NCBI GenBank assembly: GCA_964409935.1
Contig: CAYPFP010000001.1
Location: forward strand, 30,331 to 94,330
Length of the DNA stretch: 64,000 nucleotides
Reading direction: 5' to 3'
DNA from: an uncultured Planctomycetota bacterium
GTDB taxonomy: Bacteria > Planctomycetota > Brocadiia > JAADGH01 > CAYPFP01
The translations under genes were made by a program, and so were the position numbers. This document shows, piece by piece, positions 1-64,000 of this stretch; within the stretch, counting starts at the first letter, position 1; each line of letters begins with the position of its first letter. Below the pieces are notes generated by a model. The model saw only the letters and a program-made list of their open reading frames with translations, was not told the origin of the DNA and did no database searches.

Positions 1-321
1 AGGTAAGCGAACATCGAGACTTCCGCCTCGCGGCGGTTAAGCTTGTACTTCTCGACGAAGAACTCCACGATAGCCTGCACCGTGCGCTTGCCGTTGCACT
101 GGTCCCAGACAGCCGTGCCGATCTTGTCGAGGGCCACCTTTTTCTCGTCGGGCATGTTCAGGATCGTCGCCAGGAAGTTGGCCCACCAAGATCTTCTACG
201 AGGGATGGTAATGACGACATTACCCTCATCGTCGCGGCGAACCTTGAGGTTCTTGTTCCGGACGGGCCGCGCCGCCATGGACTGCTCGCGACTAAGGGTC
301 TGCTTTTTTCGACCGAACATC
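1..321 (-). CDS. PqqD-family protein (RiPP recognition element-like), 3' end beyond window edge
   Basis: Reverse-strand translation from ATG at 321 (alt ATG 278) gives ...MAARPVRNKNLKVRRDDEGNVVITIPRRRSWWANFLATILNMPDEKKVALDKIGTAVWDQCNGKRTVQAIVEFFVEKYKLNRREAEVSMFAYL with no stop before position 1; the LDKIGTAVWDQCNGKRTVQAIVEFF...EAEVS..YL pattern matches the PqqD/RRE fold signature. The track ORF 43..681 (+) is its antisense. Confidence 0.55.
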
Positions 322-355
322 GGCACCGTCCGCCACCTGTCCTTGCCCGAACGCA

Positions 356-1255
356 CTAATGACAATACACCAGGTCCACATTGTTTTCAAGCGCATTCTT
401 CATGCTCGCCGGACCGACAACACGGAAAACGAAGATCTTGTCCGACGTTTCGCAATACCAGAGGCGGCAATGAAGGAACCAAGGACGCAGAATCAGCCGG
501 AAGACGCGAAGACGAAGTTTGTAGCGCCCCGTGTAGACAAGAGCCGAATGACCGCGAAAAGTGTCCTTGGTTCGTTCCACGACAAAATCCCGGAAAAGCT
601 TCGGCAAGGCCTCGTCCATCCACATTTCGAGCGTACGGTCTTTCAGAACCATGTGGGCCAGGGCCGCGCGCGCCACCATGATCTGGGAGCCTCTATGGGC
701 GAAGTCAAAACGAAGGCGGCCGGTTTTCAACTCGAAGGTGGAAAGACGGTAGCCCTCCGGCACGTCGAAACAAAGACCGTAGAGATTCCAGCGGCTCTTG
801 CCGTCGGCAGGATGGTCGCGGAGCGACTGAAAGATGCGGGCCGCGGTCTCGTGCAGCGGCCCGCGATCATCACCCGCAAATACGCGCAGGATCATGACGC
901 GCCCGCATTCCCCACAGCGCGAGACCAGACCCGCCGCCTCGATGTGGTTCTTGTAGGAGAAGAACTCGTATTCCTCAAAAGGCAGACCGGCCAGAGGCAA
1001 ACGCCGCTCCACGCGAAGCTCCTCCCTCGACTTGCGCGCCTCCCTGGTGACGAGCTTAATATGCTTGTCCACCGTGCCGGCCAGCAGGACGCGCCGGCGC
1101 GGACGCTCCCAGCGGATTTCGAGTCGCGGACCGCGCACATCATCGAGGCGCACGTAGCCCTTGTGGTAAGAACCCTCGATGTGCGTAGGGTCCCAGTCGG
1201 CGGGGACCTGACACCTGACATCATGAAGACCAAACTCAGTCCATTCCGTTTTCAT
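356..1255 (-). CDS. hypothetical protein (about 300 aa)
   Basis: ORF 356..1348 (-), probable start MKTEWTEF at 1255; balanced amino-acid composition versus the R/A/L-rich overlapping plus-strand ORF; contains a CGECG motif; sits directly upstream of the PqqD-like gene on the same strand. Confidence 0.45.
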   Translation of the reverse strand: MKTEWTEFGLHDVRCQVPADWDPTHIEGSYHKGYVRLDDVRGPRLEIRWERPRRRVLLAGTVDKHIKLVTREARKSREELRVERRLPLAGLPFEEYEFFSYKNHIEAAGLVSRCGECGRVMILRVFAGDDRGPLHETAARIFQSLRDHPADGKSRWNLYGLCFDVPEGYRLSTFELKTGRLRFDFAHRGSQIMVARAALAHMVLKDRTLEMWMDEALPKLFRDFVVERTKDTFRGHSALVYTGRYKLRLRVFRLILRPWFLHCRLWYCETSDKIFVFRVVGPASMKNALENNVDLVYCH

Positions 1256-1290
1256 GGAAGCGCCAGCCCGAAGCCCCAAGAGAAACGACG

Positions 1291-3090
1291 CTACGCCCGC
1301 GGGAGACCCGCCCGGAAATTCCCGACCGCTTCCGAGACACGCAGGCAACGGTTGTAGATGCGAAGCGACTTAACCGCGGGAGCAATGCGCAGCGCCGCGT
1401 CGCCGTTGGGGCCGCGGAAATGCGGGTTCAGACGCCCCCAACCGAACTGGCGGAACTCACCGCCGTCGCACAGGCGGCCATCCACCACGAACAAAATAAC
1501 CTTCGGCCCGCCGTCCACCATGACGGCGACATGGTGCGGCTTGCCGGCTTCAAGGAGGCCGGGGTCGCAGTCCCAGCAGTTCTCGGTGCGGCCGTCGTTG
1601 AGGACAAGGGCCACGGTCTTGCGACTGGTCGTCTGCAGGCAGAAGCCGCGGCCGTTTTCGGTGCGGTTATCGAGGAGAATCTGCCCCGCGACGAGGGAGT
1701 CGAGCTGGAGGCGCAAGTCGAGCGCAAAGCCCGCGCGCAGGTCTTTCGTACCGTAGTCCGGGCGCGCTCCGTCCCGCGCGCAGAAGTCCGACAGTTTGGG
1801 CATCGGCGCGGCGGCCGGCATGGATTGGCCGGACGGAGGGAGCGTCAACACAGCGCCGGCGGCCAGGCCGGCGTTCTCGAACTGGTTCCAGAGACCTTCA
1901 AGAAGGACCGGATCAAGCTCGTGGACACGCGCGAGATTCTTCTGCGTCTCGGTGATGAAATAGCGGCCCCCGTCCTCGATCAAATCAGGGTAGCTCATGC
2001 GGATGAACGGGTCGTCATCGTAGAGGACGATCTCGGGTTGGGACCAGCGGATGATTTTTCCGGCCGGGGAATCGGCCTCGATGCCGCCGCACAGCCAGGC
2101 GGGATTCCGATCGTTGTAGGGAAAGCCGGCGTCCCTCGCCTCGCGGACGAAACGGCCGCCGTGATTGTGGAACCAGTACAGGTACTTGCCGTTGGAACAC
2201 CTCCAGACAAAGTTCGCGGCGCGGGGATGTTTCATCAGACGGCCGTCCGCGTAACGCTTGTACTGCGGGACGTCCCAGGTGCGGCCGGCGTCGCGGCTGT
2301 AGGAGAAGGCAGGATGACCGTCAACGGTGCGGTAGACGCAGTAGAAGGAACCGCAACTCAGCACGGCGAAGCTCTGCTCCTCGGCGACAGGCCCGCCGCC
2401 GGGAGGGGTGCGCAGACCGGCGTCGCCGTCGGGGAGGGTCTCCCACGTGATCTTCTGCGGGTCGCGTTCGGCGAGGATGTTCGCGCTCTTCAGAAGGACA
2501 CCCTCCGAACGCGTGAAAAATCCGTGGCCGAAACCGCCCACCTTGTGAAGCGGCACGAATGCGATGCCCCCGTGAACGAACGGCTTGCCGACGTTCCAGA
2601 AAAACTTGACCTTTCCCCCGTAGACGTTCTCGCGGTCAATGGCCATCTCGCGGATGGGGATTTCCGTACGGCGCATTGACCAGGAACGACCGCCGTCGTC
2701 GCTGTACTTGAAGACGAAATGACCCAGCGAATCCACACGCCTGCACTTGCCGCCTTTGAAGGGCGGGTCGTCGGCGGCCACTTCGCGCATGTTGTCGGTG
2801 TTGTGGTTGTAGAAGCAGTAGATGCGCCCGCCGGGGACCTTCAGGAGGACGGCGTACGACGCTTCAGGACCATCGGCAGGCTCGACGTCCACGGGGTCCG
2901 TCCACGTCTTGCCCCGGTCGGGGCTGCTGACCGCCACAACGTGCTGGCCGCTGGCGCCTTCGACGCCCTTGCCGGTGGTCAGTACGCAAGTCCATGTCCC
3001 GTCGTCGTTAACGACGACATAAGGTTGGTCGCTGTAGTGTTCGCAGGGGATGCGGTGACCGTGAACGATGTTGCGAGGGTCGGGAGTCAT
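1291..3090 (-). CDS. BNR/Asp-box repeat sialidase-like beta-propeller protein with C-terminal LamG/concanavalin-like domain
   Basis: Three Asp-box motifs (SPDRGKTWTD, SDDGGRSWS, SRDAGRTWD); C-terminal region CDPGLLEAGKPHHVAVMVDGG...LFVVDGRL is typical of LamG lectin folds; no N-terminal signal peptide. Confidence 0.7.
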   Translation of the reverse strand: MTPDPRNIVHGHRIPCEHYSDQPYVVVNDDGTWTCVLTTGKGVEGASGQHVVAVSSPDRGKTWTDPVDVEPADGPEASYAVLLKVPGGRIYCFYNHNTDNMREVAADDPPFKGGKCRRVDSLGHFVFKYSDDGGRSWSMRRTEIPIREMAIDRENVYGGKVKFFWNVGKPFVHGGIAFVPLHKVGGFGHGFFTRSEGVLLKSANILAERDPQKITWETLPDGDAGLRTPPGGGPVAEEQSFAVLSCGSFYCVYRTVDGHPAFSYSRDAGRTWDVPQYKRYADGRLMKHPRAANFVWRCSNGKYLYWFHNHGGRFVREARDAGFPYNDRNPAWLCGGIEADSPAGKIIRWSQPEIVLYDDDPFIRMSYPDLIEDGGRYFITETQKNLARVHELDPVLLEGLWNQFENAGLAAGAVLTLPPSGQSMPAAAPMPKLSDFCARDGARPDYGTKDLRAGFALDLRLQLDSLVAGQILLDNRTENGRGFCLQTTSRKTVALVLNDGRTENCWDCDPGLLEAGKPHHVAVMVDGGPKVILFVVDGRLCDGGEFRQFGWGRLNPHFRGPNGDAALRIAPAVKSLRIYNRCLRVSEAVGNFRAGLPRA

Positions 3091-3123
3091 GTAAGTTCTC
3101 CTGGCGGTCGAGAGGCGGGGCGG

Positions 3124-4155
3124 TCAACCTTTCGGCGGGAGGTCCACGCGGGTCAAGGCGCCGATGTCGGAGGCGAAGAATGCGGAGACATTCCGGACGC
3201 AGGCGCGGGCCATGCGTTCGTTCGCCTGGCAGGTGTTCGAGCCGATGTGGGGCGTGAGCACCACGTTCTTGAGACGGCGCAAATCCTTATCGGGCGAGAC
3301 GGGAGTGTAGGGTTCGTTCTCGAATACGTCGAGAGCGGCGGCGGCGAGACGGCCGCCGGCGAGGGCATCGAAGAGGGCGGCTTCGTCGAGCACCATGCCG
3401 CGTGCCGTGTTCACGAGCAGGGCGCGGGGTTTCATGAGGGCCAGGCGGCGCGCGTCCACGAAACGTTTCGTCTCGGGGTTCGCGGGCAGGTGAATGCTGA
3501 GGACGTCGGCCTGCTTGAAGACGGAGTCCACGTTGCTGGTGTATTCCGCGATACCGGCGGAGGCCCTGAATTGGGCCGTGTCGGCGGCGAGCGTCGAGAG
3601 GGGACGCCGGCCGCAGGCGATGACGTTCATGCCGATGCCGAAATGGGCCGCGGCGGCCACGCGGCGGCCGATGCCGCCGAAGCCCAGCAGACCCAACGTC
3701 TTGCCATGAAGTTCCACGCCGGTCTGGGAGGGGAATTCGCCGAGGCGGAAACGCGCCTCCATCGCGCTGACATTTCGCGCCAGGCAGCCCATCAGCCAGA
3801 TGGCGTGTTCGGCCACGCTGATGTCGAGCGCGCCGGGCGTGTTGGTGACGATGATGTTCTTGCGGCGCGCGAGGGCCTTGTCCACGCCGTCGTGTCCGAC
3901 GCCGAAGCGGGCGATGAGCGCCCCGCGCGCGCCCTGAGCGTTCGGCAGACCGCCCGTCTTTTCCAGGGCCTCGTAAAGCGGGCCGGAGTACCGCTCGACG
4001 CCGACGACGACGGCGCGGCAGTTCTGCGCGAGGACGGCCTGAGCCAGCGACGCCTCGTCGGCCGGGGCCGGGGTGAAGCGGAGGCCGGAAGCGGACTTGA
4101 AGACGTCTTCGCCCTTGCCGAATTCCTTCTGCGTTACGAGGACCGGCTCAGCCAT
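3124..4155 (-). CDS. D-isomer-specific 2-hydroxyacid dehydrogenase family protein (NAD-binding)
   Basis: GLLGFGGIGRRVA Rossmann motif and conserved ...LPANPETKRFV..., ...VNTARG..., ...LTPHIGS... blocks of the PGDH/GhrA family; 8-nt overlap with the upstream aldolase gene. Confidence 0.85.
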   Translation of the reverse strand: MAEPVLVTQKEFGKGEDVFKSASGLRFTPAPADEASLAQAVLAQNCRAVVVGVERYSGPLYEALEKTGGLPNAQGARGALIARFGVGHDGVDKALARRKNIIVTNTPGALDISVAEHAIWLMGCLARNVSAMEARFRLGEFPSQTGVELHGKTLGLLGFGGIGRRVAAAAHFGIGMNVIACGRRPLSTLAADTAQFRASAGIAEYTSNVDSVFKQADVLSIHLPANPETKRFVDARRLALMKPRALLVNTARGMVLDEAALFDALAGGRLAAAALDVFENEPYTPVSPDKDLRRLKNVVLTPHIGSNTCQANERMARACVRNVSAFFASDIGALTRVDLPPKG

Positions 4156-4912
4156 TTCGTTTCACCTTTTCAAGGATTCTGCGGCACCCGTGGAGGACGA
4201 ATTCGGTGTCGAGGCCGCAAGCGATAAAGCGGTAGCCCTGGTCAATGCGGCGCTTCACGTCGTCGGGGTCCATGGAGACCACATGGAGGCCCGGGGGCAC
4301 GTTGTGACGTTTGCAGGCATCGAGGATTTTCTGGAGGGCGTCGGTCATGGCGGGATGGGTCAATTCGCCGGCGCGGCCCAGAGAGGCCGACAGGTCGTAC
4401 GGGCCGATGAAGACGGCGTCAATGCCGGGCACGGAGAGGATCGAGTCGGCGTTTTCCACCGCCTTGTAGTGCTCCATCATGACGGCGACGACGACGGAGT
4501 CGTTATGGGCATTGAAATAGGGTTTGAAGTTGCGGCCAAAGTCGGCGGCCCGACAGAACGAGGAACCGCGGAAACCGACGGGCGGGAACTTGGACATGGC
4601 GACGGCCATTTGCGCCTCCTCGCGGGAGTTCACGAAGGGGACAATGATGCCGTTGCCGCCGTTGTCGAGGACGTGTTTGGCCAGGACGGGGTCGCACGAG
4701 TGCAAGCGCGCCAGCAGGTCCACGCCCGTGCCCTTGAGGGCCAGGGCGATCTCGTGGAAGGCTCGCACGTTCGTGGAGGTGTGCTCCATGTCCACGGCGA
4801 TCCAGTCGAAGCCCTCGCCGGCCATGAGTTCGGCGACGGTGGGGTGTCCGATCATCATCCAACCGCCCAGAGCGGGTTCGCCCTTGCGGAGTTTCTCCTT
4901 GGTTCTTCCCAT
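4148..4912 (-). CDS. HpcH/HpaI family 2-keto-3-deoxy-acid aldolase
   Basis: 254 aa with GWMMIGHPTVAELMAGEGFDWIAVDMEH... and ...VFIGPYDLSASLG... blocks typical of HpaI/GarL-type class II aldolases. Confidence 0.85.
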   Translation of the reverse strand: MGRTKEKLRKGEPALGGWMMIGHPTVAELMAGEGFDWIAVDMEHTSTNVRAFHEIALALKGTGVDLLARLHSCDPVLAKHVLDNGGNGIIVPFVNSREEAQMAVAMSKFPPVGFRGSSFCRAADFGRNFKPYFNAHNDSVVVAVMMEHYKAVENADSILSVPGIDAVFIGPYDLSASLGRAGELTHPAMTDALQKILDACKRHNVPPGLHVVSMDPDDVKRRIDQGYRFIACGLDTEFVLHGCRRILEKVKRNG

Positions 4913-5012
4913 AGCGCGGGTCTCCTGAACGCCTGTGTAGTTCGTTTTGGGAGAGGATAGAGTACCAACTGAAGCCCGTCCTTCTCAACACAAATACGCC
5001 GTCCAATTTTCT

Positions 5013-5041
5013 TTGACAGGTTTTCGGGCCTCTGATATTAT
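5013..5041 (+). promoter_or_regulatory. sigma70-like promoter TTGACA-17-TATTAT upstream of Gfo/Idh/MocA gene
   Basis: TTGACA at 5013-5018, 17-nt spacer, TATTAT at 5036-5041; 86 nt upstream of ATG 5128; lies in a divergent intergenic region. Confidence 0.4.
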
Positions 5042-5127
5042 GCGGGCGGCGTTCGCGAGGAGGTTTCCCCTCTTGGGGGGCTTGCAGGCGCGGCGGCCAG
5101 AAGGCCATATTTTGAAAGGGAAGAGCC

Positions 5128-6165
5128 ATGATTCGATGGGGTGTGATTGGAGCTTGCGGAATCGCAGACCGCCGGACCATTCCCGAGGGCTTCATGCCTG
5201 CCGAGAACGCCGAACTGGTCGCCGTCATGGACGTGGACGCCGAACGTCTCGAAGCCGTGGCGAAGAAGTACAACGTTCGCTCGTACGTCAGCTCGTCGGA
5301 TCTGTGCGCGGACCCGGACGTGGACGCCGTGTACATCGCCATCCCCAGCCATCAGCACTGCAAGGAGACGGTGAAGGCGGCGGAGGCCGGCAAGCACGTG
5401 CTGTGCGAGAAGCCGATGGCGATGACGCTGAGCGAGGCCGAGCAGATGATTGACGCCTGCCGCCGCGCCAAGGTGAAGCTGGGGCTGGGCTACATGATGC
5501 GTTTTCATCCGCTTCACGTGAAGCTTAAGGAGATGGTGAAGGCAGGCCAACTGGGCAAGCTGGTGATGGGCCGCGCGCAACTGACCTGCTGGTATCCGCC
5601 CATCAAGGGGGCATGGCGGCAGGACCCGGCCATGGGCGGCGGCGGTTCGTTCATTGACATGGGCACGCACTGCATTGACGTGCTCGAGATGTTCATGGGC
5701 AAGGTGGCCCGGGTGCAGGCCTTCACGAACCGTCTCGTCCAGGGGTATCCCGTGGAGGATACGGCGCTGGTGTCGGTGGCGTTCCGCTCGGGCGGGGTGG
5801 GCGTGGTGGACAATCACTTCAACGTGCCGGACGAAGCGGTTCTGAATGTTCTCGAACTCTACGGTTCGAAGGGCAGCGCGCTGGCGGAGGGGACCATTGG
5901 GCAGATGTCCATGGGCAAGATGATCGCGCGCGTGCAGGCCGAGGCGAAGGGCTACGCGGCCGCCCAGCAGCGCGCGGCGGTGCAGCCCGTCGAGGTCTTC
6001 GGCGAACCGCGGAATATATATCAGGCCGAGGTCGAGGAGTTCTCGCGCGCCATCGAGGAGGATAAGACCCCGCCCATATCGGGCGAAGAGGGGCTTTGGA
6101 ACCTTCGCATCGCCCTGGCCGCCTACAAGTCCGCGCGGACCGGTCAGGTCGTGGAACTGGACTAG
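5128..6165 (+). CDS. Gfo/Idh/MocA family oxidoreductase
   Basis: N-terminal IRWGVIGACGIA Rossmann motif, EKPMAMTLSEAEQM block, 345 aa; ATG verified at 5128. Confidence 0.9.
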   Translation: MIRWGVIGACGIADRRTIPEGFMPAENAELVAVMDVDAERLEAVAKKYNVRSYVSSSDLCADPDVDAVYIAIPSHQHCKETVKAAEAGKHVLCEKPMAMTLSEAEQMIDACRRAKVKLGLGYMMRFHPLHVKLKEMVKAGQLGKLVMGRAQLTCWYPPIKGAWRQDPAMGGGGSFIDMGTHCIDVLEMFMGKVARVQAFTNRLVQGYPVEDTALVSVAFRSGGVGVVDNHFNVPDEAVLNVLELYGSKGSALAEGTIGQMSMGKMIARVQAEAKGYAAAQQRAAVQPVEVFGEPRNIYQAEVEEFSRAIEEDKTPPISGEEGLWNLRIALAAYKSARTGQVVELD

Positions 6166-6220
6166 TGCCGTTCCAACTTGTTATCTGGAAGGCCAGGGCC
6201 AGCCCCGGCTTCCGGGGGCC

Positions 6221-6249
6221 TTGATTTGGGCCGCAGCGGGTGCTATTAT
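6221..6249 (+). promoter_or_regulatory. sigma70-like promoter TTGATT-17-TATTAT
   Basis: TTGATT 6221-6226, 17-nt spacer, TATTAT 6244-6249, 45 nt upstream of ATG 6295 which has an aaaggag RBS. Confidence 0.35.
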
Positions 6250-6294
6250 TATTTCAACCTTGCCGGCGTCGCCGTGTCGTGAAAGGAGTCTGCA

Positions 6295-6870
6295 ATGGCC
6301 GCAAGCCGAGTCATTGTTCCTTTCGTATGGTCACTGGCGTGCATGGCATCGCTGGTGACGGCCCAGGAAGCGAAGGTTGCAGAAGGCGGCGGAGACGACC
6401 CCGTGGGCAGGGCGGCGCTCAAAGTGACGGGGATAGGGAAGGCCCCCGAATCCAAGCGGGGCACACCCCAAGGACGCCTTATGGCCGAACGCGCGGCGGA
6501 GCTCACGGCCAAACGGAATCTGGCCCTCGCCATCGGAAAGGTGACGGTAGAGGGGACGGACCGCGAGAAGAAGATTTTCGTGGACGCCTTTGTGCGGGGC
6601 GCACGCCTTACCGACAAGAAGACGAAGCCGGACGGCTCGGTCGAGGTGACCATGGAGCTGCCGCTTGCGGAGGTGGCGCGCAATTTTGCCGAGATGCAGC
6701 GCCTGGCCCTGCGGGCCGAAGAGAATCGGCACAAACTGGAGGAAGTCTTCAGGAAGACCGAGACCGACCTGCGTTCCGTCAAGGCCAAACTCAACGCATT
6801 CCAGGAAGCGGTGGCGGAGATGGAGGACCAGATCAAGCGGATGGAGACGCGGGGCGCGCGCCCCGAATGA
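6295..6870 (+). CDS. LPP20/FlgP-like lipoprotein with C-terminal coiled coil
   Basis: Signal peptide MAASRVIVPFVWSLACMASLVTA; the block LKVTGIGKAPESKRGTPQGRLMAERAAELTAKRNLALAIGKVTVEG...RGARL...DGSVEVTMEL matches the LPP20/FlgP domain pattern; C-terminal heptad-rich region. Confidence 0.55.
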   Translation: MAASRVIVPFVWSLACMASLVTAQEAKVAEGGGDDPVGRAALKVTGIGKAPESKRGTPQGRLMAERAAELTAKRNLALAIGKVTVEGTDREKKIFVDAFVRGARLTDKKTKPDGSVEVTMELPLAEVARNFAEMQRLALRAEENRHKLEEVFRKTETDLRSVKAKLNAFQEAVAEMEDQIKRMETRGARPE

Positions 6871-6893
6871 CCGAGGGCGCGGGAAGGCAGACC

Positions 6894-7145
6894 ATGCGGA
6901 CTGGCGGATTAATCGCAACGGCGGCGGTGGCGGCGGCCCTCTTGAGCTTCGGTTGCGGCAAGGAAGAGAAACCGGCGTCCGGCGCCGCCGGCAGTCCTCC
7001 GGCCGAGAAGAGGCAGCAGAGGATTGAGGGCCTGAAGGAGAGATTGAGCCGCCTCAAGGCGGAGATGGCGGAGCTGGAGGCCAAGACAAAGGCGGTCGAG
7101 CAGAGTTTGGAGGAGGCTCGCGGCCCGGCGGAGAAAGAGGAGTAG
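6894..7145 (+). CDS. small coiled-coil lipoprotein (83 aa)
   Basis: MRTGGLIATAAVAAALLSFGCGKEEK signal plus lipobox-like Cys, then KRQQRIEGLKERLSRLKAEMAELEAKTKAVEQSLEEARG coiled coil; only the 3' part of track ORF 6240..7145 is plausible. Confidence 0.4.
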   Translation: MRTGGLIATAAVAAALLSFGCGKEEKPASGAAGSPPAEKRQQRIEGLKERLSRLKAEMAELEAKTKAVEQSLEEARGPAEKEE

Positions 7146-7213
7146 CGTTCCCGCCGGAGACTTGCGGCGGATGACGGGCGTGCCCACGTTGGCGTATGGC
7201 CGGTTAGGTTTTT

Positions 7214-7963
7214 TTGAGGGGACTGAAGATGAGACCTTTATATGCCCTGCTGTGCCTGTGCGTCGTGTGCCACGTTCTTCCCTGCCGGATGGTTGCGGCT
7301 CAGCAACCAGGACAACCCGCGCCGGCGGCGGATATCCAGAAAGACATGGACAGCCAACGCATCAACTTCAGCTTCCAGGACCGGCCGATGGTGAAAGTGG
7401 TGCGGCAATTGCGCACGCTCACGACGATAAGCCTCGTGTACCATCCGATTCCGGACATGGACCTGCCCATCACCGTGGATCTGAACGACACCACCGTCAG
7501 GCAGGCCCTGGACGCCATCTGCAAGGCGGCCAAGCAGGACATGGACTTCGACGTCATCCAGGGGGCGGTCGTGATCGCGACCAAGTCCACGCTCATGATC
7601 CTGCGCAACAAGAAGCCGATGCTGCCCAACGAGCCGACACCCATCGAGGCCGAGGTCATCCGGCGGCTGGATGAGAAACTGGACTGCAACTTCCTGGACA
7701 TTGACTTCAAAGAGGCGGTTCAGACCCTCAGCAGCTTCGCCAAGGTGCATATTACCGCCGAGCTGCCGTACGAGAAGGACTTCCTGGGGACCATCAATCC
7801 GCTGGACCCGCCCGTCTTCCCGAAGGTCCACCTCGCCCTGGCGCGCGTGACGCTGGGCCAGGCCCTGTTCCACCTGTCGGACGTCAAGCTGAACTACGGC
7901 GTGTTCGGGAATGAGATCGTGATATCCACCAACACGGGACTGGCGCTGAGGAGGACAAGGTAA
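7214..7963 (+). CDS. secreted protein with two tandem secretin-N/STN-like domains
   Basis: Signal peptide MRPLYALLCLCVVCHVLPC; two about 75-aa repeats (INFSFQDRPMVKVVRQLRTLTTISLVY...ALDAICKAA...GAVVIATKS and CNFLDIDFKEAVQTLSSFAKVHITAE...GQALFHLSDV...EIVISTNTG) matching the secretin N0/STN beta-sandwich pattern; no secretin C-domain. Confidence 0.5.
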   Translation: MRGLKMRPLYALLCLCVVCHVLPCRMVAAQQPGQPAPAADIQKDMDSQRINFSFQDRPMVKVVRQLRTLTTISLVYHPIPDMDLPITVDLNDTTVRQALDAICKAAKQDMDFDVIQGAVVIATKSTLMILRNKKPMLPNEPTPIEAEVIRRLDEKLDCNFLDIDFKEAVQTLSSFAKVHITAELPYEKDFLGTINPLDPPVFPKVHLALARVTLGQALFHLSDVKLNYGVFGNEIVISTNTGLALRRTR

Positions 7964-8076
7964 GGCCGCGTTGCAGAGGGAGATTGCACAGAGGCGCGAA
8001 GGGCGATCAGGATGACGGCTCTTCGCGCCTTTTTTCTTCAGGTTCAAGGCGGGGCGTTCTTGATGGAGGATCAGCC

Positions 8077-9432
8077 ATGTCCAGCAGCTTGAGCCGTCGC
8101 GATTTCATCCGGAAGGCCGGCGCGTTTGCGGGGGCGGCGAGCGTCTTCCACATCGTTCCGAGGCATGTGCTGGGCGGGGGGCCGCGACACATCCCGCCGA
8201 GCGAAAAGATGAACATCGCGGGGGTCGGCGTCGGCGGGGTAGGGGCCGGCAACCTGCGGAACCTGGAGACCGAGAACATCGTCGCCCTGTGCGACGTGGA
8301 CGCCGAGTACGCCGCCGGCGTCATCAAGCGGTACGCCGGGGCCAAGTTCTACACCGATTACCGCAAGATGCTCGAAGAGCAAAAAGACATAGACGGCGTC
8401 GTGATCGCCACCCCCGACCACACCCACGCCGTGATCACCATGGCCGCCATGCAGGCGGGCAAACACGTCTACTGCCAAAAACCGCTGACCCACGACGTGT
8501 ACGAGGCCCGCATGGTGGCCAAGGCCGCGAAAGAACGCAAGGTCATGACGCAGATGGGCATCCAGGGCCACTCCGGCGAGGGCATCCGCCTCATCTGCGA
8601 GTGGATATGGGCCGGCCTCATCGGCGAGGTCCGCGAGGTGGACGCGTGGTGCAGCCTGACCTATTACCCGTGGGGGCACGCCTCGTGGAGTTCGCAATGG
8701 GCCGAACGGCCCAAAGAGACGCCGCCCGCGCCGGCAGGGCTGGACTGGGACCTCTGGATCGGCCCGGCGCCGATGCGCCCCTACCACCGCGCCTATCACC
8801 CGCGCACGTGGCGCTGCTGGTGGGACTTCGGTTGCGGGATGATGGGCGACCGGGGCGTACACACGCTCGACCCGGTCTGCTGGGCGCTCAAGCTCGGCGC
8901 ACCAACCAGCATTGACGCCACGTCCTGCGGCAAGACGGCGGAGGTTCATCCGCTTTCGGCCGTCGTGACGTTCCGCTTTCCCGCCCGCGAGAACATGCCG
9001 CCCCTCAAGCTGACGTGGTATGAGGGCGCGCGGCCGCCGCGTCCGGAAGACCTGGAAGACGGCCGCAAGATGCCGGCCGAGGGAGGCGTCTTCTTCAAGG
9101 GCACGAAAGGAACGATCATGTGCGGCGTTACCGGCGACAGCCCGCGCATCATCCCCGAGAAGAAGATGGAGGAAGCCAAGCGACCCGAGAAAACACTCCC
9201 GCGAGTCAAGGGCGGCCACGAACAGGACTGGGTGCGCGCCTGCAAGAGCGGGCAGCCCGCCGGCGCGGACTTCGCGTATGCTGGTCCCCTGACGGAGATT
9301 TGCATGCTGGGAAACATCGCCAAGCGCGCCGACACGCGCATCCACTGGGACGCGGCGAACATGAAGGTCACGAATGTGCCCGAGGCCAACGCCTACGTGC
9401 GCGCGGAGTACCGGAAGGGGTGGGCGCTGTGA
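8077..9432 (+). CDS. Tat-signal Gfo/Idh/MocA oxidoreductase (GH109-like)
   Basis: Start MSSSLSRRDFIRKAGAFAGAASVF (twin-arginine motif) after a ggagga RBS; NIAGVGVGGVGAGN Rossmann motif; EKPLTHDVYEARMV block; architecture typical of GH109 alpha-N-acetylgalactosaminidase-like proteins. Confidence 0.85.
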   Translation: MSSSLSRRDFIRKAGAFAGAASVFHIVPRHVLGGGPRHIPPSEKMNIAGVGVGGVGAGNLRNLETENIVALCDVDAEYAAGVIKRYAGAKFYTDYRKMLEEQKDIDGVVIATPDHTHAVITMAAMQAGKHVYCQKPLTHDVYEARMVAKAAKERKVMTQMGIQGHSGEGIRLICEWIWAGLIGEVREVDAWCSLTYYPWGHASWSSQWAERPKETPPAPAGLDWDLWIGPAPMRPYHRAYHPRTWRCWWDFGCGMMGDRGVHTLDPVCWALKLGAPTSIDATSCGKTAEVHPLSAVVTFRFPARENMPPLKLTWYEGARPPRPEDLEDGRKMPAEGGVFFKGTKGTIMCGVTGDSPRIIPEKKMEEAKRPEKTLPRVKGGHEQDWVRACKSGQPAGADFAYAGPLTEICMLGNIAKRADTRIHWDAANMKVTNVPEANAYVRAEYRKGWAL

Positions 9433-9576
9433 GGATGTCGGCTACGGCCTGCCGTGGAGCGTGAGGCGCAGTTTTGCAGGAACGGGGGTCTCAGTCCTTC
9501 GGGTCCGGCGCCGCGCACGCGACCCAAGCCGGGATCACGAGTACCGCTACGGCGGCATACAGTGGCAGTTCCCTAT

Positions 9577-10701
9577 TCATGGCTTCAGCACCTTGTCAAT
9601 GAACTTGTATGCCTCCTCCCGCGCCTCGGGGGGAAAACCGTGGCCGCCTTCGGGGTAGGCGGCAGTGAGGCGGCCGGCGCCGCCGAGCAGCTCGAAAACG
9701 GGAAGGGCGGCCCCGACGCAGCGCCTGACGCTCTCGACCCTGAAGTTGGAATCGCCCTTAGGCGCGTGGACGTAGACGTGCCTCGGCGCGAGGGCGGCAA
9801 GGACTTCGGGGAAGTCAAAAGGAACTCTGGACGGGGCCTTTCCGTAGACGGACGCGATGCGGGGCATGTAGCACCTCTGACACCAGCCCTGGAGGTTGCC
9901 GCCCATGTAGTCGTGGAAGGAATCAAAACCGGAACTCGACACGATGACCTTGAGCCTTGTGTCGAACACACCGGCGAAGAGAGCGTTGTGCCCGCCGAGC
10001 GACAGGCCGACACAGCCGATGCGCTCGCCGTCCACTTCCGGCAGCGACTGCAAGAGGTCCACCGCGCGCATGTGGTCCCAGATGCCTTTCATCGTTCCGC
10101 TCACATAGCCCGACTTTTCGAGGTCCGGCCAGTTGTCGCCGAAGAGCGGATAGTCGGGGGCGATGGAGACGTAACCCCGTTCGGCGAGTTCGAGCGCGTA
10201 CCGGGCGTAGTCGGCGCCCAGACCGGCCGTCCTGCCCCGCGCGCCGTCTGATCCGTGGAGGCACAGCATCGCGGGGGCGCGGCCTCTCAGGTCGTCGGGG
10301 ATCAGGAGATAGGCGGGCACGCGGTGACCCTTCTCGGAAGCGTAGGTGATTTTGCGGCGCTTGAGGCCCGGGAGCTGCTCGGTCTCGACAACGAGCATAT
10401 CGAGCGGAACCTTGCGATCATCGGAAGGCAACGGCCCCATGACTTCCTGCATGCAGACCAGGATGTGTTCGCGGCGTTTCCGCCAGTCCTCGGGATTCCT
10501 TATGGGATGAGAATGTCCTGCAGCGTCGCGGTATACGAGGAGGTTCATCCTGTCGTTGCGTGAAGCGGGCATCGTCTGCTCCTGGGGATGAACGGCATTC
10601 ATGAAGATGGCCTGGATCGCAAGGAACAACGCGGCCGGCAGCATGATCCCGGCCCTGCCGGGAACGGTTGCGAGGTCTGCGCGTTTTCGTCCGCTTGTCA
10701 T
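9577..10701 (-). CDS. secreted alpha/beta-hydrolase (esterase/dienelactone-hydrolase-like)
   Basis: GLSLGGHNA nucleophile elbow (GxSxG); signal-peptide-like MTSGRKRADLATVPGRAGIMLPAALFLAIQAIF; start set at ATG 10701. Confidence 0.75.
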   Translation of the reverse strand: MTSGRKRADLATVPGRAGIMLPAALFLAIQAIFMNAVHPQEQTMPASRNDRMNLLVYRDAAGHSHPIRNPEDWRKRREHILVCMQEVMGPLPSDDRKVPLDMLVVETEQLPGLKRRKITYASEKGHRVPAYLLIPDDLRGRAPAMLCLHGSDGARGRTAGLGADYARYALELAERGYVSIAPDYPLFGDNWPDLEKSGYVSGTMKGIWDHMRAVDLLQSLPEVDGERIGCVGLSLGGHNALFAGVFDTRLKVIVSSSGFDSFHDYMGGNLQGWCQRCYMPRIASVYGKAPSRVPFDFPEVLAALAPRHVYVHAPKGDSNFRVESVRRCVGAALPVFELLGGAGRLTAAYPEGGHGFPPEAREEAYKFIDKVLKP

Positions 10702-10810
10702 TGCGGTGTTTCCTGTAGACGTTGTGGTCGGGCTGTTTGTGGGACTGGCGGCGCCGGCGCTTCCGTGAAACCCACTTCTCCTCAATGCATGCCGAGTGTG
10801 CCGGCCAGGA

Positions 10811-12856
10811 TCAGGACGATTTTTTCAGCCAATCGAGTATCTCCGCGTCGGTCGCGCGATCTCTGCAGGCGCGGAACAAGGGCGCGAATTTCAGGGCGCG
10901 GTAGACGTCGGCGGACCAGGACGTCGAGAATTTGCCGCCGGTGTTGTGGATGAAAAGCGGAGTCGGAAGCGCGAGGGCAAGGGCCGTGCGGAAGTCGCCG
11001 GCGCGGCGAAGGCTGGGGACATAAAGGTCGGCGACGAAGGCATCGTCCTTGCCGGTGTCGAACTGCGCGGCGTCGGCGACGACGCGGCTCAGCGTCGGAG
11101 CAAGACCGGCCGCCAGGAGACACCACAGGCCGGCCTTGTCGAGGCCGATAAGATTCACCGCAGCGACATCCTCGCGGTTACGCAGGTAGACAAGAGCGGT
11201 GAGAACATCCTGGACGCGGTTGGCCGTCTCGGTGCGGTTGTAGGTGTCGAGCAGCCGGAGCTTGGGGTCGGGGTTGGGTTTCGCCGAATCGCCCGTGGCG
11301 AAGGCGTCGAGGGTCAGCACGAGCCGGCCGGAATCGGCCAGTTTGCGGGCAAGGGGCGACTTCGCCGCGGCCTCCTTGCCGTCGGGATGCACGACGAGGG
11401 CGGCGTCGCGGGGGCCTGGCGACTTCAGGGCCGCCGAAAAGAGCACGGCCGGCACGGCGTCGCCTTTGTCCTTGCGGCCAAGGGTAAGGCGCATGCCCTC
11501 GAGGCCGGCAAGGTCCGCCTTGCCCTTCTGCTCAACCACGATCTCGCTCGAACGCGGGACATCCGCCGCCAGGGCGCGCTGCAGGGCGACGCCGAAGACT
11601 TCGCGGAAGCGGTCGAGCGTCCGCTTGTCCTTGGGCTTGAGGGTCTCAAGCTGCGCTTCGGCGGAGTTGACAAGGTATTTCGTGAGCGCCGGGGCGTCCA
11701 CCTGGTCCTTGGGCCGGGGCATTCCGTAGAAGACGAGCAGGTCGCGGGGCTGGTCGGGCTGGAAGGAGGCCTCGCGGGCCGTGGCGGGGTCGGTGACGCC
11801 GAAGAGCCACCGGTTGAACCACGCATACATCGCCTCGCGGCTGTCCTTGTTGTAGTTGTGGGGGGCGTTGAAAATGACGTAGGAGAGCTTGTCCTCGGCG
11901 CCGAAAAGTTTATAGACGCTGTGGATGGCCGGGTACTCGGTGGCGGCGGTGTTCTTGGTCCAGTCGCCGGTGGCGGCGATCAAGAGCATGGGACGCGGCG
12001 CCATGAGGGCGCCGATCTCCATGTTGTTGGTGTCAATGCGCAGGCCGGGGGCGTTCTCGCAGAGGCAGCCGCCCTGCATGTGAGCGCTGATCATGACGGC
12101 GGGGGCGGACAGCATGATCCGGTCGTCCACGGCGCAGAGCATGAAGGTCTGTGTGCCGCCGCCGGAGGCGCCGGTGCAGGCGATGCGTTTCTTGTCCACA
12201 TCGGGCAGGGAGAGCAGAAAGTCGGCGGCGCGCAGACTGTTCCAGAGTTGGAGGCCCATGAGGCTGATGCCCCAGAGCGCCTCGCGTTTGCCGCCGAAGC
12301 CGTGCGAGATCTGGTTGGAGTCGTTGTAGCCGACCATGTCGTAGGCGAAGGCCACGCAGCCGCGCCGAGCCAGACCGATGCAGCGTCCGGGGATCGAGCC
12401 GAGGTCCTGGTGTTCGAGGCGGCCCGTGCGCCAGTGGCCGTGCGGACTCAGGACGCCCGGGAAAGGCCCTTTCCTGCCCTTCGGGCGGTAGAGGTTGCCG
12501 CACAGGTAGAAACCGGGGTACGTCTGGATGTGGACTTTCTCGACGGTGTAGTCGCCGTGGTCCATCTTGCCGAAGATGCGGGGCTTGAGGGGCGTCTTCT
12601 TCGGCAACGGCCAGAGGCCGGTGCTCACGAGTATCTGCCGGCGCAGAAACTCCTTACGCGCGAGCCACTCCTCCTTCGTGCCGTACACCGGCATGGTGTA
12701 GGGCATGTCGAGGTGGCGGACCACGGCGGCGCGGCGGTCGGGGGGGACGGGGGGACTGGGTGAAGAGGGCATCTGGTCTTCTCCTGTTGCGCCAAACAAG
12801 AAAGGGAATGATATCAGAGTTGAAACAAGGAAGGATGAGGCTGCACACTGCATCAT
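10811..12856 (-). CDS. alpha/beta-hydrolase, acetyl-xylan-esterase (AXE1)-like with C-terminal extension
   Basis: [12 protein letters not shown] nucleophile elbow, ...APHNYN... His region; about 400-aa esterase core plus about 270-aa extra domain; alternative start MPSSPSP at 12772. Confidence 0.7.
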
Positions 12857-13212
12857 CTTGGCATCTGCTCGTCGGGTTCCTTCAGGAGGGTTTCAACTTC
12901 GCTGCGCAAGACTGGAAGCTTCGTTTGAAGGATATCCCAGACGGTTTCGTTTGAAATTGCATGGTAGACGTGAATCAGGAAATGTCGGAAGTCAATTATT
13001 CGTCGGTACTCGGATATCCGGTTCACTGTCTGAGGGTCATCGTGCAGAAGCCTGTTAAGTGCTTCACCAATAATCTCGAACTGTCTTTCGACGGCTGAGC
13101 GGAGAAGCGGATCAGCGACATAGTTCTGCAGCGTCTTCCCTTTGGCGAACAGCGTGAGGAGTTCGGCCGCCTGCGCGATGTCGTAGAGATGTTTCTTGGA
13201 CTCACGCCGCAT
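12853..13212 (-). CDS. hepT: HepT-like (DUF86) ribonuclease toxin
   Basis: 119 aa from MRRESKK (ATG 13212); [11 protein letters not shown] matches the Rx4HxY HepT motif; 11-nt overlap with the upstream MNT gene; region is markedly lower GC than its flanks. Confidence 0.8.
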
Positions 13213-13510
13213 ACAGGAGGGTCCTGGAGGATTCGATCTGTTGGAGGAAATAGGGATTTCTGACGGCCGAGAGTTCAAGAAGGTCCACGCGACAGTTGAA
13301 GAGGGCTTCGAGGGATTCGCGAAGGCCAAAGTACCGGTCGGCGGGACGAATAGCCGCGGCGGGGTCGAAGACGACGAGGAAGTCGAGGTCGCTCTCTTGC
13401 GGGTCGAAGTCCTCGCGGACAGCCGAGCCGAAGATCTCAAGGCGTTTCACCCCGAAACGACGGCACAGCTCGGCGATTTCTTTTTGTCTTGACTGAACCA
13501 GAACATTCAT
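13202..13510 (-). CDS. mntA: MNT-type nucleotidyltransferase antitoxin
   Basis: 102 aa from [33 protein letters not shown]...DLDFLVVF; G[SG]x9-13Dx[DE] minimal nucleotidyltransferase motif ([16 protein letters not shown]). Confidence 0.8.
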
Positions 13511-13565
13511 GGAAGCGGCCTCCCCATGCGTTCTGACAGGGGCCGTCTGTCCGGCAACCGGATAT

Positions 13566-13594
13566 ACAATAGCACGCTGCTCTCCATCATGCAA
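13566..13594 (-). promoter_or_regulatory. candidate promoter for the MNT-HepT operon (TTGCAT-17-TATTGT)
   Basis: Minus-strand TTGCAT (13594-13589), 17-nt spacer, TATTGT (13571-13566), 55 nt upstream of ATG 13510. Confidence 0.3.
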
Positions 13595-13711
13595 TGCCCC
13601 GCCTGTGACGGGATGCGTGCCTGGTCACGGCGTTGCCAGGCTCACTACGAACGATACGGCTCCTTGGGACAGAACAAAAACGCTCCGCAGGCGACGGTCT
13701 TGCACTCCGGA

Positions 13712-16700
13712 TCACTCCAGTTGAATCTGATACGCGAATTCGTTTTCCTGCACGCCGAATTTCAGGGATGCGCCGGCGGCATCGAACTTCACGTCGCGCA
13801 AAACGGCGCCGTCCATGGCGACGGCGCGAACGGACCGGACCTGCGCGGGCTTGCCGAGGAGCTTCTCCAGGTTGAGCGTGACGGTAAAGGCGCTGCTGTC
13901 GGGAAGCGGAGTGACGGTCACGGTCTTCCCCTTGATTTCCAGACGGAATGCGCCTTCGGTGACGGCAGGGCCGAAGTCAATGGGCTTCTTCGCGACGTTC
14001 ATGCGGGGCGGCGGCTCGGGCGCGGGTTCGTGCTTCACAAGACGGACGCCCTTGACCTTGCCGGCCTCGCGCTCGACGACGAGCGTGCCGATCCGGTAGC
14101 GGGTGGAGCCGTCCTCGTCGCCCAGAAGCGGATATCGCTTGCCGGACTTGGGGTCGTAGAGGCCCGCCGTGATGTCGTATTCGGCGCCGGTGAAGTCCTC
14201 CGGGATGGTCTCGGGACGCCATTCGGCGCCGGTGGCGATTCGCCCGCTCCAGGCGGTGGTGGGCGGCGTGGGCGCGCCGCCTGTCGTGAGGGCGAGTTTG
14301 TTGCGCTTGCCGATTTTTGGATCGTCGAAATGGAGGAAACAGGTGAGGTCCATCGGGGCGGGCCGCTCGACGTCCCAATTGACGTAGAGCTTGAACTTGC
14401 GGTCACCGAGGTACTCGACGCGGTCGGCGGAGGGCCGGATGCGCAGGCGGGGGTCGGGTTCAAAGCTGCGGGCGTTCACGTAGAAGCGCGACGGCCCTCG
14501 CGATTGCTCGACGATGACGCCGTTGATTCTCTCGATGGAGGACTCGATGTCGGCGATCTTCGCAAGATAGCCGTAAGTCGGTAGAAGCCGCCCCTCGACG
14601 TTCCAGTCCTTTTCGCCGCGATTGACGAACACCTTCGCGCCGGATTTCCACGCGACGATCTGGCGATGGATATCGCCGTCGGCGAACTCGACGTTCTCGA
14701 TGGTGTCGAGGGCGATGCGGCGGATGAAGTCCTGAGCAAGCCAGTACTTGCGCACGGCGCCGCGGCCGAAGGCGCCGCGGTCAATCATAAGCGCGTGGCC
14801 TTCGAGTATCTCCGAAGAGATGTAGTCGTCGCTCTCGATGCCGTGATCGCGCCGGGTGCGGCCGCCCTGATAGCGGTCGGAATAGCCGACGCCGTGCAGG
14901 CTGAACCGATGGTGGTTGACGGCGTCGAACCACGGCACGCGCTCCCAGTCCTTGCAGGCGAGCGTGTTCCCAAAACGCGAAGGGGAGGGGGTCAGGAGCA
15001 TGTGCTGGCAGTCGGCGCCGTCGAGGTAACCGATAAGCTGGTCGTGGCCGGCCTCGGAGGTCGTGGGGGCGTTGCCGCCGAGGGCGTCGCGGATATAGGC
15101 GAAGGACTCGCCCCACGCCTTGCGCGTCTCAAGCGAGGAGTGGAAATTGCCCTGGCGGTCATAAAAGTCGAAGCATCCCGCCGACGTGAAGACGTCGAGG
15201 AAGTAGTGGGTGGGCCGCAAGGCCGGCTTGATCAGCGCGATGTTGCGCCTCACAAAAGGCATGATGCGGTCGGGACGCCAGCGGTAACTCTGAGCGTCGC
15301 GAGATTCATTGAGCCACGCCTTGATGGGGCGGCCGTCCTCGGTGAAACAGATATGCTCGTAGGTGTAGTCGTCGGCGTCGGGATAGAAATCAATGTAATT
15401 GTCATGAAGCCCCCAGGGGATGTCGCGCTCCGCGCAGACCCTCGCGATTTCCTGCATGTCTTCAATGGAGCCATACTTCGGGTTGGGAGGGAAAATGTCG
15501 GGCAGGCGGTAGTCGTAACCCCAACGCTGCCAGACATGTACGCTGAGCAGCGAGTCCGTGAGACCGTAGGCGATCATGCGCCGCATCGTGTCGGCAATCT
15601 CGGCGTACTTGCCGCCCCAGATGTCGAACACGAAGCGGCCGGCCTTGCGTTTCAGACCGCCGGCGGGCTTCTTGTCGTAGAGCGGGCGGTACTTGACGGC
15701 GCAGTCAAAGGCGCCCTGGACGCCGGGCACGAAGGTGAGCGTCGCGTCCATGTGCGTGTGAAGGGCGTAGAGTCTCTGGTCGGGATCAACGAGGAGGTAG
15801 TCGGGCGGAGTGTCGCTGGCGGTGAGCAGCGAGACGCCTTGCTCGAAATCGAAACCAACGTGGCTCGTCGAGAGATTGTGGCCGCCGAAACCGGCCCTGA
15901 ACAACTTAGGCTCCACGATGCAGTAACCGTGCCCGTAGTAGACGCGCGGAGCCTGCTGGTCGGCGGGACCGAGAGCGATATCGGTCATGCGTTTGGGCGA
16001 GGCCAACTTGACGCGCAGACCGGCCTTGTCCTTCCAGAGATCGGCGACCAGGGAGAACGCCTCATTCTCAAGCAGGGCATGATGCGTGATGCGCACACGC
16101 CCGAAAAGGTCCTTCTTCGCCTCCACTTTCCGGATCATGACCTGGGAAGGCCACGCACCAAACTTGTTCCTCAACACGGAGATCTTCAGACCGTCAAAGA
16201 CGACGCACCGAGTCCCCTGCCCGAAGGCAAGGGCCGCGTCGGCCAGGCCGTTAGTGCCGAGCACGCATGCGGCGACCGCGCCGCCGTCGAGCTTGAAAAC
16301 GAACTCATCGGGCGCGGCGGCCGAGCCGGATTCAACCGCCTTGCGCGCGCGGTCGCGGAGTTGCTGCCGGTCGGCGTCGGTCAACTGCGCGGGCGGATCG
16401 CCGGCGACGACGGCCGGCTCGCCCCAGAAACAGGAATCGCACGTGGTGTCGCGTTTGGGGCCAGGGTGCGACTCGAGTCGCAGAAGAATCTCCTTCCCCG
16501 CGAACTTCGTGAGGTCGGCCTCGCCGTCCACCCAGACTTTGCTGTCGGTGTGGCGCTCAAAGAGCTTCTCCTCGCCCGCCCAGACGCGGAACGTCACGCC
16601 GTCGCTCGGCGGCTCCTTCGCGGTCTGATCGCGAATGGCGTTGGAGAAGACCAGCTTGATGGGTTTGGTCTCCGGAAGCTTGAGGAGGTATTCGGCGAAA

Positions 16701-17377
16701 ATGGACCCCCCGCCGGGTTTCCAGGGCGGATGCATCATAAGGGACGCCTTCATCGTGCCGCGCGAGGTAGTGCTGCGCGAGAAGTGCGCCGAAGATTGGG
16801 CGTCGGCCCCTTCCCAACCGACAGGCATGTAAACGAGCGGTTTATCGTAGTAACACCAAGCCACGCGCTGCGTGCGCAGGGGGTCCAGAGAGAGGGCGCC
16901 GCGAGCGGGAACGACGTTTGCGGCCAGGGTTTGCGGTCCGGGGGCCGCCTGCGCCGCCCTGGCAAAGTCGGACTTGAAGATTTGAACCGCATGCACGGCG
17001 AGAGGCCCGTCTGCCAGCTCAGCCTTTGCGTACACGTGGACCGGATAAAGTGCGGACAACGCGCCTTTGTCGGCTGCGACCTGGAACTCAACCCGCGCCT
17101 CCTTGCCCGGCGCAAGCTCAACCGTTCGTTCCGTATGACCCACAGCGCGCCATTCGTCCACCAGGCCGCCGATACGGAGATGCGCGGCAAAGGACTTCTC
17201 GCCGGAATTCTTGACCGTTACCGCGACGGTCTGCGGCTTCGCGTATTCGGCGACGTCCTCAATCGGCGCAATGGAAATCGTGAGCGGGCCTTGCACGGCC
17301 ACATGTCCGTCAAAAGCCACGGCATGAGCCGCCGCCCAAAGACACAAGAACACAGATGCGGCCTGAAGAATTCTCAT
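13712..17377 (-). CDS. large secreted protein (1221 aa) with putative TIM-barrel glycoside-hydrolase-like central domain
   Basis: Signal peptide MRILQAASVFLCLWAAAHA; central RWGYDYRLPDIFPPNPKYGSIEDMQEIARVCAERDIPWGLHDNYIDFYPD resembles a (beta/alpha)8 glycosidase core; the family was not recognised with certainty. Confidence 0.6.
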   Translation of the reverse strand: MRILQAASVFLCLWAAAHAVAFDGHVAVQGPLTISIAPIEDVAEYAKPQTVAVTVKNSGEKSFAAHLRIGGLVDEWRAVGHTERTVELAPGKEARVEFQVAADKGALSALYPVHVYAKAELADGPLAVHAVQIFKSDFARAAQAAPGPQTLAANVVPARGALSLDPLRTQRVAWCYYDKPLVYMPVGWEGADAQSSAHFSRSTTSRGTMKASLMMHPPWKPGGGSIFAEYLLKLPETKPIKLVFSNAIRDQTAKEPPSDGVTFRVWAGEEKLFERHTDSKVWVDGEADLTKFAGKEILLRLESHPGPKRDTTCDSCFWGEPAVVAGDPPAQLTDADRQQLRDRARKAVESGSAAAPDEFVFKLDGGAVAACVLGTNGLADAALAFGQGTRCVVFDGLKISVLRNKFGAWPSQVMIRKVEAKKDLFGRVRITHHALLENEAFSLVADLWKDKAGLRVKLASPKRMTDIALGPADQQAPRVYYGHGYCIVEPKLFRAGFGGHNLSTSHVGFDFEQGVSLLTASDTPPDYLLVDPDQRLYALHTHMDATLTFVPGVQGAFDCAVKYRPLYDKKPAGGLKRKAGRFVFDIWGGKYAEIADTMRRMIAYGLTDSLLSVHVWQRWGYDYRLPDIFPPNPKYGSIEDMQEIARVCAERDIPWGLHDNYIDFYPDADDYTYEHICFTEDGRPIKAWLNESRDAQSYRWRPDRIMPFVRRNIALIKPALRPTHYFLDVFTSAGCFDFYDRQGNFHSSLETRKAWGESFAYIRDALGGNAPTTSEAGHDQLIGYLDGADCQHMLLTPSPSRFGNTLACKDWERVPWFDAVNHHRFSLHGVGYSDRYQGGRTRRDHGIESDDYISSEILEGHALMIDRGAFGRGAVRKYWLAQDFIRRIALDTIENVEFADGDIHRQIVAWKSGAKVFVNRGEKDWNVEGRLLPTYGYLAKIADIESSIERINGVIVEQSRGPSRFYVNARSFEPDPRLRIRPSADRVEYLGDRKFKLYVNWDVERPAPMDLTCFLHFDDPKIGKRNKLALTTGGAPTPPTTAWSGRIATGAEWRPETIPEDFTGAEYDITAGLYDPKSGKRYPLLGDEDGSTRYRIGTLVVEREAGKVKGVRLVKHEPAPEPPPRMNVAKKPIDFGPAVTEGAFRLEIKGKTVTVTPLPDSSAFTVTLNLEKLLGKPAQVRSVRAVAMDGAVLRDVKFDAAGASLKFGVQENEFAYQIQLE

Positions 17378-17562
17378 CTAAGCGCCTCCCCAATACGAGA
17401 AGTTGAGCGAAACGGAGTTGCAGGTATGTTCACCTGAGAGGGAGCGCAATTCAAGCAAAAACATCGCCAGGATTTTCTCTGTGCCTGACAAGGGCCGGAA
17501 TGTTATCATAAGAATTTGCGGAAAACGAGCGCATTCCGGCGCGATGCGATTCCGAGGCAGGA

Positions 17563-18252
17563 ATGAACAGACCCATCAATCTCGCGGTGTTGATATCGGG
17601 CGGCGGGACGACGCTGCAGAACCTCATTGACAAGATCGCCGCCGGCGACCTGAAGGCCAAGATACAACTGGTCATCAGCAGCACCTCGAAGGCGTTCGGT
17701 CTGGAACGCGCCCGCAAACACAACATCCCGACGGCGATTGTGCGCCGCAGGGATTTTGCGGACGATGACGAATTCAGCGCCGCGATCACGAAGGAAGTGG
17801 ACCGGCGCCCTGTAGACCTCGTGATTTTGGGCGGGTTCCTGAAGTTCTGGAAGATTCCGCCGAAGTTCGAAGGCCGCGTGATGAACATCCATCCGGCGCT
17901 GATCCCCGCGTTCTGCGGGCGAAATTTCTACGGGCATCATGTGCATGAAGCCGTCATCGCCTCCGGCGCGAAGGTCTCCGGGTGCACGGTGCATTTCGCG
18001 GACAACGAATACGACCACGGGCCGATCATCGTGCAGCGCACCGTTCCGGTGCTCGACGACGACACGCCCGACGCACTCGCCGGGCGAATCTTCGAGCAGG
18101 AGTGCATCGCATACCCGGAAGCGATACGACTTTTTGCGGCCGGCAGGCTGAAGATCGCGGGGCGAAAGGTCGTCATGAATCAGGCAGGCGAATCGAACAT
18201 CGAACATCGTGCGGATTCCGGAAAAGGCAGATGTCGAAGATTATCGGGATAG
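17563..18252 (+). CDS. purN: phosphoribosylglycinamide formyltransferase
   Basis: [52 protein letters not shown] are classic PurN blocks. Confidence 0.85.
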
Positions 18253-20168
18253 ACCTGGGCACGACCAACTCGGTCGTCGCCCTCATGGAAGGCGCCGACC
18301 CGAAGGTCATCATCAATGCCGAAGGCGGGCGGCTGACGCCGTCGGTCATCGCCTTCACCGAAAGCGGCGAACGCCTCGTGGGGCAGGTGGCGAAACGGCA
18401 GGCCATCACCAATCCGCTCAACACAATCCACTCCATCAAGCGCTTCATGGGACGCCGGCGCAGCGAGGTGCCGGCCGAAGAGAAGATGGTATCGTACCAG
18501 TTGGTCGGCGGCGGCGAAGAGTTCGTCCGCGTGCGCGTCCCCCGCGAAAGCAAGGAATTCACGCCGGCCGAGCTATCGGCCATGGTGCTTCAGAAGATTC
18601 GTGAGACGGCGGAGAACTACCTGGGACAGCCCGTGACGCGCGCCGTCATCACCGTTCCCGCGTACTTCAACGACAGCCAGCGGCAGGCCACCAAGGACGC
18701 CGGCCAGATCGCCGGGCTGCACGTGGAGCGCATCCTCAACGAACCCACGGCCGCCGCGCTGGCCTACGGCATGGAGAGAAAGAAGGACCAGCGGATCGCC
18801 GTTTTCGACCTGGGCGGCGGCACGTTCGACATCTCGATCCTGGAGGTCGGCGACGGCGTCTTCGAGGTTCTGGCCACCAGCGGCGACACGCACCTGGGCG
18901 GCGACGACTTCGACCATGTCCTGATCGAGTACGTTGCCGGCGATTTCCAGGACAAGTACGGCATAGATCTGCGGAAAAATCCCGTCGCATTGCAAAGACT
19001 CAAGGAGACCTGCGAGCGCGCCAAGTGCGAACTCTCGACCGCCGTCGAGACCGACATCAACCTGCCCTTCATCGCCGCCGACCGCTCAGGCCCCAAACAC
19101 ATCCTCATGCGCATCACGCGGGCGCGATTCCAACAGTTGACGCAACACCTGGTGGAGCGCACCCGCAAGCCCTGCCTGCAGGCAATGCAGGACGCCGATA
19201 TGAAGGCGAAAGACGTAGACGAGGTCGTGCTGGTGGGCGGCTCTTCGCGCATGCCGGCGGTGCAGGACATCGTGCGCGAGATCTTCCAGCGCGAGCCGAA
19301 CCGCAGCGTAAACCCCGACGAAGTCGTGGCGGCGGGGGCGGCGATCCAGGCGGCGGTGCTCGCAGGCGAAGTGCGCGACGTCCTGCTCCTCGACGTGACG
19401 CCGCTTTCGCTGGGCATCGAGACCTCCGGCGGCCTGACCAACAAGCTGGTCGAACGCAACACCACCATCCCCACGCGCCGACGCGAGGTCTTCACCACGT
19501 CCATGGACAAGCAGACCGGAGTGGACATACTCGTGGTGCAGGGCGAACGCGAGATGGCGCGCGACAACCGGGTGCTGGGCAAGTTCACGCTCATGGGGGT
19601 GCCGCCCGCCCCGCGAGGCGTGCCGCAGATCGAGGTGATCTTTGACGTGGACGCGAACGGCATCCTGCACGTGTCGGCCAAGGACCTGGGTTCGGGCAAG
19701 GAACATTCCATACGCATCGAGTCCGCTTCGGGCCTGACGAAGGACGAGATAGCGCGGATGCAAAAGGAAGCCGTTGAACGAGGCGAAGAGGACAAGCAGA
19801 AACGCGCAATGGCCGATCAGCGCAACTTCGCCGACCACGTCCTCTACATGACGAAACGGATGCTCGCCGACCACGGAGCCAAGGTCGGCGAAGAGGCGCG
19901 GAAGACCATAGCCGACGCCATGAAGCGGCTGAGCGAGGCGCGCGAGACAAATGACATGACCGTGTTAAGGGCGGCGATCGAGGCCCTCAACGAGGCGACA
20001 CGGCCGCTTTCGGCGATCGCCTTCACGGAAGGGATCGGCAAGCCCGTTCCGGCGCGCGAACCGGCGCCGCCTCCGCAACCCCCTCCCGCGCCCGTCGCGC
20101 CGGCCGGGCCGTCGAGACCAGGCGATCCGGTGGTTGACGCGGAGTTCGAGGTGAAAGAGGACAAGTGA
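18231..20168 (+). CDS. dnaK: molecular chaperone DnaK (Hsp70)
   Basis: [37 protein letters not shown]; 645 aa; RBS ggaaaagg upstream; the N-terminal extension in the track ORF was rejected. Confidence 0.97.
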
Positions 20169-20223
20169 CAGGAACCCCAGCGCGCGCCCCGGATTCCGAG
20201 GGCAGTCAGGCAGATACGGCAAC

Positions 20224-20970
20224 GTGATCCCGCGATTCTTCATCTCGAATCCGCCTCAAGGCGACCAGGTGGACCTCACCGGCGGCGAAGCGCATCACAT
20301 GATAGACGTGCGCCGCATGGTGGAGGGCGACCGCGTCACGCTGTTCGACAACGGCGGCGCGGAGTACGCGGGCGTGATAGAGCGAATCATCGGCGGCGGC
20401 GCGGGGCTTTCGGTCCGCATCCGGGTCTCGGAGAGAGGGCAGACCGACCGCGAACCGGCCGTGAAGATCGTGATCGCCACGGCCATCCCCAAAGGCGAAC
20501 GCGCCGACACGATGGCGCAGAAGTGCGCCGAGCTGGGCTGCCACACCTGGATTCCGCTGGAGTGTGCGCGGAGCGTGGTGCGGTTTGTGCCGGGGCGCGA
20601 AGGCAAGCTGGAAAAGTGGCGTCGCGTCGCGCTGGAGGCCTCAAAGCAATGCGGCCGCAATCGGGTCATGGAGGTCGGGGAGCCTTGCGCGTTTGAGGCG
20701 CTGTTGAAGGAGGGCGCGAAGACGCCGGGGCTTCGGCTTATCTGCGCGCTGACGCCTTCGGCAAGACCGCTGAAGAATTTGCTTGCGGAGAAAGGACATC
20801 CCAAGGATATTATCTGCCTTGTCGGTCCCGAGGGAGGTTTCACGGACGAAGAGATGACGCAAGCTGCCGCCGCCGGCTTCATTCCCGTCAGGCTGGCGCG
20901 GAGCATACTGAGGACCGAGACGGCCGCCATCGCGGCCACGGCGATAATCGGGGCCGAGTATATGCCCTGA
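20224..20970 (+). CDS. rsmE: 16S rRNA (uracil1498-N3)-methyltransferase RsmE
   Basis: MIPRFFI..., ...LVGPEGGFTDEE..., ...LGRSILRTETAAIAA are RsmE (SPOUT) hallmarks. Confidence 0.85.
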   Translation: MIPRFFISNPPQGDQVDLTGGEAHHMIDVRRMVEGDRVTLFDNGGAEYAGVIERIIGGGAGLSVRIRVSERGQTDREPAVKIVIATAIPKGERADTMAQKCAELGCHTWIPLECARSVVRFVPGREGKLEKWRRVALEASKQCGRNRVMEVGEPCAFEALLKEGAKTPGLRLICALTPSARPLKNLLAEKGHPKDIICLVGPEGGFTDEEMTQAAAAGFIPVRLARSILRTETAAIAATAIIGAEYMP

Positions 20971-20977
20971 CGAGACG

Positions 20978-23353
20978 ATGAGCTGCAAGGACAGTGCCAC
21001 GGAGAAAGCGATGAGACAGCGGCGGGTATCGGCGTGCGCGGCGTTTGTGTTGATGTTGGCGTGTGCGGCGGGTTGCGGCAAGAAAGAGGAGACGCCGAGC
21101 GCGGCGCCCAAGCCCGCGGCCGGACCGAAGCCGGCGCCGACGGTTGCGCCGGCGAAGATTCCCCGCGCCTCCATCTGCCTGAACGGCGAATGGGACTTTT
21201 TGCCGGTGACCGATGAATCGCAGAAGGCCGCGCCGCCCAAGGACGGCTGGCGCAAGGTGCGCGTGCCGAGCGTGTGGGCGCTGAAGCCGTCAACGGCGGG
21301 GGAGAAGACCGGAAACTACGAATTCGACCTACCCGAAGACACGGCGAAGGCGCAAGCGGCGTGGTATCGGCTGTCCTTCCCGGTTCCGAAGGAGTGGAAC
21401 GACGGGCGGCGCGTTTCGCTGGAATTTCAAGGCATCAACCACCGGTCGCGCGTTTACGTGAACGGAGATTCGACCGAGGAAAACGAAGGCGCGCATCTGC
21501 CCGTCGTCGTGAACCTCACCCAACGCGCGCGGTTCGGCCAGGCCAACGAGGTCTGCGTCCTGGTGGAGGCCGATCCTGCGGGGTCGGTCGCGGGCTTGTG
21601 GCGAAGCGTCTACGTCCGATGCTATCCGAGCGTGTCGCTTCAGAATGTGTTCGTCAATACGTCCGTGCGGAAAAAAGAGATTACGGTGAAGGTGTGGATC
21701 AAGAACGACACCGAGGCGGCGCACCGGGTGGTGCTGAAGAACGTGATCCGCGAGTGCGGCAGCGACAAGGTGGCAAACATCTTCGGGGACCTGCTCGTGG
21801 GCGTGGAGCCGGGCGAGACCAAGATCGTTGAGGTCAAGCGCTCGTGGTCCGACCCTAAACTATGGGGCTTCGGCATCCACGGCGAGCCGTTTCTGTACAT
21901 GCTGCGTTCCGAGTTGCGCACGGCGGACGAGGAATCGCCGGCCAACATCGTCATCCTCGACGCGCTGAACACCCGTTTCGGCTTCCGCGAGTTCTGGACC
22001 AGCGGCAAGCAGTTTATGTTCAACGGCAAGCCCTTCTTCATCAAAGGCGACGTGATCGGGCCGGAACGCATGCTGGCGCATCATCGGGCGTTTGTGACGC
22101 TCTTCTATCTGGCCCAGCGCGAAGCGGGCGTAAACTTCATCCGGTTGCGCGACCCGAACGGCTTCTTCCCGAAGGTGTGGTACGAGGTCGCCGACGAAGT
22201 GGGCATGCTCGTGGAGCCGGAAGCCGCCATGCGCGTCACCAAGACGAAGGAGGAGGTGGAGCTTCCCGGCGACGACCAGATTGAGGTGTTGAAGAACGAA
22301 TGGGAGGCGTTCGTGATGGGGGCGGGCAACCACCCCAGCATCGCGATGTACTCGTGCGACAACGAGATCTGTACGCAGGACCAGGAGATGGTGGACGGCG
22401 CCGTCTTCGCGAGGCTGAACGAGGTCCGCAAGAGCATTCGCCAGAACGACCCGACGCGCGTCATCGAGGAACAAGGAGACGTGCAACTCGGCACCGGACA
22501 GAAACTCGGCATCTTCACCGAACTCCAGGTCTTCAATGCGCACCTGGCAGGCGCCGATCCCGGAAAGGCGCTGGAGGAAATCAAGCAGAGGTTCGATTAT
22601 AATGACAGGATACCTATTCATGTGGGGGAGCTTTCGACGGACGACAAGACCGTCGGGGCGACGGCCGACCTGACCGAGGCGTCCTGCAAGGCGGCGGGGG
22701 AGTACTTTGCCAAGGCCATGAGAGAGGTGCGGGACGCCGGCGCGGCAGGCGTGAGCCTGAATTCGGGCGCGGCCGTGATGTACTTCGACCCCAAGGCAGT
22801 CGCGGGCGTGGCAAGACCGCGATGGCCCAGTCTTTCCGGCGAAGGGATGAAGGTATGCCAGGTGGATACGGCGGCCGGCGCGGGGGGGCGCTTCAACTGG
22901 TTTGATGCATCGCGTCCGGCCTTTGGGACCAATGTTTCCCACGAGCTGGTCAAGAAAGGCTTCAAGGACTTGGACGGCCAGGAGAGCGGCGCACTGGCCA
23001 AGAGCCGAATACAGGAGGTCGTCGCGGGCCTGGCGCCGGATGGAAAGCCGTTGGCCGGCGCGTATGTCTTCCTGACCCGCAAAGGCCAGGAGGGCAGGGG
23101 CGACACCGGCGTGATGACCGATTCCGCGGGCACGGCGTGGTTCGCGCCGGTCGAGCCGGGGCCGTACGAGGTGTGGGCGATGGTGGCGGGAAAGCGGATC
23201 GGCAAGGAAGTCAATGTGGGCGTTGCCGAACTGACGCCGAAGGCCGGCTACGGCCACATCACGTGGGTTGACCTGACGCCCGGCGCGACGGACAAGGCGC
23301 GGGCGGATGTGGGCAAGCCGGTCGAGGGCGGGGCAGGGGAAAAGGCGAAGTAA
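20978..23353 (+). CDS. glycoside hydrolase family 2-like lipoprotein with C-terminal carboxypeptidase-regulatory-like domain
   Basis: Probable start MRQRRVSACAAFVLMLACAAGCGKKEE (lipobox) at about 21011; ICLNGEWDF..., VSLEFQGINHRSRVYVNGD (GH2 sugar-binding domain); C-terminal AYVFLTRKGQEGRGDTGVMTDSAGTAWFAPVEPGPYEVWA beta-sandwich. Confidence 0.7.
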   Translation: MSCKDSATEKAMRQRRVSACAAFVLMLACAAGCGKKEETPSAAPKPAAGPKPAPTVAPAKIPRASICLNGEWDFLPVTDESQKAAPPKDGWRKVRVPSVWALKPSTAGEKTGNYEFDLPEDTAKAQAAWYRLSFPVPKEWNDGRRVSLEFQGINHRSRVYVNGDSTEENEGAHLPVVVNLTQRARFGQANEVCVLVEADPAGSVAGLWRSVYVRCYPSVSLQNVFVNTSVRKKEITVKVWIKNDTEAAHRVVLKNVIRECGSDKVANIFGDLLVGVEPGETKIVEVKRSWSDPKLWGFGIHGEPFLYMLRSELRTADEESPANIVILDALNTRFGFREFWTSGKQFMFNGKPFFIKGDVIGPERMLAHHRAFVTLFYLAQREAGVNFIRLRDPNGFFPKVWYEVADEVGMLVEPEAAMRVTKTKEEVELPGDDQIEVLKNEWEAFVMGAGNHPSIAMYSCDNEICTQDQEMVDGAVFARLNEVRKSIRQNDPTRVIEEQGDVQLGTGQKLGIFTELQVFNAHLAGADPGKALEEIKQRFDYNDRIPIHVGELSTDDKTVGATADLTEASCKAAGEYFAKAMREVRDAGAAGVSLNSGAAVMYFDPKAVAGVARPRWPSLSGEGMKVCQVDTAAGAGGRFNWFDASRPAFGTNVSHELVKKGFKDLDGQESGALAKSRIQEVVAGLAPDGKPLAGAYVFLTRKGQEGRGDTGVMTDSAGTAWFAPVEPGPYEVWAMVAGKRIGKEVNVGVAELTPKAGYGHITWVDLTPGATDKARADVGKPVEGGAGEKAK

Positions 23354-23393
23354 GGCGCGGTTCGCAGTTCATGCCAAAGGAAAAGGATCGTAG

Positions 23394-24233
23394 ATGTCGC
23401 AACTGGATGCAAGACTGGAAAAGGCAAGACACATACTCAAGGACCTGGGCAGCGTCGTCATCGCGTTCTCCGGGGGCGTGGACAGCAGCTTCCTGGCGAA
23501 GCTGGCGCACGACACCCTGGGCGACAAGGCGCTGGCGGTGACGGCCACGTCCGAGACGTATCCGTCCTTTGAGTACGAACAGGCGGTGAAGGTGGCGAAC
23601 GAGATCGGGATCGCCCAGCACACCATCCACACCGAGGAACTCTCCATCGAGGGGTTCAAGAACAATCCGCCCAACCGCTGCTACTTCTGCAAGAAGGAGC
23701 TTTTTGAGAAGCTGCTCGGCCTGGCGAAAGAGCGGGGTTTCGCGCACGTCGTGGACGGAGCGAACGCCGACGACACCGGCGACTGGCGGCCCGGCCTGCA
23801 GGCGGGGCGCGAACTGGGCGTACGCAGCCCCCTGATGGAGGCGGGGCTGACAAAACAGGATATTCGAGACCTTTCGAAACGCATGAACCTGTCCACGTGG
23901 GACAAGCCGTCGTACGCCTGCCTTTCGTCGCGGTTTCCGTACGGCAAGACGATCACGCCGGAGGCGCTCCACAAGGTTGCGCATGCGGAGGAATTCCTGC
24001 GCGGTCTGGGTTTCCGGCAGTTTCGCGTACGCCACCACGACACCATCGCGCGCATCGAGGTGGAGACGGAAGCCTTTGCGCGGATACTGGAGCCGGCGAT
24101 GCGGGAGCGAATCCTTGCGCGGTTCAAGGAGATCGGCTACACCTACGTGGCCGTGGACCTTCAGGGCTACCGCACCGGCAGCATGAACGAAGTCCTTCCG
24201 GAACGCAAAGGCGGAAAAACCCCCGCGACCTGA
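23394..24233 (+). CDS. larE: PP-loop ATP-pyrophosphatase, LarE-like sulfur transferase family
   Basis: AFSGGVDSS PP-loop, CYFCKKELF, 279 aa; matches the TIGR00268/LarE pattern. Confidence 0.75.
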   Translation: MSQLDARLEKARHILKDLGSVVIAFSGGVDSSFLAKLAHDTLGDKALAVTATSETYPSFEYEQAVKVANEIGIAQHTIHTEELSIEGFKNNPPNRCYFCKKELFEKLLGLAKERGFAHVVDGANADDTGDWRPGLQAGRELGVRSPLMEAGLTKQDIRDLSKRMNLSTWDKPSYACLSSRFPYGKTITPEALHKVAHAEEFLRGLGFRQFRVRHHDTIARIEVETEAFARILEPAMRERILARFKEIGYTYVAVDLQGYRTGSMNEVLPERKGGKTPAT

Positions 24234-24249
24234 GAAAACAGGGATTGCG

Positions 24250-27200
24250 TCATTTGGGAGGATAGCCCCATATCTCGACCTCGGACAGGGTAAGGTACGT
24301 GCGGCCTTCGAGTCGAGTGAACTTCAGCGTCAAACGGTCGGTGTGAAGCGCAAGAGGACCGAACTCGTTCCAACCGTTTTTTGCGGGCGCGATCACGCCG
24401 AGTCTTTCCCCGCCGCGCCACAGCTCGATGCTGTGCGTACCGTGTGATTTGCGCGAATCGTCGTTCAGCACGTTCACGCGCACCCGCTTCACGTCACAAG
24501 GCCTGCCCAAGGCGAAGGTCAACGATCCCGTGTCGCGTTTCGTCCAGTAGGCATAGGACGAGAGCGGCTTCTGCAGATGATTGTAGGAACTCTCGCCGTC
24601 GGTCAGACAGCCGGCGGTAAAGGCGATGGCCGCGCCCTCCGGCTGCGCGTCGCCGGCCATGGGTTCATCGGGGGCGTAACCGCCCCCGACGTCCGCATTG
24701 CACGCGCCGAAGGCGGGCTTGCGCCATTCGCGTCCGCCGCCGTTGTTGGTCAGGGCGAACTCGGCCCGGCCGAGGTCTTCGAGGACGGCGTCGTCGAACC
24801 AGGCATCGCCCGTGCCGTCGCGATGGGCGAGGGTCCAGGCGGCCACGGTGCGACTCACCGTCATGAACTCCACGGCCCGCTCTTCCCATCCGCCTTCCTT
24901 TTTCTCCGTGGGGCGCAGCAAGTATCCCGCGCTCGTGTCGGTGTCATACTCGCGCAGCGAGATACTGGCGGCGGGATTCATCCCGGCATCCGCGCGGGTC
25001 CAGACGCTTGCCCGCCACCGCGTCATCGGCTTCAGGCCAAAACTGCCCGTCACGGAGACCAGGCGGGAGCGATTGTCCGAGCGAAGCCGCAGCGACCGCG
25101 TGCCCGACCGCTTCACTTTTTCGTCAATGTAGTATCCGACGCGCACAAGACTGTCGTAGTAGAAGTTCTGGCCGGGGATTTTTCTTGCGCTCCAGTGCAG
25201 GAACCCATCCTCGAATCCGCCGTTCGCCATCCCCGTCGGCCACTGGACGAAACTGAAGTCGCGCGCCTGGCGGAACGCAGCCGCCTCGTCCCGGAGGCCG
25301 AGGCCGGCCCGTTTCGCGTAGTGGAGGAAGACGGTGGCGTAGGCCGTGGCCGAAGCATCCGACCCGCCGCGAAGGTTCAGCATGTAATGCGCCAGAATCT
25401 TCATCCCCAGTTCAAGGTATCGCCTCTCGCCCGCGACTTCCGCCAGGTATCCGAGGGGCGGAAACAACGTGCTCCCGCGCCCCAGGGCGTAGGGGTTCGC
25501 CAGGACATAGGCCCGCCGATCCTCGCCGACCCGCTCCCCCGGCAGTACCCTTTGCGACCTCAACGACTTGGTCTGGACGTCAAGCGAAGAGTCCATCTCG
25601 CCGCGCAAGACGGCAAGGACCATCGGGTCTCCCGTCTCGTAGTGCAGCTTGGCCATGGCCTGGCAACCGTACCACGTGAAGGCGCAGCCCGCTTCGTAAC
25701 GGTCCTCGTACCAGGAGTCTTTTTCCGCGCCGCACACGGCGTTGGCGGGAACCCGCCGGCGGCCGAGTTCCTCGACATGCTTTCTCGCACACTCCAGGAA
25801 GCGGCGGTCGCCGGTGGCCGCGAAGATATCCACAAGATTGTCAATGGACCGCGTCCAGTCGCGGCCGCTGGTCCAGCCGACCTCCTTGGTCAAGAGGCAC
25901 TCTCCGATTTCGTAGAGCACTTCCAGGGCGCGCAGGTCGCCGAGGAGCAGGTACAGATCACGCACGCCCTGAATCCACGCGTGCGACCAGCCCTCCGGAG
26001 AAGCCGTGTGATTGTTGCAGTGGGTGTGGCAGAACCCGACGCCGTGGTGGATGTCCACGTCGCGATAGTGCTCGGCGGCCAGACGCGCCATGTCAAAGTG
26101 TTCGCGGCTTCCCGTGCGCATCCAGTGGAGAAACAGTTCATGGTCCGCCATGGACTCCAGGTTGGACCATCCGCCGTCGCCGGGAGCGTCGCCGAAGTTG
26201 AAGAGGCCGAAGAGGTTTGCCTTCTCCTTCTCCGACCAGGCAAAACGGCCGAGCGTCGGGATAGCGCCCACGCGCTGCTCGAAGATGGGGAAGGTCTGCG
26301 GGTCGGGCGGGAGGAGGAACTCAAAAACCCCGGAGGCGCACATCCACTCGCCGGACGCGCGCAGAACGGGGAGCGATTGCGTCAGGAACGAGCGGGCCTG
26401 CGCAGAGCCCGCGAAGTCGAGAAGGACATCCCACTGGCGCGCAAAGCCCTGCGGCAGCAGGACGCCCTTCGCGCTCTCCGGCCACAACTCGACCCGATGG
26501 CCGCGTTCGGTCCGGGCGGCGGCAAACGGCTGGTTCTGCGCCATGTCGCGCAAGGCCAGACTCCCCGCCGGCACATCGAGCGCGGCGCTCTGAATCGGCA
26601 GGACAACGCCGGGTTCATCGTTGATCCAGCAATGGGCGATGTGGACGAGACGCGTGTTCGCGTAAAGCGTGTGCCGCGTCACATACCGCCCCAGGCGCCG
26701 TCCGTCGTCGCTTCTCAGTTCTCCGTGCACGGCCACAACCGACACAAGCGACCCCGTCCGCTCCTTCCTGACGGAGACGATCCGCCCCTCGTATCGGCGC
26801 CCCTCGCCGTCAACGGCAGACGGTCTTGCCGTTGCGGGGTCGTAGTTGCCCTCGGCGAAGGTCCTCTTCACGGCGCCCGGCGGTTTCGCCTCGGCGGTTC
26901 CGAAGCTCAAAGTCATCGGCGATGAATCTTCGGGCGTCGGCACGGTGACCAGAAGCATCTTGACCGACCGATCCCTGTGCCAGCGCGCCAGCGCCTCGAC
27001 CTGCGCCTGCACCTCCCGGCCGGCGGCGTCCCTCACGCGAACACTCTGCGGGCGGAACAAGCGGCCCTGCGGGAACGGCACACCGCCCGAGACCGCCGGC
27101 AGACGCTCGGCGTTCGGCGGCACATCAATATGAAGCGCGACTTCGCCTTCGGCGTCGCGTGCGGGACCGTCATAGGGCTGCAGACCGGCAAGATGCGCGG

Positions 27201-27765
27201 CAAGGTCCGGAAGACTTGCGGCAGAGACCCGATGCGTTGCAACGGACAAAGGGTCGGCCGGCGGCGCACCGCGCACCTGGAATTCATCCGCCCAGAGTTG
27301 AACCCCCGCCTCCTTCGCCGCAACAGCAAGTTCCACCGGTCCGTCCTGAAGCGCCTCCGCCTCGATCTCAAGGCGTTGCCAGGACGACGAGACCTGCACG
27401 TCACGGGTCTTGTCCGCACGCCTGAGGCCGCTCCACCAGCTTAACCGAAGATGAACCAGCGTCGGCCGGCTCGCCCGCAGCATAACGGCCCCCGCGATCT
27501 TCCCAGCGCTGCACTCCCCGCATACCACGAACTCCCTGCTCGTTGTGGTGGTCGCGCAGAATTTTCCTGCGGCGGGCGCTTCAGACGCGATCTTCCAGTC
27601 CGGGTAGGCACTGACATGGCCATCACCGACGCGGTGCCAGAACTCCGCCGGACGATCACGCCTGTTACCCGACTCGAAGTCCCCGAAAAAAAGCAGGTTC
27701 TCCGGGGCGGCGGCCATCGCCAGGACGGGGAAACACACGACAGTCAGCAGGGCAAGACGCAGCAT
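24250..27765 (-). CDS. large secreted carbohydrate-active protein (CBM-like N-terminus, alpha/alpha-toroid-like core, C-terminal F5/8-type-C discoidin domain)
   Basis: Signal peptide MLRLALLTVVCFPVLAMAAAPE (ATG 27765); FFGDFESG CBM-like start; DHELFLHWMRTGSREHFDMARLAAEHY...GFCHTHCNNH region; C-terminal ...RVRVNVLNDD...LSEVEIWG discoidin-like. Confidence 0.6.
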   Translation of the reverse strand: MLRLALLTVVCFPVLAMAAAPENLLFFGDFESGNRRDRPAEFWHRVGDGHVSAYPDWKIASEAPAAGKFCATTTTSREFVVCGECSAGKIAGAVMLRASRPTLVHLRLSWWSGLRRADKTRDVQVSSSWQRLEIEAEALQDGPVELAVAAKEAGVQLWADEFQVRGAPPADPLSVATHRVSAASLPDLAAHLAGLQPYDGPARDAEGEVALHIDVPPNAERLPAVSGGVPFPQGRLFRPQSVRVRDAAGREVQAQVEALARWHRDRSVKMLLVTVPTPEDSSPMTLSFGTAEAKPPGAVKRTFAEGNYDPATARPSAVDGEGRRYEGRIVSVRKERTGSLVSVVAVHGELRSDDGRRLGRYVTRHTLYANTRLVHIAHCWINDEPGVVLPIQSAALDVPAGSLALRDMAQNQPFAAARTERGHRVELWPESAKGVLLPQGFARQWDVLLDFAGSAQARSFLTQSLPVLRASGEWMCASGVFEFLLPPDPQTFPIFEQRVGAIPTLGRFAWSEKEKANLFGLFNFGDAPGDGGWSNLESMADHELFLHWMRTGSREHFDMARLAAEHYRDVDIHHGVGFCHTHCNNHTASPEGWSHAWIQGVRDLYLLLGDLRALEVLYEIGECLLTKEVGWTSGRDWTRSIDNLVDIFAATGDRRFLECARKHVEELGRRRVPANAVCGAEKDSWYEDRYEAGCAFTWYGCQAMAKLHYETGDPMVLAVLRGEMDSSLDVQTKSLRSQRVLPGERVGEDRRAYVLANPYALGRGSTLFPPLGYLAEVAGERRYLELGMKILAHYMLNLRGGSDASATAYATVFLHYAKRAGLGLRDEAAAFRQARDFSFVQWPTGMANGGFEDGFLHWSARKIPGQNFYYDSLVRVGYYIDEKVKRSGTRSLRLRSDNRSRLVSVTGSFGLKPMTRWRASVWTRADAGMNPAASISLREYDTDTSAGYLLRPTEKKEGGWEERAVEFMTVSRTVAAWTLAHRDGTGDAWFDDAVLEDLGRAEFALTNNGGGREWRKPAFGACNADVGGGYAPDEPMAGDAQPEGAAIAFTAGCLTDGESSYNHLQKPLSSYAYWTKRDTGSLTFALGRPCDVKRVRVNVLNDDSRKSHGTHSIELWRGGERLGVIAPAKNGWNEFGPLALHTDRLTLKFTRLEGRTYLTLSEVEIWGYPPK

Positions 27766-27853
27766 GGACAGACCTCCGGTGTGCGTGCGATTACCGTGCG
27801 GTGGAAGCCATTTCATCAGAACGCGCAAACCGCGTCAAGGCAAAGTCCGGTTG

Positions 27854-27882
27854 TTGCATTTGCCAATAGCCTCCGTTATCAT
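27854..27882 (+). promoter_or_regulatory. sigma70-like promoter TTGCAT-17-TATCAT upstream of AsmA-like gene
   Basis: TTGCAT 27854-27859, 17-nt spacer, TATCAT 27877-27882, 90 nt upstream of ATG 27972. Confidence 0.3.
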
Positions 27883-27971
27883 ATACCGAATATATCGCTT
27901 TTCACGAAAGGGCGCGCAAACCGTGTCGCCCACAAGCAGTTCCGCGTCATCCGTCGTTCCTGCGGACTCCA

Positions 27972-30900
27972 ATGAGCGCAAGGGCCAAGAAAACAAGGCT
28001 TTACCCCTGGATTCTCGGATGCCTCACCCTGCTGGGAATCACAGCGGTCGTTTACGGGCCGGCCCTCCTGCCTACGGAATGGGTCCGGGACCTAACGGCA
28101 ACGGTCATCCAGGACAAGGTATGCGAAGCCCTCAAGGAGAAGGTCAAGGTCAGCATTGACATCGTGGAGTGGCGCCGATGGAACCGCGTGCGCCTGCACA
28201 ATCTCGTCATATTGCGCCAGAGGCAGGGCGTCCAGGCGAAGGAACCTGACCGCCTCCTGACAATTTCGGACCTGAGCCTCCACCTCAGCCTGGGAGAGTT
28301 GTTCCGGAAGAAGCTCGTGGTGAGAAGTCTCAGGATACGGCGCCCCGTCCTCACGCTGGATCGGGAGCAGTTCGCCCGTCTCGAACTCAGGCCGCCTGCT
28401 CCTGAGGACCAGGGGCCGCTCACGTTGGCCGTGGAAGGCATGAACATCCGGCAGGCCATGCTCACCGTCACCGACGGCCCCGCCAGGTTGTTCCAGGCGT
28501 CCGGATTCAACCTGAGCGCCGAAGGCAAACAAGAGGAGCCGCTCAAGTACAGGATGTCATTCTACGTCAAGTCGCCGCCCTTCACCGGGCGCATTGACGC
28601 CAACGGCCAGTTGCTCGCCTATCCGGGCACGCCCCCCGGCCTGATTCTGGAAGGCCTGTCCCTTGCTTCCGCCGCTTTTAGCGCGCGGGCGACGGGCAAG
28701 ATGTCCTTCGGCGGCGGCGGACCGCAGCTCGATCTGCGCCTGAGCACACGGCTCCAGGCCGATGAAGTGAACAAGCTGTTCGCGCAAGCCGCGCGGCGAG
28801 TTGCACCGCCTCTCCGGTTTGCGGGTGTTCTGGCCTCCGAGTCCCGCATCAGCGGCCCGCTGACCGATCTGAAGATCGAGGGTTTCGTGGATTTTCCCCA
28901 GGGGACCGTACGAATCGGCGCTCTGAGCATTCCCTTCGGAGCCGAAAGCCGAGACATCAGTTACGCGTTCACGTTACGCGAGGACGAGTTGGAGGTCAGC
29001 CGCGTGCTCTGCCTGACGCCGGTCGGGAGTTTCTCGGCAACGGGGAAGGTTGCGGCGCTGAAGACCAAACCGCGGGTGTCGCTCGCGCTGGCGGGGCGCG
29101 ATATTGACACCGCGCTTCTGTACAGCAGGGCCTGCGAGGCGGCGAAGGCGCATCCGGGCGGATGGCAGGTCAAGGGCAAGATCAGCAGCGATCTGGCGCT
29201 GGCGGCCGAGGGAAAGCAGTGCTCCTTCGAGGGCCGCACGGACTTGGCCAGGCTCCACATCGTGGGCATGGGCGGGTTGGCCCTGAAGCCGGCCGACGCG
29301 CCCTGGGAACTGGTTCTCAAGGGGTCGGCGGACGACAAGGCGCTGCTCCTCAAGCCGGGCACCCGATTCCGGGGGGACATTTTCGACGTTGCCCTTTCGG
29401 GCGGCATAAGGTTTGAGGGCCGCGAGCCGAGCGTGGACCTCGCGGCTGAATCGAGGATGGACATGGGGCAGGCCGTCAACCGCTGGGGTCGCGCCTGTCT
29501 GGAATTGCCCGAGAGGCTCGACATCGCCGGCCAGGCGGCTACCGTCGCCAAGATCTCCGGCGCCCTGTCCAACCTGAATATCTCCTGGGTCAATGACGCC
29601 AGCCAGGTGGCGTGGTCGCTTGACGGCAAACCGCTGAAGGACGCCGGCCCAGCGGCCGGTTCCAGGTTCAGGGCGATGCTGGCCGGCGGGGCCATCACCA
29701 TTCAGCAGGGCGACTTCTATTCACAGTTCGGCAAGGCCAGTCTGACAGGTTCGGTTTCCGGGCTGGATGAAAAACCCGTGTTCGGCCTGAAGCTGTCCAG
29801 CGACCTGGACCTGAGCGCCGTCCAGCGCATACTGGCCCTGCACGGATACCGCCTGCCGCCGGACTGGAAGATCACCGGGAACCCGCGCCTGGCAAGCGCC
29901 ACCGTGCAAGGACCCGCCGAGAACGTGACGGTTCGCGCCGATGTGGACCTGAAGGACGTCAGCGTTTCGTGGCGGCAGGCGGAGATTTTCAAGCGGGGGG
30001 AGCCGTCGGATTTCAACTGGTCGCTCGCGGTGGAGCGCGGCCAGGTGCGGTTGAGGGAGGTATTCTTCCGGTCTCGCGGGGGAGAGTTGACCCTCGGCCC
30101 GGCGATCGTGGACGGCGGGACGGGACTGGCCGGCAGCGGTGTGCTCCGCGTGGACGAGTTGCGCCCCAGCATCATCGCGGCCCTGGGGTATGCCAGAGAC
30201 CTCGCTCTGGAATCGGATCTGCCGCCCAGCGTCGTGGCCCTGTTCAATGAAGCCCGCGACGACGTCAAGATCGGCGGCTCGGTGCGGTTCCCCAATCTGT
30301 CCATCCGGGAGACCGCGCAGGGGTTGCGGTTCCACGGCTCGGCCGACCTGACGCGCCTCGCCGTGTCGTACCGGGGTATCTGCCTCAAGGACGAGAAGGA
30401 TCAGGTCACGGCCGACCTGGACGCGACGGTCGGCGAGGCCGAGGTCGTCCTGGCCTCCGCAAACCTGAACTCCGCCATCGGCGCGACGCATCTGTCGGGG
30501 AAGGTGAGACTGGACCAGGCGCTTCCCCGCTTCGAACTGCGGCTCAAGACCAATGGCGACTTCCAGAAGCTTATCTCGTTCCTGCCCGTCGAGAAGGTCA
30601 AGGCCGATGCCGGGCTGAACCAGGCCTTGCGCGACCTGGGCGTGGATGTGGCCGAGATGGACGACAAGTTCGACGTGGCCGGCGTAATCTCCGCCGAGGC
30701 GCATCTTGAGGGGACTGCGCAGGGGGTATCGTGGGGGCTGGAAGCGGACCTCAGCGGGCTGGACGTCACCTACAGCGCCGCTTTCCGGAAGGGGGCCGAG
30801 GAGATGTGGCGTCTGCGGCTGGCCGGGCGCGCCAGTCCGAAGGTCTTCACGTTGTCCTCCGCCGTGGTCGAGGCGTCGGCGGGCAGGGCGGCCTTGGAGG

Positions 30901-32411
30901 GCGACGTGCGGGTGTCTCTGCCCCTGGTCTCGGGCAGAGACGTGAAACTCTCGCTGGGGGACCGCACGTTCGACGCGTCCTTCCAACTGAGCCATGTGCG
31001 TCCGGGGGGCTTCTGGCTGGACTTCATTCGTGTTCGTGAAGGGGAGCGGACGCTGGCCTGCGAAGGGCCGGTGGTGTGTGAGCCGGACGTCATTTCCGCC
31101 GAAGACGCGAGGATTCTCGTGAACAAGGAGGCGTTGCAGGTCAAGCTGCTTGCGAAAGACTACTACAGCAAGACGCCGGAGATCCGGCTTCGCGTGCGGG
31201 GAGCGACGCTGGACTTGAGGCCCTTCATACCGGCCCAACCGCCGCCGAAGGATGCCGCGGCGCAGCCCTCCAGGATTCGTTTTCCTGCGGGACTGCCGGA
31301 GCGGGTGTCCCGCTTCTTCGCACAGGCCAGGATAGACCTCAGCGTCTTCCTCGGCGAATTCGCGTTCCATTTCTACGACTCCGTGGACAAGAATCCCGGG
31401 GTCCGGGAGTATCTCACGCGCGGCGTGTCCCTTGAAGCGGTGAATGAGAAGGGGGTTCTCCGGGCCGAACTGGCCGTGGGCGTCAACGGCGGCATGGTGG
31501 ACGTGGTGGTCAACGGCGACTTCAACCAATCGCCGCCGACGATGCAGGAAGACTCCTGGGGCGCGAGCCTGGCGGCCAACGACAACCTCCGACCGTTCAT
31601 GAATCTCCTGTTCCCCAATCTGTACGTGGATAAGGAAATCTCCTTCCGCAGCAATCTCAAATGGCAGGGACTGACGCTGGAGGGTCTGGATACGACCCAG
31701 GCGGGGGAGTCCGTGTTTGAGATCAAGAAGGGACACATGATCGGCAAGGCCGCGCCGGAGTTCATTCTGAAGGTCTTCCCCAACCTGAATCTCTATGACT
31801 ACCGCTTCGATGACTGCAAGGTCGTCTGCAAGGCGCGGGGTCGGATATCGCGCAACAAGGTCACCTTCCTTGCCCCCACCTTCAACCTGTTCATGATCGG
31901 GCAGACCTGCAACGATACCAAGGACGTGGATTACATCGTCGGGGTGGACATGGTGGCCAACATGGGACTGGAGCCGGTTCGGGACCACATCCCCCGGTTC
32001 TGGCAGGACAGCGCCAAGATCACGATCGCCCGTTACCGGGGCCACATCCACGACCAGCACGTGGAATGGTTCGAGCCGAAACTGGACAACATGCGGGACA
32101 CCCTCGGCAAGCTGCTCCCCTTGCAGACGGTCAAGGTCCTGGCCAGTTCGGACAAGACGGCGGCCGACAAGGCAAAGTATTTCGGCAAGCGACTCGAACG
32201 TATCCTTCTGTTCCCCGTTTCGACCGCCAAACGGTTTGCCGGCGCGAAAAAGAAAGACAAGGAACCGCTGGAAAGGGCCGAGCCGCCGCCCATGGACCGC
32301 GAGAACAAGCCAGGCGCGGCGGCTCAGGACGATGCCGAACCCGTGAAGACCGAACCCGCCAAAGCTCCCGAACCAACAGGCAACGCGCATGAAATGGATA
32401 CCCGAAAGTAA
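27972..32411 (+). CDS. AsmA/TamB-like large envelope protein (1479 aa)
   Basis: N-terminal TM anchor LYPWILGCLTLLGITAVVYG; long beta-rich body with repeated G/S/L-rich segments typical of AsmA-like bridge proteins; Lys/Pro/Glu-rich C-terminal tail. Confidence 0.7.
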   Translation: MSARAKKTRLYPWILGCLTLLGITAVVYGPALLPTEWVRDLTATVIQDKVCEALKEKVKVSIDIVEWRRWNRVRLHNLVILRQRQGVQAKEPDRLLTISDLSLHLSLGELFRKKLVVRSLRIRRPVLTLDREQFARLELRPPAPEDQGPLTLAVEGMNIRQAMLTVTDGPARLFQASGFNLSAEGKQEEPLKYRMSFYVKSPPFTGRIDANGQLLAYPGTPPGLILEGLSLASAAFSARATGKMSFGGGGPQLDLRLSTRLQADEVNKLFAQAARRVAPPLRFAGVLASESRISGPLTDLKIEGFVDFPQGTVRIGALSIPFGAESRDISYAFTLREDELEVSRVLCLTPVGSFSATGKVAALKTKPRVSLALAGRDIDTALLYSRACEAAKAHPGGWQVKGKISSDLALAAEGKQCSFEGRTDLARLHIVGMGGLALKPADAPWELVLKGSADDKALLLKPGTRFRGDIFDVALSGGIRFEGREPSVDLAAESRMDMGQAVNRWGRACLELPERLDIAGQAATVAKISGALSNLNISWVNDASQVAWSLDGKPLKDAGPAAGSRFRAMLAGGAITIQQGDFYSQFGKASLTGSVSGLDEKPVFGLKLSSDLDLSAVQRILALHGYRLPPDWKITGNPRLASATVQGPAENVTVRADVDLKDVSVSWRQAEIFKRGEPSDFNWSLAVERGQVRLREVFFRSRGGELTLGPAIVDGGTGLAGSGVLRVDELRPSIIAALGYARDLALESDLPPSVVALFNEARDDVKIGGSVRFPNLSIRETAQGLRFHGSADLTRLAVSYRGICLKDEKDQVTADLDATVGEAEVVLASANLNSAIGATHLSGKVRLDQALPRFELRLKTNGDFQKLISFLPVEKVKADAGLNQALRDLGVDVAEMDDKFDVAGVISAEAHLEGTAQGVSWGLEADLSGLDVTYSAAFRKGAEEMWRLRLAGRASPKVFTLSSAVVEASAGRAALEGDVRVSLPLVSGRDVKLSLGDRTFDASFQLSHVRPGGFWLDFIRVREGERTLACEGPVVCEPDVISAEDARILVNKEALQVKLLAKDYYSKTPEIRLRVRGATLDLRPFIPAQPPPKDAAAQPSRIRFPAGLPERVSRFFAQARIDLSVFLGEFAFHFYDSVDKNPGVREYLTRGVSLEAVNEKGVLRAELAVGVNGGMVDVVVNGDFNQSPPTMQEDSWGASLAANDNLRPFMNLLFPNLYVDKEISFRSNLKWQGLTLEGLDTTQAGESVFEIKKGHMIGKAAPEFILKVFPNLNLYDYRFDDCKVVCKARGRISRNKVTFLAPTFNLFMIGQTCNDTKDVDYIVGVDMVANMGLEPVRDHIPRFWQDSAKITIARYRGHIHDQHVEWFEPKLDNMRDTLGKLLPLQTVKVLASSDKTAADKAKYFGKRLERILLFPVSTAKRFAGAKKKDKEPLERAEPPPMDRENKPGAAAQDDAEPVKTEPAKAPEPTGNAHEMDTRK

Positions 32412-33840
32412 AAAGTGGCGAGCGCTCCTCATCGTGACGGCGGCGTCGCTGGTGGGTCTATGCACGAGCGGATGGATTGTCAGTCTTCTGCTGGATCTGC
32501 CGAAGGCGCGCGAAGAGGCCGTCGCCGAGTTGAGCCGCAAGCTCCACCGCCAGGTCAAGATCGGGCGGCTATCGGTCGGCTTTTTCAGCGCCTCGCTGAG
32601 CGACGTCTCTGTGGCCGACCGCGAAGGCTTCGGGGACGAGCCTTTCGTGACGCTTCGCTCCGCCAAGGCCTCCGTACACCCGCTCAAGCTCCTTCAGGGG
32701 CGGCTGGTCATCGAGCACATCAAGGCGCAGAAGCCCGTGGTCGTGATCAAGCGGGATGCCCAGGGAGAGTTGAACGTCTCGGACTTCCTGCGTCTCGACA
32801 AGTCCGCCAGGAAAACGGCAGACGCGCCGGCCTCCCCCAAGAAGACAAAGCCCGACACAGACCTTGTCAGCCTGGAGAAGGTGGATATCGCCAAGGTCAT
32901 ATTGTCCCACGCCACCGTTAAACTGGTGGAGATGTCCGGCGAGAATCGAACGGTTTTCAAGGGTCTCAGTGTGCGCTGCGAGGGCGACCTCAGCGGCGAC
33001 CCCATCAAGGTCCGGCAGGCGCGCATCGGCTTCCAGAAGCTGGCCATCCAGATTCGGGGCGACGTGTCCCGCGACGCCAAACGCGGATGGGTTGCGATCC
33101 AGGTCGCCGATGTGGACCTCATGAGCTTCAAACCCTACCTGCCTTTCCTCTCGGGTTTTGAGACGGGGAGGTGGGTGCTCCAGGACATCTCGCTCAAGGG
33201 GCGGCTCAGGGACGCCGTCCTGGAGATTGAGAACTTCTCGTGCCGTCCCAGCGGGGGAAAAATGACGGCGGCCGGGAAAATATGGATGGAGGACGGCAAG
33301 CCGGCCTTCCAGGCGGACGCGAAGGTGGAGGATTTCCAGCTTGAGCCTATGCTGTGGCAGACGCGGGCGGACAAGGTTTCCTTCGGGGGCGTGCTGGACG
33401 GGAGCTGTTCCCTGACGGGGAAGGGACTGAGCTGGGCCGACCTGGCCCAGGAACTTCTGGGCAGCGCCGAACTGCGCGTGAATCAGGGCCGATTCCAGAA
33501 CAAGATCTTCCTCAAAATCGGGGAAGAGATCAGAAAGATCGTGGGGATGCGCGCCTTCGACGAGTATCGCGCGGGGCATGCGCACGGCCGGTTTGAGATC
33601 GGGCAGGGCAGGATCAGCAGCAGCGACCTGCGTTTCGACTCCAAGACCCTCTTCGACGTCTATCTGACCGGCGCGGGTTACGTGGCCTTCGACGGCGAAC
33701 TGCGCATGTCCAAGGTGACGGTGCGTCTGGGGGATGAACGGGAATCCGTCGAGATACCGATCAAGATCAGAGGGACCGTCAACAAGCCCAAAGTGGATTT
33801 CGAGTTCAAGGCCCTGAAGAAGGCCTTGATCGGGGGGTAG
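32389..33840 (+). CDS. AsmA family protein (483 aa)
   Basis: N-terminal TM LLIVTAASLVGLCTSGWIVSLLL; AsmA N-domain pattern KIGRLSVGFFSASLSDVSVADREGFGDEPFVTLRSAKASVHPLKLLQGRLVIEHIKAQKPVVVIKRDAQGELN; overlaps the upstream gene by 23 nt. Confidence 0.8.
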   Translation: MKWIPESKKWRALLIVTAASLVGLCTSGWIVSLLLDLPKAREEAVAELSRKLHRQVKIGRLSVGFFSASLSDVSVADREGFGDEPFVTLRSAKASVHPLKLLQGRLVIEHIKAQKPVVVIKRDAQGELNVSDFLRLDKSARKTADAPASPKKTKPDTDLVSLEKVDIAKVILSHATVKLVEMSGENRTVFKGLSVRCEGDLSGDPIKVRQARIGFQKLAIQIRGDVSRDAKRGWVAIQVADVDLMSFKPYLPFLSGFETGRWVLQDISLKGRLRDAVLEIENFSCRPSGGKMTAAGKIWMEDGKPAFQADAKVEDFQLEPMLWQTRADKVSFGGVLDGSCSLTGKGLSWADLAQELLGSAELRVNQGRFQNKIFLKIGEEIRKIVGMRAFDEYRAGHAHGRFEIGQGRISSSDLRFDSKTLFDVYLTGAGYVAFDGELRMSKVTVRLGDERESVEIPIKIRGTVNKPKVDFEFKALKKALIGG

Positions 33841-33996
33841 CCGGCCGCGCCGGGAAGTTTGCGCCGCGGCAACACAGGTTTTTGACTTTACAGGGCAAGG
33901 TTGGTATACTATTGCGAAGTTGGTCCCTCTTGGGAACGCAATTGGAAGATTGCGTCCCAAAGGGTATTCCGTTTTCATGCATGAGGGCCTGGGAAA

Positions 33997-35934
33997 ATGT
34001 GCTTAAGCGGAAGATTCATCTGGGTCGGCGTTGTCGTTTCCCTGCTGAGTTTGCCTGCTGTGCCAGGTCGCGCCGACAATATTTATCTGAAAGACGGTAC
34101 GACGAAAGAAGGAACGATCGTGGAGGAAACGGATGAGAAGATCATCCTGGAGATGACCATTCGCGGGATCAAGGCCTCCCTTCACATCCCGATGGAGGAG
34201 ATTGAGCGCATAGAACGCACCCGTTCCAAGAAGGAGGCCCTCGCCGACCAGGAGAAGAGCATCCAGGCCGACGACGCGCAAGGCTGGCTCAAGCTGGGGA
34301 TGAAGTACAAGGCCCTTGACCTGGGCGAGGATGCCCGCCGGTGTTTCGAGAAGGCGTTGAGGGCCGACCCCCAGAACGAAGCGGCCAGCCGGGAGCTTAG
34401 CGGCATCAAGGTCGCCGGGCGGTCCGCCGATGTGGACATGACCATCAGGAAGGGCGCCGACCTGGTCGAGGCCAAGGAGTACGCAAAGGCCGTCGAGATC
34501 CTGGAACCGCTGTTGAGCCAGAGCACCACGGCCGTCAACAGTCTTCAGCGCAAGGACGTTCTGACATCCCTCATCAGGTGCTACGAGTGCAAAGGCGAAT
34601 GGGCCAAGGCGCAGGACGCCTGGGACAAGCTGCTGAAGTGCCCCACGGTCAACAAGGGCGAGGTGGCGGTCGTCCGCGTGAAGCAGCGCATTCTCAGGGA
34701 GAACCCGGACGGCATGATTGACCTGACGGCGGTGGACGCCAACCGGAAAAAGGCCCAGGCCGGTCTGAAACTGGAAGACATCCCCGGGCAGCTCGTGAAG
34801 GCCCCGATCGAGATCGCTTCGGTTCCCGTGAAGGTCGGGGCCGAACTGCTCAAAGGAAAGCCGCAGCCGAAGTCGGCAAAAGACCACAAACCCAAGGAAG
34901 AGAAAAAGCCCGACACCTCGACGGGCAAACAGCCTCTTTCGGATCCGAAGATAATGGAACTCGTTCTGCGCGCCGAGGCCGAGACCATTCTGGTGGACGC
35001 CCAGAAGACGATGGAGAAGGCCGATGCGCAGGCCCAGTCCGACAAGATCTGGGAGTTTACGCTCTTCCCTCAGATCGCCAATTGGGCCAGCGGCAGCCGC
35101 CCCAAGCAGCCCGTCATCCGCAGCAGTCCGGCCGACAAGCTTTACGAGCAGGCCGCCGACGCCGCCAGCGATGGCGACCTTCTGATCGCGGGCATATCGG
35201 CGCCGCTTCGCCTGAAGATCGCGCAGAAGCGCGCGGCCCTCCTCGACGAGTTCATCGAGAAGACGCGCAAGGAGGTCGAGGGGCACTCGTACTACATGCC
35301 GTCTCCGCCCCCCAACACGCCGCCCGCCCAGGTCCAGGCCATGTTGCAGCAACAAAACATTCGCATCCAAACCCTCAATATCACCATGGACCAGGCCAAC
35401 AAGTACCTCGATCTGCTGCAGCGGCTCGACGCGCTGCAGGCGAGGAAGATCGAGTTCCTCGAGCCGTTCTCCGACATGATCCTTCCCCAGGTGGAGAAGG
35501 TGCAGAAGGATCGCGAGCAGATCGTGGAAATCCGGCGGAAAGGGGAGAAGATCAACGAACTGGCCGAAGCCATCAAGGAGAATGAGAGGCTGGAAGCCCT
35601 GCTCCAGGAGTTCAACGTGAAGGCCCGCGCCAACCAGCCCCGGAATTTCGAAGACCAGATGGGATTCGAGAAATACGTCAGTGCGGACGGCCTCTACAGG
35701 TTCAAGGACAACGGCCGCAAGTGGCGCGCGCAGACGGACGTCTGCATCGGGTATTGCGAGAAGGCGATGGAAACCGGCCGAAAGCGGATCGCCCTGCTGC
35801 GCAAGTTCCCGGATCGCCCATCGTTCGCGCGGGACGTGGACACCACCAAGAGCGTGATGGTGCAGATTTATCAGCTCCAACAGGGCGTCTTGATGGAACG
35901 CGAACGCAAGGGGCGTCCTTCGCGTTACTATTGA
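33997..35934 (+). CDS. secreted TPR/coiled-coil protein
   Basis: Signal peptide MCLSGRFIWVGVVVSLLSLPAVPGRA; TPR-like GWLKLGMKYKALDLGEDARRCFEKALRADPQNEAA; Lys/Glu-rich coiled segments. Confidence 0.55.
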   Translation: MCLSGRFIWVGVVVSLLSLPAVPGRADNIYLKDGTTKEGTIVEETDEKIILEMTIRGIKASLHIPMEEIERIERTRSKKEALADQEKSIQADDAQGWLKLGMKYKALDLGEDARRCFEKALRADPQNEAASRELSGIKVAGRSADVDMTIRKGADLVEAKEYAKAVEILEPLLSQSTTAVNSLQRKDVLTSLIRCYECKGEWAKAQDAWDKLLKCPTVNKGEVAVVRVKQRILRENPDGMIDLTAVDANRKKAQAGLKLEDIPGQLVKAPIEIASVPVKVGAELLKGKPQPKSAKDHKPKEEKKPDTSTGKQPLSDPKIMELVLRAEAETILVDAQKTMEKADAQAQSDKIWEFTLFPQIANWASGSRPKQPVIRSSPADKLYEQAADAASDGDLLIAGISAPLRLKIAQKRAALLDEFIEKTRKEVEGHSYYMPSPPPNTPPAQVQAMLQQQNIRIQTLNITMDQANKYLDLLQRLDALQARKIEFLEPFSDMILPQVEKVQKDREQIVEIRRKGEKINELAEAIKENERLEALLQEFNVKARANQPRNFEDQMGFEKYVSADGLYRFKDNGRKWRAQTDVCIGYCEKAMETGRKRIALLRKFPDRPSFARDVDTTKSVMVQIYQLQQGVLMERERKGRPSRYY

Positions 35935-36193
35935 GCCTCTCGTTGCGTTTGAGATTGTGTGAGACCCCTTGGTGCGGCCGCCCCCCGCGGGGGCATCCGC
36001 CGGGGCCTCAGCAGGGCCGTCGCTCGCAGCGGGGGATACGGACTCCCGCAAGAAACGGTTTCCTCACACGTCCTGAGGGAGCCTGGGTCGCGAAGCCGTC
36101 TCCTTCCTCCCGGAGATCCGTGCAATATCTCCGCCCCCGAGTTTGCCCCCGCCATGAGGCAAGCGGTCTCTCGGGGCGCGGGGAGGTTTGGTT

Positions 36194-39100
36194 ATGAAAC
36201 GACTCCTGGTCCGAAAGAGGGTATGGCTCCCGCTCCTCTTTATCCTGACGGCGGGCTTGGGCGGTCCCTACCTGGCGCTCCGGCTCTTCGTAAATCCCGA
36301 AGAGATCAAGGCGACGGTGGAGCGCATGCTCAGCGAGCAGTTCGGCGGGCGCGCCCGAGTCGAACGCGTCAAGATCGGCGTCTTTCACGGGGTCGAATTG
36401 CGGGGCGTATCCGTCAGCAAGTCCGACGCCAAGGGCCTGGCGCCTTTCTTGCAGGTCAAGTCGCTCTGGCTCAAGAACTACCTCAAACCGCTGCTGAGGG
36501 GGAGATTCGTCATAGAGGAGGTGGACATTGACCAGCCCACCGTCTTTCTGACGCGCAATGCCGACGGAAGGTGGAACATCCAACAGACAACCGGGGAACC
36601 TTCCGGCGGCGGAGGCATGGCCGCTTCGGGACCGTCCGCCCTGGCCTCCCTATCCGTTCACGACGCCACCATCGAGATACGAGACCAGTACGCCGGCCAG
36701 AACTTCCCCAGTATGCGCATCCTCGGCGTCAATTTCAGCGCGATCAGCCGCGAGCCGGGGAATCTTCCTTTCACGATTACCGGCCGCATCGCCAGTTCCA
36801 TTCTCGGTCAATGCCTGGTCTCCGGTTCCCTCGACCTGGACAACGGCGTCTTCAATCTCAGCCTTTCGCGCAAGGGACTCGTCCTGGACGACGAACTTGC
36901 CAAGAACCTGCGGACGTTCCGGCCCGATCTGTTCAGGGTCCTCGGCGGCTGGCGCGGCTTGATGGACCTGCGGTTCAACCTGACCTATGACCTCATCGGC
37001 TCCGGCGGCGTCAAGTACAGGCTGATGGCCAAACTCCTGGGCGACAGCCTGACGGTCAAGGGGCTTCCGTATTCCTTTCAGAGCATCTACGGGGCCGTGA
37101 CGCTCACGGACGAGAAGCTGGTGGTGCAGAACGTGCGCGGGAGATGGGGTTCGACGCGTTTCGTGGTTGACGGCGCTCTGCCCCTGGCCAACCCCGCCGG
37201 CCGGCCGGGCATAACGGTGTCGCTCCTCAATGTTCCGCTGGACCCCCGCCTGGCCGCCCTGGCCGGGAAGGAGGTCTCGGAAGCCTGGAAAGAGTTCAAG
37301 CCCACCGGCCAGTTCGACGTTCTGTGCAGGCTCGACGGCTGCCTGTACGCGATCCGCGATCTGCGGTACCGCGCTTCCATCTTCCTCAAGGAGTGCGGTT
37401 TCTCGCATCAGCGGCTCGATGTGCCCATCGAGCGCATCAACGGCCAGATTGATGTGACACGCGAGCGCCTCCACGTGCGGCGCATGACGGCTTTGTGGAG
37501 GGGCATTCAGATCGAGATGCCGCCGGCGTCCACGCAACTGTCGGCCGATGCGCCGGTGGACTTCGTCCTTCGCCTCGCCAGCCTCCCGCTCGACGAAAAG
37601 CTCAAGGCCCTCCTGCCGCCCGACCATCGGGCCTCGTGGGACCAGTTCAGCCCGAAAGGCGTCGTCAACGCGGCCATCCACGTCCGGCGCAAGGCAGGCG
37701 CCGCCAGTCCTTTTGAGGCCACGGTGGCGCTGACCTGCGTGAAGGACTGCGAGTTCACCTACAAACAGTTTCCCCGGACCCTCCGGAACGTGCAAGGCGT
37801 GGTCGAGTTCCGGTCCGACGGCGTGGCCTTCCGCGGCGTGAAGGGGAGCGTGGGGGCCGGGAAAGTGGAGTTCGTGGACACCGTGATCCCGTTCGATCCT
37901 TGCGCCAGCTTCAACTTCGAGTTCACGGCCGCCGACATCGAGTTCGACCGGGAGTTGTACGACGCCCTCAGTCCTGAACTGAAGGCCGTCTACGACCGCA
38001 TCAACCCCTCCGGCCGCTTCGACCTGGAATGGCACCAGGAGCGCCGGCGCGGGCCGAACGCCAGGACGATCCACGACGTCGTCGTTCGCCCGCGAGGCGC
38101 CGCCGTTCTCATCAAGGACGTGCCGTATCCTCTGAACAACCTTCAGGGGACGATCCTCTATGACGGTGAAAGGATTTCGTTGGACAAACTGACGGCCCAG
38201 AACGGCCCGGCGCGCGTCGCCGTCGAGGGGCGGGTGCCGCGGTCTTCCTCCAGCGGCACCCTTCACGTTCGGGTCGCCGGCCGGAACATCCCCCTGGACG
38301 ACTCCGTGCAGAACGTCCTTCCCGAGGGCTATCAGGGGCTTTGGGGCAAGATCGAGCCGCAGGGCGCCATCCATTTCTCTCTGGAACTCAACGAGGGCAT
38401 TGACGAACTGGGCAAACCGCTTGTGCGCTACACCGTGCCGGAGCTGCGCCTCCTGAACTGCGCGGTCAGGCCGAAGGTCCCCGTGACCGGCATTCGCGGA
38501 TTGGTCAAGTTCACGGGCGAGATTCGGGAAGACCCCAGGAACTCCTGGGCCTCCGGCGAAGTGGTTCTCGACGAGGCCGTGATCGAGGGGAAGAAGTATG
38601 ACAGCGTGAACGCAACTTTCCACAACGAGCGCGACCTCATGACCTTCCCCTACATTGAGGCCCGTTGTTACGGCGGGAAAGTGGTGGGCGAACTCAAGGT
38701 GAACAAAGGCGCAAGCGTTGACAGCTCGGGCTACGAAGCCTTCTTTCGCGCGGAGAACGTCAGCGCCAGGCAAATCTGCGAGTCCGCCGGCGTCGCTCTC
38801 AAGAGCGTGGACGGCGCGATCTTCGCCGATTTCCGGGCCGAGGCCAGGTCGTGGAAGGCCGAGGACCTGAACGCCGACGGCTCTTTCCGCATATCGCAGG
38901 GGCATCTCGGCGACCTGGTCTCCATGATGGGCGTGACCGAGAAACTGAACACCGGTCCCGCCAAACCCGCGTTCACGGATGTGGATTTTGACTATATCAT
39001 CGCGGAGAACGAGGCGGTCATTGAGAAAGCTCGGCTGATCGGTCCCTCCATTAACCTGAAGGGGGAAGGCAAGATCGGCCTCGACGGCAACCTTTCGCTC

Positions 39101-39328
39101 GAGTTCCATCCGGAGCCGGGGCGGGGCGGCCCCGAGATACCCGTCGTGAGCCAGTTTGTGGGGGGGATGTTCGGCGCGGCCGTCACGATCTCCGTCACCG
39201 GCACGGTGTGGAATCCCGTGATCAAGGTGGACCCCCTCGTCCCCATCGGGAAGATGATGCTGGGTCTGTCGGAGGCCTTCGGGGCTGTCGGGAAGAAACC
39301 GAAGAAGGCCGCCCGGCCGTCCCCTTAG
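36194..39328 (+). CDS. AsmA/TamB-like large envelope protein (about 1045 aa)
   Basis: gggagg RBS 7 nt before ATG 36194; TM LPLLFILTAGLGGPYLAL; AsmA-like N-domain RVERVKIGVFHGVELRGVSVSKSDAKGLAPFLQVKSLWLKNYLKPLLRGRFVIEEVDIDQPTVFLTRNADGRWN. Confidence 0.7.
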   Translation: MKRLLVRKRVWLPLLFILTAGLGGPYLALRLFVNPEEIKATVERMLSEQFGGRARVERVKIGVFHGVELRGVSVSKSDAKGLAPFLQVKSLWLKNYLKPLLRGRFVIEEVDIDQPTVFLTRNADGRWNIQQTTGEPSGGGGMAASGPSALASLSVHDATIEIRDQYAGQNFPSMRILGVNFSAISREPGNLPFTITGRIASSILGQCLVSGSLDLDNGVFNLSLSRKGLVLDDELAKNLRTFRPDLFRVLGGWRGLMDLRFNLTYDLIGSGGVKYRLMAKLLGDSLTVKGLPYSFQSIYGAVTLTDEKLVVQNVRGRWGSTRFVVDGALPLANPAGRPGITVSLLNVPLDPRLAALAGKEVSEAWKEFKPTGQFDVLCRLDGCLYAIRDLRYRASIFLKECGFSHQRLDVPIERINGQIDVTRERLHVRRMTALWRGIQIEMPPASTQLSADAPVDFVLRLASLPLDEKLKALLPPDHRASWDQFSPKGVVNAAIHVRRKAGAASPFEATVALTCVKDCEFTYKQFPRTLRNVQGVVEFRSDGVAFRGVKGSVGAGKVEFVDTVIPFDPCASFNFEFTAADIEFDRELYDALSPELKAVYDRINPSGRFDLEWHQERRRGPNARTIHDVVVRPRGAAVLIKDVPYPLNNLQGTILYDGERISLDKLTAQNGPARVAVEGRVPRSSSSGTLHVRVAGRNIPLDDSVQNVLPEGYQGLWGKIEPQGAIHFSLELNEGIDELGKPLVRYTVPELRLLNCAVRPKVPVTGIRGLVKFTGEIREDPRNSWASGEVVLDEAVIEGKKYDSVNATFHNERDLMTFPYIEARCYGGKVVGELKVNKGASVDSSGYEAFFRAENVSARQICESAGVALKSVDGAIFADFRAEARSWKAEDLNADGSFRISQGHLGDLVSMMGVTEKLNTGPAKPAFTDVDFDYIIAENEAVIEKARLIGPSINLKGEGKIGLDGNLSLEFHPEPGRGGPEIPVVSQFVGGMFGAAVTISVTGTVWNPVIKVDPLVPIGKMMLGLSEAFGAVGKKPKKAARPSP

Positions 39329-39356
39329 GCTGAAGGGCGGACCGCGCGATCCTGCG

Positions 39357-40196
39357 TCATCGCGTTTGGCTGGCCGCCGCAGATACGGTCCCCAGCTTGG
39401 CGCTGATCTTCTGTGCCCCCTTCAGGTTGGGTTTGAGCGAGAAGGCCTGCTCCAGCTCACGGCGGGCGGTCGCGTAGTCGCCCAGGCGGTAGTGGCACTC
39501 GGCCATCTTCTTGTGGAGGAAGGCGTCCTCAGTCTTGCCCAGCGCCATCTCCAGCAGTCGCCGATAGTAGTCCAGCGCCACGTGGGGCGGCGCCGCGCGC
39601 GCCAGGTCCCGGCAGTAGATGTTCCGGATCCGGTCGCGCACCTCGTCGAAGAAGTAGCGGCGCCTCGGCTCCGCGTGCTCCTCTCTGTACAGCTCCGCGT
39701 ACAACTCAAGGGCCTTTTCGAACTGCCCCTGCCGTTCGTACTCCTCGCCCAGCAGGAAAAGGCAGTCCAGGTAATCCCTGACCGACAGGTACGTCAGGAG
39801 GGAGAAGTCCTCCCGGTCCCGGCAGAGCGCTTCGTAGGCCGCCACGGCAGCCCCGCCGTTGCCCGCCATGAGATCCAGCAGGACCATCATCGCCTGGTCG
39901 TAAAGCGTGATCGGCCGCGGCCGTGCGCGCCGGGGATGTTTGCCGTCGTCGTGCGGCGACAGCCGTACGCGGGTCTGGTCATACGCCCATCGCTTCTGCG
40001 AGTCGCTCAGGGTCCGGTAAGCCTCAAGGAGCAGCCTCACCTGCCGTCCGGCCCATACCTCGCGGTGCCGGTTCTGGTCGGGATGGCATTCCTTCACCAG
40101 ACGCCGGAAGCGCCTCTTGATCTCCTCCGGCGAGGCTGTGGCATGAACCCCCAGAATCTCATAGTAGCTTTGGTTGCTGACAAAAGTCGCGGACAC
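39357..40196 (-). CDS. J-domain (DnaJ-like) protein with TPR-like C-terminal region
   Basis: YYEILGVHATASPEEIKRRFRRLVKECHPDQN J-domain with HPD tripeptide. Confidence 0.8.
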   Translation of the reverse strand: MSATFVSNQSYYEILGVHATASPEEIKRRFRRLVKECHPDQNRHREVWAGRQVRLLLEAYRTLSDSQKRWAYDQTRVRLSPHDDGKHPRRARPRPITLYDQAMMVLLDLMAGNGGAAVAAYEALCRDREDFSLLTYLSVRDYLDCLFLLGEEYERQGQFEKALELYAELYREEHAEPRRRYFFDEVRDRIRNIYCRDLARAAPPHVALDYYRRLLEMALGKTEDAFLHKKMAECHYRLGDYATARRELEQAFSLKPNLKGAQKISAKLGTVSAAASQTR

Positions 40197-40282
40197 GCGA
40201 ATACACCGTTTGGGACGAACCCATCTGCTCCAGGATCAAGACCTGACTGAGGGGAGGAAATACTGTTCTTATTATACCCGAT

Positions 40283-40341
40283 ACGGGCACGGAACTCCGC
40301 GAGATTCATCCCGTGCCCGTGAACCGGGAAGAGGTTCCCGG
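40283..40341 (-). terminator. hairpins immediately downstream of pckG stop
   Basis: ccgggaa-gagg-ttcccgg (40324-40341), 7-bp stem 1 nt after the TGA; second 9-bp stem cgggcacgg...ccgtgcccg (40283-40317); no strong U-tract. Confidence 0.35.
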
Positions 40342-40342
40342 A

Positions 40343-42235
40343 TCATTCCACCGGGAACTTTTCCGGCGAGACATTATCTCCGAACTTGCCCTGCGTCTCC
40401 ACGAGCCGCTGTCGTTGCTCGTGCAGAACCTTGTAGACGGCCGCCGGCGCGTCGCTGACCTGGGTCCGATAGAAGTGCTCCACGCGGTCCATCTTCTTGA
40501 TATTCTCCTTGACCCGGGTTTCGAACTGCGTCAGGTAATCTTCCTTCGAGTACGCTTTCTCGTGTACTTCCCGGAACAGCCTCTGCAAGTCCTCGTACAT
40601 CGGGATCCATCCGGTGGGGGTGCGCCGCACTTTGACGTCGCCGTGCACGCGCAGCTCCATCCACTTCACCCACACCGCCTTGTCGCGGACCTCGTTGACC
40701 CATGTGCCGTCCTTTCCGCGCAGGAAGTAGTTCACGCCGAAGATCAGCGGGGGACGCCTGAGGCCTTTGGCAAAATCCAGGTTGTTCTGGACGTACTTGC
40801 CCAGGGGAATGGCCACGAAGTCCTGGATGCTCATGAGGTTCAGCTCGGGTCTGCCCTCTTCACCCAGGATCGCGTAGGTTGTCTCCGTCTCCAGCGAGGC
40901 GCCATAGGCCACGATGCCGTGTTCCCAACTGAAGCTCTGCTGCACGGGGACGTAGGTGCGGGTGTCGCGCCCGCCGTACATGAGCCCGCCCACGGCTACG
41001 CCGTTCGGGTTGTCGAGTTCGGGGTCCACGTTCTCGAGTCGCGGCAGGGCCACGGTGTATCTGGCGTTCTTGTGGGCCAGGGGGATGGCATTGCCCTGCT
41101 TGTCCTTTTTCCCCTCGGTCCAGGGACCCGAGAAGTTCACGCCGTCTTTGGGCGTATCCATATTCATGCCGAGCCAGTAGGGCTTGCCGTCCTTCACCAG
41201 AACGTTGGAGAAGATGATCTCTCCCGGAGAGGTCAGCACCTTGTAAAGCGAAGGCTCGGCCTTCGGGTTGATGTCCTGGATGATGCCGAAGATGCCGCGC
41301 TCGGCGTTGACGGCGCGGGCTTCGTCGCCGAACTTCCGGAAATAGGCGATGTCGTCGCCGAGGATGGTTTCGCCCTTGAGCATGGCGGTTGAGGTCTTGC
41401 CGCACGCGCTTGGGAACGCGCCGCCGAAGTAGGTCTTGCGGCCCTTGGGGCCTGTGACGCCGATCAGGAACATGTGTTCGGCCAGCCAGCCCTCGCGGTC
41501 GGCCTTCCGGATCGTGAGGCGAAGCGCCAGCTTCTTGAGGCCCACGGTGTTTCCGGCATACTGGGTGTTCACGCTGTAGATTCTGTCGTAAGTATAGTCT
41601 ATGTAGATGCGCTTGTTGTCCGAGTCAATGCTGACCATGTTCTCGTCCATCTTGCCTGCCGAGTGGACGAAGCCGAAGAAGTCCGCGCGGTCTTTCAGTT
41701 TCTTGAACTGCTCGTAGGCCGGACGATACAAGAGGTCTTCGCTGTGCGCAACGTAGAAGGAGTCCGTGCACTGCACACACGGAATGCTGAAGACGGAATC
41801 CGTCGGTCCCAGCGAGAGGAAGCGGACGATCATGATCCGCCCCTTCATGGCGTCTTTGAGAAGACCGCGGATCTCGCTCAGCCCCTCCTCGCGCTCGATC
41901 TGGTTGAGGGCCTTGCCGAGCTTGTCGGTCTTGGGCACCAGGTACTTGGTCACTTCCCGGTCGCGGCCCTGGTCGTTCATTCCGTCGAAGTGATAGGTGT
42001 GTCCCTCGGTCTGAAGGGGGCGTTCTTCGCGCTTTGCCGCGGCCTGCTCCCGCATGTGGCGGATGTCTTCCGGGGCGTCGGTGCAGATGATGATCGAGTC
42101 GGGCGCGCACAGTTCCACCGTCTCGGCCAGGAATTTGTTTATGTGGGGATTGGCCAGGGCCGTCAGGTTCCGGAGATTCTTCTCGTCGAGTTTCTTGCGA
42201 AGCAAGTCCATATGCGCGTCCATCATAGTCACCAT
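40343..42235 (-). CDS. pckG: phosphoenolpyruvate carboxykinase (GTP)
   Basis: FPSACGKTS kinase-1a motif of GTP-PEPCK plus many conserved blocks; alternative start MMDAHMDLL at about 42226, 10 nt after an aggagg RBS. Confidence 0.95.
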   Translation of the reverse strand: MVTMMDAHMDLLRKKLDEKNLRNLTALANPHINKFLAETVELCAPDSIIICTDAPEDIRHMREQAAAKREERPLQTEGHTYHFDGMNDQGRDREVTKYLVPKTDKLGKALNQIEREEGLSEIRGLLKDAMKGRIMIVRFLSLGPTDSVFSIPCVQCTDSFYVAHSEDLLYRPAYEQFKKLKDRADFFGFVHSAGKMDENMVSIDSDNKRIYIDYTYDRIYSVNTQYAGNTVGLKKLALRLTIRKADREGWLAEHMFLIGVTGPKGRKTYFGGAFPSACGKTSTAMLKGETILGDDIAYFRKFGDEARAVNAERGIFGIIQDINPKAEPSLYKVLTSPGEIIFSNVLVKDGKPYWLGMNMDTPKDGVNFSGPWTEGKKDKQGNAIPLAHKNARYTVALPRLENVDPELDNPNGVAVGGLMYGGRDTRTYVPVQQSFSWEHGIVAYGASLETETTYAILGEEGRPELNLMSIQDFVAIPLGKYVQNNLDFAKGLRRPPLIFGVNYFLRGKDGTWVNEVRDKAVWVKWMELRVHGDVKVRRTPTGWIPMYEDLQRLFREVHEKAYSKEDYLTQFETRVKENIKKMDRVEHFYRTQVSDAPAAVYKVLHEQRQRLVETQGKFGDNVSPEKFPVE

Positions 42236-42310
42236 TCCTCCTAGCTTTGGCTGTTCTGCCGTGCCTCTACGTCACAATCGGGCGGGTCCTGTCGCGGCCC
42301 GGCCCGCAAT

Positions 42311-42326
42311 ACACCCGTACGGGTGT
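42311..42326. promoter_or_regulatory. perfect 16-bp palindrome ACACCCGTACGGGTGT in the divergent pckG/URO-D intergenic region
   Basis: Read directly from sequence; the sequence is its own reverse complement. Confidence 0.3.
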
Positions 42327-42469
42327 AGTCCCTCATTGTACTACTGTTATGTTTTTTGTCAAGCATTCGCTGCACAAATTCTTCTCGGCCTGCCTGCTGC
42401 TTGATTTTCCGCCGTCAAGGCCGTAAGCTTTATGCTCGTAACCCATCGGGCGGAAAGGAGACGCGCACC

Positions 42470-43552
42470 ATGCTGCTGGCCGAACCGGTTCAACCCGACT
42501 TCGAGGCCTTTCGCAATAACATTCTGCGCAAGGGCGCTCCGCGCCGGGTCCACTTCGCCGAACTGTTTCTCGACGGCGAGGTCCGCAACGCCATCGCCGG
42601 TCGCTACGGCATCGGCGCCGGACTGGACAAGGGCGATCCGTTTTACGCCCTCCGGCTGGAGATCGAGATGCAGACCTTCCTCGGCTACGACACCGTGCGC
42701 GGCGCGGTCGGCTCGAGCGGCTTTCCTCGTCCGACGGCGCCCGCGCCGGATACGACCGAGATCGGCGGCCAGCGCCGCGCCCAGCGGAACTGGACGGACG
42801 AGCACAAAGGCCCGGTCGCTTCATGGGAGGACTATGAGAAGTATCCCTGGCCCGACCCCGCCAAGTTCGACTGCCGCCAGCTCGAGTGGTATGAAAAGAA
42901 TCTGGACCCGCGCTTGGGCGTTGTCGTGGGCTGCCACCAGATATTCGAGCAGGTCACGTGGCTCATGGGGTACGAAACCCTCTGCTACCAGCTTCACGAC
43001 GCCCCCGCCCTCGTGGACGCCATGTTCGAGCGCATCGGGAAATTTTTCGTCGAGGTGGCCGAGACCGCCTGCCAATTCTCCTGCGTCAAGGCCCTCTTCG
43101 GCGGCGACGACATGGGTTACAAGACCGCGCTCATGGTCCCGCCCGATGTGCTCATCCGGAAGTCCTTTCCCTGGCATCGCCGTATCTCCGAGATTGCCCA
43201 TAACCGCGGCAAGCTCAACATTCTTCACTCCTGCGGCAACCTGGACGCCGTCATGGACCCCCTCATTGACTACTGTCAGTTCGACGGGAAACATTCCTTC
43301 GAAGACGTGATCGAGCCGGTCACCGAGGCGAAGGGGAAATGGGGCGGCCGCATCGCGTTGTTGGGCGGCATTGACGTGGACTTTCTGGCCCGCGCAAACG
43401 ATCAGGAGATCCGGCAGCGCGTCCGGCGGACGCTTGACGTGTGCCTGCCCGGCGGCGGCTACTGTCTCGGCTCCGGCAATTCCGTGGCCAACTACATCCC
43501 CGTCGAAAACTACCTGATCATGCTCGACGAGGGCCGCTGCTATTCCGCCTGA
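42470..43552 (+). CDS. uroporphyrinogen-decarboxylase (URO-D) family protein, paralog 1
   Basis: ATG 42470 after an aaaggaga RBS; 360 aa; URO-D/MtaA-like TIM-barrel blocks; C-terminal GGGYCLGSGNSVANYIPVENY shared with paralog 3. Confidence 0.8.
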   Translation: MLLAEPVQPDFEAFRNNILRKGAPRRVHFAELFLDGEVRNAIAGRYGIGAGLDKGDPFYALRLEIEMQTFLGYDTVRGAVGSSGFPRPTAPAPDTTEIGGQRRAQRNWTDEHKGPVASWEDYEKYPWPDPAKFDCRQLEWYEKNLDPRLGVVVGCHQIFEQVTWLMGYETLCYQLHDAPALVDAMFERIGKFFVEVAETACQFSCVKALFGGDDMGYKTALMVPPDVLIRKSFPWHRRISEIAHNRGKLNILHSCGNLDAVMDPLIDYCQFDGKHSFEDVIEPVTEAKGKWGGRIALLGGIDVDFLARANDQEIRQRVRRTLDVCLPGGGYCLGSGNSVANYIPVENYLIMLDEGRCYSA

Positions 43553-43578
43553 CAGCCGGATTTTCAGAGGAGCCGACA

Positions 43579-43812
43579 ATGCCCGACAAACCGACCGTTC
43601 ACGATCTCTTCAAGGACGATGCGCCCGAAAGCGCGGAGATGCCGTTGTGCCCCAAGTGCGGCGGCAAGAGCTACGACCGCAAGCGCGCCCGCATCGGTTA
43701 CGACGTCTTGTTTATTTATTGCACCGGATGCAAGACCGCCGTCGGCGTGGTTCCCGCCATGGGCCCGCAGACGATGATCGAGCATCTTCGCAGGGAGATC
43801 AAGAAGACCTGA
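43579..43812 (+). CDS. small zinc-ribbon protein (77 aa)
   Basis: agagga RBS then ATG 43579; CPKCGG...CTGCKT two CxxC pairs. Confidence 0.5.
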   Translation: MPDKPTVHDLFKDDAPESAEMPLCPKCGGKSYDRKRARIGYDVLFIYCTGCKTAVGVVPAMGPQTMIEHLRREIKKT

Positions 43813-43851
43813 GTGGCGTTGGAAGGCGGCTTCTTCACGGAGAGAAGAGCA

Positions 43852-46242
43852 ATGTTCAGAGCGGTCTGTATTGTCTTTCTGCTGGTTCTGGCTTGTGGTC
43901 CGGCTTTAGGAGCCGATGCCATGTCCTTCCCCAAGATTCGTCCCGCCGGCGGCTGCTATCCCCGCCCCTTCGCCGACCAGGTGCTCGACGTTTCGCCTCC
44001 CGGCTTCTGCTGGTGGCACGCCGGCCGGCGCGGCAAGGTGCGCTATCGCCTCAAGATCGCGGATGCGGCAGGCACTGCGGCCTATGAATCGCCCGTGATC
44101 GAAGACCCCGCGCATGTCCCGACGAAGGTCTTGCCGGCCGGGCGTTACACGTGGACCGTCGAGGCCCTCGACGCCGCAGGAAAGGTCCACGACATACGCC
44201 CGCCCGAAGCGTTCGCCATCGCCGAAAACGCCGTGGCGCAGCCGTGGGTCCCCGCGGAGGAACTGCTGGCCCGGGTTCCGAAGGACCATCCGCGCCTGCT
44301 CTTCCCGAAGGCTTCACTCGCGGAGGTACGCTCAACGCTGACGAGCACCCGCAAAAAGGCGTTTGACGGCCTGGCGGGGTCCGCGAAGTCCCTTCTCAAG
44401 CTCACACCGCCTCCGGAGCCGGACTACGACAAGATCAAGGACCCCTCCGAACGGCGCCTCGCCTACGGCGAGTCGTTTGCGCTCATGCGCAAGTACCACG
44501 ACGGCGGCATGATGCCCCTGGCGCTGATGTACATGCTCACCGGCGAGCGGAAATACGGCGACGCCGCCAAAGCGATCCTTCTCGGCGCGACCCAATGGAA
44601 CCCCGAAGGAATCTCTTCCGTCATGGCCCCCTATGGCGACGAGGTCGGGCTTGGTCTGGCGCGGTCGGCCGCGCAGACCTACGACTGGCTGCACGACCTG
44701 CTCACCGACGACGAGCGCGCCCAGGTAAAGAAAATGCTCATCGCCCGCGCCGACCAGGTGCTGCGCCGCCTCGTGAAGCACGACTTTCTTGCCCGGCCGG
44801 AGAACAGCCATGAGGGTCGCCTTCCCGGCTACCTCATCGAGCACGCCATCGCTCTCGCCGAAGAGCCGCGCGCGCGGGTCTGGATGGATTACGCCATGAG
44901 GACGGTCCTCACCGTTTTCCCGCACTGGGCCGGCCAGGACGGAGGGTGGGCCGAAGGCGTGCCGTACGGACTGGCGTACAACAACATCTACCTGACGCCC
45001 TTCGAGTCGCTGCGCGCCGCCGCCGGCTTTGACATGTGGCAGCGCCCCTTCTACCGCAAAGTCCGCTACTTCTTCCTCTACAACATCTCGCCGCGCGGAG
45101 AACTCATGCCCTTCGGCGACACCGAAGAGGCCGAGGTTGCTCCGAGGGCATCCGGCATCTGCTCCCTGCTGAAGTTCCATGCCCTCCGTTACAACGACCC
45201 CGTCGTTCGCTGGTGGATTGACCTTTTCACCAGACCCGGCGAAAAGCCGAAGGCCATTACCGGCCTGCCGGCCCTCATCCTGCCCGACACGGTTCAGCCC
45301 AAGCGGCCCGCAAGCCTGGCTCAAGACGCCGTCTTTTACGACGTGGGCTGGGTCGCCCTGCACAGCGACATCGCCGATCCGGACAAGGACCTGATGGTCA
45401 TGTTCAAATCCTCCCCGTACGGAGCGGTCAGCCACAGCCACGCCGATCAGAACAGTTTCGTCGTCATGAAGGGAGGCAAGGCCCTGGCCATCCCCGCCGG
45501 CGCGCGCTGGCCGACGCATGGATCGCCATTCCATGTAAAGTATGTGCAGCAAACCCTCGCCCATAATGCCATACTCGTCAACGGCAAGGGCCAGATCAAC
45601 CGCGACGGAAACGCCGACGGGCGGATCGTCGGCTTTGAGACCAAACCGCATCTGGGCTACGCCTGCGGCGATGCCGTCGGCGCGTATGGCGGCCTGCTGA
45701 AGCGCTGTCGGCGGCACGTGCTCCTGGTTCGGCCTTCGCTTGTGGTGGTTGTGGACGACCTCGAAGCCCCGGAACCGGCGGAGTTCCAATGGCTTTTCCA
45801 CGCCAAAGACAAGCTCGAACTCGACGAGTCCGCTCAGACGTTCGTCTCGCGTCGCGGCGGGGCTTCCATGAAGGTGAGGCTTATTACGTCCGGCGGCTTC
45901 GCCTTTGCGCAGGACGACGCCTGGCCCGTCAACCCGAAAGAGGGTTTTCCCGGCGCAAAGAAAAAGGAGCCTGAGAAGCAGTGGCACTTCACCGCCGCCG
46001 CGCGGGAGCGCGCCGTCCGGCGCCGCATCGCGGCGGTGATGTTTGTGGCGGGGGCCGAAGGCGCCTTCAACGGCAGGGTGATCGCCCCATCGCCGGACAA
46101 GGTGGAGGTCGCGGCCACGATGCCGGACGGCGAGGCCGTTGTGCGCATCAGCCTCACCGTCGAGCAGGCGGACGCATCGCCCATCATGGAGGCGCAGTAC
46201 AAACCGACGGAGGGCGAGGTCCAATGGCTTTCTGTGAAATGA
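43852..46242 (+). CDS. secreted heparinase II/III-like (alginate-lyase-like) polysaccharide lyase family protein
   Basis: Signal peptide MFRAVCIVFLLVLACGPALGADA; (alpha/alpha)-toroid N-domain; HSHADQNSFVVMKGG motif typical of the heparinase II/III C-domain. Confidence 0.75.
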   Translation: MFRAVCIVFLLVLACGPALGADAMSFPKIRPAGGCYPRPFADQVLDVSPPGFCWWHAGRRGKVRYRLKIADAAGTAAYESPVIEDPAHVPTKVLPAGRYTWTVEALDAAGKVHDIRPPEAFAIAENAVAQPWVPAEELLARVPKDHPRLLFPKASLAEVRSTLTSTRKKAFDGLAGSAKSLLKLTPPPEPDYDKIKDPSERRLAYGESFALMRKYHDGGMMPLALMYMLTGERKYGDAAKAILLGATQWNPEGISSVMAPYGDEVGLGLARSAAQTYDWLHDLLTDDERAQVKKMLIARADQVLRRLVKHDFLARPENSHEGRLPGYLIEHAIALAEEPRARVWMDYAMRTVLTVFPHWAGQDGGWAEGVPYGLAYNNIYLTPFESLRAAAGFDMWQRPFYRKVRYFFLYNISPRGELMPFGDTEEAEVAPRASGICSLLKFHALRYNDPVVRWWIDLFTRPGEKPKAITGLPALILPDTVQPKRPASLAQDAVFYDVGWVALHSDIADPDKDLMVMFKSSPYGAVSHSHADQNSFVVMKGGKALAIPAGARWPTHGSPFHVKYVQQTLAHNAILVNGKGQINRDGNADGRIVGFETKPHLGYACGDAVGAYGGLLKRCRRHVLLVRPSLVVVVDDLEAPEPAEFQWLFHAKDKLELDESAQTFVSRRGGASMKVRLITSGGFAFAQDDAWPVNPKEGFPGAKKKEPEKQWHFTAAARERAVRRRIAAVMFVAGAEGAFNGRVIAPSPDKVEVAATMPDGEAVVRISLTVEQADASPIMEAQYKPTEGEVQWLSVK

Positions 46243-46661
46243 AGTTCGACATTGTGAAATGGTCGGCCCGCGTCCTGGCCCTGCTATGGGCGGGTTGGTG
46301 GATGTTCTTCGGCCTGGCGTGCGGCGCTTCGCACAAGTGGGGCCTGTTCGCCTGTCTGCTTCACGGCGCCGTGCCCGGCGGGATTTACCTGGTCAGCGCG
46401 CTGGTTCCGTGGAGGTGGCCCCTTGCCGGCGGAGTGTTGCTTGTCGTTGAAGGGTCGGCCATTCTGATCGGGTATCCCGTGCTGGTCCATGGACGTTTCA
46501 GGCTCTCGACAATCCTCTTTGTGGCGGCTACAATGGCCGCGCCGCCGCTGATTTCGGGCGCGTTGTTCATCTTCCATGGCAGGAGGTCGAGGTCCCATGA
46601 CCAGTCGAGAGCGGGTGCTGGCCGCGTTGAACCACCAGGAGCCGGACCGGGTCCCCATTGA
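46239..46661 (+). CDS. small 4-TM membrane protein
   Basis: ATG overlaps the upstream stop (ATGA); four hydrophobic segments; 3' end overlaps the next gene by about 65 nt, so the true end is uncertain. Confidence 0.4.
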   Translation: MKFDIVKWSARVLALLWAGWWMFFGLACGASHKWGLFACLLHGAVPGGIYLVSALVPWRWPLAGGVLLVVEGSAILIGYPVLVHGRFRLSTILFVAATMAAPPLISGALFIFHGRRSRSHDQSRAGAGRVEPPGAGPGPH

Positions 46662-47847
46662 CCTGGGCGGGAGCTTCGTGACCAGCATTGCCGCGCAGTC
46701 CCTGGACAGGCTGCGCCGCCGCCTGGGCCTTGAGCACCGGCCGGTCAAGGTCTACGACGTGATGCAGATGCTCGGCGAGGTGGAGCTTGACCTTGCGGAG
46801 CGGTTCCAGGTGGACGTCCTTCCCGTCGAGCCGCCCGCGCTCACGCTCGGCGTGCCGCGCGGCGACTGGAAGCCGTGGCGTCTGTTCGACGGCACGGAGG
46901 TGCTGATGCCGGGCCGCTTCAACGTGGCCGTCGGGCCCGAAGGCGACTGGCTGCTGCGCCACCCCGCCAACCCCGACGCCCCGCCCATCGCCCGGATGCC
47001 CAAGGACGGATTCTACTTCGACGCCATCAACTACGGCGGCTGGAACCCCGACTTCAAGCCGCCCCGTCTGGAGCAGGTGCGCGCCGGCATGAAGAGCTGG
47101 CTGCTCAAGGACGAGACGCTTCGCCACATGCAGGCCCTGGCGCGCACGTTGCGCGGCAGTTCCGACAGGGCGCTGCTCCTCGGGTCCTGGGGCGCGACGG
47201 GCATGCACTACGTGGGAACGCTCACGGAATTCTGGTGTCTCTTGGGCACGGACCCCGCCTATGTGCGGGACCTTTTCATGCTCTCGGCCGAGGCCGCCAT
47301 CCAGAACCTCGGCATGATGTGGCAGGCCATCGGCAAGGACGTGGACATCATCGCCGTCACGGGCCTCGACTACGGCACGCAGCGGCGCGAGTGGTTCTCG
47401 CCGGAGACGTTCCGCGAGGTCTACGTCCCTGCGCTGCGGGCGCAGTTCAACTGGATTCACGAACACACTCCGTGGAAGACCTTCGAGCACTCCTGCGGCA
47501 GCATCCCGAACCTTATCGGCGACCTGGCCGACGCCGGCCTCGACGCCCTGAACCCCGTGCAGACGTCCGCCGAAGGCATGGACCCGCGCTGGCTGAAGAA
47601 GACATTCGGCGAGCGGATTACGTTCTGGGGCGGCGTCGTCGAGACGCAGTCCACGCTCGCCTTCGGCACGCCCGACGAGGTGCGCGCCGAGGTCGCCGAG
47701 CGCATCGGCATCTTTGCGCCGGGCGGAGGCTTCGTCTTCTGTCCCATCCACAACATACAGGCGGACACGCCCGCCGACAACATCGCCGCGGCGTATGAAA
47801 CGGCCCTGGCGGTCGGCCGGTATCCCATCTCCCGGAAGGGCGCATGA
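46597..47847 (+). CDS. URO-D family protein, paralog 2
   Basis: aggaggt RBS 10 nt before ATG 46597; MTSRERVLAALNHQEPDRVPIDLGGSFV...; 416 aa. Confidence 0.8.
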   Translation: MTSRERVLAALNHQEPDRVPIDLGGSFVTSIAAQSLDRLRRRLGLEHRPVKVYDVMQMLGEVELDLAERFQVDVLPVEPPALTLGVPRGDWKPWRLFDGTEVLMPGRFNVAVGPEGDWLLRHPANPDAPPIARMPKDGFYFDAINYGGWNPDFKPPRLEQVRAGMKSWLLKDETLRHMQALARTLRGSSDRALLLGSWGATGMHYVGTLTEFWCLLGTDPAYVRDLFMLSAEAAIQNLGMMWQAIGKDVDIIAVTGLDYGTQRREWFSPETFREVYVPALRAQFNWIHEHTPWKTFEHSCGSIPNLIGDLADAGLDALNPVQTSAEGMDPRWLKKTFGERITFWGGVVETQSTLAFGTPDEVRAEVAERIGIFAPGGGFVFCPIHNIQADTPADNIAAAYETALAVGRYPISRKGA

Positions 47848-47950
47848 AGATTGCGGCGAACGCCCAGAGCCTGAGTCTCGAACCGTCCCCGGCGGCGGCA
47901 GACATTGCGTTTAAGATTCGATGTTAGAACAGGAAAAGGAGCGTGAACCC

Positions 47951-48994
47951 ATGTCAGAGAAGGTACGTTTCGGGCTGATCGGCAGCGGCGCGCAAGGGCG
48001 TTACCTTTCCGAAGGCGCGATGGCGACGGGAAAGGCCGAGTTGGTGGCCTGCGCGGACCCGAAGCCGCAGGCAGTGCAACTGGCCATGAGCTTCTGCGGC
48101 TACAAGCGGTCCTACGCCGACGCCGCCGAGATGCTCGACAAGGAGCATCTCGACGCCGTCATCGTCGCCACGATTCACGACCAGTTGCAGCCGATGGCCA
48201 TGGCGGCGGTGAAGGCGGGCAAGCACGTCTTTGTCGAAAAGCCCATGGCCCTTACGGCGAAGGACGGCCGCGAGCTGGTCGCCGCCGCGCAGAAGGCGGG
48301 CGTCAGGCTCATGGTCGGCTATACCCTGCGCTTCATGCCCGAACGCATCCTCATGAAAAAACTCCTCGACTCCGGCGCCATCGGCGACGTGGTGCACGTG
48401 ACCGGCGGCCAGATGATCGGCGGCATGGGCGGCTGGCTCGGCGATCCGGCGCACGGCGGCGGCCCGATGTTCTACATCGGCAGCCACGCCACGGACTTCA
48501 TCCTGTGGATGGCGGGCAAGAAGGTCGAGCGCGTCTACGCCGAAGAGCAGCGTCCGGACAGGAACGGCGTCGAGAAAAGCCTCTTCATCACGATCCGCTT
48601 TGCCGGCGGCGTCCTGGGGCAGTCCTCGACCTCGCAGCAGATCGGCGGGCGTTACGGATGGGCCGACGTTCTGGGCACGGCGGGGCGCATGCGCGCGGAA
48701 TGGGAGAGCAACATCCTGCAAGTTCAGAGCGCGAAGGTGGAGGCCTACCGCGAACTGACGTCCATCCGCGTCCCGGCCGCCGCGCACATGCCGGCGTTTG
48801 CGCCCGACGCCCGCATGAGCTTCGCCGGCAGCGCATACGTCCGCTATTGGGCCGCCGAGTTCGTCGAGTTCATCGGCGCCATCAGGGAGAACCGCCCGCC
48901 GTCGGTGCCCGGCGAGGACGGCGTGCGCGTGCTGGAGGTCATTGACGCGGCCTTCGAATCCGCACGCACCGGAAAACCCGTCGAGGTGAAATGA
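47951..48994 (+). CDS. Gfo/Idh/MocA family oxidoreductase
   Basis: MSEKVRFGLIGSGAQG Rossmann motif, EKPMALTAKDGREL block; aaaggag RBS. Confidence 0.9.
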   Translation: MSEKVRFGLIGSGAQGRYLSEGAMATGKAELVACADPKPQAVQLAMSFCGYKRSYADAAEMLDKEHLDAVIVATIHDQLQPMAMAAVKAGKHVFVEKPMALTAKDGRELVAAAQKAGVRLMVGYTLRFMPERILMKKLLDSGAIGDVVHVTGGQMIGGMGGWLGDPAHGGGPMFYIGSHATDFILWMAGKKVERVYAEEQRPDRNGVEKSLFITIRFAGGVLGQSSTSQQIGGRYGWADVLGTAGRMRAEWESNILQVQSAKVEAYRELTSIRVPAAAHMPAFAPDARMSFAGSAYVRYWAAEFVEFIGAIRENRPPSVPGEDGVRVLEVIDAAFESARTGKPVEVK

Positions 48995-49171
48995 AGCTCC
49001 GAACGCCTTGGGCAGGAAGCGAGGGCGGCCTCGGGTCAACGCGTGGGCCGAAGGCATCCGCAAGACGGCCGGAAACATGGAGAAGGCGCTCTATGCCTAT
49101 CGCGACCTGGCCATCGAGCTGAACGAACTATACGCGAACGTCAAGGGCGCACGGAACTGGAAGAAGTCGAA

Positions 49172-49807
49172 ATGACAATGCGAAACAACCTGAACATCGC
49201 GTTCTTTCTTTTCGCGGCGCAATGCGCCATCCTGCCGGCGCCCGACGCCGGGGCGCAACCGGCGCAGGAGGACTCGTATGTTCAGGTCCGCGCCGGCCAC
49301 CTTGTGCGCAACGGCCGGAGGCTTCGCCTATGGGGCATCAACACCCAGGGACCAACCTTCCGCGACGGCGTCAAGGTGCAGGGCGTGGGGAAGCTCTGGA
49401 CCGATCCGGATGATATCGCGCCGCCCAAGGAGGGCAAGGCCGGGCAGTATCGCCCGTATTACGCCTTCACGCTGGTGAGCGACGACGGCCTGGCGCTGGC
49501 GCAGTCAAAGCGGCTTCTGGTCTCGCTGGTGAGCACGTCGCAGAACACCGGCTACGCGTTCGACCCGGCGAAGGTCCCGCAGGCGGGCCCCGACGCCCAA
49601 ACGATGGCGAAGGGCATTCTGTCGCGGGGGACGATGCCTGTGCAGGTGAACCGCGTCGGCGCGTCGGTGGCGGCGCCGTTCCTCATCGGGAAGAAGTACA
49701 GCAAGCTGGATTTCGGCATGGAGGCGTTTGAGCAGGGCGAGGTGAAGGACAAGTTCGTGATCGCGCACACGGACCCGCTGTTTATCGCGACCTTCCATGC
49801 GGAGTGA
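49172..49807 (+). CDS. secreted hypothetical protein (211 aa)
   Basis: MTMRNNLNIAFFLFAAQCAILPAPDAGAQPA signal peptide. Confidence 0.5.
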   Translation: MTMRNNLNIAFFLFAAQCAILPAPDAGAQPAQEDSYVQVRAGHLVRNGRRLRLWGINTQGPTFRDGVKVQGVGKLWTDPDDIAPPKEGKAGQYRPYYAFTLVSDDGLALAQSKRLLVSLVSTSQNTGYAFDPAKVPQAGPDAQTMAKGILSRGTMPVQVNRVGASVAAPFLIGKKYSKLDFGMEAFEQGEVKDKFVIAHTDPLFIATFHAE

Positions 49808-49842
49808 CGACGGGCTTTCCCGTCCTTCGCCAGGCGACGCCG

Positions 49843-51630
49843 CTAGGTCTCCTTCGTCGTGCCGAACTGCATCGCGTAGAGGTGGCTGTACTCTCCTCGC
49901 TTCGCCAGAAGCTCGTCGTGCGTGCCCATCTCGATGATGCGGCCGTTGCGCAGGACGATGATGCGGTGGGCGAACTTGATGGTGGAGAGGCGATGGGCGA
50001 TGACGAAGGTGGTGCGCCCCTGCATGAGTTTCTGAAGGGCGTCCTGGATGAGTCTTTCGGAGTCGGAGTCGAGCGAGGACGTGGCCTCATCGAGGATGAG
50101 GATTTGGGCGTTCTTCAAAAAAGCGCGGGCGATCGTGACCCTCTGGCGCTGACCGCCGGAGAGCTTTGACCCCATCTCGCCCACTTCGGTCTCATATCCC
50201 CTGGGCAGCGAGGCGATGAAGTCGTGGATGTTCGCCGCTCTGGCCGCCTCGGCGATCTCCTCCGAGGCGGCGCCGGGCTTGCCGTAGCGGATGTTGTCGG
50301 CGAGGGAGCGGTTGAAGAGGAACGGCTGCTGCGAGACGATGGCGATGTGGTCGAGGAGGGAGTGCTGGCGTATCTTGCGCAGGTCGAGGCCGTCAATGGT
50401 GATGGCGCCTTCCTGGGGGTCGCGGAAGCGGGCGATGAGGTCGCACAGGGTGGACTTGCCGGCGCCGCTGTGACCGACGATGGCGACGATCTCGCCGGGC
50501 TTCACGAGCAGGTTGATGCCGCACAGAACGGGGACGGTGTTGTAGGCGAAGGTCACGTTGTCGAAGCGAATGCCCTCGCGCATGAGGGGCATCTCGACGG
50601 CGTCGAGGGCGTCCTGGATGGTGGGGGGCGTGTCTATCAGTTCGAAGATGCGCAGCGCGCCGGGCAACGACTCCATGAGGTTGTTGTAGGCCTTGCTCAG
50701 GCGCTTGACAGGGGCGAACATGCAGGCGGCGGCGGCGATGAAGGTGACGAACTCGCCCGCCGTGAAGTTCAGGCCCAGCGTGCCGGGGTACAGGAGAACG
50801 TACCCGCCGCCGAGGATGATGAGGAAAAGGCCGGCGTTGCCGATGAAGTCCACCGCGCCGTCGGCGATGGCCTTGGCCTTGACGGTCTTCATGACCCTGC
50901 CGAAGTAGCGCTGGTTGGTCTGGCGGAAGTCTTCGGTCTCCGCCGTCTCCATCGCGAAGGCCTTGACGATGCGGATGCCGCTGAACATCTGGTGCATGGC
51001 CTCGGTGATGTCGGACAGGCGTTCGAGGGCGCTGCGCGCATACTTCTTGACGCGCTTGCCCAGCACGCCCATCACGATGCCGACGAAGGGGAAGATGATG
51101 ACGGACGCGATGGAGAGCTGCCAACTCGCCCACAAGGCCACGGTCAGGAAGGCGATGAGGCCGAAGACGGCCTGGAGGATTTCCGAATAGAGGAACTGAA
51201 GGGCGCGGTAAAGGATGGCGATGTCGTTGGTGAGACGCGACATCAGGTCGCCGGCGCGACGGTCTTCGAAGAAGGCCAGGGGCTGCGGCAGCAGCTTGGC
51301 GCACAGCTCGTTGCGGATGTCCATGAGCGCGGACCACAGGACGCGGCCGCCGCCGTATGTCTGGAAGGTGTTGCTCAGGAAGATCACGGGGGCCAGAAGG
51401 ATGAGGTAGATGGCGATGTTGAGCAGGTTGTGGATCGCCTCCGGGCGCGAGGCGGCCTCGAAACCTTTCAGGAGGCTGTTGTCCACCAGGGGTTTGGTGA
51501 GCCACAGCTTGATGCCGTTGGTGGCCGAGTAGGCGACCATGGTTACCAGCGTGAGCAGCACCCACAGCCGGTGCGGCCAGGCATAGCGGTATACGCGAGC
51601 GTAGGTTCGAAGGAATTCGGACTTTATCAT
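49843..51630 (-). CDS. ABC transporter permease/ATP-binding protein (MsbA-like exporter)
   Basis: Six-TM domain then Walker A GHSGAGKST, ABC signature LSGGQRQRVTIARAF, Walker B ILILDEATS. Confidence 0.9.
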   Translation of the reverse strand: MIKSEFLRTYARVYRYAWPHRLWVLLTLVTMVAYSATNGIKLWLTKPLVDNSLLKGFEAASRPEAIHNLLNIAIYLILLAPVIFLSNTFQTYGGGRVLWSALMDIRNELCAKLLPQPLAFFEDRRAGDLMSRLTNDIAILYRALQFLYSEILQAVFGLIAFLTVALWASWQLSIASVIIFPFVGIVMGVLGKRVKKYARSALERLSDITEAMHQMFSGIRIVKAFAMETAETEDFRQTNQRYFGRVMKTVKAKAIADGAVDFIGNAGLFLIILGGGYVLLYPGTLGLNFTAGEFVTFIAAAACMFAPVKRLSKAYNNLMESLPGALRIFELIDTPPTIQDALDAVEMPLMREGIRFDNVTFAYNTVPVLCGINLLVKPGEIVAIVGHSGAGKSTLCDLIARFRDPQEGAITIDGLDLRKIRQHSLLDHIAIVSQQPFLFNRSLADNIRYGKPGAASEEIAEAARAANIHDFIASLPRGYETEVGEMGSKLSGGQRQRVTIARAFLKNAQILILDEATSSLDSDSERLIQDALQKLMQGRTTFVIAHRLSTIKFAHRIIVLRNGRIIEMGTHDELLAKRGEYSHLYAMQFGTTKET

Positions 51631-51683
51631 ATCGCGTGACGCACACTATGGCCGATAGGCCGGAACGCCTCTTCGGGATCGCC

Positions 51684-52727
51684 TTACATTGTCTCGAAAG
51701 CGGTTTCGATCATGGCCCGGTAGTTCTCGACGGGCACGTAATAGGTGACGGAGTTGGACGAGCCGAGGCAGTACCCGCCGTCGTAGGCCAGGTCGCGGAT
51801 GTTGGCGCGGGCGAGGGTCCGCACTTCGTCGGGGGCGCCCCGCGAGAGGCGGTCCAACTCGATGTTTCCGGCCAGGCACAGCCGGCCTTCGACGCGCTTT
51901 TTCAACGCGCGGATATCCATGGCTTTAGGTTCGACCGGATGCAGGCCGTTGAAGCCGGCGTTGATGATATCCTCAATGACCGCCGTCAGGTCTCCGTCGG
52001 AGTGGTAGAGGAACGGTATGTCGCGCTGCTGGCAGAGCAGCGACATCTTCCTGTACCACGGGAACATGTATTTGCGCAGGATGGCCGGCGAGACCATCAG
52101 GCCCGTCCCGTAGGCGATGTCGTCGGACATCCACGCCGCGGCCACGCCGGGCAGTTCCAGGGCCTGTTCGAGCGCCCGGAATTGGATGTTGCCGACCTTG
52201 TTGAACAGCCGTTCGACGAGGGCGGGGTTCTCCACGGTGGCCAGGGCGAAGGTTTCGAAGCCCATGAGCATCCACACCGACGTGAAGACCTTGCCGAGGA
52301 TGGCGATGGTGCGCATGTCGGGCGGGAGGAGTTTGGAGACTTCCCGCGCCACGGCGAGGCCGGGGCTTTCCTCGGCGGGCCACTGGAAGCGCTCAAGCTC
52401 CTCTTCGGTCGTGATGACGCCCTTGCCTTCGGCGGCCCACTTCATCTCGACCTCTTCTTCGGAGTAGATGCTGTAGCGGGATCGCTTTCGCAGCGTGGCG
52501 TCGCCGGACAGGACGCCGCCCACCTCCAGGATGCCGAGCGAGATGGGCACGTAGTCGTAGCCGGCCAGAATCCAGAACTCCACCTCGTCCTGCAACGAAG
52601 CGGCGCGTTTGCCGAGGAAGGCGGACTTGACTTGGTTGTCTACGAATAACTCGATAAGGGGGACGCGATCCGGCTTGCCTTCGAGCAGCAGGGCGGCGCG
52701 AAGCCTGGTGAAATCGTTGCGTTTCAT
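51684..52727 (-). CDS. URO-D family protein, paralog 3
   Basis: 347 aa; N-terminal RLRAALLLEGKPDRVPLIELFVDNQV and C-terminal GGYCLGSSNSVTYYVPVENY parallel paralog 1. Confidence 0.8.
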   Translation of the reverse strand: MKRNDFTRLRAALLLEGKPDRVPLIELFVDNQVKSAFLGKRAASLQDEVEFWILAGYDYVPISLGILEVGGVLSGDATLRKRSRYSIYSEEEVEMKWAAEGKGVITTEEELERFQWPAEESPGLAVAREVSKLLPPDMRTIAILGKVFTSVWMLMGFETFALATVENPALVERLFNKVGNIQFRALEQALELPGVAAAWMSDDIAYGTGLMVSPAILRKYMFPWYRKMSLLCQQRDIPFLYHSDGDLTAVIEDIINAGFNGLHPVEPKAMDIRALKKRVEGRLCLAGNIELDRLSRGAPDEVRTLARANIRDLAYDGGYCLGSSNSVTYYVPVENYRAMIETAFETM

Positions 52728-52813
52728 GGGAATCTGTCGCCCTCGTGATCGTCCCGGTTGCGGTGTCGTTCCCCCGCGGGGAAGTTTACGACGCTTGGCG
52801 CGGGTTCCAACAG

Positions 52814-52845
52814 AAAAGGGAGAGGCGCCAGCCTCTCCCTTTTCC
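52814..52845. terminator. bidirectional rho-independent terminator
   Basis: AAAA-GGGAGAGGC-gcca-GCCTCTCCC-TTTTCC; 9-bp GC stem flanked by A4 and T4-5; lies between the URO-D paralog 3 start and the lipoprotein stop. Confidence 0.6.
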
Positions 52846-52898
52846 TTGATGAGCTCGATTGAGCGACTGCGCCATCGAAACGGCCGCCGCAGTGCGAC

Positions 52899-53192
52899 TT
52901 ACTTCTTTTCCGCCGGCTTCTTTTCTTCCGGCTTTGCGGGGGCCGCAGGAGCCGCCGGAGCCGCAGGGGCCGCCGGGGCCGGAGTCGCCGCGGGGGCCGC
53001 CGGGGCCGGAGTCGCCGCGGGGGCCGCCGGGGCCGGAGTCGCCGCGGGGGCCGCCGGGGGCGCCTCAGGCTTGGCTTCCTTCTTCTCAGCCGCCGGCTTC
53101 TTCGGTTCCTTGGCCGGCTTCACTTCCTCACCGCATCCGACGATAAACCCTACGCCAACCGCCAACGTTAGCGCCAGCAACCACTTGTGCAT
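52899..53192 (-). CDS. Pro/Ala-rich tandem-repeat lipoprotein (97 aa)
   Basis: [23 protein letters not shown] lipobox; three-plus copies of the 9-aa repeat TPAPAAPAA encoded by a 27-bp tandem repeat; strong aaaggagg RBS. Confidence 0.6.
52960..53060. repeat. 27-bp tandem repeat (about 3.5 copies) inside the lipoprotein gene
   Basis: The unit ggccggagtcgccgcgggggccgccgg recurs at 52977, 53004, 53031 (period 27). Confidence 0.7.
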
Positions 53193-53259
53193 CGCCTACC
53201 CCTCCTTTCAAGAGTGTATAGGGCCATAAAATGATAGCAGATGCCTTAAACTTGGGAGA

Positions 53260-53288
53260 AGTATAGTATGCCCTGAAGTCGGTGTCAA
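53260..53288 (-). promoter_or_regulatory. near-consensus sigma70 promoter TTGACA-17-TATACT for the lipoprotein gene
   Basis: Minus-strand TTGACA (53288-53283), 17-nt spacer, TATACT (53265-53260); AT-rich surroundings; 67 nt upstream of ATG 53192. Confidence 0.5.
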
Positions 53289-53295
53289 GGCAAAA

Positions 53296-53342
53296 ATTGC
53301 AAAAAACCGACATGCCCGCCGCTCCCTCCGATGGCGGCGGAA
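53296..53342 (-). terminator. candidate terminator after the giant pseudopilin gene
   Basis: Minus-strand hairpin ccgccgc...gcggcgg (53316-53341) followed by ggTTTTTTgcaaTTTTTg. Confidence 0.35.
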
Positions 53343-53373
53343 TGGCCATATCTCCCTGTCTGGGCGGCGCTTG

Positions 53374-56300
53374 TCAGTATTCGGTCACAAAGCGCGAGGT
53401 TTGGGCCTTTACGCCGTCGGTGACGCCGTCGGCCCCCGGTGTCGGGAGGCCGGTGGCAAGCGGCTGGGCGTTGAGATTGTTGACGATATCGGTTCGCTCG
53501 ACCAGGGCGCGGATGCGGGCCTCAGCCAGTTGGCCGCTGGGGTTGAAGACGCGCCCGCGGGCTACGACGGTGAAGAAGCGCGACTTGATGTCGAGCACGT
53601 TCCAGTACCGCGAGAACCATTCCATGCGCTCGGCGATGTCGTCGGCCAGGTCGTCGTTCAGGTAACCCGCGCCGGTGTCGTCGAAGTCCAGAGGGTTGAA
53701 CCACGATCCGGAGCCGAGGTTGATGGGGTAGTTGTAGGCGCTGTTGTCGGCGCGGCCGCCGTTGCGGATGGCGGTGGTGCCCGTTCGCACGCTCCAATCC
53801 CTCTGATAGACTCTATCCCGAAGGGTCTGGGTGTCCGAATCCGGGCTGACGTTGAACTGTCTTGGGGTCTTCAGGAGGGTGTAGAAGGCGTTGCGGGTGA
53901 AGAAGGGGTCGCCGCGCAGGACCTCGAAGTTGACGCCCAGGCCGAAGCCCTGGGGGGCGATGGGGGCCACGCCCCGGTCGCTGCGCAGGGGGAGTATGAC
54001 GTTGTTCAGCTCCGCGCTGACCGCGTTGGTGTACCGGCAGGAGGTCGGAAGGATCCTTCGGCGGAGTTCGGGGGTTTCGAGATTGATGGTGGCGTTGTCG
54101 CCGGGGGCCGGGGGCGTGCCGCTGCCGGAGAGGCCGATATATCCTGAGAATCCGCAGACGTCGAGGATGTCGCGGTAGGGGCGGTGACGGATGATGTCGG
54201 CGGCCATGGAGGTGGGGAAGACGGCGGCCAGTACGGGCATGGAGGCGGTGTTGATGTTGATCTTCGCCCGCGCGCGGCCGTGGGGCCAGACGGTGGCGAT
54301 CTCGCGCCAGTCGGGCGTTCGTTCGACCCAGGCGTAATTGGTGGTGCTGGCGGTCTGCGGTCTGGGGAAGACGGTGGGCCGCAGGTAGAGAGGCGCGGCG
54401 AAGTTGGTGCGGGCGGTCCACAGGGCGTTGCGCTGGTTCGGGATGGTGGTGTTCAGGACCCACGTCGTGAAGGGCGAGGGTCGGAAGGAGTAGTCCGTGT
54501 TCAGGGTTCCGGCGGCGTAGGTGGCGGTGAGTCCGCCGCTCAGGCCGATGAGGCGGGTGAGGATGTTGTCGTCGTAGTAGCAGGGGCCTCTGTTCTGGCC
54601 GTTGGCCGGGTTTTCCACGAAGAGGCGGGCCACGTCGTTCTCGCCGACGCGCTCTTCGGGCAGGATGGGGGCCATGTTCTTCCAAGGCCCCATCGGGGAA
54701 TGGACGAAGGCCAGCCAGCCGACGCTGGGGAAGGCGTTGTCGAGCACGACGGGGACAGTGCGATTGTCAATGGCCATGCGCAGTTCGACATGGTCCATCC
54801 AGTGGTGGTCGTTCTGGTTGCCGGGCCTTCGGGTGCCCGCGGGCAGGTCGCGGAACCAGGCAGGGGCGGAGGCCATGTCGTCCACGTGTCCGGGATAGAG
54901 GTACTTGCGGCCGAAGACGTTGCCGGCGTCATAGAAATACATGTAATTCTTGTTCCAGTTGCGCAGGCGGCGGCGGCCGGTCTCGACGTCGGGGGGGTCG
55001 TTGGTGGTGGAGGCGGGGTCGGGCCGCCAGAGGTTCCGCTGGCTGCTGCGCCACCAGAGGTTTTGGGACATGTCGTAACTGGCTGCCTGTCGCTGGAACA
55101 GGTTCGCCTTGGTGCTGTTGAAGTCGGGGTCAATCTGAAGCCATGCGGCGTTCATGCCGGCGCGGGCCTGGGGATCGGAGGCGTTGACGGGCATGAAGCG
55201 CTTCATGGAGGCGTTGGCGTGGCCGGCGTTGGGCACGACGGGGGCCGTTTTCTCGATGGCGCAGTAATCATACCGGTCCGTGGCGGCGCTGGCCTTGTCG
55301 CCGGTGGTGATGGCGGCGACCTGGCGGCTGGTGAAGTTCATGCTGGAGGCGCCGGCCCAGAGGTCAATCTCGCCGCCGGCGACCTGGAATTGCAGGGGCT
55401 GTGCGCGGCCGGGGATGGTGGGTCCCCAGATTTCGGAGCGGCCCCACACGGTGACGGGATTGCTCGTGGTTCCCTGATCGCGGTTCCAGAGTCCGAAGAG
55501 TTGGTCAATCTCCCTTATGGGGGAGGGGGGCGTCGTCGTGAAGTTGGACGGGAATTCCATGAACTGGACGGGGTAGTCCTCTTCGCCGACCCGGCCCCAG
55601 CCCACGTTGGAGATCACGTAGCCGGGCGTGGCGGCGTAGTAGTCCGAGACGGCGCCCGCGCCGAAGGTACCGCAATAGGCCGCTTCGCTGAGGGCCACGA
55701 CGTAATAGCCGAAGTTGGTGGGGAACATCCCGTCGGCGGTGGCCGGGGGGATGAAGGTGGTGGCTCTCTGTGCTCCCGCTTTGACGTCATAGAAGAGGGC
55801 GGTTTCGTTTTGGGTGGTCTTGGGGTCGTTGCCCAGCCAGAATCCGGGCCGAAGGGGACGACCGCTTCGGTCGTCGTAGAGGAAGTAATTGTTGACGTCC
55901 ACGAGACTCGGAGTAGGGGTGCGCATGACGAGCTTGAAGGCGAGCAAGCCGCCTGGCGACAGGGCCAGCGGGATGGGTTTCTTGCCGATATTGACCAGTT
56001 CCGCGTAGGGGCAGACGAAACGGAGGCTGTAGAACTTGGCGAACTTGTTGGCGACGCCGCCGGCGGGGTCCCACCGGCTGATGCCGCGGACCCTGATGAC
56101 GAAGCCGACGTTGGGGTCGGCGTCCACCCGGATGGCCATGGACTTGCGGCCGCCTCTGGGGAGGGGCTTGCCGATGCTGGGGATCGTGTTGTCGGGGTAG
56201 GTCACGAAGCCATAGATGTTGTCCACACCGGCGGACTCGTCGGTCAGGTTCACCGTGCCGGTGTTGGCGTCCTTCACCGGGACGTGGAAGCGGCGGAAGT

Positions 56301-59300
56301 TCCTGTCGCCGACGGTGAGGTTGTGGAAACCGGTCGCGGTCGGGTAGTCCAGGCCGGTGGGGGTGAGCAGGACGACGCCGTTGCGTTGGCCGGGCAGGCT
56401 GCTGCCCATGTCGGTGGCGGGGAAGCTGACGGCCAGGCTGGCGCCCTTGGGGAAGCCGTCCGGTTCGGTGCCCGTGGCGCCGACATCGTAGGATTCGCCG
56501 TAGGCCATGACGACGTAGGCCCCGCGGGGGACGCCCTTGATGCGCCACTGGCCGGTCACCTTTGCGTCCACGGGGGTGACGGGGGGAGGATTGGTTGCCG
56601 GGTTGGGCGCGCGGACGTTGAGGATGAACTCGTTGGGCGTGGCGCCCGGCTCCCACTTGGCCTCCAGGCTGAGGGGGTCGGCGAGGGCGGGCAGGAAACG
56701 AGGGGGATCTTCCGCCGCCGTGTAGCTGGCATCCACCGTTACCTCCGACGTGGGGACCGTTCGGGTCTTGCTCCTGTCGGAGCCGTGTATTTCGGGGGCG
56801 ACCATGACTTCGTTGAGGTGCACGCCCTCGACGCCGAAGATGTCCACATTCCCCGTTTGGAGCCGCTGCTGGTAGTCAGGCCAGTTCAGAGCGGTTTCGA
56901 GGTTGGGGTACGATGTGACCAGCATGGCGGGGACGGGGAAGGTGTAGTTGGAGGCGTTGTTGTCCTGGTCCTGGAAGTCCACGATGTTGGCCCACATCTG
57001 GTCGCGCAGGATGCGGCCAAGCGTGGCGACGGGGTCGGTGGTGGTGTCCGTGGCGTCATAGGATGCCGGCTGGCCGACGAGGGTGTAGGGCCTGGCGATG
57101 CCGAGGGGCTGGAAGCTGGGGTCGGATTCGGGGACGGGGGGGACGTAAACGCCGTCGCCGGAGGATTGGTCCGTGGGGGCGCAGCGCATGGCGGGGAAGA
57201 AATACTGGTTGCTGCCCAGGCGCAGGGCGATGGTGTCCACATAACCGGCGTTGCTGTATTCGAGGCCGCCCGTGATCCGGCCGGCGCCGAAGGCGCGGCG
57301 GAAGGCGCGTTTCAGCCGGGCCACCTTCTCGGCGCCGTTGAGGGGCCTGGTGTCCTCTTCCGGGGGGTTGGCGCCGCCGATCCAACTGGTGGGCGGGTCG
57401 TACTCGCCCTGCTGGACGCGGGCGGGGTAAGGAGGGTTGGAGAAGGTGCGGGTGACCGAAAGGCTGGAGTCGGTGGCGTTCTGGGAGACCACGATGCCGT
57501 TAATGGCGTTGCTCTGGTCGGCGCGCCGCCAGCCGTTTTGAGAGCGGGGGATGTCAATGCGGCCATTGTTGTCGTTGTCCATCTGGTCGGAATGCCAGAG
57601 GTCCACGTTGATGTTCACCTTGCCGGTATCGTGGTCGGCGACGGAGACGGAGATGTCTTCGCGCACGATGCTGAAGACGCGGGAGGCCTCGGCATAGAGG
57701 TCGCCGATGTCCAGGATGGGCGTGGTGGGGTTGCCGCTGGCGTCGAGGCGGGTGGGGTCGAAGTCGCCGTTGACGTTGACGGCGACGTTGCCGCTGTTGT
57801 TGAGGATGTAACCGACGCCGAGCCGCTGGCCGATGGTGGCCTGTCCTCTGCTGCCGACCCAGGCGTCATTGGTGGGGAAGGGGGCGGCGGCGCGGCCGCC
57901 GGTAGCGCCCCAGACGAGGGCGTCAATCATCTGCTCGATGGCGGTGTAGGGGCGGTCGTCGCCGCGGGGGTAGACGGGGTCGAACTCGCGGTCGTCGTCA
58001 ATGCCCTCGATGGTTCCGCTGGCGCCGAGGGGGTAAGGCTCGTCCACGAATTGACTGGTAGTGCGGTCGTGCGGCTCCCAAAACCGTTGGGAAGGGTTCG
58101 CGCCCATCATGAAGTTGGGCACGCCGTCGTTGAAGCCCACGTTGAAATTGACGTTGGCGTTGGCGGTGGGGAATCCGATGCCCTTGTCGAGGGTGTTGGC
58201 GCCGACGACGGCGTTCCAGTTGCCGTTGTCGTCCAGGCCGTTCTCGCGGACCAGGAGGCGGCGCCTGTTGTAGATGTCCCAATCCGTCAACGTTCCGGCG
58301 GCGGGGACGTCGTGGTCGCTGTCGTCATCCACGTTGCGGCGGCCGGGGAAGAGGTCCTGGCCGTAGCGGTAGAGGATGATGGCGCGGGCGAAGCCGCGGG
58401 CCTGGGTGACGGTGAAGCCGTAGGCCTCGAAGAAGCGCACGAGGCTGACGCGGAAGGAGTCGAGCTTCATGGTGGCGTCGAGGGCGCCGTTGGCGGCGTA
58501 GAAGGCGGGGTCCCACAGGCTGCCGTGGGCGTTGAGGTTGATCTTTCCTCCCTCGTCGAGGATCATGCCCTCCACGTCGTTGCCGTCGCTGAGTTCAAGG
58601 TCGGGCAGGGCGCTGGAGAGCGCGCCGCCGGTGGTCCGATATCGGCCATCGGAGTCCTCGTCGTCGTCCTGGGCGTTGCCGCCCAGGCGGCCGCCGGCGT
58701 AGCTGACGAAGTTGGTGCGGGGTGCGCTGGCCGTTGGCACGGGGTTTCCGGTCCAAAGGGGGTAGTAACCGTCGGCGGTCTGGCCGTCGTCGTCGGTGTC
58801 ATTGGCGATATTGCGGGTGTAAACGCCGCCGGTCAGGTTGGCGTCCACGCGTTTGAGGCCCAGGTTGCCGGCGCCCATGTCGCGCAGGTCGCCGAAGCCC
58901 TCCTCCCAGACGCGGCCGTCGTTGTCCGAGGTCACGTTCTGGGTCTGGCCGTTAACATTGTCCAGAATATAGTTCCAGCTGGTTGGCGGTACGCGCGCTA
59001 GCCATATCCAGGGTTCGACTCGGCCGGCGGCGACGGTGGTGTTGGTCTGGTAAACGTATTGGAAACTCTTGCCGGCTTGGTTTTCGTTGCCCATCTGGTC
59101 GCCGCTGAAGAGGTCGTCGTTGGCGAGATTGTTGTAGTAGGAGGCGTCCCAGAAGTTGCGGGTGCGGGCGGTGTCCTTGTAGGTCATGGCCGCTGTGCGG
59201 TTGAGAGTTCTGTTGAAGTAGCTGCGGCCGTCGGGAATTCCGGGGTCTTCGTTGGGAAAGCCGTCGCCGTCGGAGTCGGCGAGCATGTTGTTGTCTTCGT

Positions 59301-59976
59301 CCACCTGGCCGTCGCGGTCGTCGTCTACGTTGGGGGCGCCGGGGCGGCCGTCCTGGTCGGGGGTGAAGCCGTCCTCGTCCACGAGGGGAGTCAGGCCGAG
59401 GGCGTTGCGCTGGTCGCGGTCCTCGTCATCGTCGGAGGCGTTGCCGCCGGGGTTGTAGCCGGGGGTGCCGGCGGTGTAGCCGTTGATGTCCTCGTCTATT
59501 TTGCCGTCGCCGTCGTCGTCAATGCCCTGGATGCCGGGATAGCCGTCGGCATTGTCGTCGCCGGGGGGGTCTTCGTTGATGTGCCAGTTGAGGTCGTAGC
59601 AGGCGCGGCGGTTGCCGTCGTTGTAGACGAGTTTGTGATAGGGGTTGGCGGCGGGCTGGTTGTTGTTGCCCTGTGAGCGATTCCAGGTGGGCTGAAGCAC
59701 GCCGCTCGTGTTGGTGGGGCAGGGCGGCGTGAACCAGGCCTCGGAGAAGTCGTCGAAGCGGGGGTCGTCCTTGGACAGGATCTCGATGGCGGCCTGAAGG
59801 CCTTCCCTGGCGGCGAACTCGGCGATCTGGCGGTCGGTCAGCGTGCGGCTGCCGGCCAGTTCGGTGCGGGAGATGAGGGCGAAGGTGACGCCCATGAGCG
59901 CCAGCACGGCCAGTACGCCGACGGCGACGATCAGGATGGAACCTCGTTGGCGGGGTCCGTCGGAATTGTAGTTCAT
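53374..59976 (-). CDS. giant GspK-like minor pseudopilin (about 2200 aa) with thrombospondin-type-3-like Asp-rich Ca-binding repeats
   Basis: N-terminus RQRG|SILIVAVGVLAVLALMGVTFALISRTELAGSRTLTDRQIAEFAAREGLQAAIEIL matches the GspK/T2SS-K N-terminal helix (Gly at -1, no Glu5); DEGGKINLN motif typical of the GspK family; DDDGDGKIDEDINGY, DDRDGQVDEDNN, DSDGDGFPNEDPG, DDDEDSDGRY repeats; ggaagga RBS before ATG 59976. Confidence 0.8.
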   Translation of the reverse strand: MNYNSDGPRQRGSILIVAVGVLAVLALMGVTFALISRTELAGSRTLTDRQIAEFAAREGLQAAIEILSKDDPRFDDFSEAWFTPPCPTNTSGVLQPTWNRSQGNNNQPAANPYHKLVYNDGNRRACYDLNWHINEDPPGDDNADGYPGIQGIDDDGDGKIDEDINGYTAGTPGYNPGGNASDDDEDRDQRNALGLTPLVDEDGFTPDQDGRPGAPNVDDDRDGQVDEDNNMLADSDGDGFPNEDPGIPDGRSYFNRTLNRTAAMTYKDTARTRNFWDASYYNNLANDDLFSGDQMGNENQAGKSFQYVYQTNTTVAAGRVEPWIWLARVPPTSWNYILDNVNGQTQNVTSDNDGRVWEEGFGDLRDMGAGNLGLKRVDANLTGGVYTRNIANDTDDDGQTADGYYPLWTGNPVPTASAPRTNFVSYAGGRLGGNAQDDDEDSDGRYRTTGGALSSALPDLELSDGNDVEGMILDEGGKINLNAHGSLWDPAFYAANGALDATMKLDSFRVSLVRFFEAYGFTVTQARGFARAIILYRYGQDLFPGRRNVDDDSDHDVPAAGTLTDWDIYNRRRLLVRENGLDDNGNWNAVVGANTLDKGIGFPTANANVNFNVGFNDGVPNFMMGANPSQRFWEPHDRTTSQFVDEPYPLGASGTIEGIDDDREFDPVYPRGDDRPYTAIEQMIDALVWGATGGRAAAPFPTNDAWVGSRGQATIGQRLGVGYILNNSGNVAVNVNGDFDPTRLDASGNPTTPILDIGDLYAEASRVFSIVREDISVSVADHDTGKVNINVDLWHSDQMDNDNNGRIDIPRSQNGWRRADQSNAINGIVVSQNATDSSLSVTRTFSNPPYPARVQQGEYDPPTSWIGGANPPEEDTRPLNGAEKVARLKRAFRRAFGAGRITGGLEYSNAGYVDTIALRLGSNQYFFPAMRCAPTDQSSGDGVYVPPVPESDPSFQPLGIARPYTLVGQPASYDATDTTTDPVATLGRILRDQMWANIVDFQDQDNNASNYTFPVPAMLVTSYPNLETALNWPDYQQRLQTGNVDIFGVEGVHLNEVMVAPEIHGSDRSKTRTVPTSEVTVDASYTAAEDPPRFLPALADPLSLEAKWEPGATPNEFILNVRAPNPATNPPPVTPVDAKVTGQWRIKGVPRGAYVVMAYGESYDVGATGTEPDGFPKGASLAVSFPATDMGSSLPGQRNGVVLLTPTGLDYPTATGFHNLTVGDRNFRRFHVPVKDANTGTVNLTDESAGVDNIYGFVTYPDNTIPSIGKPLPRGGRKSMAIRVDADPNVGFVIRVRGISRWDPAGGVANKFAKFYSLRFVCPYAELVNIGKKPIPLALSPGGLLAFKLVMRTPTPSLVDVNNYFLYDDRSGRPLRPGFWLGNDPKTTQNETALFYDVKAGAQRATTFIPPATADGMFPTNFGYYVVALSEAAYCGTFGAGAVSDYYAATPGYVISNVGWGRVGEEDYPVQFMEFPSNFTTTPPSPIREIDQLFGLWNRDQGTTSNPVTVWGRSEIWGPTIPGRAQPLQFQVAGGEIDLWAGASSMNFTSRQVAAITTGDKASAATDRYDYCAIEKTAPVVPNAGHANASMKRFMPVNASDPQARAGMNAAWLQIDPDFNSTKANLFQRQAASYDMSQNLWWRSSQRNLWRPDPASTTNDPPDVETGRRRLRNWNKNYMYFYDAGNVFGRKYLYPGHVDDMASAPAWFRDLPAGTRRPGNQNDHHWMDHVELRMAIDNRTVPVVLDNAFPSVGWLAFVHSPMGPWKNMAPILPEERVGENDVARLFVENPANGQNRGPCYYDDNILTRLIGLSGGLTATYAAGTLNTDYSFRPSPFTTWVLNTTIPNQRNALWTARTNFAAPLYLRPTVFPRPQTASTTNYAWVERTPDWREIATVWPHGRARAKININTASMPVLAAVFPTSMAADIIRHRPYRDILDVCGFSGYIGLSGSGTPPAPGDNATINLETPELRRRILPTSCRYTNAVSAELNNVILPLRSDRGVAPIAPQGFGLGVNFEVLRGDPFFTRNAFYTLLKTPRQFNVSPDSDTQTLRDRVYQRDWSVRTGTTAIRNGGRADNSAYNYPINLGSGSWFNPLDFDDTGAGYLNDDLADDIAERMEWFSRYWNVLDIKSRFFTVVARGRVFNPSGQLAEARIRALVERTDIVNNLNAQPLATGLPTPGADGVTDGVKAQTSRFVTEY
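59240..59640 (-). repeat. region encoding Asp-rich calcium-binding (TSP3-like) repeats in the giant gene
   Basis: Clusters of gacgac/gatgac codons on the coding strand; protein motifs DxDxDGxxD. Confidence 0.5.
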
Positions 59977-60009
59977 CAGACTTGTTCCTTCCAGGGGCGG
60001 TAACAAACA

Positions 60010-60047
60010 GGTTTCGGGTTTCTGGTTTCTGGTGCCTGGTTATCTGG
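60010..60047. repeat. array of 7-bp tandem repeats (GGTTTCG/GGTTTCT x5)
   Basis: GGTTTCG GGTTTCT GGTTTCT GGTGCCT GGTTATC; reverse complement of the array at 60489-60540; overlaps the stop codon of the four-helix-bundle gene. Confidence 0.8.
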
Positions 60048-60450
60048 CAGATTCGGTAGTTTTCTTGTACTTGAGACCCTTTATCTGCGAAACACGAAGA
60101 TAGCGCATCAATCCGGCGATCATCCGGCCGGTTCTGCGCGTCAGGGCATACAAATCCTGGAAGACGTCCGGCTCGACATATTCCTGGTCCAAAGCGACGT
60201 ACAACTGGCTAGCGACTTCGCCCGAGGAGGCCGTGGCGTTGGAGAGGAATTGGAGAAACTCCTTGTTTCCGTCTCGCTCAAACCCTTCGGCAATATTGGA
60301 CATAATGGATATGCAGGCTCTGCGAATCTGGTCACGAAGCGCGTAATCCTTGGAGAACGCGCCCTGATTGGAAACCTTATAGATGTCACGGCTCAGTTCC
60401 CGCGCCGTCTGCCAGGCTTCTATGTCCTCAAATCTCTTGAAGGTAGCCAT
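60040..60450 (-). CDS. four-helix-bundle protein (23S rRNA intervening-sequence protein family, TIGR02436-like)
   Basis: 136 aa; MATFKRFEDIEAWQTARELSRDIYKVSN...ALRDQIRRACISIMSNIAEGFER...EFLQFLSNATASSGEVASQLYVALDQEY is the characteristic pattern; lower GC than its flanks. Confidence 0.8.
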   Translation of the reverse strand: MATFKRFEDIEAWQTARELSRDIYKVSNQGAFSKDYALRDQIRRACISIMSNIAEGFERDGNKEFLQFLSNATASSGEVASQLYVALDQEYVEPDVFQDLYALTRRTGRMIAGLMRYLRVSQIKGLKYKKTTESAR

Positions 60451-60488
60451 CTTGGCTGCCCCTGTGCCTCAGGATTCGAGTAGCAGGA

Positions 60489-60540
60489 CCCGAAACCCGA
60501 AACCCGAAACCAGAAACCCTAAACCCGAAACCCGAAACCT
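60489..60540. repeat. array of 7-bp tandem repeats (CGAAACC x7 with variants)
   Basis: CGAAACC CGAAACC CGAAACC AGAAACC CTAAACC CGAAACC CGAAACC; begins 3 nt after the pseudopilin stop. Confidence 0.8.
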
Positions 60541-60543
60541 CCG

Positions 60544-61578
60544 TCACAAATCCCCCCTCCGGGGTCCCAGCGCCTTGATGTAGGAGGGGATGAAGATGAC
60601 CTGGCGGAAGACTATGCCGACCTCGTCCACGCGGAAGTCGGCCTGCTTCAGGCCGTCGCCGGGGTAGTCGTCGGTTCGACCGGGAGCGAGGAACTGGGCT
60701 CTGGGCCGGGGTTCGTCGCGTCCGTCGGTGATTTCCGTGGAGTAAAAGTCCGTCCATTCGTATTCGTTGGGGTCGGCGATGCGCAGGGTGACCTGGACGG
60801 CGGCGGGGATGCGGGCGCGAGCGGCCTGGTCGCTGTCGAAGGCCCAGGACGTGTTGGCTCCGGCGCCGGAACGATTCACCAGGTTGTAGGCCATGCCTCG
60901 CGTCGGCGGCCAGAAGTCGAACCAGTGCGTTTCTCTCTCGCCGCTCAGCCAGACTCGCTGGTCGGAGTTCTGATTGAAGCCGTCCACCTGGTAGTACCGC
61001 AACTGGAATTCGCGCACGTTGAAGCCCAGGGCGCTGAAGTCAAAGCGGGGCGAGGGGTTCGCGGGGGTGGGGTCGTGGACGAGGACGGCGGCAAGGTCGG
61101 CCGCCGTGGTCGGCCCGGTGAGGAGTCGGCGCGAGACGCCTTTTTCCAGGACGTGGCGGCCGGTGACGCAGTAGACGACCTCGACGGGGGTGCCGAAGTT
61201 GGAGGATTCGGTGGTGGTGCGGAACCAGAGCATGTCGGGGTAGCAGTAGGGGACGCTGGTCCTGCTGGTGTCGCACAGGATGTTGAAGAACGGGACGCGC
61301 GGCACCCAGGTGCTGGAGTAGGTGTAGGCGCGGTTCCAGCCGATGAAGACGTTGCCGCTCTCGTCCACGACGGCGCCTTGCAGGTCGCGCTGCATGGTGT
61401 CAACGATGGCGCGGACCGTCTGGTAGATGGCGATGCGGGCGTCGGCGCTCGAGAGCATGTTTCCGGCGCTGCTGAAGATGGTGTAGAGCATGATGGTGAT
61501 GATGGTCATGAGGCCGGCGGCGACGGTGAGTTCGACGAGGGTGAACGCCGCGGCGGCCTTTGATTTGAGTTTCTTCAT
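60544..61578 (-). CDS. prepilin-type N-terminal cleavage/methylation domain protein (GspJ-like minor pseudopilin, 344 aa)
   Basis: KAAAAFTLVELTVAAGLMTIITIML N-terminus (FTLxE core, Ala at -1). Confidence 0.75.
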   Translation of the reverse strand: MKKLKSKAAAAFTLVELTVAAGLMTIITIMLYTIFSSAGNMLSSADARIAIYQTVRAIVDTMQRDLQGAVVDESGNVFIGWNRAYTYSSTWVPRVPFFNILCDTSRTSVPYCYPDMLWFRTTTESSNFGTPVEVVYCVTGRHVLEKGVSRRLLTGPTTAADLAAVLVHDPTPANPSPRFDFSALGFNVREFQLRYYQVDGFNQNSDQRVWLSGERETHWFDFWPPTRGMAYNLVNRSGAGANTSWAFDSDQAARARIPAAVQVTLRIADPNEYEWTDFYSTEITDGRDEPRPRAQFLAPGRTDDYPGDGLKQADFRVDEVGIVFRQVIFIPSYIKALGPRRGDL

Positions 61579-61643
61579 GCGACCTTCCTTTTCGTGATGC
61601 GCGTGACGTGGAGAACGACTCGCGCGATACGCACGCCCTTTCG

Positions 61644-63017
61644 TCAGAAGAACGACGAGATGGTGCTTGTCGAGACGCCGATGAGCGTCTGCGGCGACTG
61701 GTCCTGTATCGTCCGCATATGGTTATAGTTGAGGAAGACCAGCACGTCCACGCGGGCGCCGAGGGGAACGGAGGCTTCCTTGCCCCTGCGGGCCGGTTCG
61801 GGGGAGAAGGCGTCGCGGGGGATGGGGATCGGCGCTATGGCCCAGGCGTTGACGTTTGCGTTGACGTCTTCGGAATTGCTCATGATGATGGCGTAGGAAT
61901 ACGAGGAGCCGGCGATGGTGGCTTCGGGGTCGTTGAGCCAGTCTTTGCGGTTGGCGCCGAAGGGGATGGTCTGGTCCGGTTCCGCGTTGCCTGCGCCGAA
62001 GTTCGAGGCGGTGGGCCTGCCGGTCACGGCGTCGGGAGGGCCGAAGGGGAAGACGGCGCTGACTTCCCTGGCGCCCAGGATGACGAAGCTGTCGTTGCGG
62101 CGCACGCGTCCGTTCAGGGCGTCGCCGGTGTTGAGCCAGTTGTTGTTGGCCGGCTCGGCGGCGCTGAAAATGCCGCGGGTGACGTTGACGCTGCTGGCGG
62201 TGTTGGAGGTGACGGGGAGCACCTTGCCCTTGGCCAGGCCGCTGGTGAAGACGACGAAGAAACGGGCGTCCACGCCGGCGGCGGCGCCGGTTCTGGAGAA
62301 CTCGTTGGGGGTCCAGTTGACATAGCCGGTGGTTCCGAAGTTATCGTCCGCCGCGTCCATCCGCTTGGCCGTGATGCTGTTGCCGGAGGCGGAGACGACG
62401 CGCGCCATGCGGGGACTGCCGGGGGAGCGCGGCAAGGCCCACTTGGTGATGACGAAGCACGAGCTGTTGTCCAGCGGCATGGGGCGGTTGAGAGGGTCGA
62501 GGAAGGGAGAGCTGACCGTGACATGGAAGGAGGCCGCATAGGCCATGGAGGTGCTGTCAATCCTCCGGACCTGGCCGGCGCCCGTGCCGGAGGTCACCAG
62601 CAGGTAGTGGCCCGCCCGGCTGGTGTACATGAAGGGGTACTGGGCCTGCGCGCGCCAGTCCACGCCCGCTCCGGAGGCGGCGCCGGGGCTGATCTCGCAG
62701 TAGACGGTGGTGGGGGTCTGCGTGATGGCGGTGGAGTTGGCGGCGACGCGGTACCAGGGATTTCGCAGGCGGTAGTCGAAGACCTCGCTGGTGTTCACCA
62801 TGTAGTTGACTTGCGCGAAGGCCGTTTGCGAGGCCAGGTAGACGACCTTGTTGTTGATGGCGCGCGTGGTGGCATCGAGTCCCACGGGGAACAGGGACAT
62901 GACGCCCACGATGCCCAGGACCATGATGAACATGGCGATGAGGATTTCGGTGAGCGTAAAGCCCGCGGCCGCCGTGGTTTTCGCTTGTCGGTTCATTGGC
63001 ATCTTTCGTTCTTGCAT
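61644..63017 (-). CDS. prepilin-type N-terminal cleavage/methylation domain protein (expanded minor pseudopilin, 457 aa)
   Basis: TAAAGFTLTEILIAMFIMVLGIVGV is a canonical G|FTLxE prepilin signal. Confidence 0.8.
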   Translation of the reverse strand: MQERKMPMNRQAKTTAAAGFTLTEILIAMFIMVLGIVGVMSLFPVGLDATTRAINNKVVYLASQTAFAQVNYMVNTSEVFDYRLRNPWYRVAANSTAITQTPTTVYCEISPGAASGAGVDWRAQAQYPFMYTSRAGHYLLVTSGTGAGQVRRIDSTSMAYAASFHVTVSSPFLDPLNRPMPLDNSSCFVITKWALPRSPGSPRMARVVSASGNSITAKRMDAADDNFGTTGYVNWTPNEFSRTGAAAGVDARFFVVFTSGLAKGKVLPVTSNTASSVNVTRGIFSAAEPANNNWLNTGDALNGRVRRNDSFVILGAREVSAVFPFGPPDAVTGRPTASNFGAGNAEPDQTIPFGANRKDWLNDPEATIAGSSYSYAIIMSNSEDVNANVNAWAIAPIPIPRDAFSPEPARRGKEASVPLGARVDVLVFLNYNHMRTIQDQSPQTLIGVSTSTISSFF

Positions 63018-63072
63018 AGGCGAGGGGTCAGGCGGCTGGCGGGTCCGGTCCTGAACGCCCCAACCCGGTCAT

Positions 63073-63894
63073 TCACATCACCTGCACGACCCCGCCGGTC
63101 TGGGGGAAGAAGATGATCCATGCGCCGCCGGCGAAGATGGGCGCGCCGGTCGAATGGGGGCGGTTGGGGGTGTACTTTCCGCGTTCCACGACGAGGAACG
63201 CCCGCCGCCCGTTGTTTTCGAACTGGATGCTCGTGACGTACATGATCTCGTCGTCAATGAGGATGTAGCCCGTGGCCTCGATGCTGTGGCTGGTGCTGAT
63301 CTCGATGCGCGTCTGGAAGGCGTCTACATCGCCCAGGAGCGCGCCGACCGTGCCGCCGCCGACGGATGTGACGATGCCGCCGGTGGGCTTTGCGTAGCGA
63401 GAGGCGGCCTCCGCCTTGACATCGGTGACGTACTTGCCCGTGCCGTCCTTGTCGAAGGTGAGGACCATGACGGGGCGGGCGCCGTTGGAGTAGCCGGCCT
63501 GGATGGCGGCGGTGTTGTCGCCGATGGCTCTGGAGAGATTGACGTCGCGTCTCCAGTGGTTATCGGGGACGCGGAAGGTGATGCCTTCGGGGAGGACGAC
63601 GGGGGCGTCCACCGGCACGTATTGAGAGTCGGTCACGACGCAGAACCGTTCGCCATGGTAGACGATGAGAGAAGCGGTGGAGTTGGTGGCGATGGCGTGA
63701 TGGCGGGCCTGGAGCGTGGCGGCGTGGAGCTGGCGTGCCGCATGGCGCTCCCGGCTGCGGCTGATCATGGGGCTGGTCGCCACGATGGAGACGAGGGCGA
63801 GCAGGATGACGATGCCGATGACGGTGAGCATCTCGGCCAGCGTAAAGGCTTGGTCGCGTCGGCGGTACGGCATCGCGATTCGATCCATTTTCAT
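63073..63894 (-). CDS. GspH-like pseudopilin
   Basis: gcaggagg RBS then ATG AAA ATG; RRRDQAFTLAEMLTVIGIVILLALVSIV...SRERHAARQLHAATLQARHHAIA resembles GspH. Confidence 0.75.
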   Translation of the reverse strand: MKMDRIAMPYRRRDQAFTLAEMLTVIGIVILLALVSIVATSPMISRSRERHAARQLHAATLQARHHAIATNSTASLIVYHGERFCVVTDSQYVPVDAPVVLPEGITFRVPDNHWRRDVNLSRAIGDNTAAIQAGYSNGARPVMVLTFDKDGTGKYVTDVKAEAASRYAKPTGGIVTSVGGGTVGALLGDVDAFQTRIEISTSHSIEATGYILIDDEIMYVTSIQFENNGRRAFLVVERGKYTPNRPHSTGAPIFAGGAWIIFFPQTGGVVQVM

Positions 63895-63908
63895 TGCAGC
63901 CTCCTGCA

Positions 63909-64000
63909 TTATCTGCTTCCCCAGTTATTTACATCATCGGCGGCTTCGCCGAGCATATTCAGTTCGGGGGCGTCGTCCACCGCGCCGTTCATGTCGTCGT
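63909..64000 (-). CDS. 3' end of an upstream gene of the same operon (partial)
   Basis: In-frame ...DDMNGAVDDAPELNMLGEAADDVNNWGSR then TAA (63911-63909), followed directly by the RBS of the GspH-like gene. Confidence 0.35.
   Translation of the reverse strand, partial: DDMNGAVDDAPELNMLGEAADDVNNWGSR

Follow-up and report, generated by a model that had tools for sequence, protein, structure and literature searches.

A hyper-expanded GspK/PilK-family minor pilin whose split fold may carry a built-in head at the tip of a type IV filament

Within a stretch of 64,000 nucleotides from an uncultured Planctomycetota bacterium (the window), one minus-strand gene encodes a protein of 2200 amino acids:

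53374..59976, minus strand: CDS of the giant GspK/PilK-like protein, 2200 aa plus stop (ORF list, translation, GC3, homologues)

The locus raises the question of what such a giant could be if its recognizable parts resemble GspK/XcpX, the apical minor pseudopilin of type II secretion systems (T2SSs; 3CI0 chain K, 5VTM chain X; PF03934/PF21687; NF037980), which at about 300-330 residues is some 7 times shorter. The initial annotation had proposed a hyper-expanded GspK-type minor pseudopilin, and the spliced-profile test described below as well as the relatives of the protein bear this out: The giant is a hyper-expanded minor pilin of the GspK/PilK family.

The strongest GspK matches of the native protein lie near its C-terminus, where aa 1893-1945 align to Pfam T2SSK PF03934 (E 1.2e-4; 22.8 bits, below the gathering score of 24.2 bits) and to positions 203-246 of the NCBIfam GspK model (E 9.8e-7), for which the native giant reaches 28.6 bits against a curated threshold of 130 bits. 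The only PDB sequence matches of the family profile, GspK 3CI0_K and XcpX 5VTM_X, fall at the same residues. The extra mass must therefore sit inside the GspK fold rather than being appended to it. A T2SSK/GspK match had also been expected at the N-terminus and around the KINLN motif; in its native context it is weak (aa 10-84 against NCBIfam GspK positions 1-79, E 0.0022 when aa 1-575 were scanned), but it was rescued by the relatives and by a spliced test in which the insertions were deleted from the giant in silico before the profile scan. In the spliced protein, aa 10-108 align contiguously to NCBIfam GspK positions 1-105 (E 2e-12), which confirms the proposed equivalence of DEGGKINLN (aa 474-482 of the giant) with the FNLN strand of GspK, and the Pfam T2SSK score of 25.5 bits exceeds the gathering score.

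All GspK landmarks are present in canonical order, and sequence and models are best explained by a pilin-plus-alpha-domain fold that is kept but cut into four pieces by three insertions of about 1900 residues in total:

59737..59976, minus strand: leader, prepilin-like cleavage site G12/S13 and hydrophobic alpha1 without Glu5, aa 1-80 (sequence, GspK model, conservation)
58582..59724, minus strand: insertion 1, acidic, with DxDxDG-type motifs, aa 85-465 (motif map; gap in wider family)
58297..58581, minus strand: GspK core part 2, ILDEGGKINLN beta-strand and first helix-hairpin-helix (HhH)-like subdomain, aa 466-560 (spliced test, conservation, E. coli GspK)
54301..58296, minus strand: insertion 2, about 1330 aa, interrupting the GspK alpha-domain, aa 561-1892 (homology to relatives' insertions)
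57553..57630, minus strand: D-T-G-K-V-N-I-N-V-D-L-W...D-N-D-N-N-G-R-I-D block, aa 783-808 (conserved columns)
55687..56664, minus strand: beta-rich region with a CBM-like jelly-roll fold, aa about 1105-1430 (CBM-like fold matches)
54142..54300, minus strand: GspK core part 3, second HhH subdomain RAKININTASMPVLAAVFPTSMAADIIRHRPYRDILDV, aa 1893-1945 (T2SSK/GspK profiles)
53377..53637, minus strand: GspK core part 4, helix and three closing beta-strands (window model, relative's strands, E. coli GspK)

The N-terminus reads ...PRQRG followed by SILIVAVGVLAVLALMGVTFALIS, so that Gly at -1 and the lack of Glu5 were correctly recognized from the start, with Val occupying position +5. The alpha1 helix (aa 13-80) lies in a region conserved across the family and is directly followed by an equally conserved D-x-x-x-x-W-F/Y-T-P motif. 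Of the roughly 450 residues of Asp-rich repeats reported ahead of KINLN, the acidic DxDxDG character holds, but the stretch measures about 390 aa (85-465) and carries around 8 DxDxDG-like motifs in clusters at aa 140-250 and 390-445 instead of a tandem array; self-BLASTP found no internal repeats in the giant. Motifs of the D-x-D-x-D-G-x-x-D type are shared with thrombospondin type-3 and other calcium loops, though this likeness is one of motifs only: There is neither a regular repeat nor the Cys pattern of TSP3, no TSP_3 or bacterial TSP3 profile matches at E<=10, and insertion 1 as an isolated segment matches no Pfam family at that cut-off, so homology to thrombospondin type-3 repeats is not supported. 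Such motifs bind Ca2+ in many structural contexts, and judging from the motif alone insertion 1 probably does so as well. It is confined to five close relatives; where the wider family is aligned (A5), it shows up as a gap.

The motifs of core part 2, including the first HhH-like subdomain (SFRVSLVRFF...RYGQDLFPG...DDDSD), are almost invariant in 10 family members, and its landmarks are collinear with E. coli GspK. Insertion 2 gives no Pfam match on any sub-segment and is homologous to insertions of 600-1000 aa in about 35 large relatives, with conserved blocks DDRxY, VNINxDxW-DxDNDxxG, ANIVDFxDxD and GxEGVHLNEVM. Its block at aa 783-808 combines a second KINLN-type strand with a DxDxDG-type loop behind it, with I789, N790, W794, D797, D800, N801, G805 and D808 almost invariant in the close and wider family. 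KVNINV of this block (aa 786) and KININTAS (aa 1905) are the two KINLN-type motifs of the giant besides DEGGKINLN, and both had been overlooked in the initial annotation. A third insertion of about 170 aa precedes the closing strands (aa 2134-2145, 2148-2162 and 2188-2197), the last of which ends ...KAQTSRFVTEY, and the sequence pattern of core part 4 is similar to the C-terminus of E. coli GspK. Since HhH2 and the closing strands, which make up the second half of the GspK fold, thus lie at the extreme C-terminus, the architecture is one of insertions nested in a single pilin fold, and the earlier picture of an N-terminal GspK with a tail of about 1600 residues does not hold.

Structure models agree with this layout. 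The window giant's own model, which covers less than the full 2200 aa, is poor overall (mean pLDDT 48.8); it is most confident at HhH2 and at the terminal strands, all three of which are predicted, and block pLDDT there reaches up to 89. A complete GspK fold with a jelly-roll-containing insertion is seen only in the model of a distant relative (E 4e-34 against the family profile, about 30% identity), whose helix H19-79 corresponds to alpha1 and whose strands E1079-1090, E1093-1107 and E1116-1125 are equivalent to the terminal strands of the giant. The close family is very rare, with five proteins among 1.84 billion representatives, while an exhaustive profile search retrieved the approximately 35 large relatives at E 1e-34 to 1e-15. 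Among 32 scanned relatives, 12 match the GspK model (best 1.6e-17) and 8 match Pfam T2SSK, with one of them (P0007) above threshold.

How does this architecture compare with known filament tips? In relation to GspK/XcpX, the giant stays below curated thresholds in its native form and carries 390 aa ahead of KINLN, about 1330 between the HhH subdomains and about 170 before the closing strands. In type IVa pili, the apical K-family minor pilin carries a calcium-dependent adhesin of 1000-3500 aa, and a C-terminal beta-strand completes the sheet of PilK/PilX and licenses assembly (PMC13533445). The giant appears functionally analogous to this tip complex with strand and large mass in one polypeptide, that is, in cis, but the suggested PilY1-like fusion finds no counterpart in its sequence: There is no PilY1/PilC match at E<0.1 and no homology to the PilY1/PilC beta-propeller in Pfam scans. 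Closer in design are the PilK analogues CpaL/TadG, Thermus ComZ and the Vibrio cholerae competence PilX, each of which contains a large internal insertion and supplies its C-terminal strand in cis (PMC13533445), the insertion of ComZ being a beta-solenoid (PMC8179133). Like them, the giant combines an N-terminal pilin part, a middle module that would sit on top of the tip and a returning C-terminal strand. However, those proteins measure about 550-600 aa, of which a single insertion takes up about 470 aa or less, whereas in the giant about 1900 residues are inserted at three sites, the GspK alpha-domain is retained and the modules have no sequence relation to theirs. Modular pilins such as Streptococcus sanguinis PilB (vWA) display a module from a pilin carrier, probably at the fibre tip, and in an InterPro survey the identifiable domain was appended after the pilin module, with the largest protein at 860 aa (PMC8179133); the giant is 2.5 times larger, and its unannotated modules are nested in the pilin fold.

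Verru_Chthon cassette protein A is likewise very large, and in a PVC-group bacterium its gene shares a cassette with those of three prepilin-type proteins. The giant belongs to a family separate from this protein (TIGR02600; 1296 positions; four-gene pilin-like cassettes of Verrucomicrobia/Chthoniobacter), as matches to the model cover the N-terminal helix only (spliced giant, E 0.02; 4 of 32 relatives, best E 9e-8).

The genomic context strongly supports that the giant is the last gene of a gspH-I-J-K-like cassette, whose other pilin genes lie upstream of it:

60544..61578, minus strand: GspJ/PilW-like minor pilin, 344 aa, FTLVE N-terminus with Glu5 (weak profile matches, synteny with related locus L004)
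61644..63017, minus strand: GspI/PilV-like minor pilin, 457 aa, FTLTE N-terminus (weak PilV/GspI N-terminal matches)
63073..63909, minus strand: GspH/ComGD-like minor pilin, 278 aa, FTLAE N-terminus (NCBIfam ComGD E 2.5e-9, weak GspH)

The J-like protein weakly matches N_methyl and the N-terminus of Verru_Chthon cassette protein C and is 25% identical to the product of the gene immediately upstream of the L004 giant; the I- and H-like proteins, with weak matches to cassette proteins B and D, are 26% and 27% identical to their syntenic L004 counterparts. The order H-I-J-K is kept in the window and in L004, L011, L008 and L009. In the window as well as in L009, L011 and L008, the cassette is not followed by a separate gene for PilY1.

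Because the window does not include the genes for the ATPases, the platform protein, the major pilin, the prepilin peptidase or any secretin, we infer the type of machine from the related loci. These encode PilT (TIGR01420, 459 bits, cut-off 319), PilC/GspF, GspG-like pilins and a PilB/GspE-like extension ATPase that carries an MshE c-di-GMP motif (58 bits, cut-off 38) and scores slightly higher as PilB than as GspE. The giant could instead be the tip pseudopilin of a genuine T2SS, with a pseudopilus that stays periplasmic and insertions that act there, e.g., to plug the channel or to recruit or push large exoproteins that degrade polysaccharides, without any external adhesin. In its favor, every profile or structure match is to GspK/XcpX of T2SSs and not to PilX of type IVa pili, the major-pilin candidates of related loci match the GspG N-terminus, the platform protein is marginally best as GspF, a Pel9A-like/PKD/CBM6-35 secreted-enzyme gene lies two genes downstream in L008, and the window holds many glycoside-hydrolase-like genes. 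We nevertheless consider a T2SS unlikely: A bona fide PilT/PilU-family retraction ATPase adjoins the extension ATPase in related loci, neither GspC, D, L and M nor a secretin was found in any retrieved flank, no periplasmic piston is known to carry a head of 200 kDa, and the known PilK homologues with large insertions belong to surface pili without a separate adhesin (PMC13533445). By analogy, PilT together with the MshE-type c-di-GMP-binding extension ATPase makes a retractable pilus more likely than a classical secretion piston.

It is still less probable that the giant has no filament role and is a GspK-derived, large periplasmic or surface protein held in the inner membrane by a pilin-like anchor. 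Its GspK-model scores below threshold and extreme size would fit this, and a foreign four-helix-bundle gene between the J-like gene and the giant could uncouple the latter from the cassette, but this gene is absent in relatives, in which H-I-J-K synteny is kept; furthermore, even distant relatives conserve alpha1, the KINLN strand, both HhH subdomains and the three closing strands to the last residues, i.e., all that is needed for a pilin fold and for recognition by I-J. Finally, although long spurious ORFs arise on both strands of GC-rich genomes, a decaying or non-expressed annotation artefact is already effectively refuted by a minus-strand frame that is open over 6.6 kb from its ATG start, has a host-like codon bias (GC3 0.887, compared to 0.80-0.91 in trusted window genes), is preceded by an SD-like GGAAGGA 9 nt 5' of the ATG and followed by a terminator, and yields a product conserved in homologues with collinear motifs over the full length at 27-40% identity:

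53308..53321, minus strand: terminator-like hairpin and T-run, operon end (50 nt past the giant's stop; consensus scan)

An in-frame TTG lies at 60006, upstream of the ATG, and NCBI-derived data contain a protein (P0001) identical to the giant. With GC1 0.89 and GC3 0.61, the plus-strand ORF 54184..59001 is an antisense shadow, so the initial annotation was right about the strand. The genes beyond the terminator are unrelated and comprise an ABC transporter, a URO-D-like gene and a gene for a small lipoprotein that has a promoter of its own.

We therefore favor, with reasonable though not high confidence, a reading of the giant as the minor pilin that occupies the K position (GspK/PilK/PilX family) in a type IV filament machine, with a four-piece fold and a tip head. 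Its most likely role is that of an apical priming subunit displaying a calcium-stabilized binding head, for which cis or trans licensing by a C-terminal beta-strand, as for CpaL, provides the framework (PMC13533445). After export and cleavage by prepilin peptidase, alpha1 would keep the giant anchored in the inner membrane, and the three C-terminal strands, including the last 10 or so residues, would complete the pilin beta-sheet in cis, a step that would have to await synthesis and folding of all 2200 residues. The I-J dimer would then recognize the completed sheet, and the resulting I-J-K(-H) priming complex would start fibre polymerization. As a K subunit without Glu5, the giant should be apical, and the inserted mass of about 200 kDa would ride at the fibre tip as a built-in head of acidic DxDxDG loops (probably with Ca2+), a CBM-like jelly roll and about 800 aa without a recognized fold. 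Such a head would need to pass through an outer-membrane channel or be positioned outside it, which counts against this reading.

Since a fold of about 300 residues is split by huge modules, the fibre tip probably has its own binding head, and the adhesive tip that was originally suspected is plausible. Judging from motifs, the ligand of this head would most likely be a surface or a polymer, with a polysaccharide as the best guess. One polypeptide would thus replace PilK plus PilY1/PilC of type IVa pili and likewise take the role of CpaL in Tad pili.

The giant GspK/PilK-like protein is encoded by an unbroken open reading frame on the minus strand that runs from an ATG at 59976 to a stop codon at 53374-53376 and comprises 2200 aa according to both the ORF list and its translation, with an extra in-frame TTG at 60006. 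Its GC content by codon position (0.61/0.48/0.89) is like that of trusted genes in the window (Hsp70, PEP carboxykinase and ABC transporter; GC3 of 0.80-0.91). The overlapping plus-strand ORF at 54184-59001 displays the mirror pattern, with GC1 of 0.89 and GC3 of 0.61, and is therefore an antisense shadow. A GGAAGGA motif is located 9 nt 5' of the ATG, and a terminator-like hairpin with a T-run is found 3' of the stop codon. The open frame, the host-like codon-position GC and the mirrored antisense ORF confirm the minus-strand assignment of the initial annotation, and we regard the giant protein as a real feature; its NCBI database entry is unnamed and has no precomputed Pfam domain.

The giant gene is the last in a series of minor pilin genes on the same strand, interrupted by one foreign gene.

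Minor pilin genes of the window and the gene inserted among them
63073-63909, minus strand: GspH/ComGD-like gene, pilin-like N-terminus with Glu5
61644-63017, minus strand: PilV/GspI-like gene (457 aa), pilin-like N-terminus with Glu5
60544-61578, minus strand: GspJ-like gene (344 aa), pilin-like N-terminus with Glu5
60040-60450, minus strand: four-helix-bundle gene of the "23S rRNA intervening-sequence protein" type (PF05635, E 1.4e-33; TIGR02436)
53374-59976, minus strand: giant GspK-like gene

The same order of H-, I- and J-like genes ahead of a giant gene is kept in two related loci, L004 and L011 (the latter harboring the closest relative, of 1979 aa), where the foreign gene is missing, and the three window proteins are 25-27% identical to the products of the three genes preceding the giant gene in L004. 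The foreign gene has a GC3 of 0.66 compared with 0.88-0.89 in its neighbors, is flanked by a 33-nt inverted repeat of GGTTTCG heptamers (60009-60041 and 60508-60540, 85% complementary) and is absent from the same junction in L004. The segment 60009-60540 has the look of a mobile cassette of the IVS type that entered the operon, and its inverted-repeat stem could be an RNase III site. GspI proteins measure around 120 aa, so the PilV/GspI-like protein is oversized; it contains a GTGAGQVRRI motif and has a counterpart at 7528-8769 of L004. The corresponding G-x-G-Q-V/T-R-R-I module recurs one to several times within the insertions of the wider giant-GspK family, which suggests a putative small domain shared as a decoration by several tip subunits. 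At the I position of L008, another related locus, the encoded protein weakly matches the phage BR0599 domain (E 8e-4). Downstream of the giant gene and its terminator-like site come an unrelated gene for a small lipoprotein, which has a separate promoter, then a URO-D-like gene and an ABC transporter. This Pro/Ala/Lys-rich lipoprotein-like ORF (~52939-53191, minus strand) has a lipobox, and a 27-nt tandem repeat in 4.6 copies (52936-53064) encodes (APAATPAPA)n; a near-consensus sigma-70-like promoter (TTGACA-17-TATACT, 53288-53260) lies ahead of the ORF, and a hairpin lies behind it.

The N-terminus of the giant protein reads MNYNSDGPRQRG/SILIVAVGVLAVLALMGVTFALIS (slashes mark the cleavage site), with Gly at -1 and Val at +5. 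In its cleavage-site context, RQRG/SILIVAVGVLAVLALMG, we recognize a class III-type leader, a hydrophobic alpha1 and no Glu5, unlike in the three upstream pilin-like proteins, all of which have this residue (FTLAE, FTLTE and FTLVE). For the native full-length protein, matches to GspK profiles are confined to the vicinity of the C-terminus and fall below both curated thresholds: Pfam T2SSK (PF03934) matches aa 1906-1945 with E 1.2e-4 and 22.8 bits (gathering score 24.2), and NCBIfam T2SS_GspK (NF037980) matches aa 1893-1936 at model positions 203-246 of 307 with E 9.8e-7 and 28.6 bits (cut-off 130). The first 575 aa scanned alone cover GspK model positions 1-79 (E 0.0022). When the suspected insertions were removed in silico by joining aa 1-90, 466-575, 1885-1960 and 2090-2200, the spliced protein passed the Pfam T2SSK threshold with 25.5 bits and matched the NCBIfam GspK model with E 2e-12 and 47.3 bits, still missing the equivalog cut-off of 130. 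This match consists of two stretches that are collinear in protein and model (positions 1-105 and 203-247), and residues 10-108 align contiguously to positions 1-105 with the helix, WFTP and ILDEGGKINLN in one piece. Because the alignment runs contiguously through ILDEGGKINLN, KINLN can be equated with the FNLN strand of GspK. The initial annotation had named this correspondence as a test, and its description of a Glu5-less N-terminus with Gly at -1 and of DEGGKINLN (aa 474-482) agrees with the sequence as well.

Read side by side, the giant protein and E. coli K-12 GspK present every landmark in the same order (alpha1, WxxP, FNLN strand, HhH1 with acidic loop, INxNTA-HhH2 and closing strands), and these landmarks are conserved in the giant's family.

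Landmarks of E. coli K-12 GspK and, after the colon, of the giant protein
QRG/VALLIVL: QRG/SILIVAV
YWAQP: AWFTP
LRDAQHCFNLNAL: ILDEGGKINLNAH
FSALLINAG...IADYIDVDD: SLVRFFEAYG...ILYRYGQD...DDDSD
SINLNML...LLQKRP: KININTAS...IIRHRP
SRYFTLSTES...HIFFNR...IYRRTLQLY: SRFFTVVARG...RIRALVER...TSRFVTEY

Using hhalign with a 3-sequence family alignment against E. coli GspK, just 13 N-terminal columns could be aligned because the insertions defeat local alignment. Overall, the giant protein resembles GspK in its N-terminus, order of landmarks and synteny, and departs from it in curated profile scores and size. Very probably, it is a K-position minor pilin with a fold split by nested insertions, i.e., an acidic block at aa 85-465, a block of ~1330 aa at aa 561-1892 and a third one before the closing strands.

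Relatives of the giant protein are scarce. Word-indexed searches of 5.8 billion proteins returned 3 proteins for the full-length query and 1 for its last 321 aa, which were the giant itself, two homologues (1691 and 1907 aa) and a fragment; pattern scans detected 1 genome locus (L004, "MAG: Planctomycetota bacterium") and 2 metagenome loci. When 1.84 billion representatives were searched exhaustively by HMMER with a profile built on the C-terminal 1200 aa, 85 matches were obtained. Five members of 1691-2200 aa, plus fragments, form a close family, and ~35 large proteins of 1000-2060 aa (E 1e-34 to 1e-15) a wider one; the family is therefore very rare, and it is unannotated. Around 40 small matches (200-430 aa) resembled ordinary GspKs, but we identified them as ComEA-like HhH repeat proteins and did not count them as evidence for GspK. 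The GspK model is matched by 12 of the 32 large relatives scanned (best E 1.6e-17) and Pfam T2SSK by 8. Since relatives such as the 1128-aa protein P0007 match GspK models in the same way (aa 21-152 at model positions 2-135, and aa 978-1030 above the T2SSK threshold), the split GspK layout is a family trait. A profile of the 32 proteins retrieved only two matches from the whole PDB, GspK 3CI0_K (E 0.004) and XcpX 5VTM_X (E 0.01); a PDB sequence search with the 3-sequence alignment had yielded nothing but PsbU/ComEA HhH noise at E>0.3. In the family alignment (A5), the 390-aa acidic block is present as an insertion in the five close relatives alone, and the remainder of the N-terminal half shares the blocks IxDExxKxNLNAxG, SFxxSLxR, RYGxDxxPG, DDRxYxSxxE, VNINxDxWxxDGxDNDxDG, ANIVDFxDxD and GxEGVHLNEVM with the wider family. 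The central insertion of two close relatives (L004, ~12000-12200, and the equivalent region of P0005) harbors a CxxC...CPFCG zinc-ribbon-like insert that is absent from the window protein, marking the central insertion as a hotspot for further module gain.

For structure prediction, we modelled P0007 with AF2 from an alignment of 32 sequences (A3; mean pLDDT 70, pTM 0.74). Its predicted structure begins with a long helix, the FNLN strand, a helical subdomain and a poorly predicted stretch. Beyond these lies a well-predicted core that contains a beta-jelly-roll region, then another helical subdomain and three long C-terminal strands, the last of which ends at the C-terminus. The model of window aa 1001-2200 (39 sequences) is poor (mean pLDDT 48.8, pTM 0.52). 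Here, confident prediction is limited to the VHLNEVM strand, a beta-rich region at ~aa 1105-1430, HhH2 at aa 1905-1940 and the closing strands, of which 2134-2145 and 2148-2162 reach a block pLDDT of up to 89 and 2188-2197 is the last. The GspK-like fold is thus a predicted one, seen in a relative and not in the window protein itself.

With regard to its inserted parts, the giant protein differs from what the initial annotation had described, which named the right family but misjudged how the protein is built and what its acidic region is. The proposed ~450 aa between helix and KINLN measure ~390 aa, and the supposed array of DxDxDGxxD repeats dissolves into ~8 DxDxDG-like motifs in two clusters (aa 140-250 and 390-445), with no internal repeats found by self-BLASTP. 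Thrombospondin type-3 repeats were rejected on these grounds and because neither TSP_3 (PF02412) nor a bacterial TSP3 repeat profile matched aa 120-260 or aa 85-470 at E<=10. The likeness to PilY1 did not hold either, as the PilY1/PilC beta-propeller (PF05567) remained unmatched at E<0.1 on the full protein and at E<=10 on sub-segments. Two further KINLN-type motifs are found at aa 786 (KVNINV) and aa 1905 (KININTAS). We also rejected Verru_Chthon cassette protein A (TIGR02600), a 1296-position model with membership above 332 bits, which had no match in the native protein at E<0.1 and matched only the helix of the spliced form (E 0.02).

GspK/PilK proteins are the caps and primers of all major type IV filament classes. 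Those of the PilK family lack Glu5, are apical and have a beta-sheet that a C-terminal strand completes, either in trans from the giant adhesin PilC/PilY1 or in cis, as in GspK, CpaL and further homologues carrying large internal insertions (PMC13533445). Completion of the sheet licenses fibre assembly: a preformed I-J dimer recognizes the completed sheet, and fibre growth begins (PMC13533445). Within this framework, the sheet of the giant protein would be closed in cis and then be recognized by the I-J dimer. Its closing strands lie ~1650 residues (aa 2134-2162 block) to ~1700 residues (final strand) past their predicted partners, so that assembly would not be licensed before export and folding of the whole head. 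The head on the fibre tip would then consist of the acidic DxDxDG loops, the jelly roll and ~800 aa without assigned fold, and the protein would work like GspK (cis strand and priming) combined with PilY1 or CpaL (tip head). We lean towards reading it as an adhesive or ligand-capturing tip.

The window ends at 64000 with the upstream part of the operon beyond it, and the machine genes were read from related loci. The cassette of L004 comes after a partial T2SSE ATPase, and next in line are a PilB/GspE-like ATPase that carries an MshE-type c-di-GMP-binding motif (58 bits, cut-off 38), GspF/PilC and three GspG-like pilins. The loci of wider-family giants (L008, L009 and that of P0089, the last read from its gene list) add a T2SSE-only ATPase of 387-402 aa, and the one tested, from L008, is a PilT/PilU-family member (459 bits, cut-off 319). 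A neighbor of the relative P0002 combines N_methyl with DUF1559, a pairing typical of Planctomycetes. That the giant protein instead belongs to the piston of a type II secretion system is unlikely: L008, the locus of P0007, does encode a 1091-aa Pel9A-like beta-helix/PKD/CBM6-35 protein two genes downstream of its giant gene (14155-17430), a possible substrate or partner that bears on secretion versus capture, but the PilT and MshE-type ATPases of relatives speak for a pilus that retracts under c-di-GMP control, and in related loci no GspC/D/L/M lies within 10 kb. The retrieved flanks also contain no PilY1. A far-reaching version of the capturing tip, which we consider quite doubtful, is that one polypeptide merges a PilK priming subunit with a PilY1-sized head on a PilT-retractable, c-di-GMP-controlled Planctomycetota pilus, as a calcium-stiffened, CBM-bearing "harpoon" capturing polysaccharides.

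Genes related to polysaccharides abound elsewhere in the window (20978-27828 and 10811-17377; GH2-like, glucuronyl-esterase-like, DUF5696 and a 1192-aa PcRGLX-like rhamnogalacturonan-lyase-like protein), consistent with a glycan-degrading lifestyle. Three successive AsmA/DUF748/YhdP-like genes (1479, 483 and 1046 aa; 27972-39328, plus strand), the last two of which flank a TPR-protein gene, suggest an outer-membrane lipid-transport locus.

At 2200 aa, the giant protein is larger than any pilin-fold protein that we found described. PilK homologues with an internal insertion have ~600 aa (PMC13533445), and the largest modular pilin in a 2021 InterPro survey has 860 aa, with modules that are appended, whereas those of the giant protein are nested (PMC8179133). 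Our literature search turned up no account of giant GspK-like proteins from Planctomycetota or any other PVC bacterium. Other enlarged, unannotated GspK-like proteins, again with sub-threshold GspK matches only, include forms of 770-980 aa that have lamin-tail and HhH domains and an NCBI protein of 2153 aa whose cluster has 22 members. That the giant protein carries neither a name nor a precomputed Pfam domain shows how split pilins escape domain-based annotation. It would represent an extreme, rare and unannotated case of a cis-strand principle that has only just been established experimentally, with ~1900 residues inserted at three sites of a 300-residue fold, and lends itself as a natural experiment on the cargo capacity of pilin folds and filament tips. 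It also raises the physical problem of how a ~200-kDa head would be mounted on a pilus and pass the outer membrane. Pili-like fibres of planctomycete crateriform structures bind dextran (PMC5394234), and if the harpoon reading were true, the giant protein would be a molecular candidate for these fibres; this link is speculative. The giant gene offers a concrete gene for testing the polymer-binding fibres of Planctomycetota.

Follow-up and report, generated by a model that had tools for sequence, protein, structure and literature searches.

A probable type II secretion-type operon of enlarged pseudopilins with a giant GspK-like protein in a rare, probably planctomycetal lineage

Among the known systems closest to the locus reported here are type II secretion systems (T2SSs), whose GspI-GspJ-GspK tip complex is represented by PDB 3CI0 and whose genes, in the gsp operon of E. 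coli K-12, follow the order E-F-G-H-I-J-K. We analysed a 64-kb stretch of DNA (the window), at the end of which a minus-strand locus, together with its upstream extension, shares with the E. coli operon this gene order, class III signals that combine Phe+1 with Glu+5 in the G, H, I and J subunits, the lack of that Glu in K, the GspG C-terminal DDxNW, and weak matches of K to three GspK motifs in collinear order, among them the second SAM-like/helix-hairpin-helix (HhH) sub-domain. It departs from that operon in subunit size (G1, G2 and G3 326, 259 and 262 aa, H 273 aa, I 450 aa, J 344 aa and K 2,200 aa, against 145, 169, 125, 195 and 327 aa for G to K in E. coli), in its three G paralogues, in globular parts that are unrecognisable by sequence, in the lack of any adjacent gspC, D, L, M or O that we could find, in the frequency of Ala at -1, and in profile scores that all fall below curated cut-offs. 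We consider it likely that the genes seen here form the distal half of one operon, gspE-gspF-gspG1-gspG2-gspG3-gspH-gspI-gspJ-(four-helix-bundle gene)-gspK, which would encode a T2SS-type machine for a type IV filament; the lineage that carries it is rare and probably planctomycetal.

All four minus-strand ORFs to which an earlier note on this DNA had ascribed pilin-type N-termini are present between 53374 and 63909 (Table 1). A prepilin-motif regular expression applied to six frames of the 64 kb returned no FTLxE sites other than those of H, I and J, so the pseudopilin cluster is not a product of chance, and a GC3 of 0.88-0.90 in the H, I, J and K ORFs indicates that these are real genes. The tight spacing and TAATG stop/start coupling described earlier hold only in part: the TAATG exists at 63911-63907, but the likelier H start lies 15 nt downstream, and J and K are 537 nt apart because a 136-aa gene sits between them. 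In gene calls on public copies, H starts at ATG 63894 (273 aa), with an AGGAGG (63905-63900) 5 nt upstream, I at ATG 62996 (450 aa) and K at ATG 59976 (2200 aa). Since the gene callers use the later H start, the ATG that overlaps the TAATG is probably not functional. The hairpin and T-run 3′ of K likely mark the 3′ end of the operon.

Table 1. Features of the locus in window coordinates; lengths are those of the ORFs, and a slash precedes position +1 of a prepilin-type signal
Feature	Position	Strand	Remarks
Third GspG-like pseudopilin G3, 3′ end	63909..64000	-	ends ...DDVNNWGSR, stop codon at 63909-63911; hhalign GspG, TIGR01710
GspH-like minor pseudopilin, 278 aa	63073..63909	-	RRRDQA/FTLAEM, Ala(-1), Glu+5; sub-threshold profiles
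GspI/PilV-like minor pseudopilin, 457 aa	61644..63017	-	TAAAG/FTLTEI; PilV/GspI sub-threshold
GspJ/PilW-like minor pseudopilin, 344 aa	60544..61578	-	KAAAA/FTLVEL, Ala(-1)
Inverted repeat, upstream arm	60488..60553		~7.4 tandem heptamers ACCCGAA on + (GGTTTCG on gene strand)
Four-helix-bundle gene, 136 aa	60040..60450	-	PF05635, TIGR02436
Inverted repeat, downstream arm	60009..60041		85-92% complementary to upstream array
Giant GspK-like minor pseudopilin, 2210 aa	53374..60006	-	PRQRG/SILIVAVGVL (QRG/SILIVAVGVLAVLALM), no Glu+5
K class III-type signal, hydrophobic alpha-1 helix and 'EAWFTP' motif	59722..59949, ~aa 20-95	-	aligns with E. coli GspK 5-83
K first insertion, acidic DxDxDG-type loops	58633..59520	-	DDDGDGKIDED, DDDRDGQVDED, DSDGDGFPNED
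K 'LSDGNDVEGMILDEGGKINLNAHGSL' block	58510..58650	-	aligns with GspK 68-114; strands and start of first helical sub-domain
K second HhH/SAM-like motif 'RAKININTASMPVLAAVF...RHRPYR'	54109..54306	-	aligns with GspK 201-273; PF03934, NF037980
Terminator-like hairpin and T-run	53298..53321	-	~50 nt 3′ of K stop codon
Promoter-like site of next gene	53288-53260		11/12 consensus positions

As the earlier note had predicted, the operon runs on upstream, where a major pseudopilin and an ATPase are encoded: a 10.4-kb Logan contig (L004), whose sequence agrees with the window end in reverse complement apart from 1 mismatch in 5,812 nt, extends the locus upstream by 4.6 kb and carries gspE, gspF and three GspG-like genes directly 5′ of H. 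The contig includes the C-terminus of GspE (TIGR02533, 2e-45) and a GspF (TIGR02120, 5e-119) that scores 398 bits against the GspF model and 375 bits against PilC models. G1, G2 and G3 match TIGR01710 at 1.6e-14, 2.4e-13 and 1.2e-7, in each case below the 88.85-bit cut-off and through the GspG-type N-terminal 65 residues, and hhalign relates them to E. coli GspG at 95.6-97.5% (G3, 95.6%). Their C-termini read DDLNNW, DDINNW and DDVNNW (...EDDITNW in E. coli GspG), the acidic DDxxNW calcium-site motif of GspG thus being present in all three. G3 is the partial gene at the window end, a third pseudopilin with Ala at -1 (...GSLRA/FTLIEI). Of the genes that the earlier note had proposed to look for, gspG, gspE and gspF are accounted for; an A24 prepilin peptidase was not found, nor was a secretin, GspC, GspL or GspM, either in the upstream 4.6 kb or among the 32 further window ORFs that were scanned.

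Assignment of these proteins to non-pilin families had been named as one outcome that would overturn the pseudopilin reading; the best profile matches are instead pilin-type and fall in the canonical H-I-J-K order (ComGD/GspH/XpsH for H, PilV/GspI for I, GspJ for J and GspK for K). With PF12019, TIGR01708, TIGR01707 and GspJ as the reference families for H, I and J, the matches of H are to ComGD (2.5e-9, its best in NCBIfam), GspH (2e-3; 18 bits against a cut-off of 80), XpsH (3e-3) and PF12019 (0.068; 14 bits against 21), and those of I to PilV (1.5e-4) and GspI (0.03; 14.7 bits against 44), all of them sub-threshold. J matches the N-terminus of Verru_Chthon C at 7e-9, far below the cut-off, and its family aligns with E. 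coli GspJ at 90% in hhalign over the N-terminal 56 columns. The hhalign matches of H, I and J span only the N-terminal 27-56 columns, every score of the H, I, J and K families lies below the curated cut-off, and outside K the matches are limited to the pan-pilin N-terminal helix. A class III signal, defined as a short basic leader, G/A(-1), Phe/Met+1, Glu+5 and ~20 hydrophobic residues, is found in H (DQA/FTLAEM), I (AAG/FTLTEI) and J (AAA/FTLVEL), where 17-18 of the 18 residues that follow are uncharged; six subunits (G1-G3, H, I and J) have Phe+1 and Glu+5, and K has the Glu-less N-terminus of the GspK type. Gene order, the sub-cut-off N-terminal helix profiles and three weak collinear matches between K and GspK thus support the probable identities of H, I, J and K. 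The globular parts of the pseudopilins matched no known family, and phmmer and hmmsearch with K, H, I and J against PDB sequences returned nothing meaningful. I carries ~330 extra residues, rich in beta structure; its AF2 model (a helix at 22-75, then strands) is poor (pLDDT 57), and a fold search with it gave no significant match and did not confirm a pilin core. A uL24/KOW-like assignment of I was rejected as non-significant (E 0.07).

The N-terminus of K, QRG/SILIVAVGVLAVLALM, resembles that of E. coli GspK, QRG/VALLIVLMLLALM, both being without Glu+5. Three blocks of K are collinear with E. coli GspK, each individually non-significant (K 10-85 with GspK 5-83, E 0.035; K 443-489 with 68-114, E 0.057; K 1891-1956 with 201-273, E 0.35), and these weak matches place insertions of about 360, 1,400 and 190 aa. 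Among the GspK reference families (NF037980, PF03934 and PF21687), K scores 22.8 bits on PF03934 (1.2e-4) against a cut-off of 24.2 and 28.6 bits on NF037980, at model positions 203-246, against a cut-off of 130. PF03934 is matched by all 4 giant homologues, and distant K relatives of 1,068-1,430 aa show N-terminal matches to NF037980. All K homologues also weakly match the ComEA-type HhH family HHH_3, although PF03934 scores better on K. The first insertion has no Pfam family; its acidic DxDxDG-type loops, the motifs of which are invariant in 4/4 full-length K homologues, are putative calcium-binding sites. An AF2 model of the C-terminal 471 aa of K was unusable (pLDDT 30).

The order E-F-G1-G2-G3-H-I-J-K is found in L004 and three further contigs (L005, L006 and L007), the last of which belongs to a Planctomycetota MAG and holds the closest named full-length cassette (27% identity in I), the basis of the provisional planctomycetal placement. 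H, I and J stand within gspE-F-G-H-I-J-K in L004 (the same genome), L005 and L007. Subunit sizes and synteny are kept in L005, L006 and L007, and the earlier observation that all members are expanded therefore extends to orthologous loci. L007 also encodes two tandem PilB/GspE-type ATPases. The K family is very rare, with 16 matches among 1.84 billion representative proteins, and a word-indexed homologue search returned 2 relatives of K; a metagenome scan with the G1 alignment yielded one 1.5-kb fragment, and a scan of genome contigs with H alone gave no match. Exact look-ups returned a contig for the J-like protein and none for the H-like or the 2,200-aa protein. The neighbourhood of the operon is rich in CAZymes.

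Between J and K lies the inserted 136-aa gene, overlooked in the earlier note, which encodes a four-helix bundle of the 23S rRNA intervening-sequence (IVS) type. Its scores on PF05635 (23S_rRNA_IVP; 1.4e-33, 115.7 bits against a cut-off of 33.8) and TIGR02436 (9e-32, 109.6 bits against 24) identify the predicted product as a member of the 23S rRNA IVS protein/four-helix-bundle family. Its GC3 (0.67) is below that of its neighbours, and it is not at the J-K position in related loci. The arms of an inverted repeat bracket the ORF, which is enclosed by the long closing stem (z = -3.2). We found no literature on IVS-protein mobile elements.

By analogy with T2SS and type IV pilus (T4P) biology, the short leaders would be cut by a PilD/GspO-type peptidase able to act after either Gly or Ala. 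The conserved alpha-1 helices and pilin cores of H, I, J and K would bring these four together as a priming or tip complex, below which GspE and GspF would then polymerise the G-type subunits. The extra mass of K, ~1,900 residues, may sit at the filament tip where GspK has its alpha-domain and, with its probably Ca2+-binding acidic loops, could serve as a displayed binding or capture module; a shaft built with the enlarged G, H, I and J would be thicker and decorated. The filament could be either a short periplasmic piston for secretion or an extended fibre on the surface. A tip location has been discussed before for bulky pilin modules and for the GspK alpha-domain (PMC8179133). A folded tip protein of ~240 kDa would be hard to pass through a standard secretin, which is a point against a T2SS-type model.

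Two of the four signals had been singled out earlier as non-canonical. H and J do carry Ala at -1, as does G3 (three of the seven signals here), but published motifs permit [GAS] at this position, and the PilD cleavage site is given as glycine or alanine (PMC3244431). The H orthologues in L005, L006 and L007 have Gly; L005 has Ala in G1, G2, G3 and K and Gly in H, I and J; and the I orthologues P0008 and P0011 and the J orthologue P0028 have Ala, the FTLxE remainder of the motif being intact despite these swaps. Such alternation of Gly and Ala from one orthologue to the next, with FTLxE unaltered, is the pattern of neutral, tolerated change, and Ala(-1) appears to be a tolerated variant rather than an anomaly. 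It is correspondingly improbable that G3, H and J are uncleaved membrane anchors or substrates of a second, specialised peptidase, even though classical PilD/GspO strongly prefers Gly(-1), Ala was reportedly the sole partly tolerated replacement for it in P. aeruginosa pilin mutagenesis, and as many as three signals here would be affected; both this alternation and the accepted [GAS] motif (PMC3244431) argue for cleavage. Natural variation in this operon would then indicate that at least one diderm prepilin peptidase treats Gly and Ala at -1 as equivalent.

As to the machine as a whole, three major-type subunits with a huge tip protein, the two tandem ATPases of L007, a GspF that fits PilC (375 bits) nearly as well as GspF (398 bits) and the absence of adjacent GspC/L/M/D genes would also suit a long, type IVa-like surface pilus for adhesion or capture, in which K would be a fused 'PilX + PilY1-like' tip adhesin. 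Planctomycetes do possess 12-nm pili-like fibres, and these bind dextran (PMC5394234). We nevertheless regard such a pilus as possible but unlikely, given that it is GspG, including its C-terminal DDxNW, and not PilA that the major subunits match, that K has GspK-specific helical motifs, and that neither a PilT-type retraction ATPase nor PilMNOPQ genes were seen. Moreover, no Pfam match to a PilY1 beta-propeller or other adhesin domain was obtained at E <= 1 in the four giant K homologues, and a PilY1 fusion was rejected as the family assignment of K. Another reading, in which the oversized subunits G to K build the unusually thick (~12 nm), polysaccharide-binding pili-like fibres of planctomycetal crateriform structures and K is a calcium-dependent tip capture module, is improbable as it stands, with phylum, subunit size and the CAZyme-rich neighbourhood as the only links to the operon; if true, it would give a genetic basis to a type IV filament that fishes for macromolecules, a functional class apart from both T2SS and T4P.

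Two further readings have still less in their favour. H, I, J and K could be proteins D, B, C and A of the Verru_Chthon cassette of Verrucomicrobia (TIGR02596, TIGR02598, TIGR02599 and TIGR02600): the N-termini of H, I and J match D, B and C, respectively, those of distant K relatives match A, and the design of three prepilin-type proteins with one giant protein (1,296 positions in TIGR02600) is the same. This is very improbable, and family membership is essentially refuted by scores far below the cut-offs (D 19.3 against 70, B 17.4 against 51.4 and C 35.4 against 256.5 bits), the matches being limited to the first 35-63 residues and the window K giving no TIGR02600 match at E <= 0.1. We found no literature on this cassette. 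The least probable reading is a competence-type DNA-uptake pseudopilus with K binding DNA at the tip through its HhH motifs, as has been proposed for Thermus ComZ. ComGD as the best NCBIfam match of H (2.5e-9), the weak HHH_3 matches of all K homologues and the known large tip pilins with a DNA role (ComZ, cited in PMC8179133) point in this direction, but the HhH-like motif is the ordinary SAM-like sub-domain of GspK (PF03934 outscores HHH_3), no comEA, comEC or dprA lies nearby, and the major subunits are GspG-like.

On the T2SS-type reading, the operon can be set beside other described systems. With the Verru_Chthon cassette it shares the PVC superphylum, the combination of three proteins of prepilin type with a very large K-like one, and weak N-terminal matches in corresponding order, but here the cassette has its own gspE, gspF and gspG genes attached and K is ~900 residues longer than the TIGR02600 profile. 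Loci L008-L013, from Lentisphaerae, Victivallis and Auribacterota MAGs, likewise encode several FTLxE pseudopilins and, downstream of them, a large K-type protein without the Glu (e.g. KEG/MALIVTLLIL); there, K alone is enlarged (923-1,140 aa, half the size seen here), H, I and J measure 165-307 aa, and similarity to the present cassette is confined to the N-terminal helix of I. Modular pilins (S. sanguinis PilB and PilC, ETEC CofB and Thermus ComZ) and the non-pilin PilY1 similarly place a bulky module on a pilin module at the tip (PMC8179133), whereas in K the extra mass interrupts a GspK-type scaffold at three or more points instead of being added at an end, and K has no recognisable domain and no PilY1 propeller. 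Pilin-finding tools assume small subunits (PilFind caps length at 350 aa; PMC3244431), and systems like this operon therefore go unannotated. The locus raises the mechanical question of how a ~240 kDa tip subunit and a thick shaft would pass through, or around, a secretin, and, if it is linked to planctomycetal fibres, it offers candidate genes for a long-observed structure to which none have been assigned. The operon suggests that every member of a pseudopilin set can grow two- to seven-fold in size without loss of the T2SS gene order or of the N-terminal assembly signals.

The pilin-like genes at the end of the window belong to a longer operon, which the public Logan contig L004 (SRR11582140; 10,444 nt), where the J-like protein is recorded, extends 4.6 kb upstream. 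From position 4633 on, L004 matches the reverse-complemented end of the window with a single mismatch in 5,812 nt. Its upstream part encodes the last 149 aa of a GspE/PilB ATPase (TIGR02533, 2e-45; PF00437), a GspF/PilC platform protein (TIGR02120, 5e-119) and three pseudopilins, G1, G2 and G3 (326, 259-265 and 262 aa), with GspG as their best family (TIGR01710; 1.6e-14, 2.4e-13 and 1.2e-7). Small family profiles of the three match E. coli GspG with hhalign probabilities of 95.6-97.5%, and all end in DD[LIV]NNW, the E. coli protein ending in ...EDDITNW. Joined to the genes of the window, these give the order gspE-gspF-gspG1-G2-G3-H-I-J-(small gene)-K; the earlier note, which had seen no ATPase or major pseudopilin, had correctly predicted an upstream continuation. 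K is followed by a terminator-like hairpin and T-run, and the gene beyond has a promoter-like site of its own. A scan of 32 other ORFs in the window revealed no secretion component, the products being DnaK, PEPCK, URO-D-like enzymes, oxidoreductases, carbohydrate-active enzymes, AsmA-like proteins and an ABC exporter.

Positions of features (window coordinates unless stated; a slash marks the prepilin cleavage site)
Feature	Position	Strand	Detail
G3, upstream cut gene	stop at 63909-63911	minus	last 29 codons within window
TAATG	63911-63907		
AGGAGG	63905-63900		5 nt ahead of second ATG of H, 63894
H-like	63073-63909	minus	278 aa; RRRDQA/FTLAEM
I-like	61644-63017	minus	457 aa; TAAAG/FTLTEI
J-like	60544-61578	minus	344 aa; KAAAA/FTLVEL
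Four-helix-bundle gene	60040-60450	minus	136 aa; between J and K
GGTTTCG arrays, inverted	60009-60041; 60488-60553		
K-like	53374-60006	minus	2210 aa; PRQRG/SILIVAVGVLAVLALM
K block 1	K 10-85 to GspK 5-83		helix and W-x-x-P motif
K block 2	K 443-489 to GspK 68-114		LSDGNDVEGMILDEGGKINLNAHGSL vs LEDGNTVKWQLRDAQHCFNLNAL
K block 3	K 1891-1956 to GspK 201-273		RAKININTAS... vs ELSINLNML...
G-x-E-G-V-H-L-N-E-V-M	K ~1058-1068; ~56803-56835		
Hairpin and T-run	53321-53298		
Sigma-70-like promoter	53288-53260		
97-aa ORF	52899-53192	minus	
URO-D-like paralogues	42356-43552; 46576-47847; 51684-52727		
AsmA/DUF748/YhdP-like genes	27972-32411; 32389-33840; 36188-39328	plus	1479, 483, 1046 aa
DnaK ORF	17982-20168		
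GspE/PilB-type ATPases, L007	1279-3066; 3162-4886 (contig)		595 and 574 aa

Elsewhere in the window, a 97-aa ORF starts with a lipoprotein-type N-terminus (…VGFIVGC), and its Pro/Ala/Lys-rich body is the product of 4.6 copies of a 27-nt tandem repeat; the ORF has its own near-consensus sigma-70-like promoter and is not kept 3′ of K among related loci. Three URO-D-like (uroporphyrinogen decarboxylase family) paralogues share a 10-kb stretch with a heparinase II/III-like gene and oxidoreductases that lie among them, and three AsmA/DUF748/YhdP-like genes are clustered. The HSP70 domain of the DnaK ORF starts only at residue 87 as listed, and the GTG start of this ORF is probably placed too far upstream.

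Between 53374 and 64000, the minus strand carries five complete ORFs and a sixth that is cut by the window edge; four of the genes and the cut one had been placed as found here, the 136-aa gene having been overlooked. H, I, J and K are real genes, given their GC3 of 0.88-0.90 in a sequence of 64% GC. A prepilin-motif regular expression, applied to the window in all six frames, hit exactly three sites, the N-termini of H, I and J; K lacks Glu at +5, as does E. coli GspK (QRG/VALLIVLM). The TAATG taken to couple H to the preceding gene is present, but in the public copy H is called from the second ATG, after AGGAGG; later starts are likewise used in public copies for I, at 62996 (450 aa), and for K, at ATG 59976 (2200 aa).

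The best profile matches of H, I, J and K follow the canonical order, every score lying below the curated cut-off. H matches ComGD (2.5e-9), a PpdA-type model, GspH and XpsH, as well as Pfam GspH (0.068, residues 57-156); I matches PilV (1.5e-4) and GspI (0.03); J matches the Verru_Chthon C N-terminus (7e-9) and, by hhalign, E. coli GspJ (probability 90%). Because the matches of H, I and J are limited to the alpha-1 helix, their assignment rests on gene order and the helix signature. Structure models were of no help: that of I (pLDDT 57) places a helix at residues 22-75 ahead of strands and has weak small-barrel matches only.

K matches NF037980 GspK (1e-6) and PF03934 (1.2e-4), both below curated cut-offs. 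When four giant K proteins are aligned with E. coli GspK (hhalign), three blocks emerge, each weak alone (E 0.035-0.35); since they are collinear and coincide with GspK-specific motifs, a GspK-type identity is credible. The blocks place insertions of ~360, ~1,400 and ~190 residues. In the first are seven acidic runs, including four full DxDxDG-type loops (e.g. DDDGDGKIDED), with most Asp/Gly positions invariant across all four full-length homologues, from which we infer that these loops may bind calcium. No Pfam family beyond T2SSK and HhH matches any K homologue at E <= 1, no PDB sequence matches K, and a model of its C-terminus reaches pLDDT 30. All four giants share, mid-way in the largest insertion, an invariant motif, G-x-E-G-V-H-L-N-E-V-M, that matches no family.

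Homologues of I (402-467 aa, ~50% identity) come from a handful of metagenomes, those of J are 362-364 aa long, and three related contigs repeat the gene order. L005 carries E and F, then proteins of 316, 260, 296, 273, 447 and 374 aa and the start of K; L006 has H, I, J and K of 260, 410, 371 and 1979 aa; and L007, from a MAG labelled Planctomycetota, has two tandem full-length ATPases (MshEN and T2SSE domains) upstream of gspF, then G (338/261/256), H (260), I (413), J (376) and K (>1,619 aa). As order and large sizes are kept in all three, the enlargement of all subunits, already remarked on in the earlier note, is a stable lineage trait and no assembly artefact. Members of the K family are very scarce: when 1.84 billion representative proteins were searched exhaustively by HMMER for the last 561 aa of K, 16 matched (E <= 0.001), four of them full-length giants (1,691-2,200 aa). 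Of six more distant matches (1,068-1,430 aa), five have GspK-type N-termini in an NCBIfam scan, two of these five also matching the Verru_Chthon A N-terminus; a G1 profile found one fragment in metagenomes. A big K is found more widely, within the PVC group and around it, since in Lentisphaerae, Victivallis and Auribacterota MAGs normal-sized H/I/J genes precede a gene for a K-like protein of 923-1,140 aa; the extreme size of K together with enlarged G, H, I and J is specific to the lineage of the window operon.

The small gene between J and K belongs to the four-helix-bundle/23S rRNA intervening-sequence-protein family (PF05635, 1.4e-33), the only component of the system to pass the curated threshold of a named family. 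It occurs once in the window, is missing from the J-K gap in L002, L005, L006 and L007, and has an atypical codon composition, with a GC3 of only 0.67. Inverted arrays of the heptamer GGTTTCG flank the ORF and pair into a long stem around it (z = -3.2). Gene and arrays (60009-60553) resemble an intervening-sequence-type (IVS-like) mobile insertion within the operon.

Alanine at -1, just before the prepilin cleavage site, is indeed present in H and J, and the operon has a third case in G3 (GSLRA/FTLIEI); G1, G2, I and K have Gly. In L005, Ala stands in G1, G2, G3 and K, and Gly in H, I and J. Ala is also found in two I orthologues (P0008, P0011) and one J orthologue (P0028), whereas Gly alone occurs in L006 and L007, which are more distant. 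Because orthologues within the closer clade have now Gly, now Ala at this position while the remaining motif is unchanged, the pattern looks like that of a neutral, tolerated substitution. Ala at -1 is common in ComGC pilins of Gram-positives, and in P. aeruginosa pilin mutagenesis it was reportedly the sole replacement partly tolerated. In the literature, the motif is given as [GAS]-x4-[DE], with PilD cutting 'at a glycine or alanine' (PMC3244431). Ala at -1 is mildly informative on the cognate peptidase, but not non-canonical as previously claimed.

By analogy with T2SS/T4P biology, the pseudopilins would enter the inner membrane and lose their leaders to an A24 peptidase whose gene lies elsewhere; H, I, J and K would join via their helices into a priming or tip complex, under which GspE and GspF would add G1-G3. 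GspK caps the tip of the GspI-J-K structure with its alpha-domain (discussed in PMC8179133), and because the K insertions map in and around this domain, ~1,900 residues may be displayed at the filament tip. The filament could serve either protein secretion or as an extended fibre: the subunits are of the T2SS type, which favours secretion, whereas the very large tip, the two assembly-type ATPases of L007 and the fact that no GspC, GspD, GspL or GspM gene was seen favour a fibre. Planctomycetes carry 12-nm dextran-binding fibres (PMC5394234), to which a link of this operon is possible but unsupported. Besides that possible link, the interest of the system lies in its scale and in a K protein far above the 350-aa ceiling of pilin predictors. 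Membership in the Verru_Chthon cassette was rejected, as the family scores were not reached, although the two resemble each other in design. In its working, the system would correspond to a T2SS pseudopilus whose tip is modular, and the putative display of the K insertions is analogous to that of modular pilins and PilY1.

Follow-up and report, generated by a model that had tools for sequence, protein, structure and literature searches.

How does a gene of the 23S rRNA intervening sequence (IVS) protein family come to reside in a pseudopilin operon, and what is its relationship to the tandem heptamers that border it? These questions are raised by a 64-kb stretch of DNA (hereafter called the window), in which an initial annotation identified a small open reading frame (ORF) between two arrays of 7-nt repeats. 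The ORF is located in the loop of a hairpin whose inverted arms comprise ∼4–7 heptamers, and this hairpin occupies the intercistronic spacer between the J-like and K-like genes of the operon (Table 1).

The cassette fills the space between the J-like stop codon (60546-60544) and the ribosome binding site (RBS) of the K-like gene (GGAAGGA at 59992-59986), just as the initial annotation described. The 5′ array starts 3–4 nt past the stop codon, and the 3′ array ends 17 nt before the RBS. Based on alignment to a relative, ATG 59976 is the most likely start codon of the K-like gene, rather than TTG 60006 as given in the ORF listing. The N terminus of the J-like protein weakly matches Verru_Chthon cassette protein C. 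Tandem Repeats Finder reports a period of 7 for both arrays, with 7.4 copies and 91% matches at 60488-60539, and with 5.3 copies and 80% matches at 60010-60047, where the last two units are degenerate. In transcript sense, the degenerate first units of the 3′ arm overlap the final codons and the stop codon of the 136-aa ORF. The two arrays are indeed reverse complements of each other, with 33-nt arms that are 85% complementary.

Table 1. Coordinates of the cassette and of the surrounding pseudopilin genes in the window
Feature	Position	Strand	Remarks
H-like pseudopilin gene	63909..63073	minus	
I-like pseudopilin gene	63017..61644	minus	
J-like minor pseudopilin gene, 344 aa	60544..61578	minus	upstream neighbor of the cassette
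Predicted stem-loop, full extent	59993..60558	minus	60558-60491 pairs with 60055-59993 in cofold
5′ arm, heptamer array (GGTTTCG/GGTTTAG/GGTTTCT) x7.4, transcript sense	60488..60540	minus	Tandem Repeats Finder
37-nt loop-side 5′ leader of the 136-aa ORF	60451..60487	minus	weak AGGGG Shine-Dalgarno-like motif before ATG
136-aa PF05635/TIGR02436 four-helix-bundle ORF	60040..60450	minus	family searches; Avd-like, ‘23S rRNA IVS protein’
3′ arm, reverse-complement array (AGAAACC/CGAAACC) x5.3	60010..60047	minus	Tandem Repeats Finder
Giant GspK-like gene, ∼2,200 aa	53374..59976	minus	downstream neighbor of the cassette

The heptamers are confined to this cassette and do not represent a window-wide microsatellite. 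When up to two mismatches are allowed, the 13-mer GGTTTCGGGTTTC has 8 matches in the 64 kb, every one within the two arrays; shuffled sequences yield a mean of 2.2 matches, and 0 of 100 shuffles reach 8. Beyond these arrays, period 7 recurs in the window only as two trivial signals of 16–18 nt. There are no heptamer arrays at the I–J and H–I junctions of the window, and no ORF-less copies of the heptamer hairpin are found within its 64 kb. Neither a sigma-70-like promoter nor an intrinsic terminator is predicted on the coding (minus) strand between 59700 and 60800, and no target-site duplication is present at the array boundaries, either in the window or in a related locus (L104). A scan of 59800-60750 with Rfam returned no rRNA, no other family, and none for the stem. 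With pseudopilin genes as its flanks and no Rfam match in this region, the cassette is not located in a 23S rRNA helix.

The proposed membership of the 136-aa protein in the four-helix-bundle family of 23S rRNA IVSs was confirmed by profile searches, with scores well above the cutoffs. The protein matches PF05635 (23S_rRNA_IVP) with an E-value of 1.4e-33 and 115.7 bits (cutoff 33.8) over profile positions 1–105 of 106, and TIGR02436 (‘four helix bundle protein’) with an E-value of 8.9e-32 and 109.6 bits (threshold 24). Its nearest solved relative is Xanthomonas XCC0516 (PDB 2GSC; E=5.7e-11 with the single sequence and 2.5e-19 with a profile), and matches to 2GSC and 2RLD already place its predicted fold. 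Each of these two structures has five chains. The pI of the protein is 9.0. A PHROG named ‘Avd protein of DGR’ (diversity-generating retroelement) also matches the protein (E=5e-5), and its close homologs have weak matches to bAvd-like Pfam models.

Pfam, NCBIfam, and PADLOC return solely the four-helix-bundle family, and these searches revealed no nuclease, recombinase, transposase, or HUH/Y1 motifs. Likewise, none of the anti-phage defense models in PADLOC matches the protein. Thousands of homologs that are 60%–78% identical are distributed across phyla. The phage collection contains no homolog, and viral contigs contain a single distant one (L094). The dN/dS ratio of the ORF relative to its ortholog in L104 is 0.11, and the protein is under purifying selection.

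As the initial annotation suggested, the arrays are predicted to pair into a stem around the ORF. The 571-nt sense transcript spanning 59990-60560 has a minimum free energy of −224 kcal/mol, compared with −196 ± 6 kcal/mol for shuffled sequences (z=−4.4), and in this predicted fold the two arrays are paired around the 136-aa ORF. Cofolding of the two arms yields 53 predicted inter-arm pairs (6 of them G·U) and −71.2 kcal/mol, with the longest unbroken helices spanning 14 and 10 bp. The predicted stem takes in the stop codon of the J-like gene, and its edge lies 1 nt before the RBS of the K-like gene.

The segment had also been described as low in GC content (50% versus 68%). These values are roughly right, since the GC content of the ORF is 52.6%, compared with 63.9% for the window and 62%–70% for the flanks. 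However, this difference is not evidence for a recent insertion. Among 81 loci, ORF GC content follows that of the flanks (r=0.83, slope 0.71) but lies 7.7 points below it on average; in the class of loci with the highest GC content, the ORF has 55% GC versus 65% for the flank. The 52.6% of the window ORF, set against ∼64%–66%, is thus a typical value for this family. Because ORF GC content tracks the host and yet is lower throughout the family, we reject low GC as a mark of recent import and regard it as a family-wide trait.

Four relatives of the operon were recovered by protein look-ups, and metagenome scans with the K-like N terminus revealed no further orthologous junctions. In L104–L107, the J protein is 53% identical to that of the window and the same cassette type is present at the J–K junction, with an ORF that is 78% identical, the GGTTTCG unit, and the same left boundary as in the window, TGACGGA(A/G)GTTTCGG. 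The J gene of L082 shares 90% DNA identity with that of L104, and the alignment ends at the J stop codon. The J–K junction of L082 carries a different PF05635 ORF, which has no BLASTP similarity to the window ORF, and GAATGAC/GTCATTC arrays. In L083, the K N terminus is 72% identical and there is no ORF at J–K, where the spacer, 100 nt long, consists of a hairpin made of GAGTTCA/GAGGTCA units and their complement (fold z=−3.9). An ORF-less hairpin with GGATTTT units is also found at the J–K junction of L095 (fold z=−2.9). Both L083 and L104 have ORF-less heptamer hairpins at the I–J junction as well, and there is homology between the arms of the L104 I–J hairpin and the arms of the L083 J–K hairpin (E=7e-7).

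Thus, comparison of orthologous operons reveals cassette replacement and the presence or absence of the ORF at the J–K junction between close relatives, which have a cassette of the window type, a PF05635 cassette unrelated to it, or, in two cases, an ORF-less hairpin. The idea of an insert in this junction stands insofar as the content varies among relatives, but heptamer hairpins hold the junction throughout the clade. Since the four relatives and the window all have such hairpins, the J–K site is persistently occupied in this clade. ORF-less hairpins might be deletion derivatives of ORF-bearing cassettes, but a search of their loops for traces of an ORF yielded just an 11-nt match (E=0.07).

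The arrays also differ in length among cassettes that encode an identical protein. Within one soil population, in which an identical 133-aa protein is encoded in the same RNase J/SDR setting, both the upstream and the downstream array come in versions of 4 or 6 units, and the two vary independently. The cassette most closely related to that of the window likewise has an upstream array of 3 or 4 units, depending on the sample. Because copy number varies while the protein is identical, the arrays act as fast-slipping microsatellites beside a constant ORF.

Inverted heptamer arrays are the rule for the PF05635 family across phyla. This is shown by a sample of 80 homologous loci, drawn from species-representative genomes that belong to more than 12 phyla (including Acidobacteriota, Planctomycetota, Verrucomicrobiota, Bacteroidota, Nitrospirota, Desulfobacterota, Chloroflexota, and Omnitrophota), which was compared with 237 shifted positions as controls. 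A period-7 array is present on at least one flank in 90% of the 80 loci versus 4% of the controls, and on both flanks in 65% versus 0%. A flank inverted-repeat score of at least 14 is reached by 84% of the loci and by 0% of the controls. Period 7 was found in 72 of 81 loci, whereas periods of 4, 5, 6, 8, 9, and 10 were found in 0–3 loci. Arrays occur at 3.0 per kb within the cassette zone and at 0.12 per kb in other parts of these loci, which is a 26-fold difference. Arm lengths fall in a narrow range, with a median of 4.4–4.6 units (interquartile range 3.9–5.3) and with 4–5 units in 58 of 124 arrays. The median distance from the end of the 5′ arm to the ATG is 40 nt (74 homologous loci).

The heptamer units vary by locus (GTTTCNN, GTTCAAN, GTCCAAN, GTTGCGA, and others), but 63 of 63 upstream units contain a GTY core, for which the chance rate is 19%, and 60 of 61 downstream units contain its complement. 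We considered the polarity of GTY as a source of information on ORF orientation and dropped it, since the polarity of an inverted repeat is equal on both strands. Because the repeat reads alike on both strands, this polarity also does not point to RNA over DNA. The order of unit variants is mirrored between the arms, as identity is 0.89 between arms, 0.80 between neighboring units within an arm, and 0.71 at a register shifted by 7. The ORF runs in the direction of both adjacent genes in 47 of the 62 loci that could be assessed and against both in 1, establishing that its orientation depends on the host operon.

Unit type travels with the ORF lineage (Mantel r=0.20 for unit type versus ORF identity, 0/2000 permutations), such that proteins more than 70% identical have units that are ∼85% identical. 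Nearby ORF-less hairpins of the same genome tend to share the unit. Specifically, other arrays of the same locus fit the cassette unit with no more than one mismatch in 32% of cases, versus 9% for units taken from other loci (0/5000 permutations). The sampled loci contain 17 ORF-less inverted array pairs when overlapping pairings are counted, and in one locus (L080) hairpins punctuate successive genes. In addition, ORFs that are 75%–80% identical are found in unrelated flanks.

Distant members of the family (26%–45% identity), which reside on plasmids and one viral contig, follow the same plan with other units. These include GGTTYAA in Riemerella, GGGAAAA in Nostoc and Geminocystis, GTGRTYA on the viral contig, and an 8-nt unit in Gemmatirosa. 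An exception is a Pseudanabaena copy located between cas6 and cas4, which has long direct arrays rather than inverted ones.

IVSs that encode S23p/IVP proteins are known in the 23S rRNA genes of Coxiella burnetii, Leptospira, Brucella, and Xanthomonas, and 23S IVSs are inserted at helix 25 or 45. The resemblance to rRNA IVSs that was proposed for the window cassette holds at the level of the repeats as well. On plasmid AZO_p2 of Azospirillum lipoferum (L100), a PF05635 ORF (E=3e-33) lies inside a 23S rRNA gene on the same strand (Rfam LSU_rRNA_bacteria, 1130 bits), where it takes the place of a helix tip. Its 5′ flank reads TCAGA GGACGGA TGACAGA GGACGGA GGACAGA and its 3′ flank reads TCCGTCC TCTGTCT TCTGTCA TCCGTCT TCTGA, with GGACRGA and TCYGTCC as the consensus heptamers. 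Similarly, the Coxiella IVS has tandem GACAGAT heptamers, in a number that varies among strains, upstream of the S23p ORF. It has a 28-bp terminal stem, and cleavage by RNase III at the first repeat has been demonstrated experimentally, although the protein is apparently not produced in vivo (PMC4990558). Because the Azospirillum and Coxiella examples share this heptamer-stem design, the classical ORF-bearing IVS is a cassette of the same kind that has landed in rRNA. RNase III cleavage is also known for the IVSs of Leptospira and Salmonella. To our knowledge, excision by this enzyme has been demonstrated for rRNA cases only.

A link to an abundant repeat family is found in Xanthomonas genomes, in which orthologs of XCC0516 sit between accB and accC. 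The upstream flank of this copy is GGGAATC GGGAGTG GAGAATC GGGAATC, and the downstream flank is CATTCCC CATTCTC GACTCCC TATTCCC, with the accC start codon directly after. The heptamer GGGAATC occurs ∼186 times per Xanthomonas genome, including ∼70 convergent inverted pairs (Rehm et al., PMC4692102). These authors interpreted GGGAATC as a G-quadruplex motif with generally no association with mobile elements, and a term search of their article gave no mention of four-helix, S23, accB, accC, or XCC0516 (PMC4692102).

The explanation for the window feature that we judge to be slightly on the probable side is that it is a promoter-less IVS-type cassette, with a stem that RNase III would cleave and that the cassette’s own Avd-like pentamer would bind. 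By analogy with rRNA IVSs, the cassette would be transcribed as part of the operon mRNA, and its arms would pair into a ∼50-bp stem that is cleaved by RNase III like the IVSs of Coxiella, Leptospira, and Salmonella. Such cleavage would split the J message from the K message and would free an ORF RNA whose ends are base-paired. The basic, pentameric protein might then bind its own heptamer repeats, with roughly one protomer per unit. All five protomers of DGR Avd contact one RNA stem-loop via flipped-out bases (10.1101/2023.10.23.563531). Given the five protomers of Avd and arms that most commonly have 4–5 units, a model with one protomer per heptamer is attractive, although it is unproven. That the protein may bind the repeats is something we purely infer by this analogy, and Avd is reached weakly by sequence.

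The complementarity of the arms would be kept via template switching or via selection for pairing, and cassettes and ORF-less hairpins could swap by recombination within the arrays. Among the mismatches between arms, 65 are G·U-compatible in the sense strand, 68 are so in the antisense strand, and 107 are transversions, which reveals no sense-strand bias. Because there is no bias toward G·U wobbles, selection for RNA pairing, as opposed to homogenization at the DNA level, is not demonstrated.

The arms could equally stay alike by template switching of DNA, and therefore the main rival explanation is a DNA-level mobile system resembling REPIN/RAYT. The latter consists of hairpin-forming REP doublets and a REP-associated tyrosine transposase gene that is flanked by them. 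If the window hairpin belonged to such a system, it would be a small mobile DNA element that folds in single-stranded DNA at replication forks, the four-helix pentamer would be a trans partner for spread or maintenance, and the RNA stem and its cleavage by RNase III would be incidental. We consider this unlikely, but it deserves serious attention because it would account for several observations: the arms show no wobble bias that would mark selection on RNA, the conserved GTY core hints that a specific sequence is recognized rather than any stem, and ORF-less hairpins of the same unit type occur within the same loci. Homologous arms at different junctions (L083 J–K versus L104 I–J), the 75%–80% identical ORFs in unrelated flanks, and the single ORF-bearing copy in Xanthomonas together with ∼70 ORF-less inverted pairs (PMC4692102) also fit. 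ORF-less hairpins sharing the cassette unit are present in other loci and in Xanthomonas (PMC4692102), and the 64-kb window has 0. However, the protein has no recognizable nuclease, recombinase, or HUH motif, and there are no target-site duplications at cassette boundaries. With no target-site duplication (window, L104) and no transposase domain, the cassette also does not have the characteristics of a MITE or an insertion sequence. Moreover, the co-orientation of the ORF with its neighbors (47 versus 1) together with the 23S rRNA cases shows that RNA context matters, at least for the ORF.

REP/BIME elements set relative message stability or translation in E. coli operons, and a host regulatory hairpin with a similar effect on the J and K messages could likewise be imagined, in which case the ORF would be a dispensable hitchhiker in the loop. 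This explanation ranks third, after the IVS-type cassette and the REPIN/RAYT-like system, and we find it improbable. It agrees with the retention of a heptamer hairpin in 5 of 5 versions of the J–K junction whether the ORF is present or absent, with the ORF-less I–J hairpins of relatives and the hairpins between successive genes in L080, and with the good predicted folding of ORF-less hairpins (z=−3.9 and −2.9). Nevertheless, the unit differs at every orthologous junction and the window I–J and H–I junctions are without a hairpin, which would be difficult to explain if the hairpin had a conserved function in the operon. The ORF also is not decaying (dN/dS 0.11), remains 78% identical between genomes whose J proteins are just 53% identical, and travels together with its arrays. 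A remnant or component of a DGR, with the ORF as the Avd accessory protein, is suggested by the PHROG match (E=5e-5) and by the weak bAvd-like Pfam matches of close homologs. This possibility has a very low probability and is effectively refuted at the locus, as the neighbors are pseudopilins, no TR/VR-like direct repeat pair exists within 46000-64000, and the 80 homologous loci lie in unrelated housekeeping contexts. Lastly, heptamer simple sequence repeats (SSRs) are over-represented in many bacterial genomes according to work cited in PMC4692102 and PMC4679880, and copy number varies by slippage, as might be expected if two ordinary microsatellites had met a small gene by chance. The likelihood of this is negligible. 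The controls refute it through the 26-fold enrichment of arrays beside PF05635 genes and the presence of arrays on both flanks in 65% of loci versus 0%, and the mirrored unit order and conserved GTY core also stand against it.

The existence of the PF05635 family, its presence in rRNA IVSs, and its relation to Avd were already known (PMC4990558, PMC10053308). In the openly searchable literature, no paper links PF05635 genes generally to flanking heptamer arrays, and only the Coxiella IVS paper notes heptamers near such genes. Relative to this literature, it appears to be new that PF05635 genes reside in mRNA operons of many phyla within heptamer hairpins of defined length with a GTY core. It likewise appears new that rRNA IVSs are one instance of the PF05635 heptamer cassette, and that the unit of genome-wide heptamer families, Xanthomonas GGGAATC for example, is also the unit of a resident cassette.

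A broader hypothesis, which is tentative and on the whole doubtful, is that PF05635 proteins and inverted heptamer hairpins form an unrecognized pan-bacterial partnership, in which a non-enzymatic Avd-like pentamer reads about five heptamers. If this hypothesis is true, then the partnership would resemble REPIN/RAYT, with one protomer per heptamer, and the rRNA IVSs, the Xanthomonas GGGAATC repeats, and the cyanobacterial heptamer repeats would be one system. Much of the excess of heptameric simple repeats in bacteria would belong to the same system, which would colonize intercistronic spacers and be processed out of host transcripts.

The window locus and its relatives show that IVSs are not confined to rRNA, where a widespread cassette has one of its landing sites. 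This cassette combines a defined cis element (inverted heptamer arrays of 4–5 units) with a conserved trans candidate (an Avd-like pentamer). This makes testable some old puzzles, namely the role of the IVS protein and the origin of IVSs, both dating from the early 1990s, as well as the heptamer repeat excess. Such tests are feasible in culturable organisms, for example with the Xanthomonas accB–accC copy and the ∼70 ORF-less GGGAATC hairpins. With regard to annotation, thousands of operonic genes labeled ‘four helix bundle protein’ probably represent insertions, whose effects on the RNA processing of their neighbors are predictable.

Several known systems resemble the window cassette in part. 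Like PF05635 cassettes, REPIN/RAYT systems comprise short extragenic hairpin repeats, often in operons, with one gene flanked by inverted repeats, and in both the repeat sequence fits the resident gene within a genome. In contrast, the arms of PF05635 cassettes are tandem heptamer arrays and not the unique palindrome of a REPIN. The protein appears non-enzymatic and Avd-like, lacking the HUH/Y1 motif expected of a RAYT, and the mobility of the cassettes is hypothetical. The Avd protein of DGRs is a homologous basic, pentameric four-helix-bundle barrel, as is predicted for the 136-aa protein. However, DGRs include a reverse transcriptase and template and variable repeats, whereas none of these is present at this locus, and the cognate nucleic acid of Avd is the DGR spacer RNA, whereas that of the window protein is putatively the heptamer-repeat stem.

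The Xanthomonas GGGAATC repeats and the cyanobacterial heptamer SSRs (STRR) are, like the arrays in the window, intergenic tandem heptamers that often form convergent inverted pairs (PMC4692102). The Xanthomonas unit also flanks a PF05635 gene at accB–accC, although these repeats have been described as G-quadruplex SSRs. The 23S rRNA IVSs share the plan of the window cassette, with the same protein family, an ORF in the loop of a long tandem-heptamer stem, and an ORF that is sense to the host transcript. Heptamer number varies between strains in 23S IVSs, and array copy number varies in relatives of the window cassette too. The differences concern the host, which is helix 45 of rRNA in one case and a protein-coding pseudopilin operon in the other, and the unit, since the window cassette has its G/T-rich arm first (GGTTTCG), whereas the 23S IVSs have a purine arm first (GAC...).

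Heptamer hairpins also occur apart from the PF05635 gene. In two relatives' copies of the pseudopilin operon, L083 and L104, a hairpin lacking this open reading frame (ORF) lies at the I–J junction. The arms of the L104 I–J hairpin (GAGGTCA/GAGTTCA) are homologous to those of the L083 J–K hairpin, and for this reason the hairpins appear, from sequence comparison, to move between operon junctions. At the homologous locus L080 (3385–5120), the operon is punctuated by GTCCAAA heptamer hairpins, which separate consecutive genes (ORFs of 378 and 96 aa). Their repeat unit is of the same type as that of the adjoining PF05635 cassette. At two other loci, a putative tRNA gene, recognized by reading the sequence, follows almost directly after the downstream arm of the cassette (L068, ∼3440–3520; L073, ∼3460–3540).

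Locations of the genes and ORF-less hairpins discussed here
Feature	Locus	Position	Strand	Remarks
Giant GspK-like gene	Window	53374–59976	minus	∼2,200 aa
97-aa ORF	Window	52899–53192	minus	directly 3′ of giant K-like gene
PF05635 gene	L098 (Pseudanabaena galeata plasmid pPg_01)	590–1163		between cas6 and cas4
XCC0516 (PDB 2GSC) orthologue	L109–L114 (Xanthomonas)	1425–1875		between accB and accC
ORF-less heptamer hairpin	L083	227–358		I–J junction, pseudopilin operon
ORF-less heptamer hairpin	L104	2–175		I–J junction, pseudopilin operon

The sole clear exception to the rule that an array upstream of the PF05635 ORF is matched by its reverse complement downstream is the P. galeata locus, where ∼17 CTAAAAG units upstream and ∼10 CCAAAAG units downstream are in direct rather than inverted orientation. 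At the Gemmatirosa plasmid locus L101 (540–1100), the array unit is 8 nt long (GAGGGCAG/CTCCTGCC); besides the downstream arm, there is a full hairpin ahead of the ORF. A similar double-hairpin arrangement is present in L007, L011, L029, L051, L052, and L075.

The GspK-like protein of the window is far longer than ordinary GspK (∼300 aa). Its match to the T2SSK profile is limited to a 40-residue stretch near residue 1916, and Asp-rich DxDxDG-like motifs, such as GIDDDGDGKIDEDING, are abundant throughout. Automatic ORF calling places the start of the gene within the repeat array, at TTG 60006; the ATG at 59976 is favored by comparison to a relative. The neighboring 97-aa ORF has a signal resembling that of lipoproteins (…FIVGC). 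Its tail is rich in Pro and Ala (AAPAATPAP…) and is encoded by ∼4.6 copies of a 27-nt (9-aa) tandem repeat at 52936–53064.

In Xanthomonas, GGGAATC arrays are located on both sides of the orthologue of the crystallized protein XCC0516, and the last repeat unit is followed at once by the accC ATG. This accB–accC copy offers a tractable experimental model.
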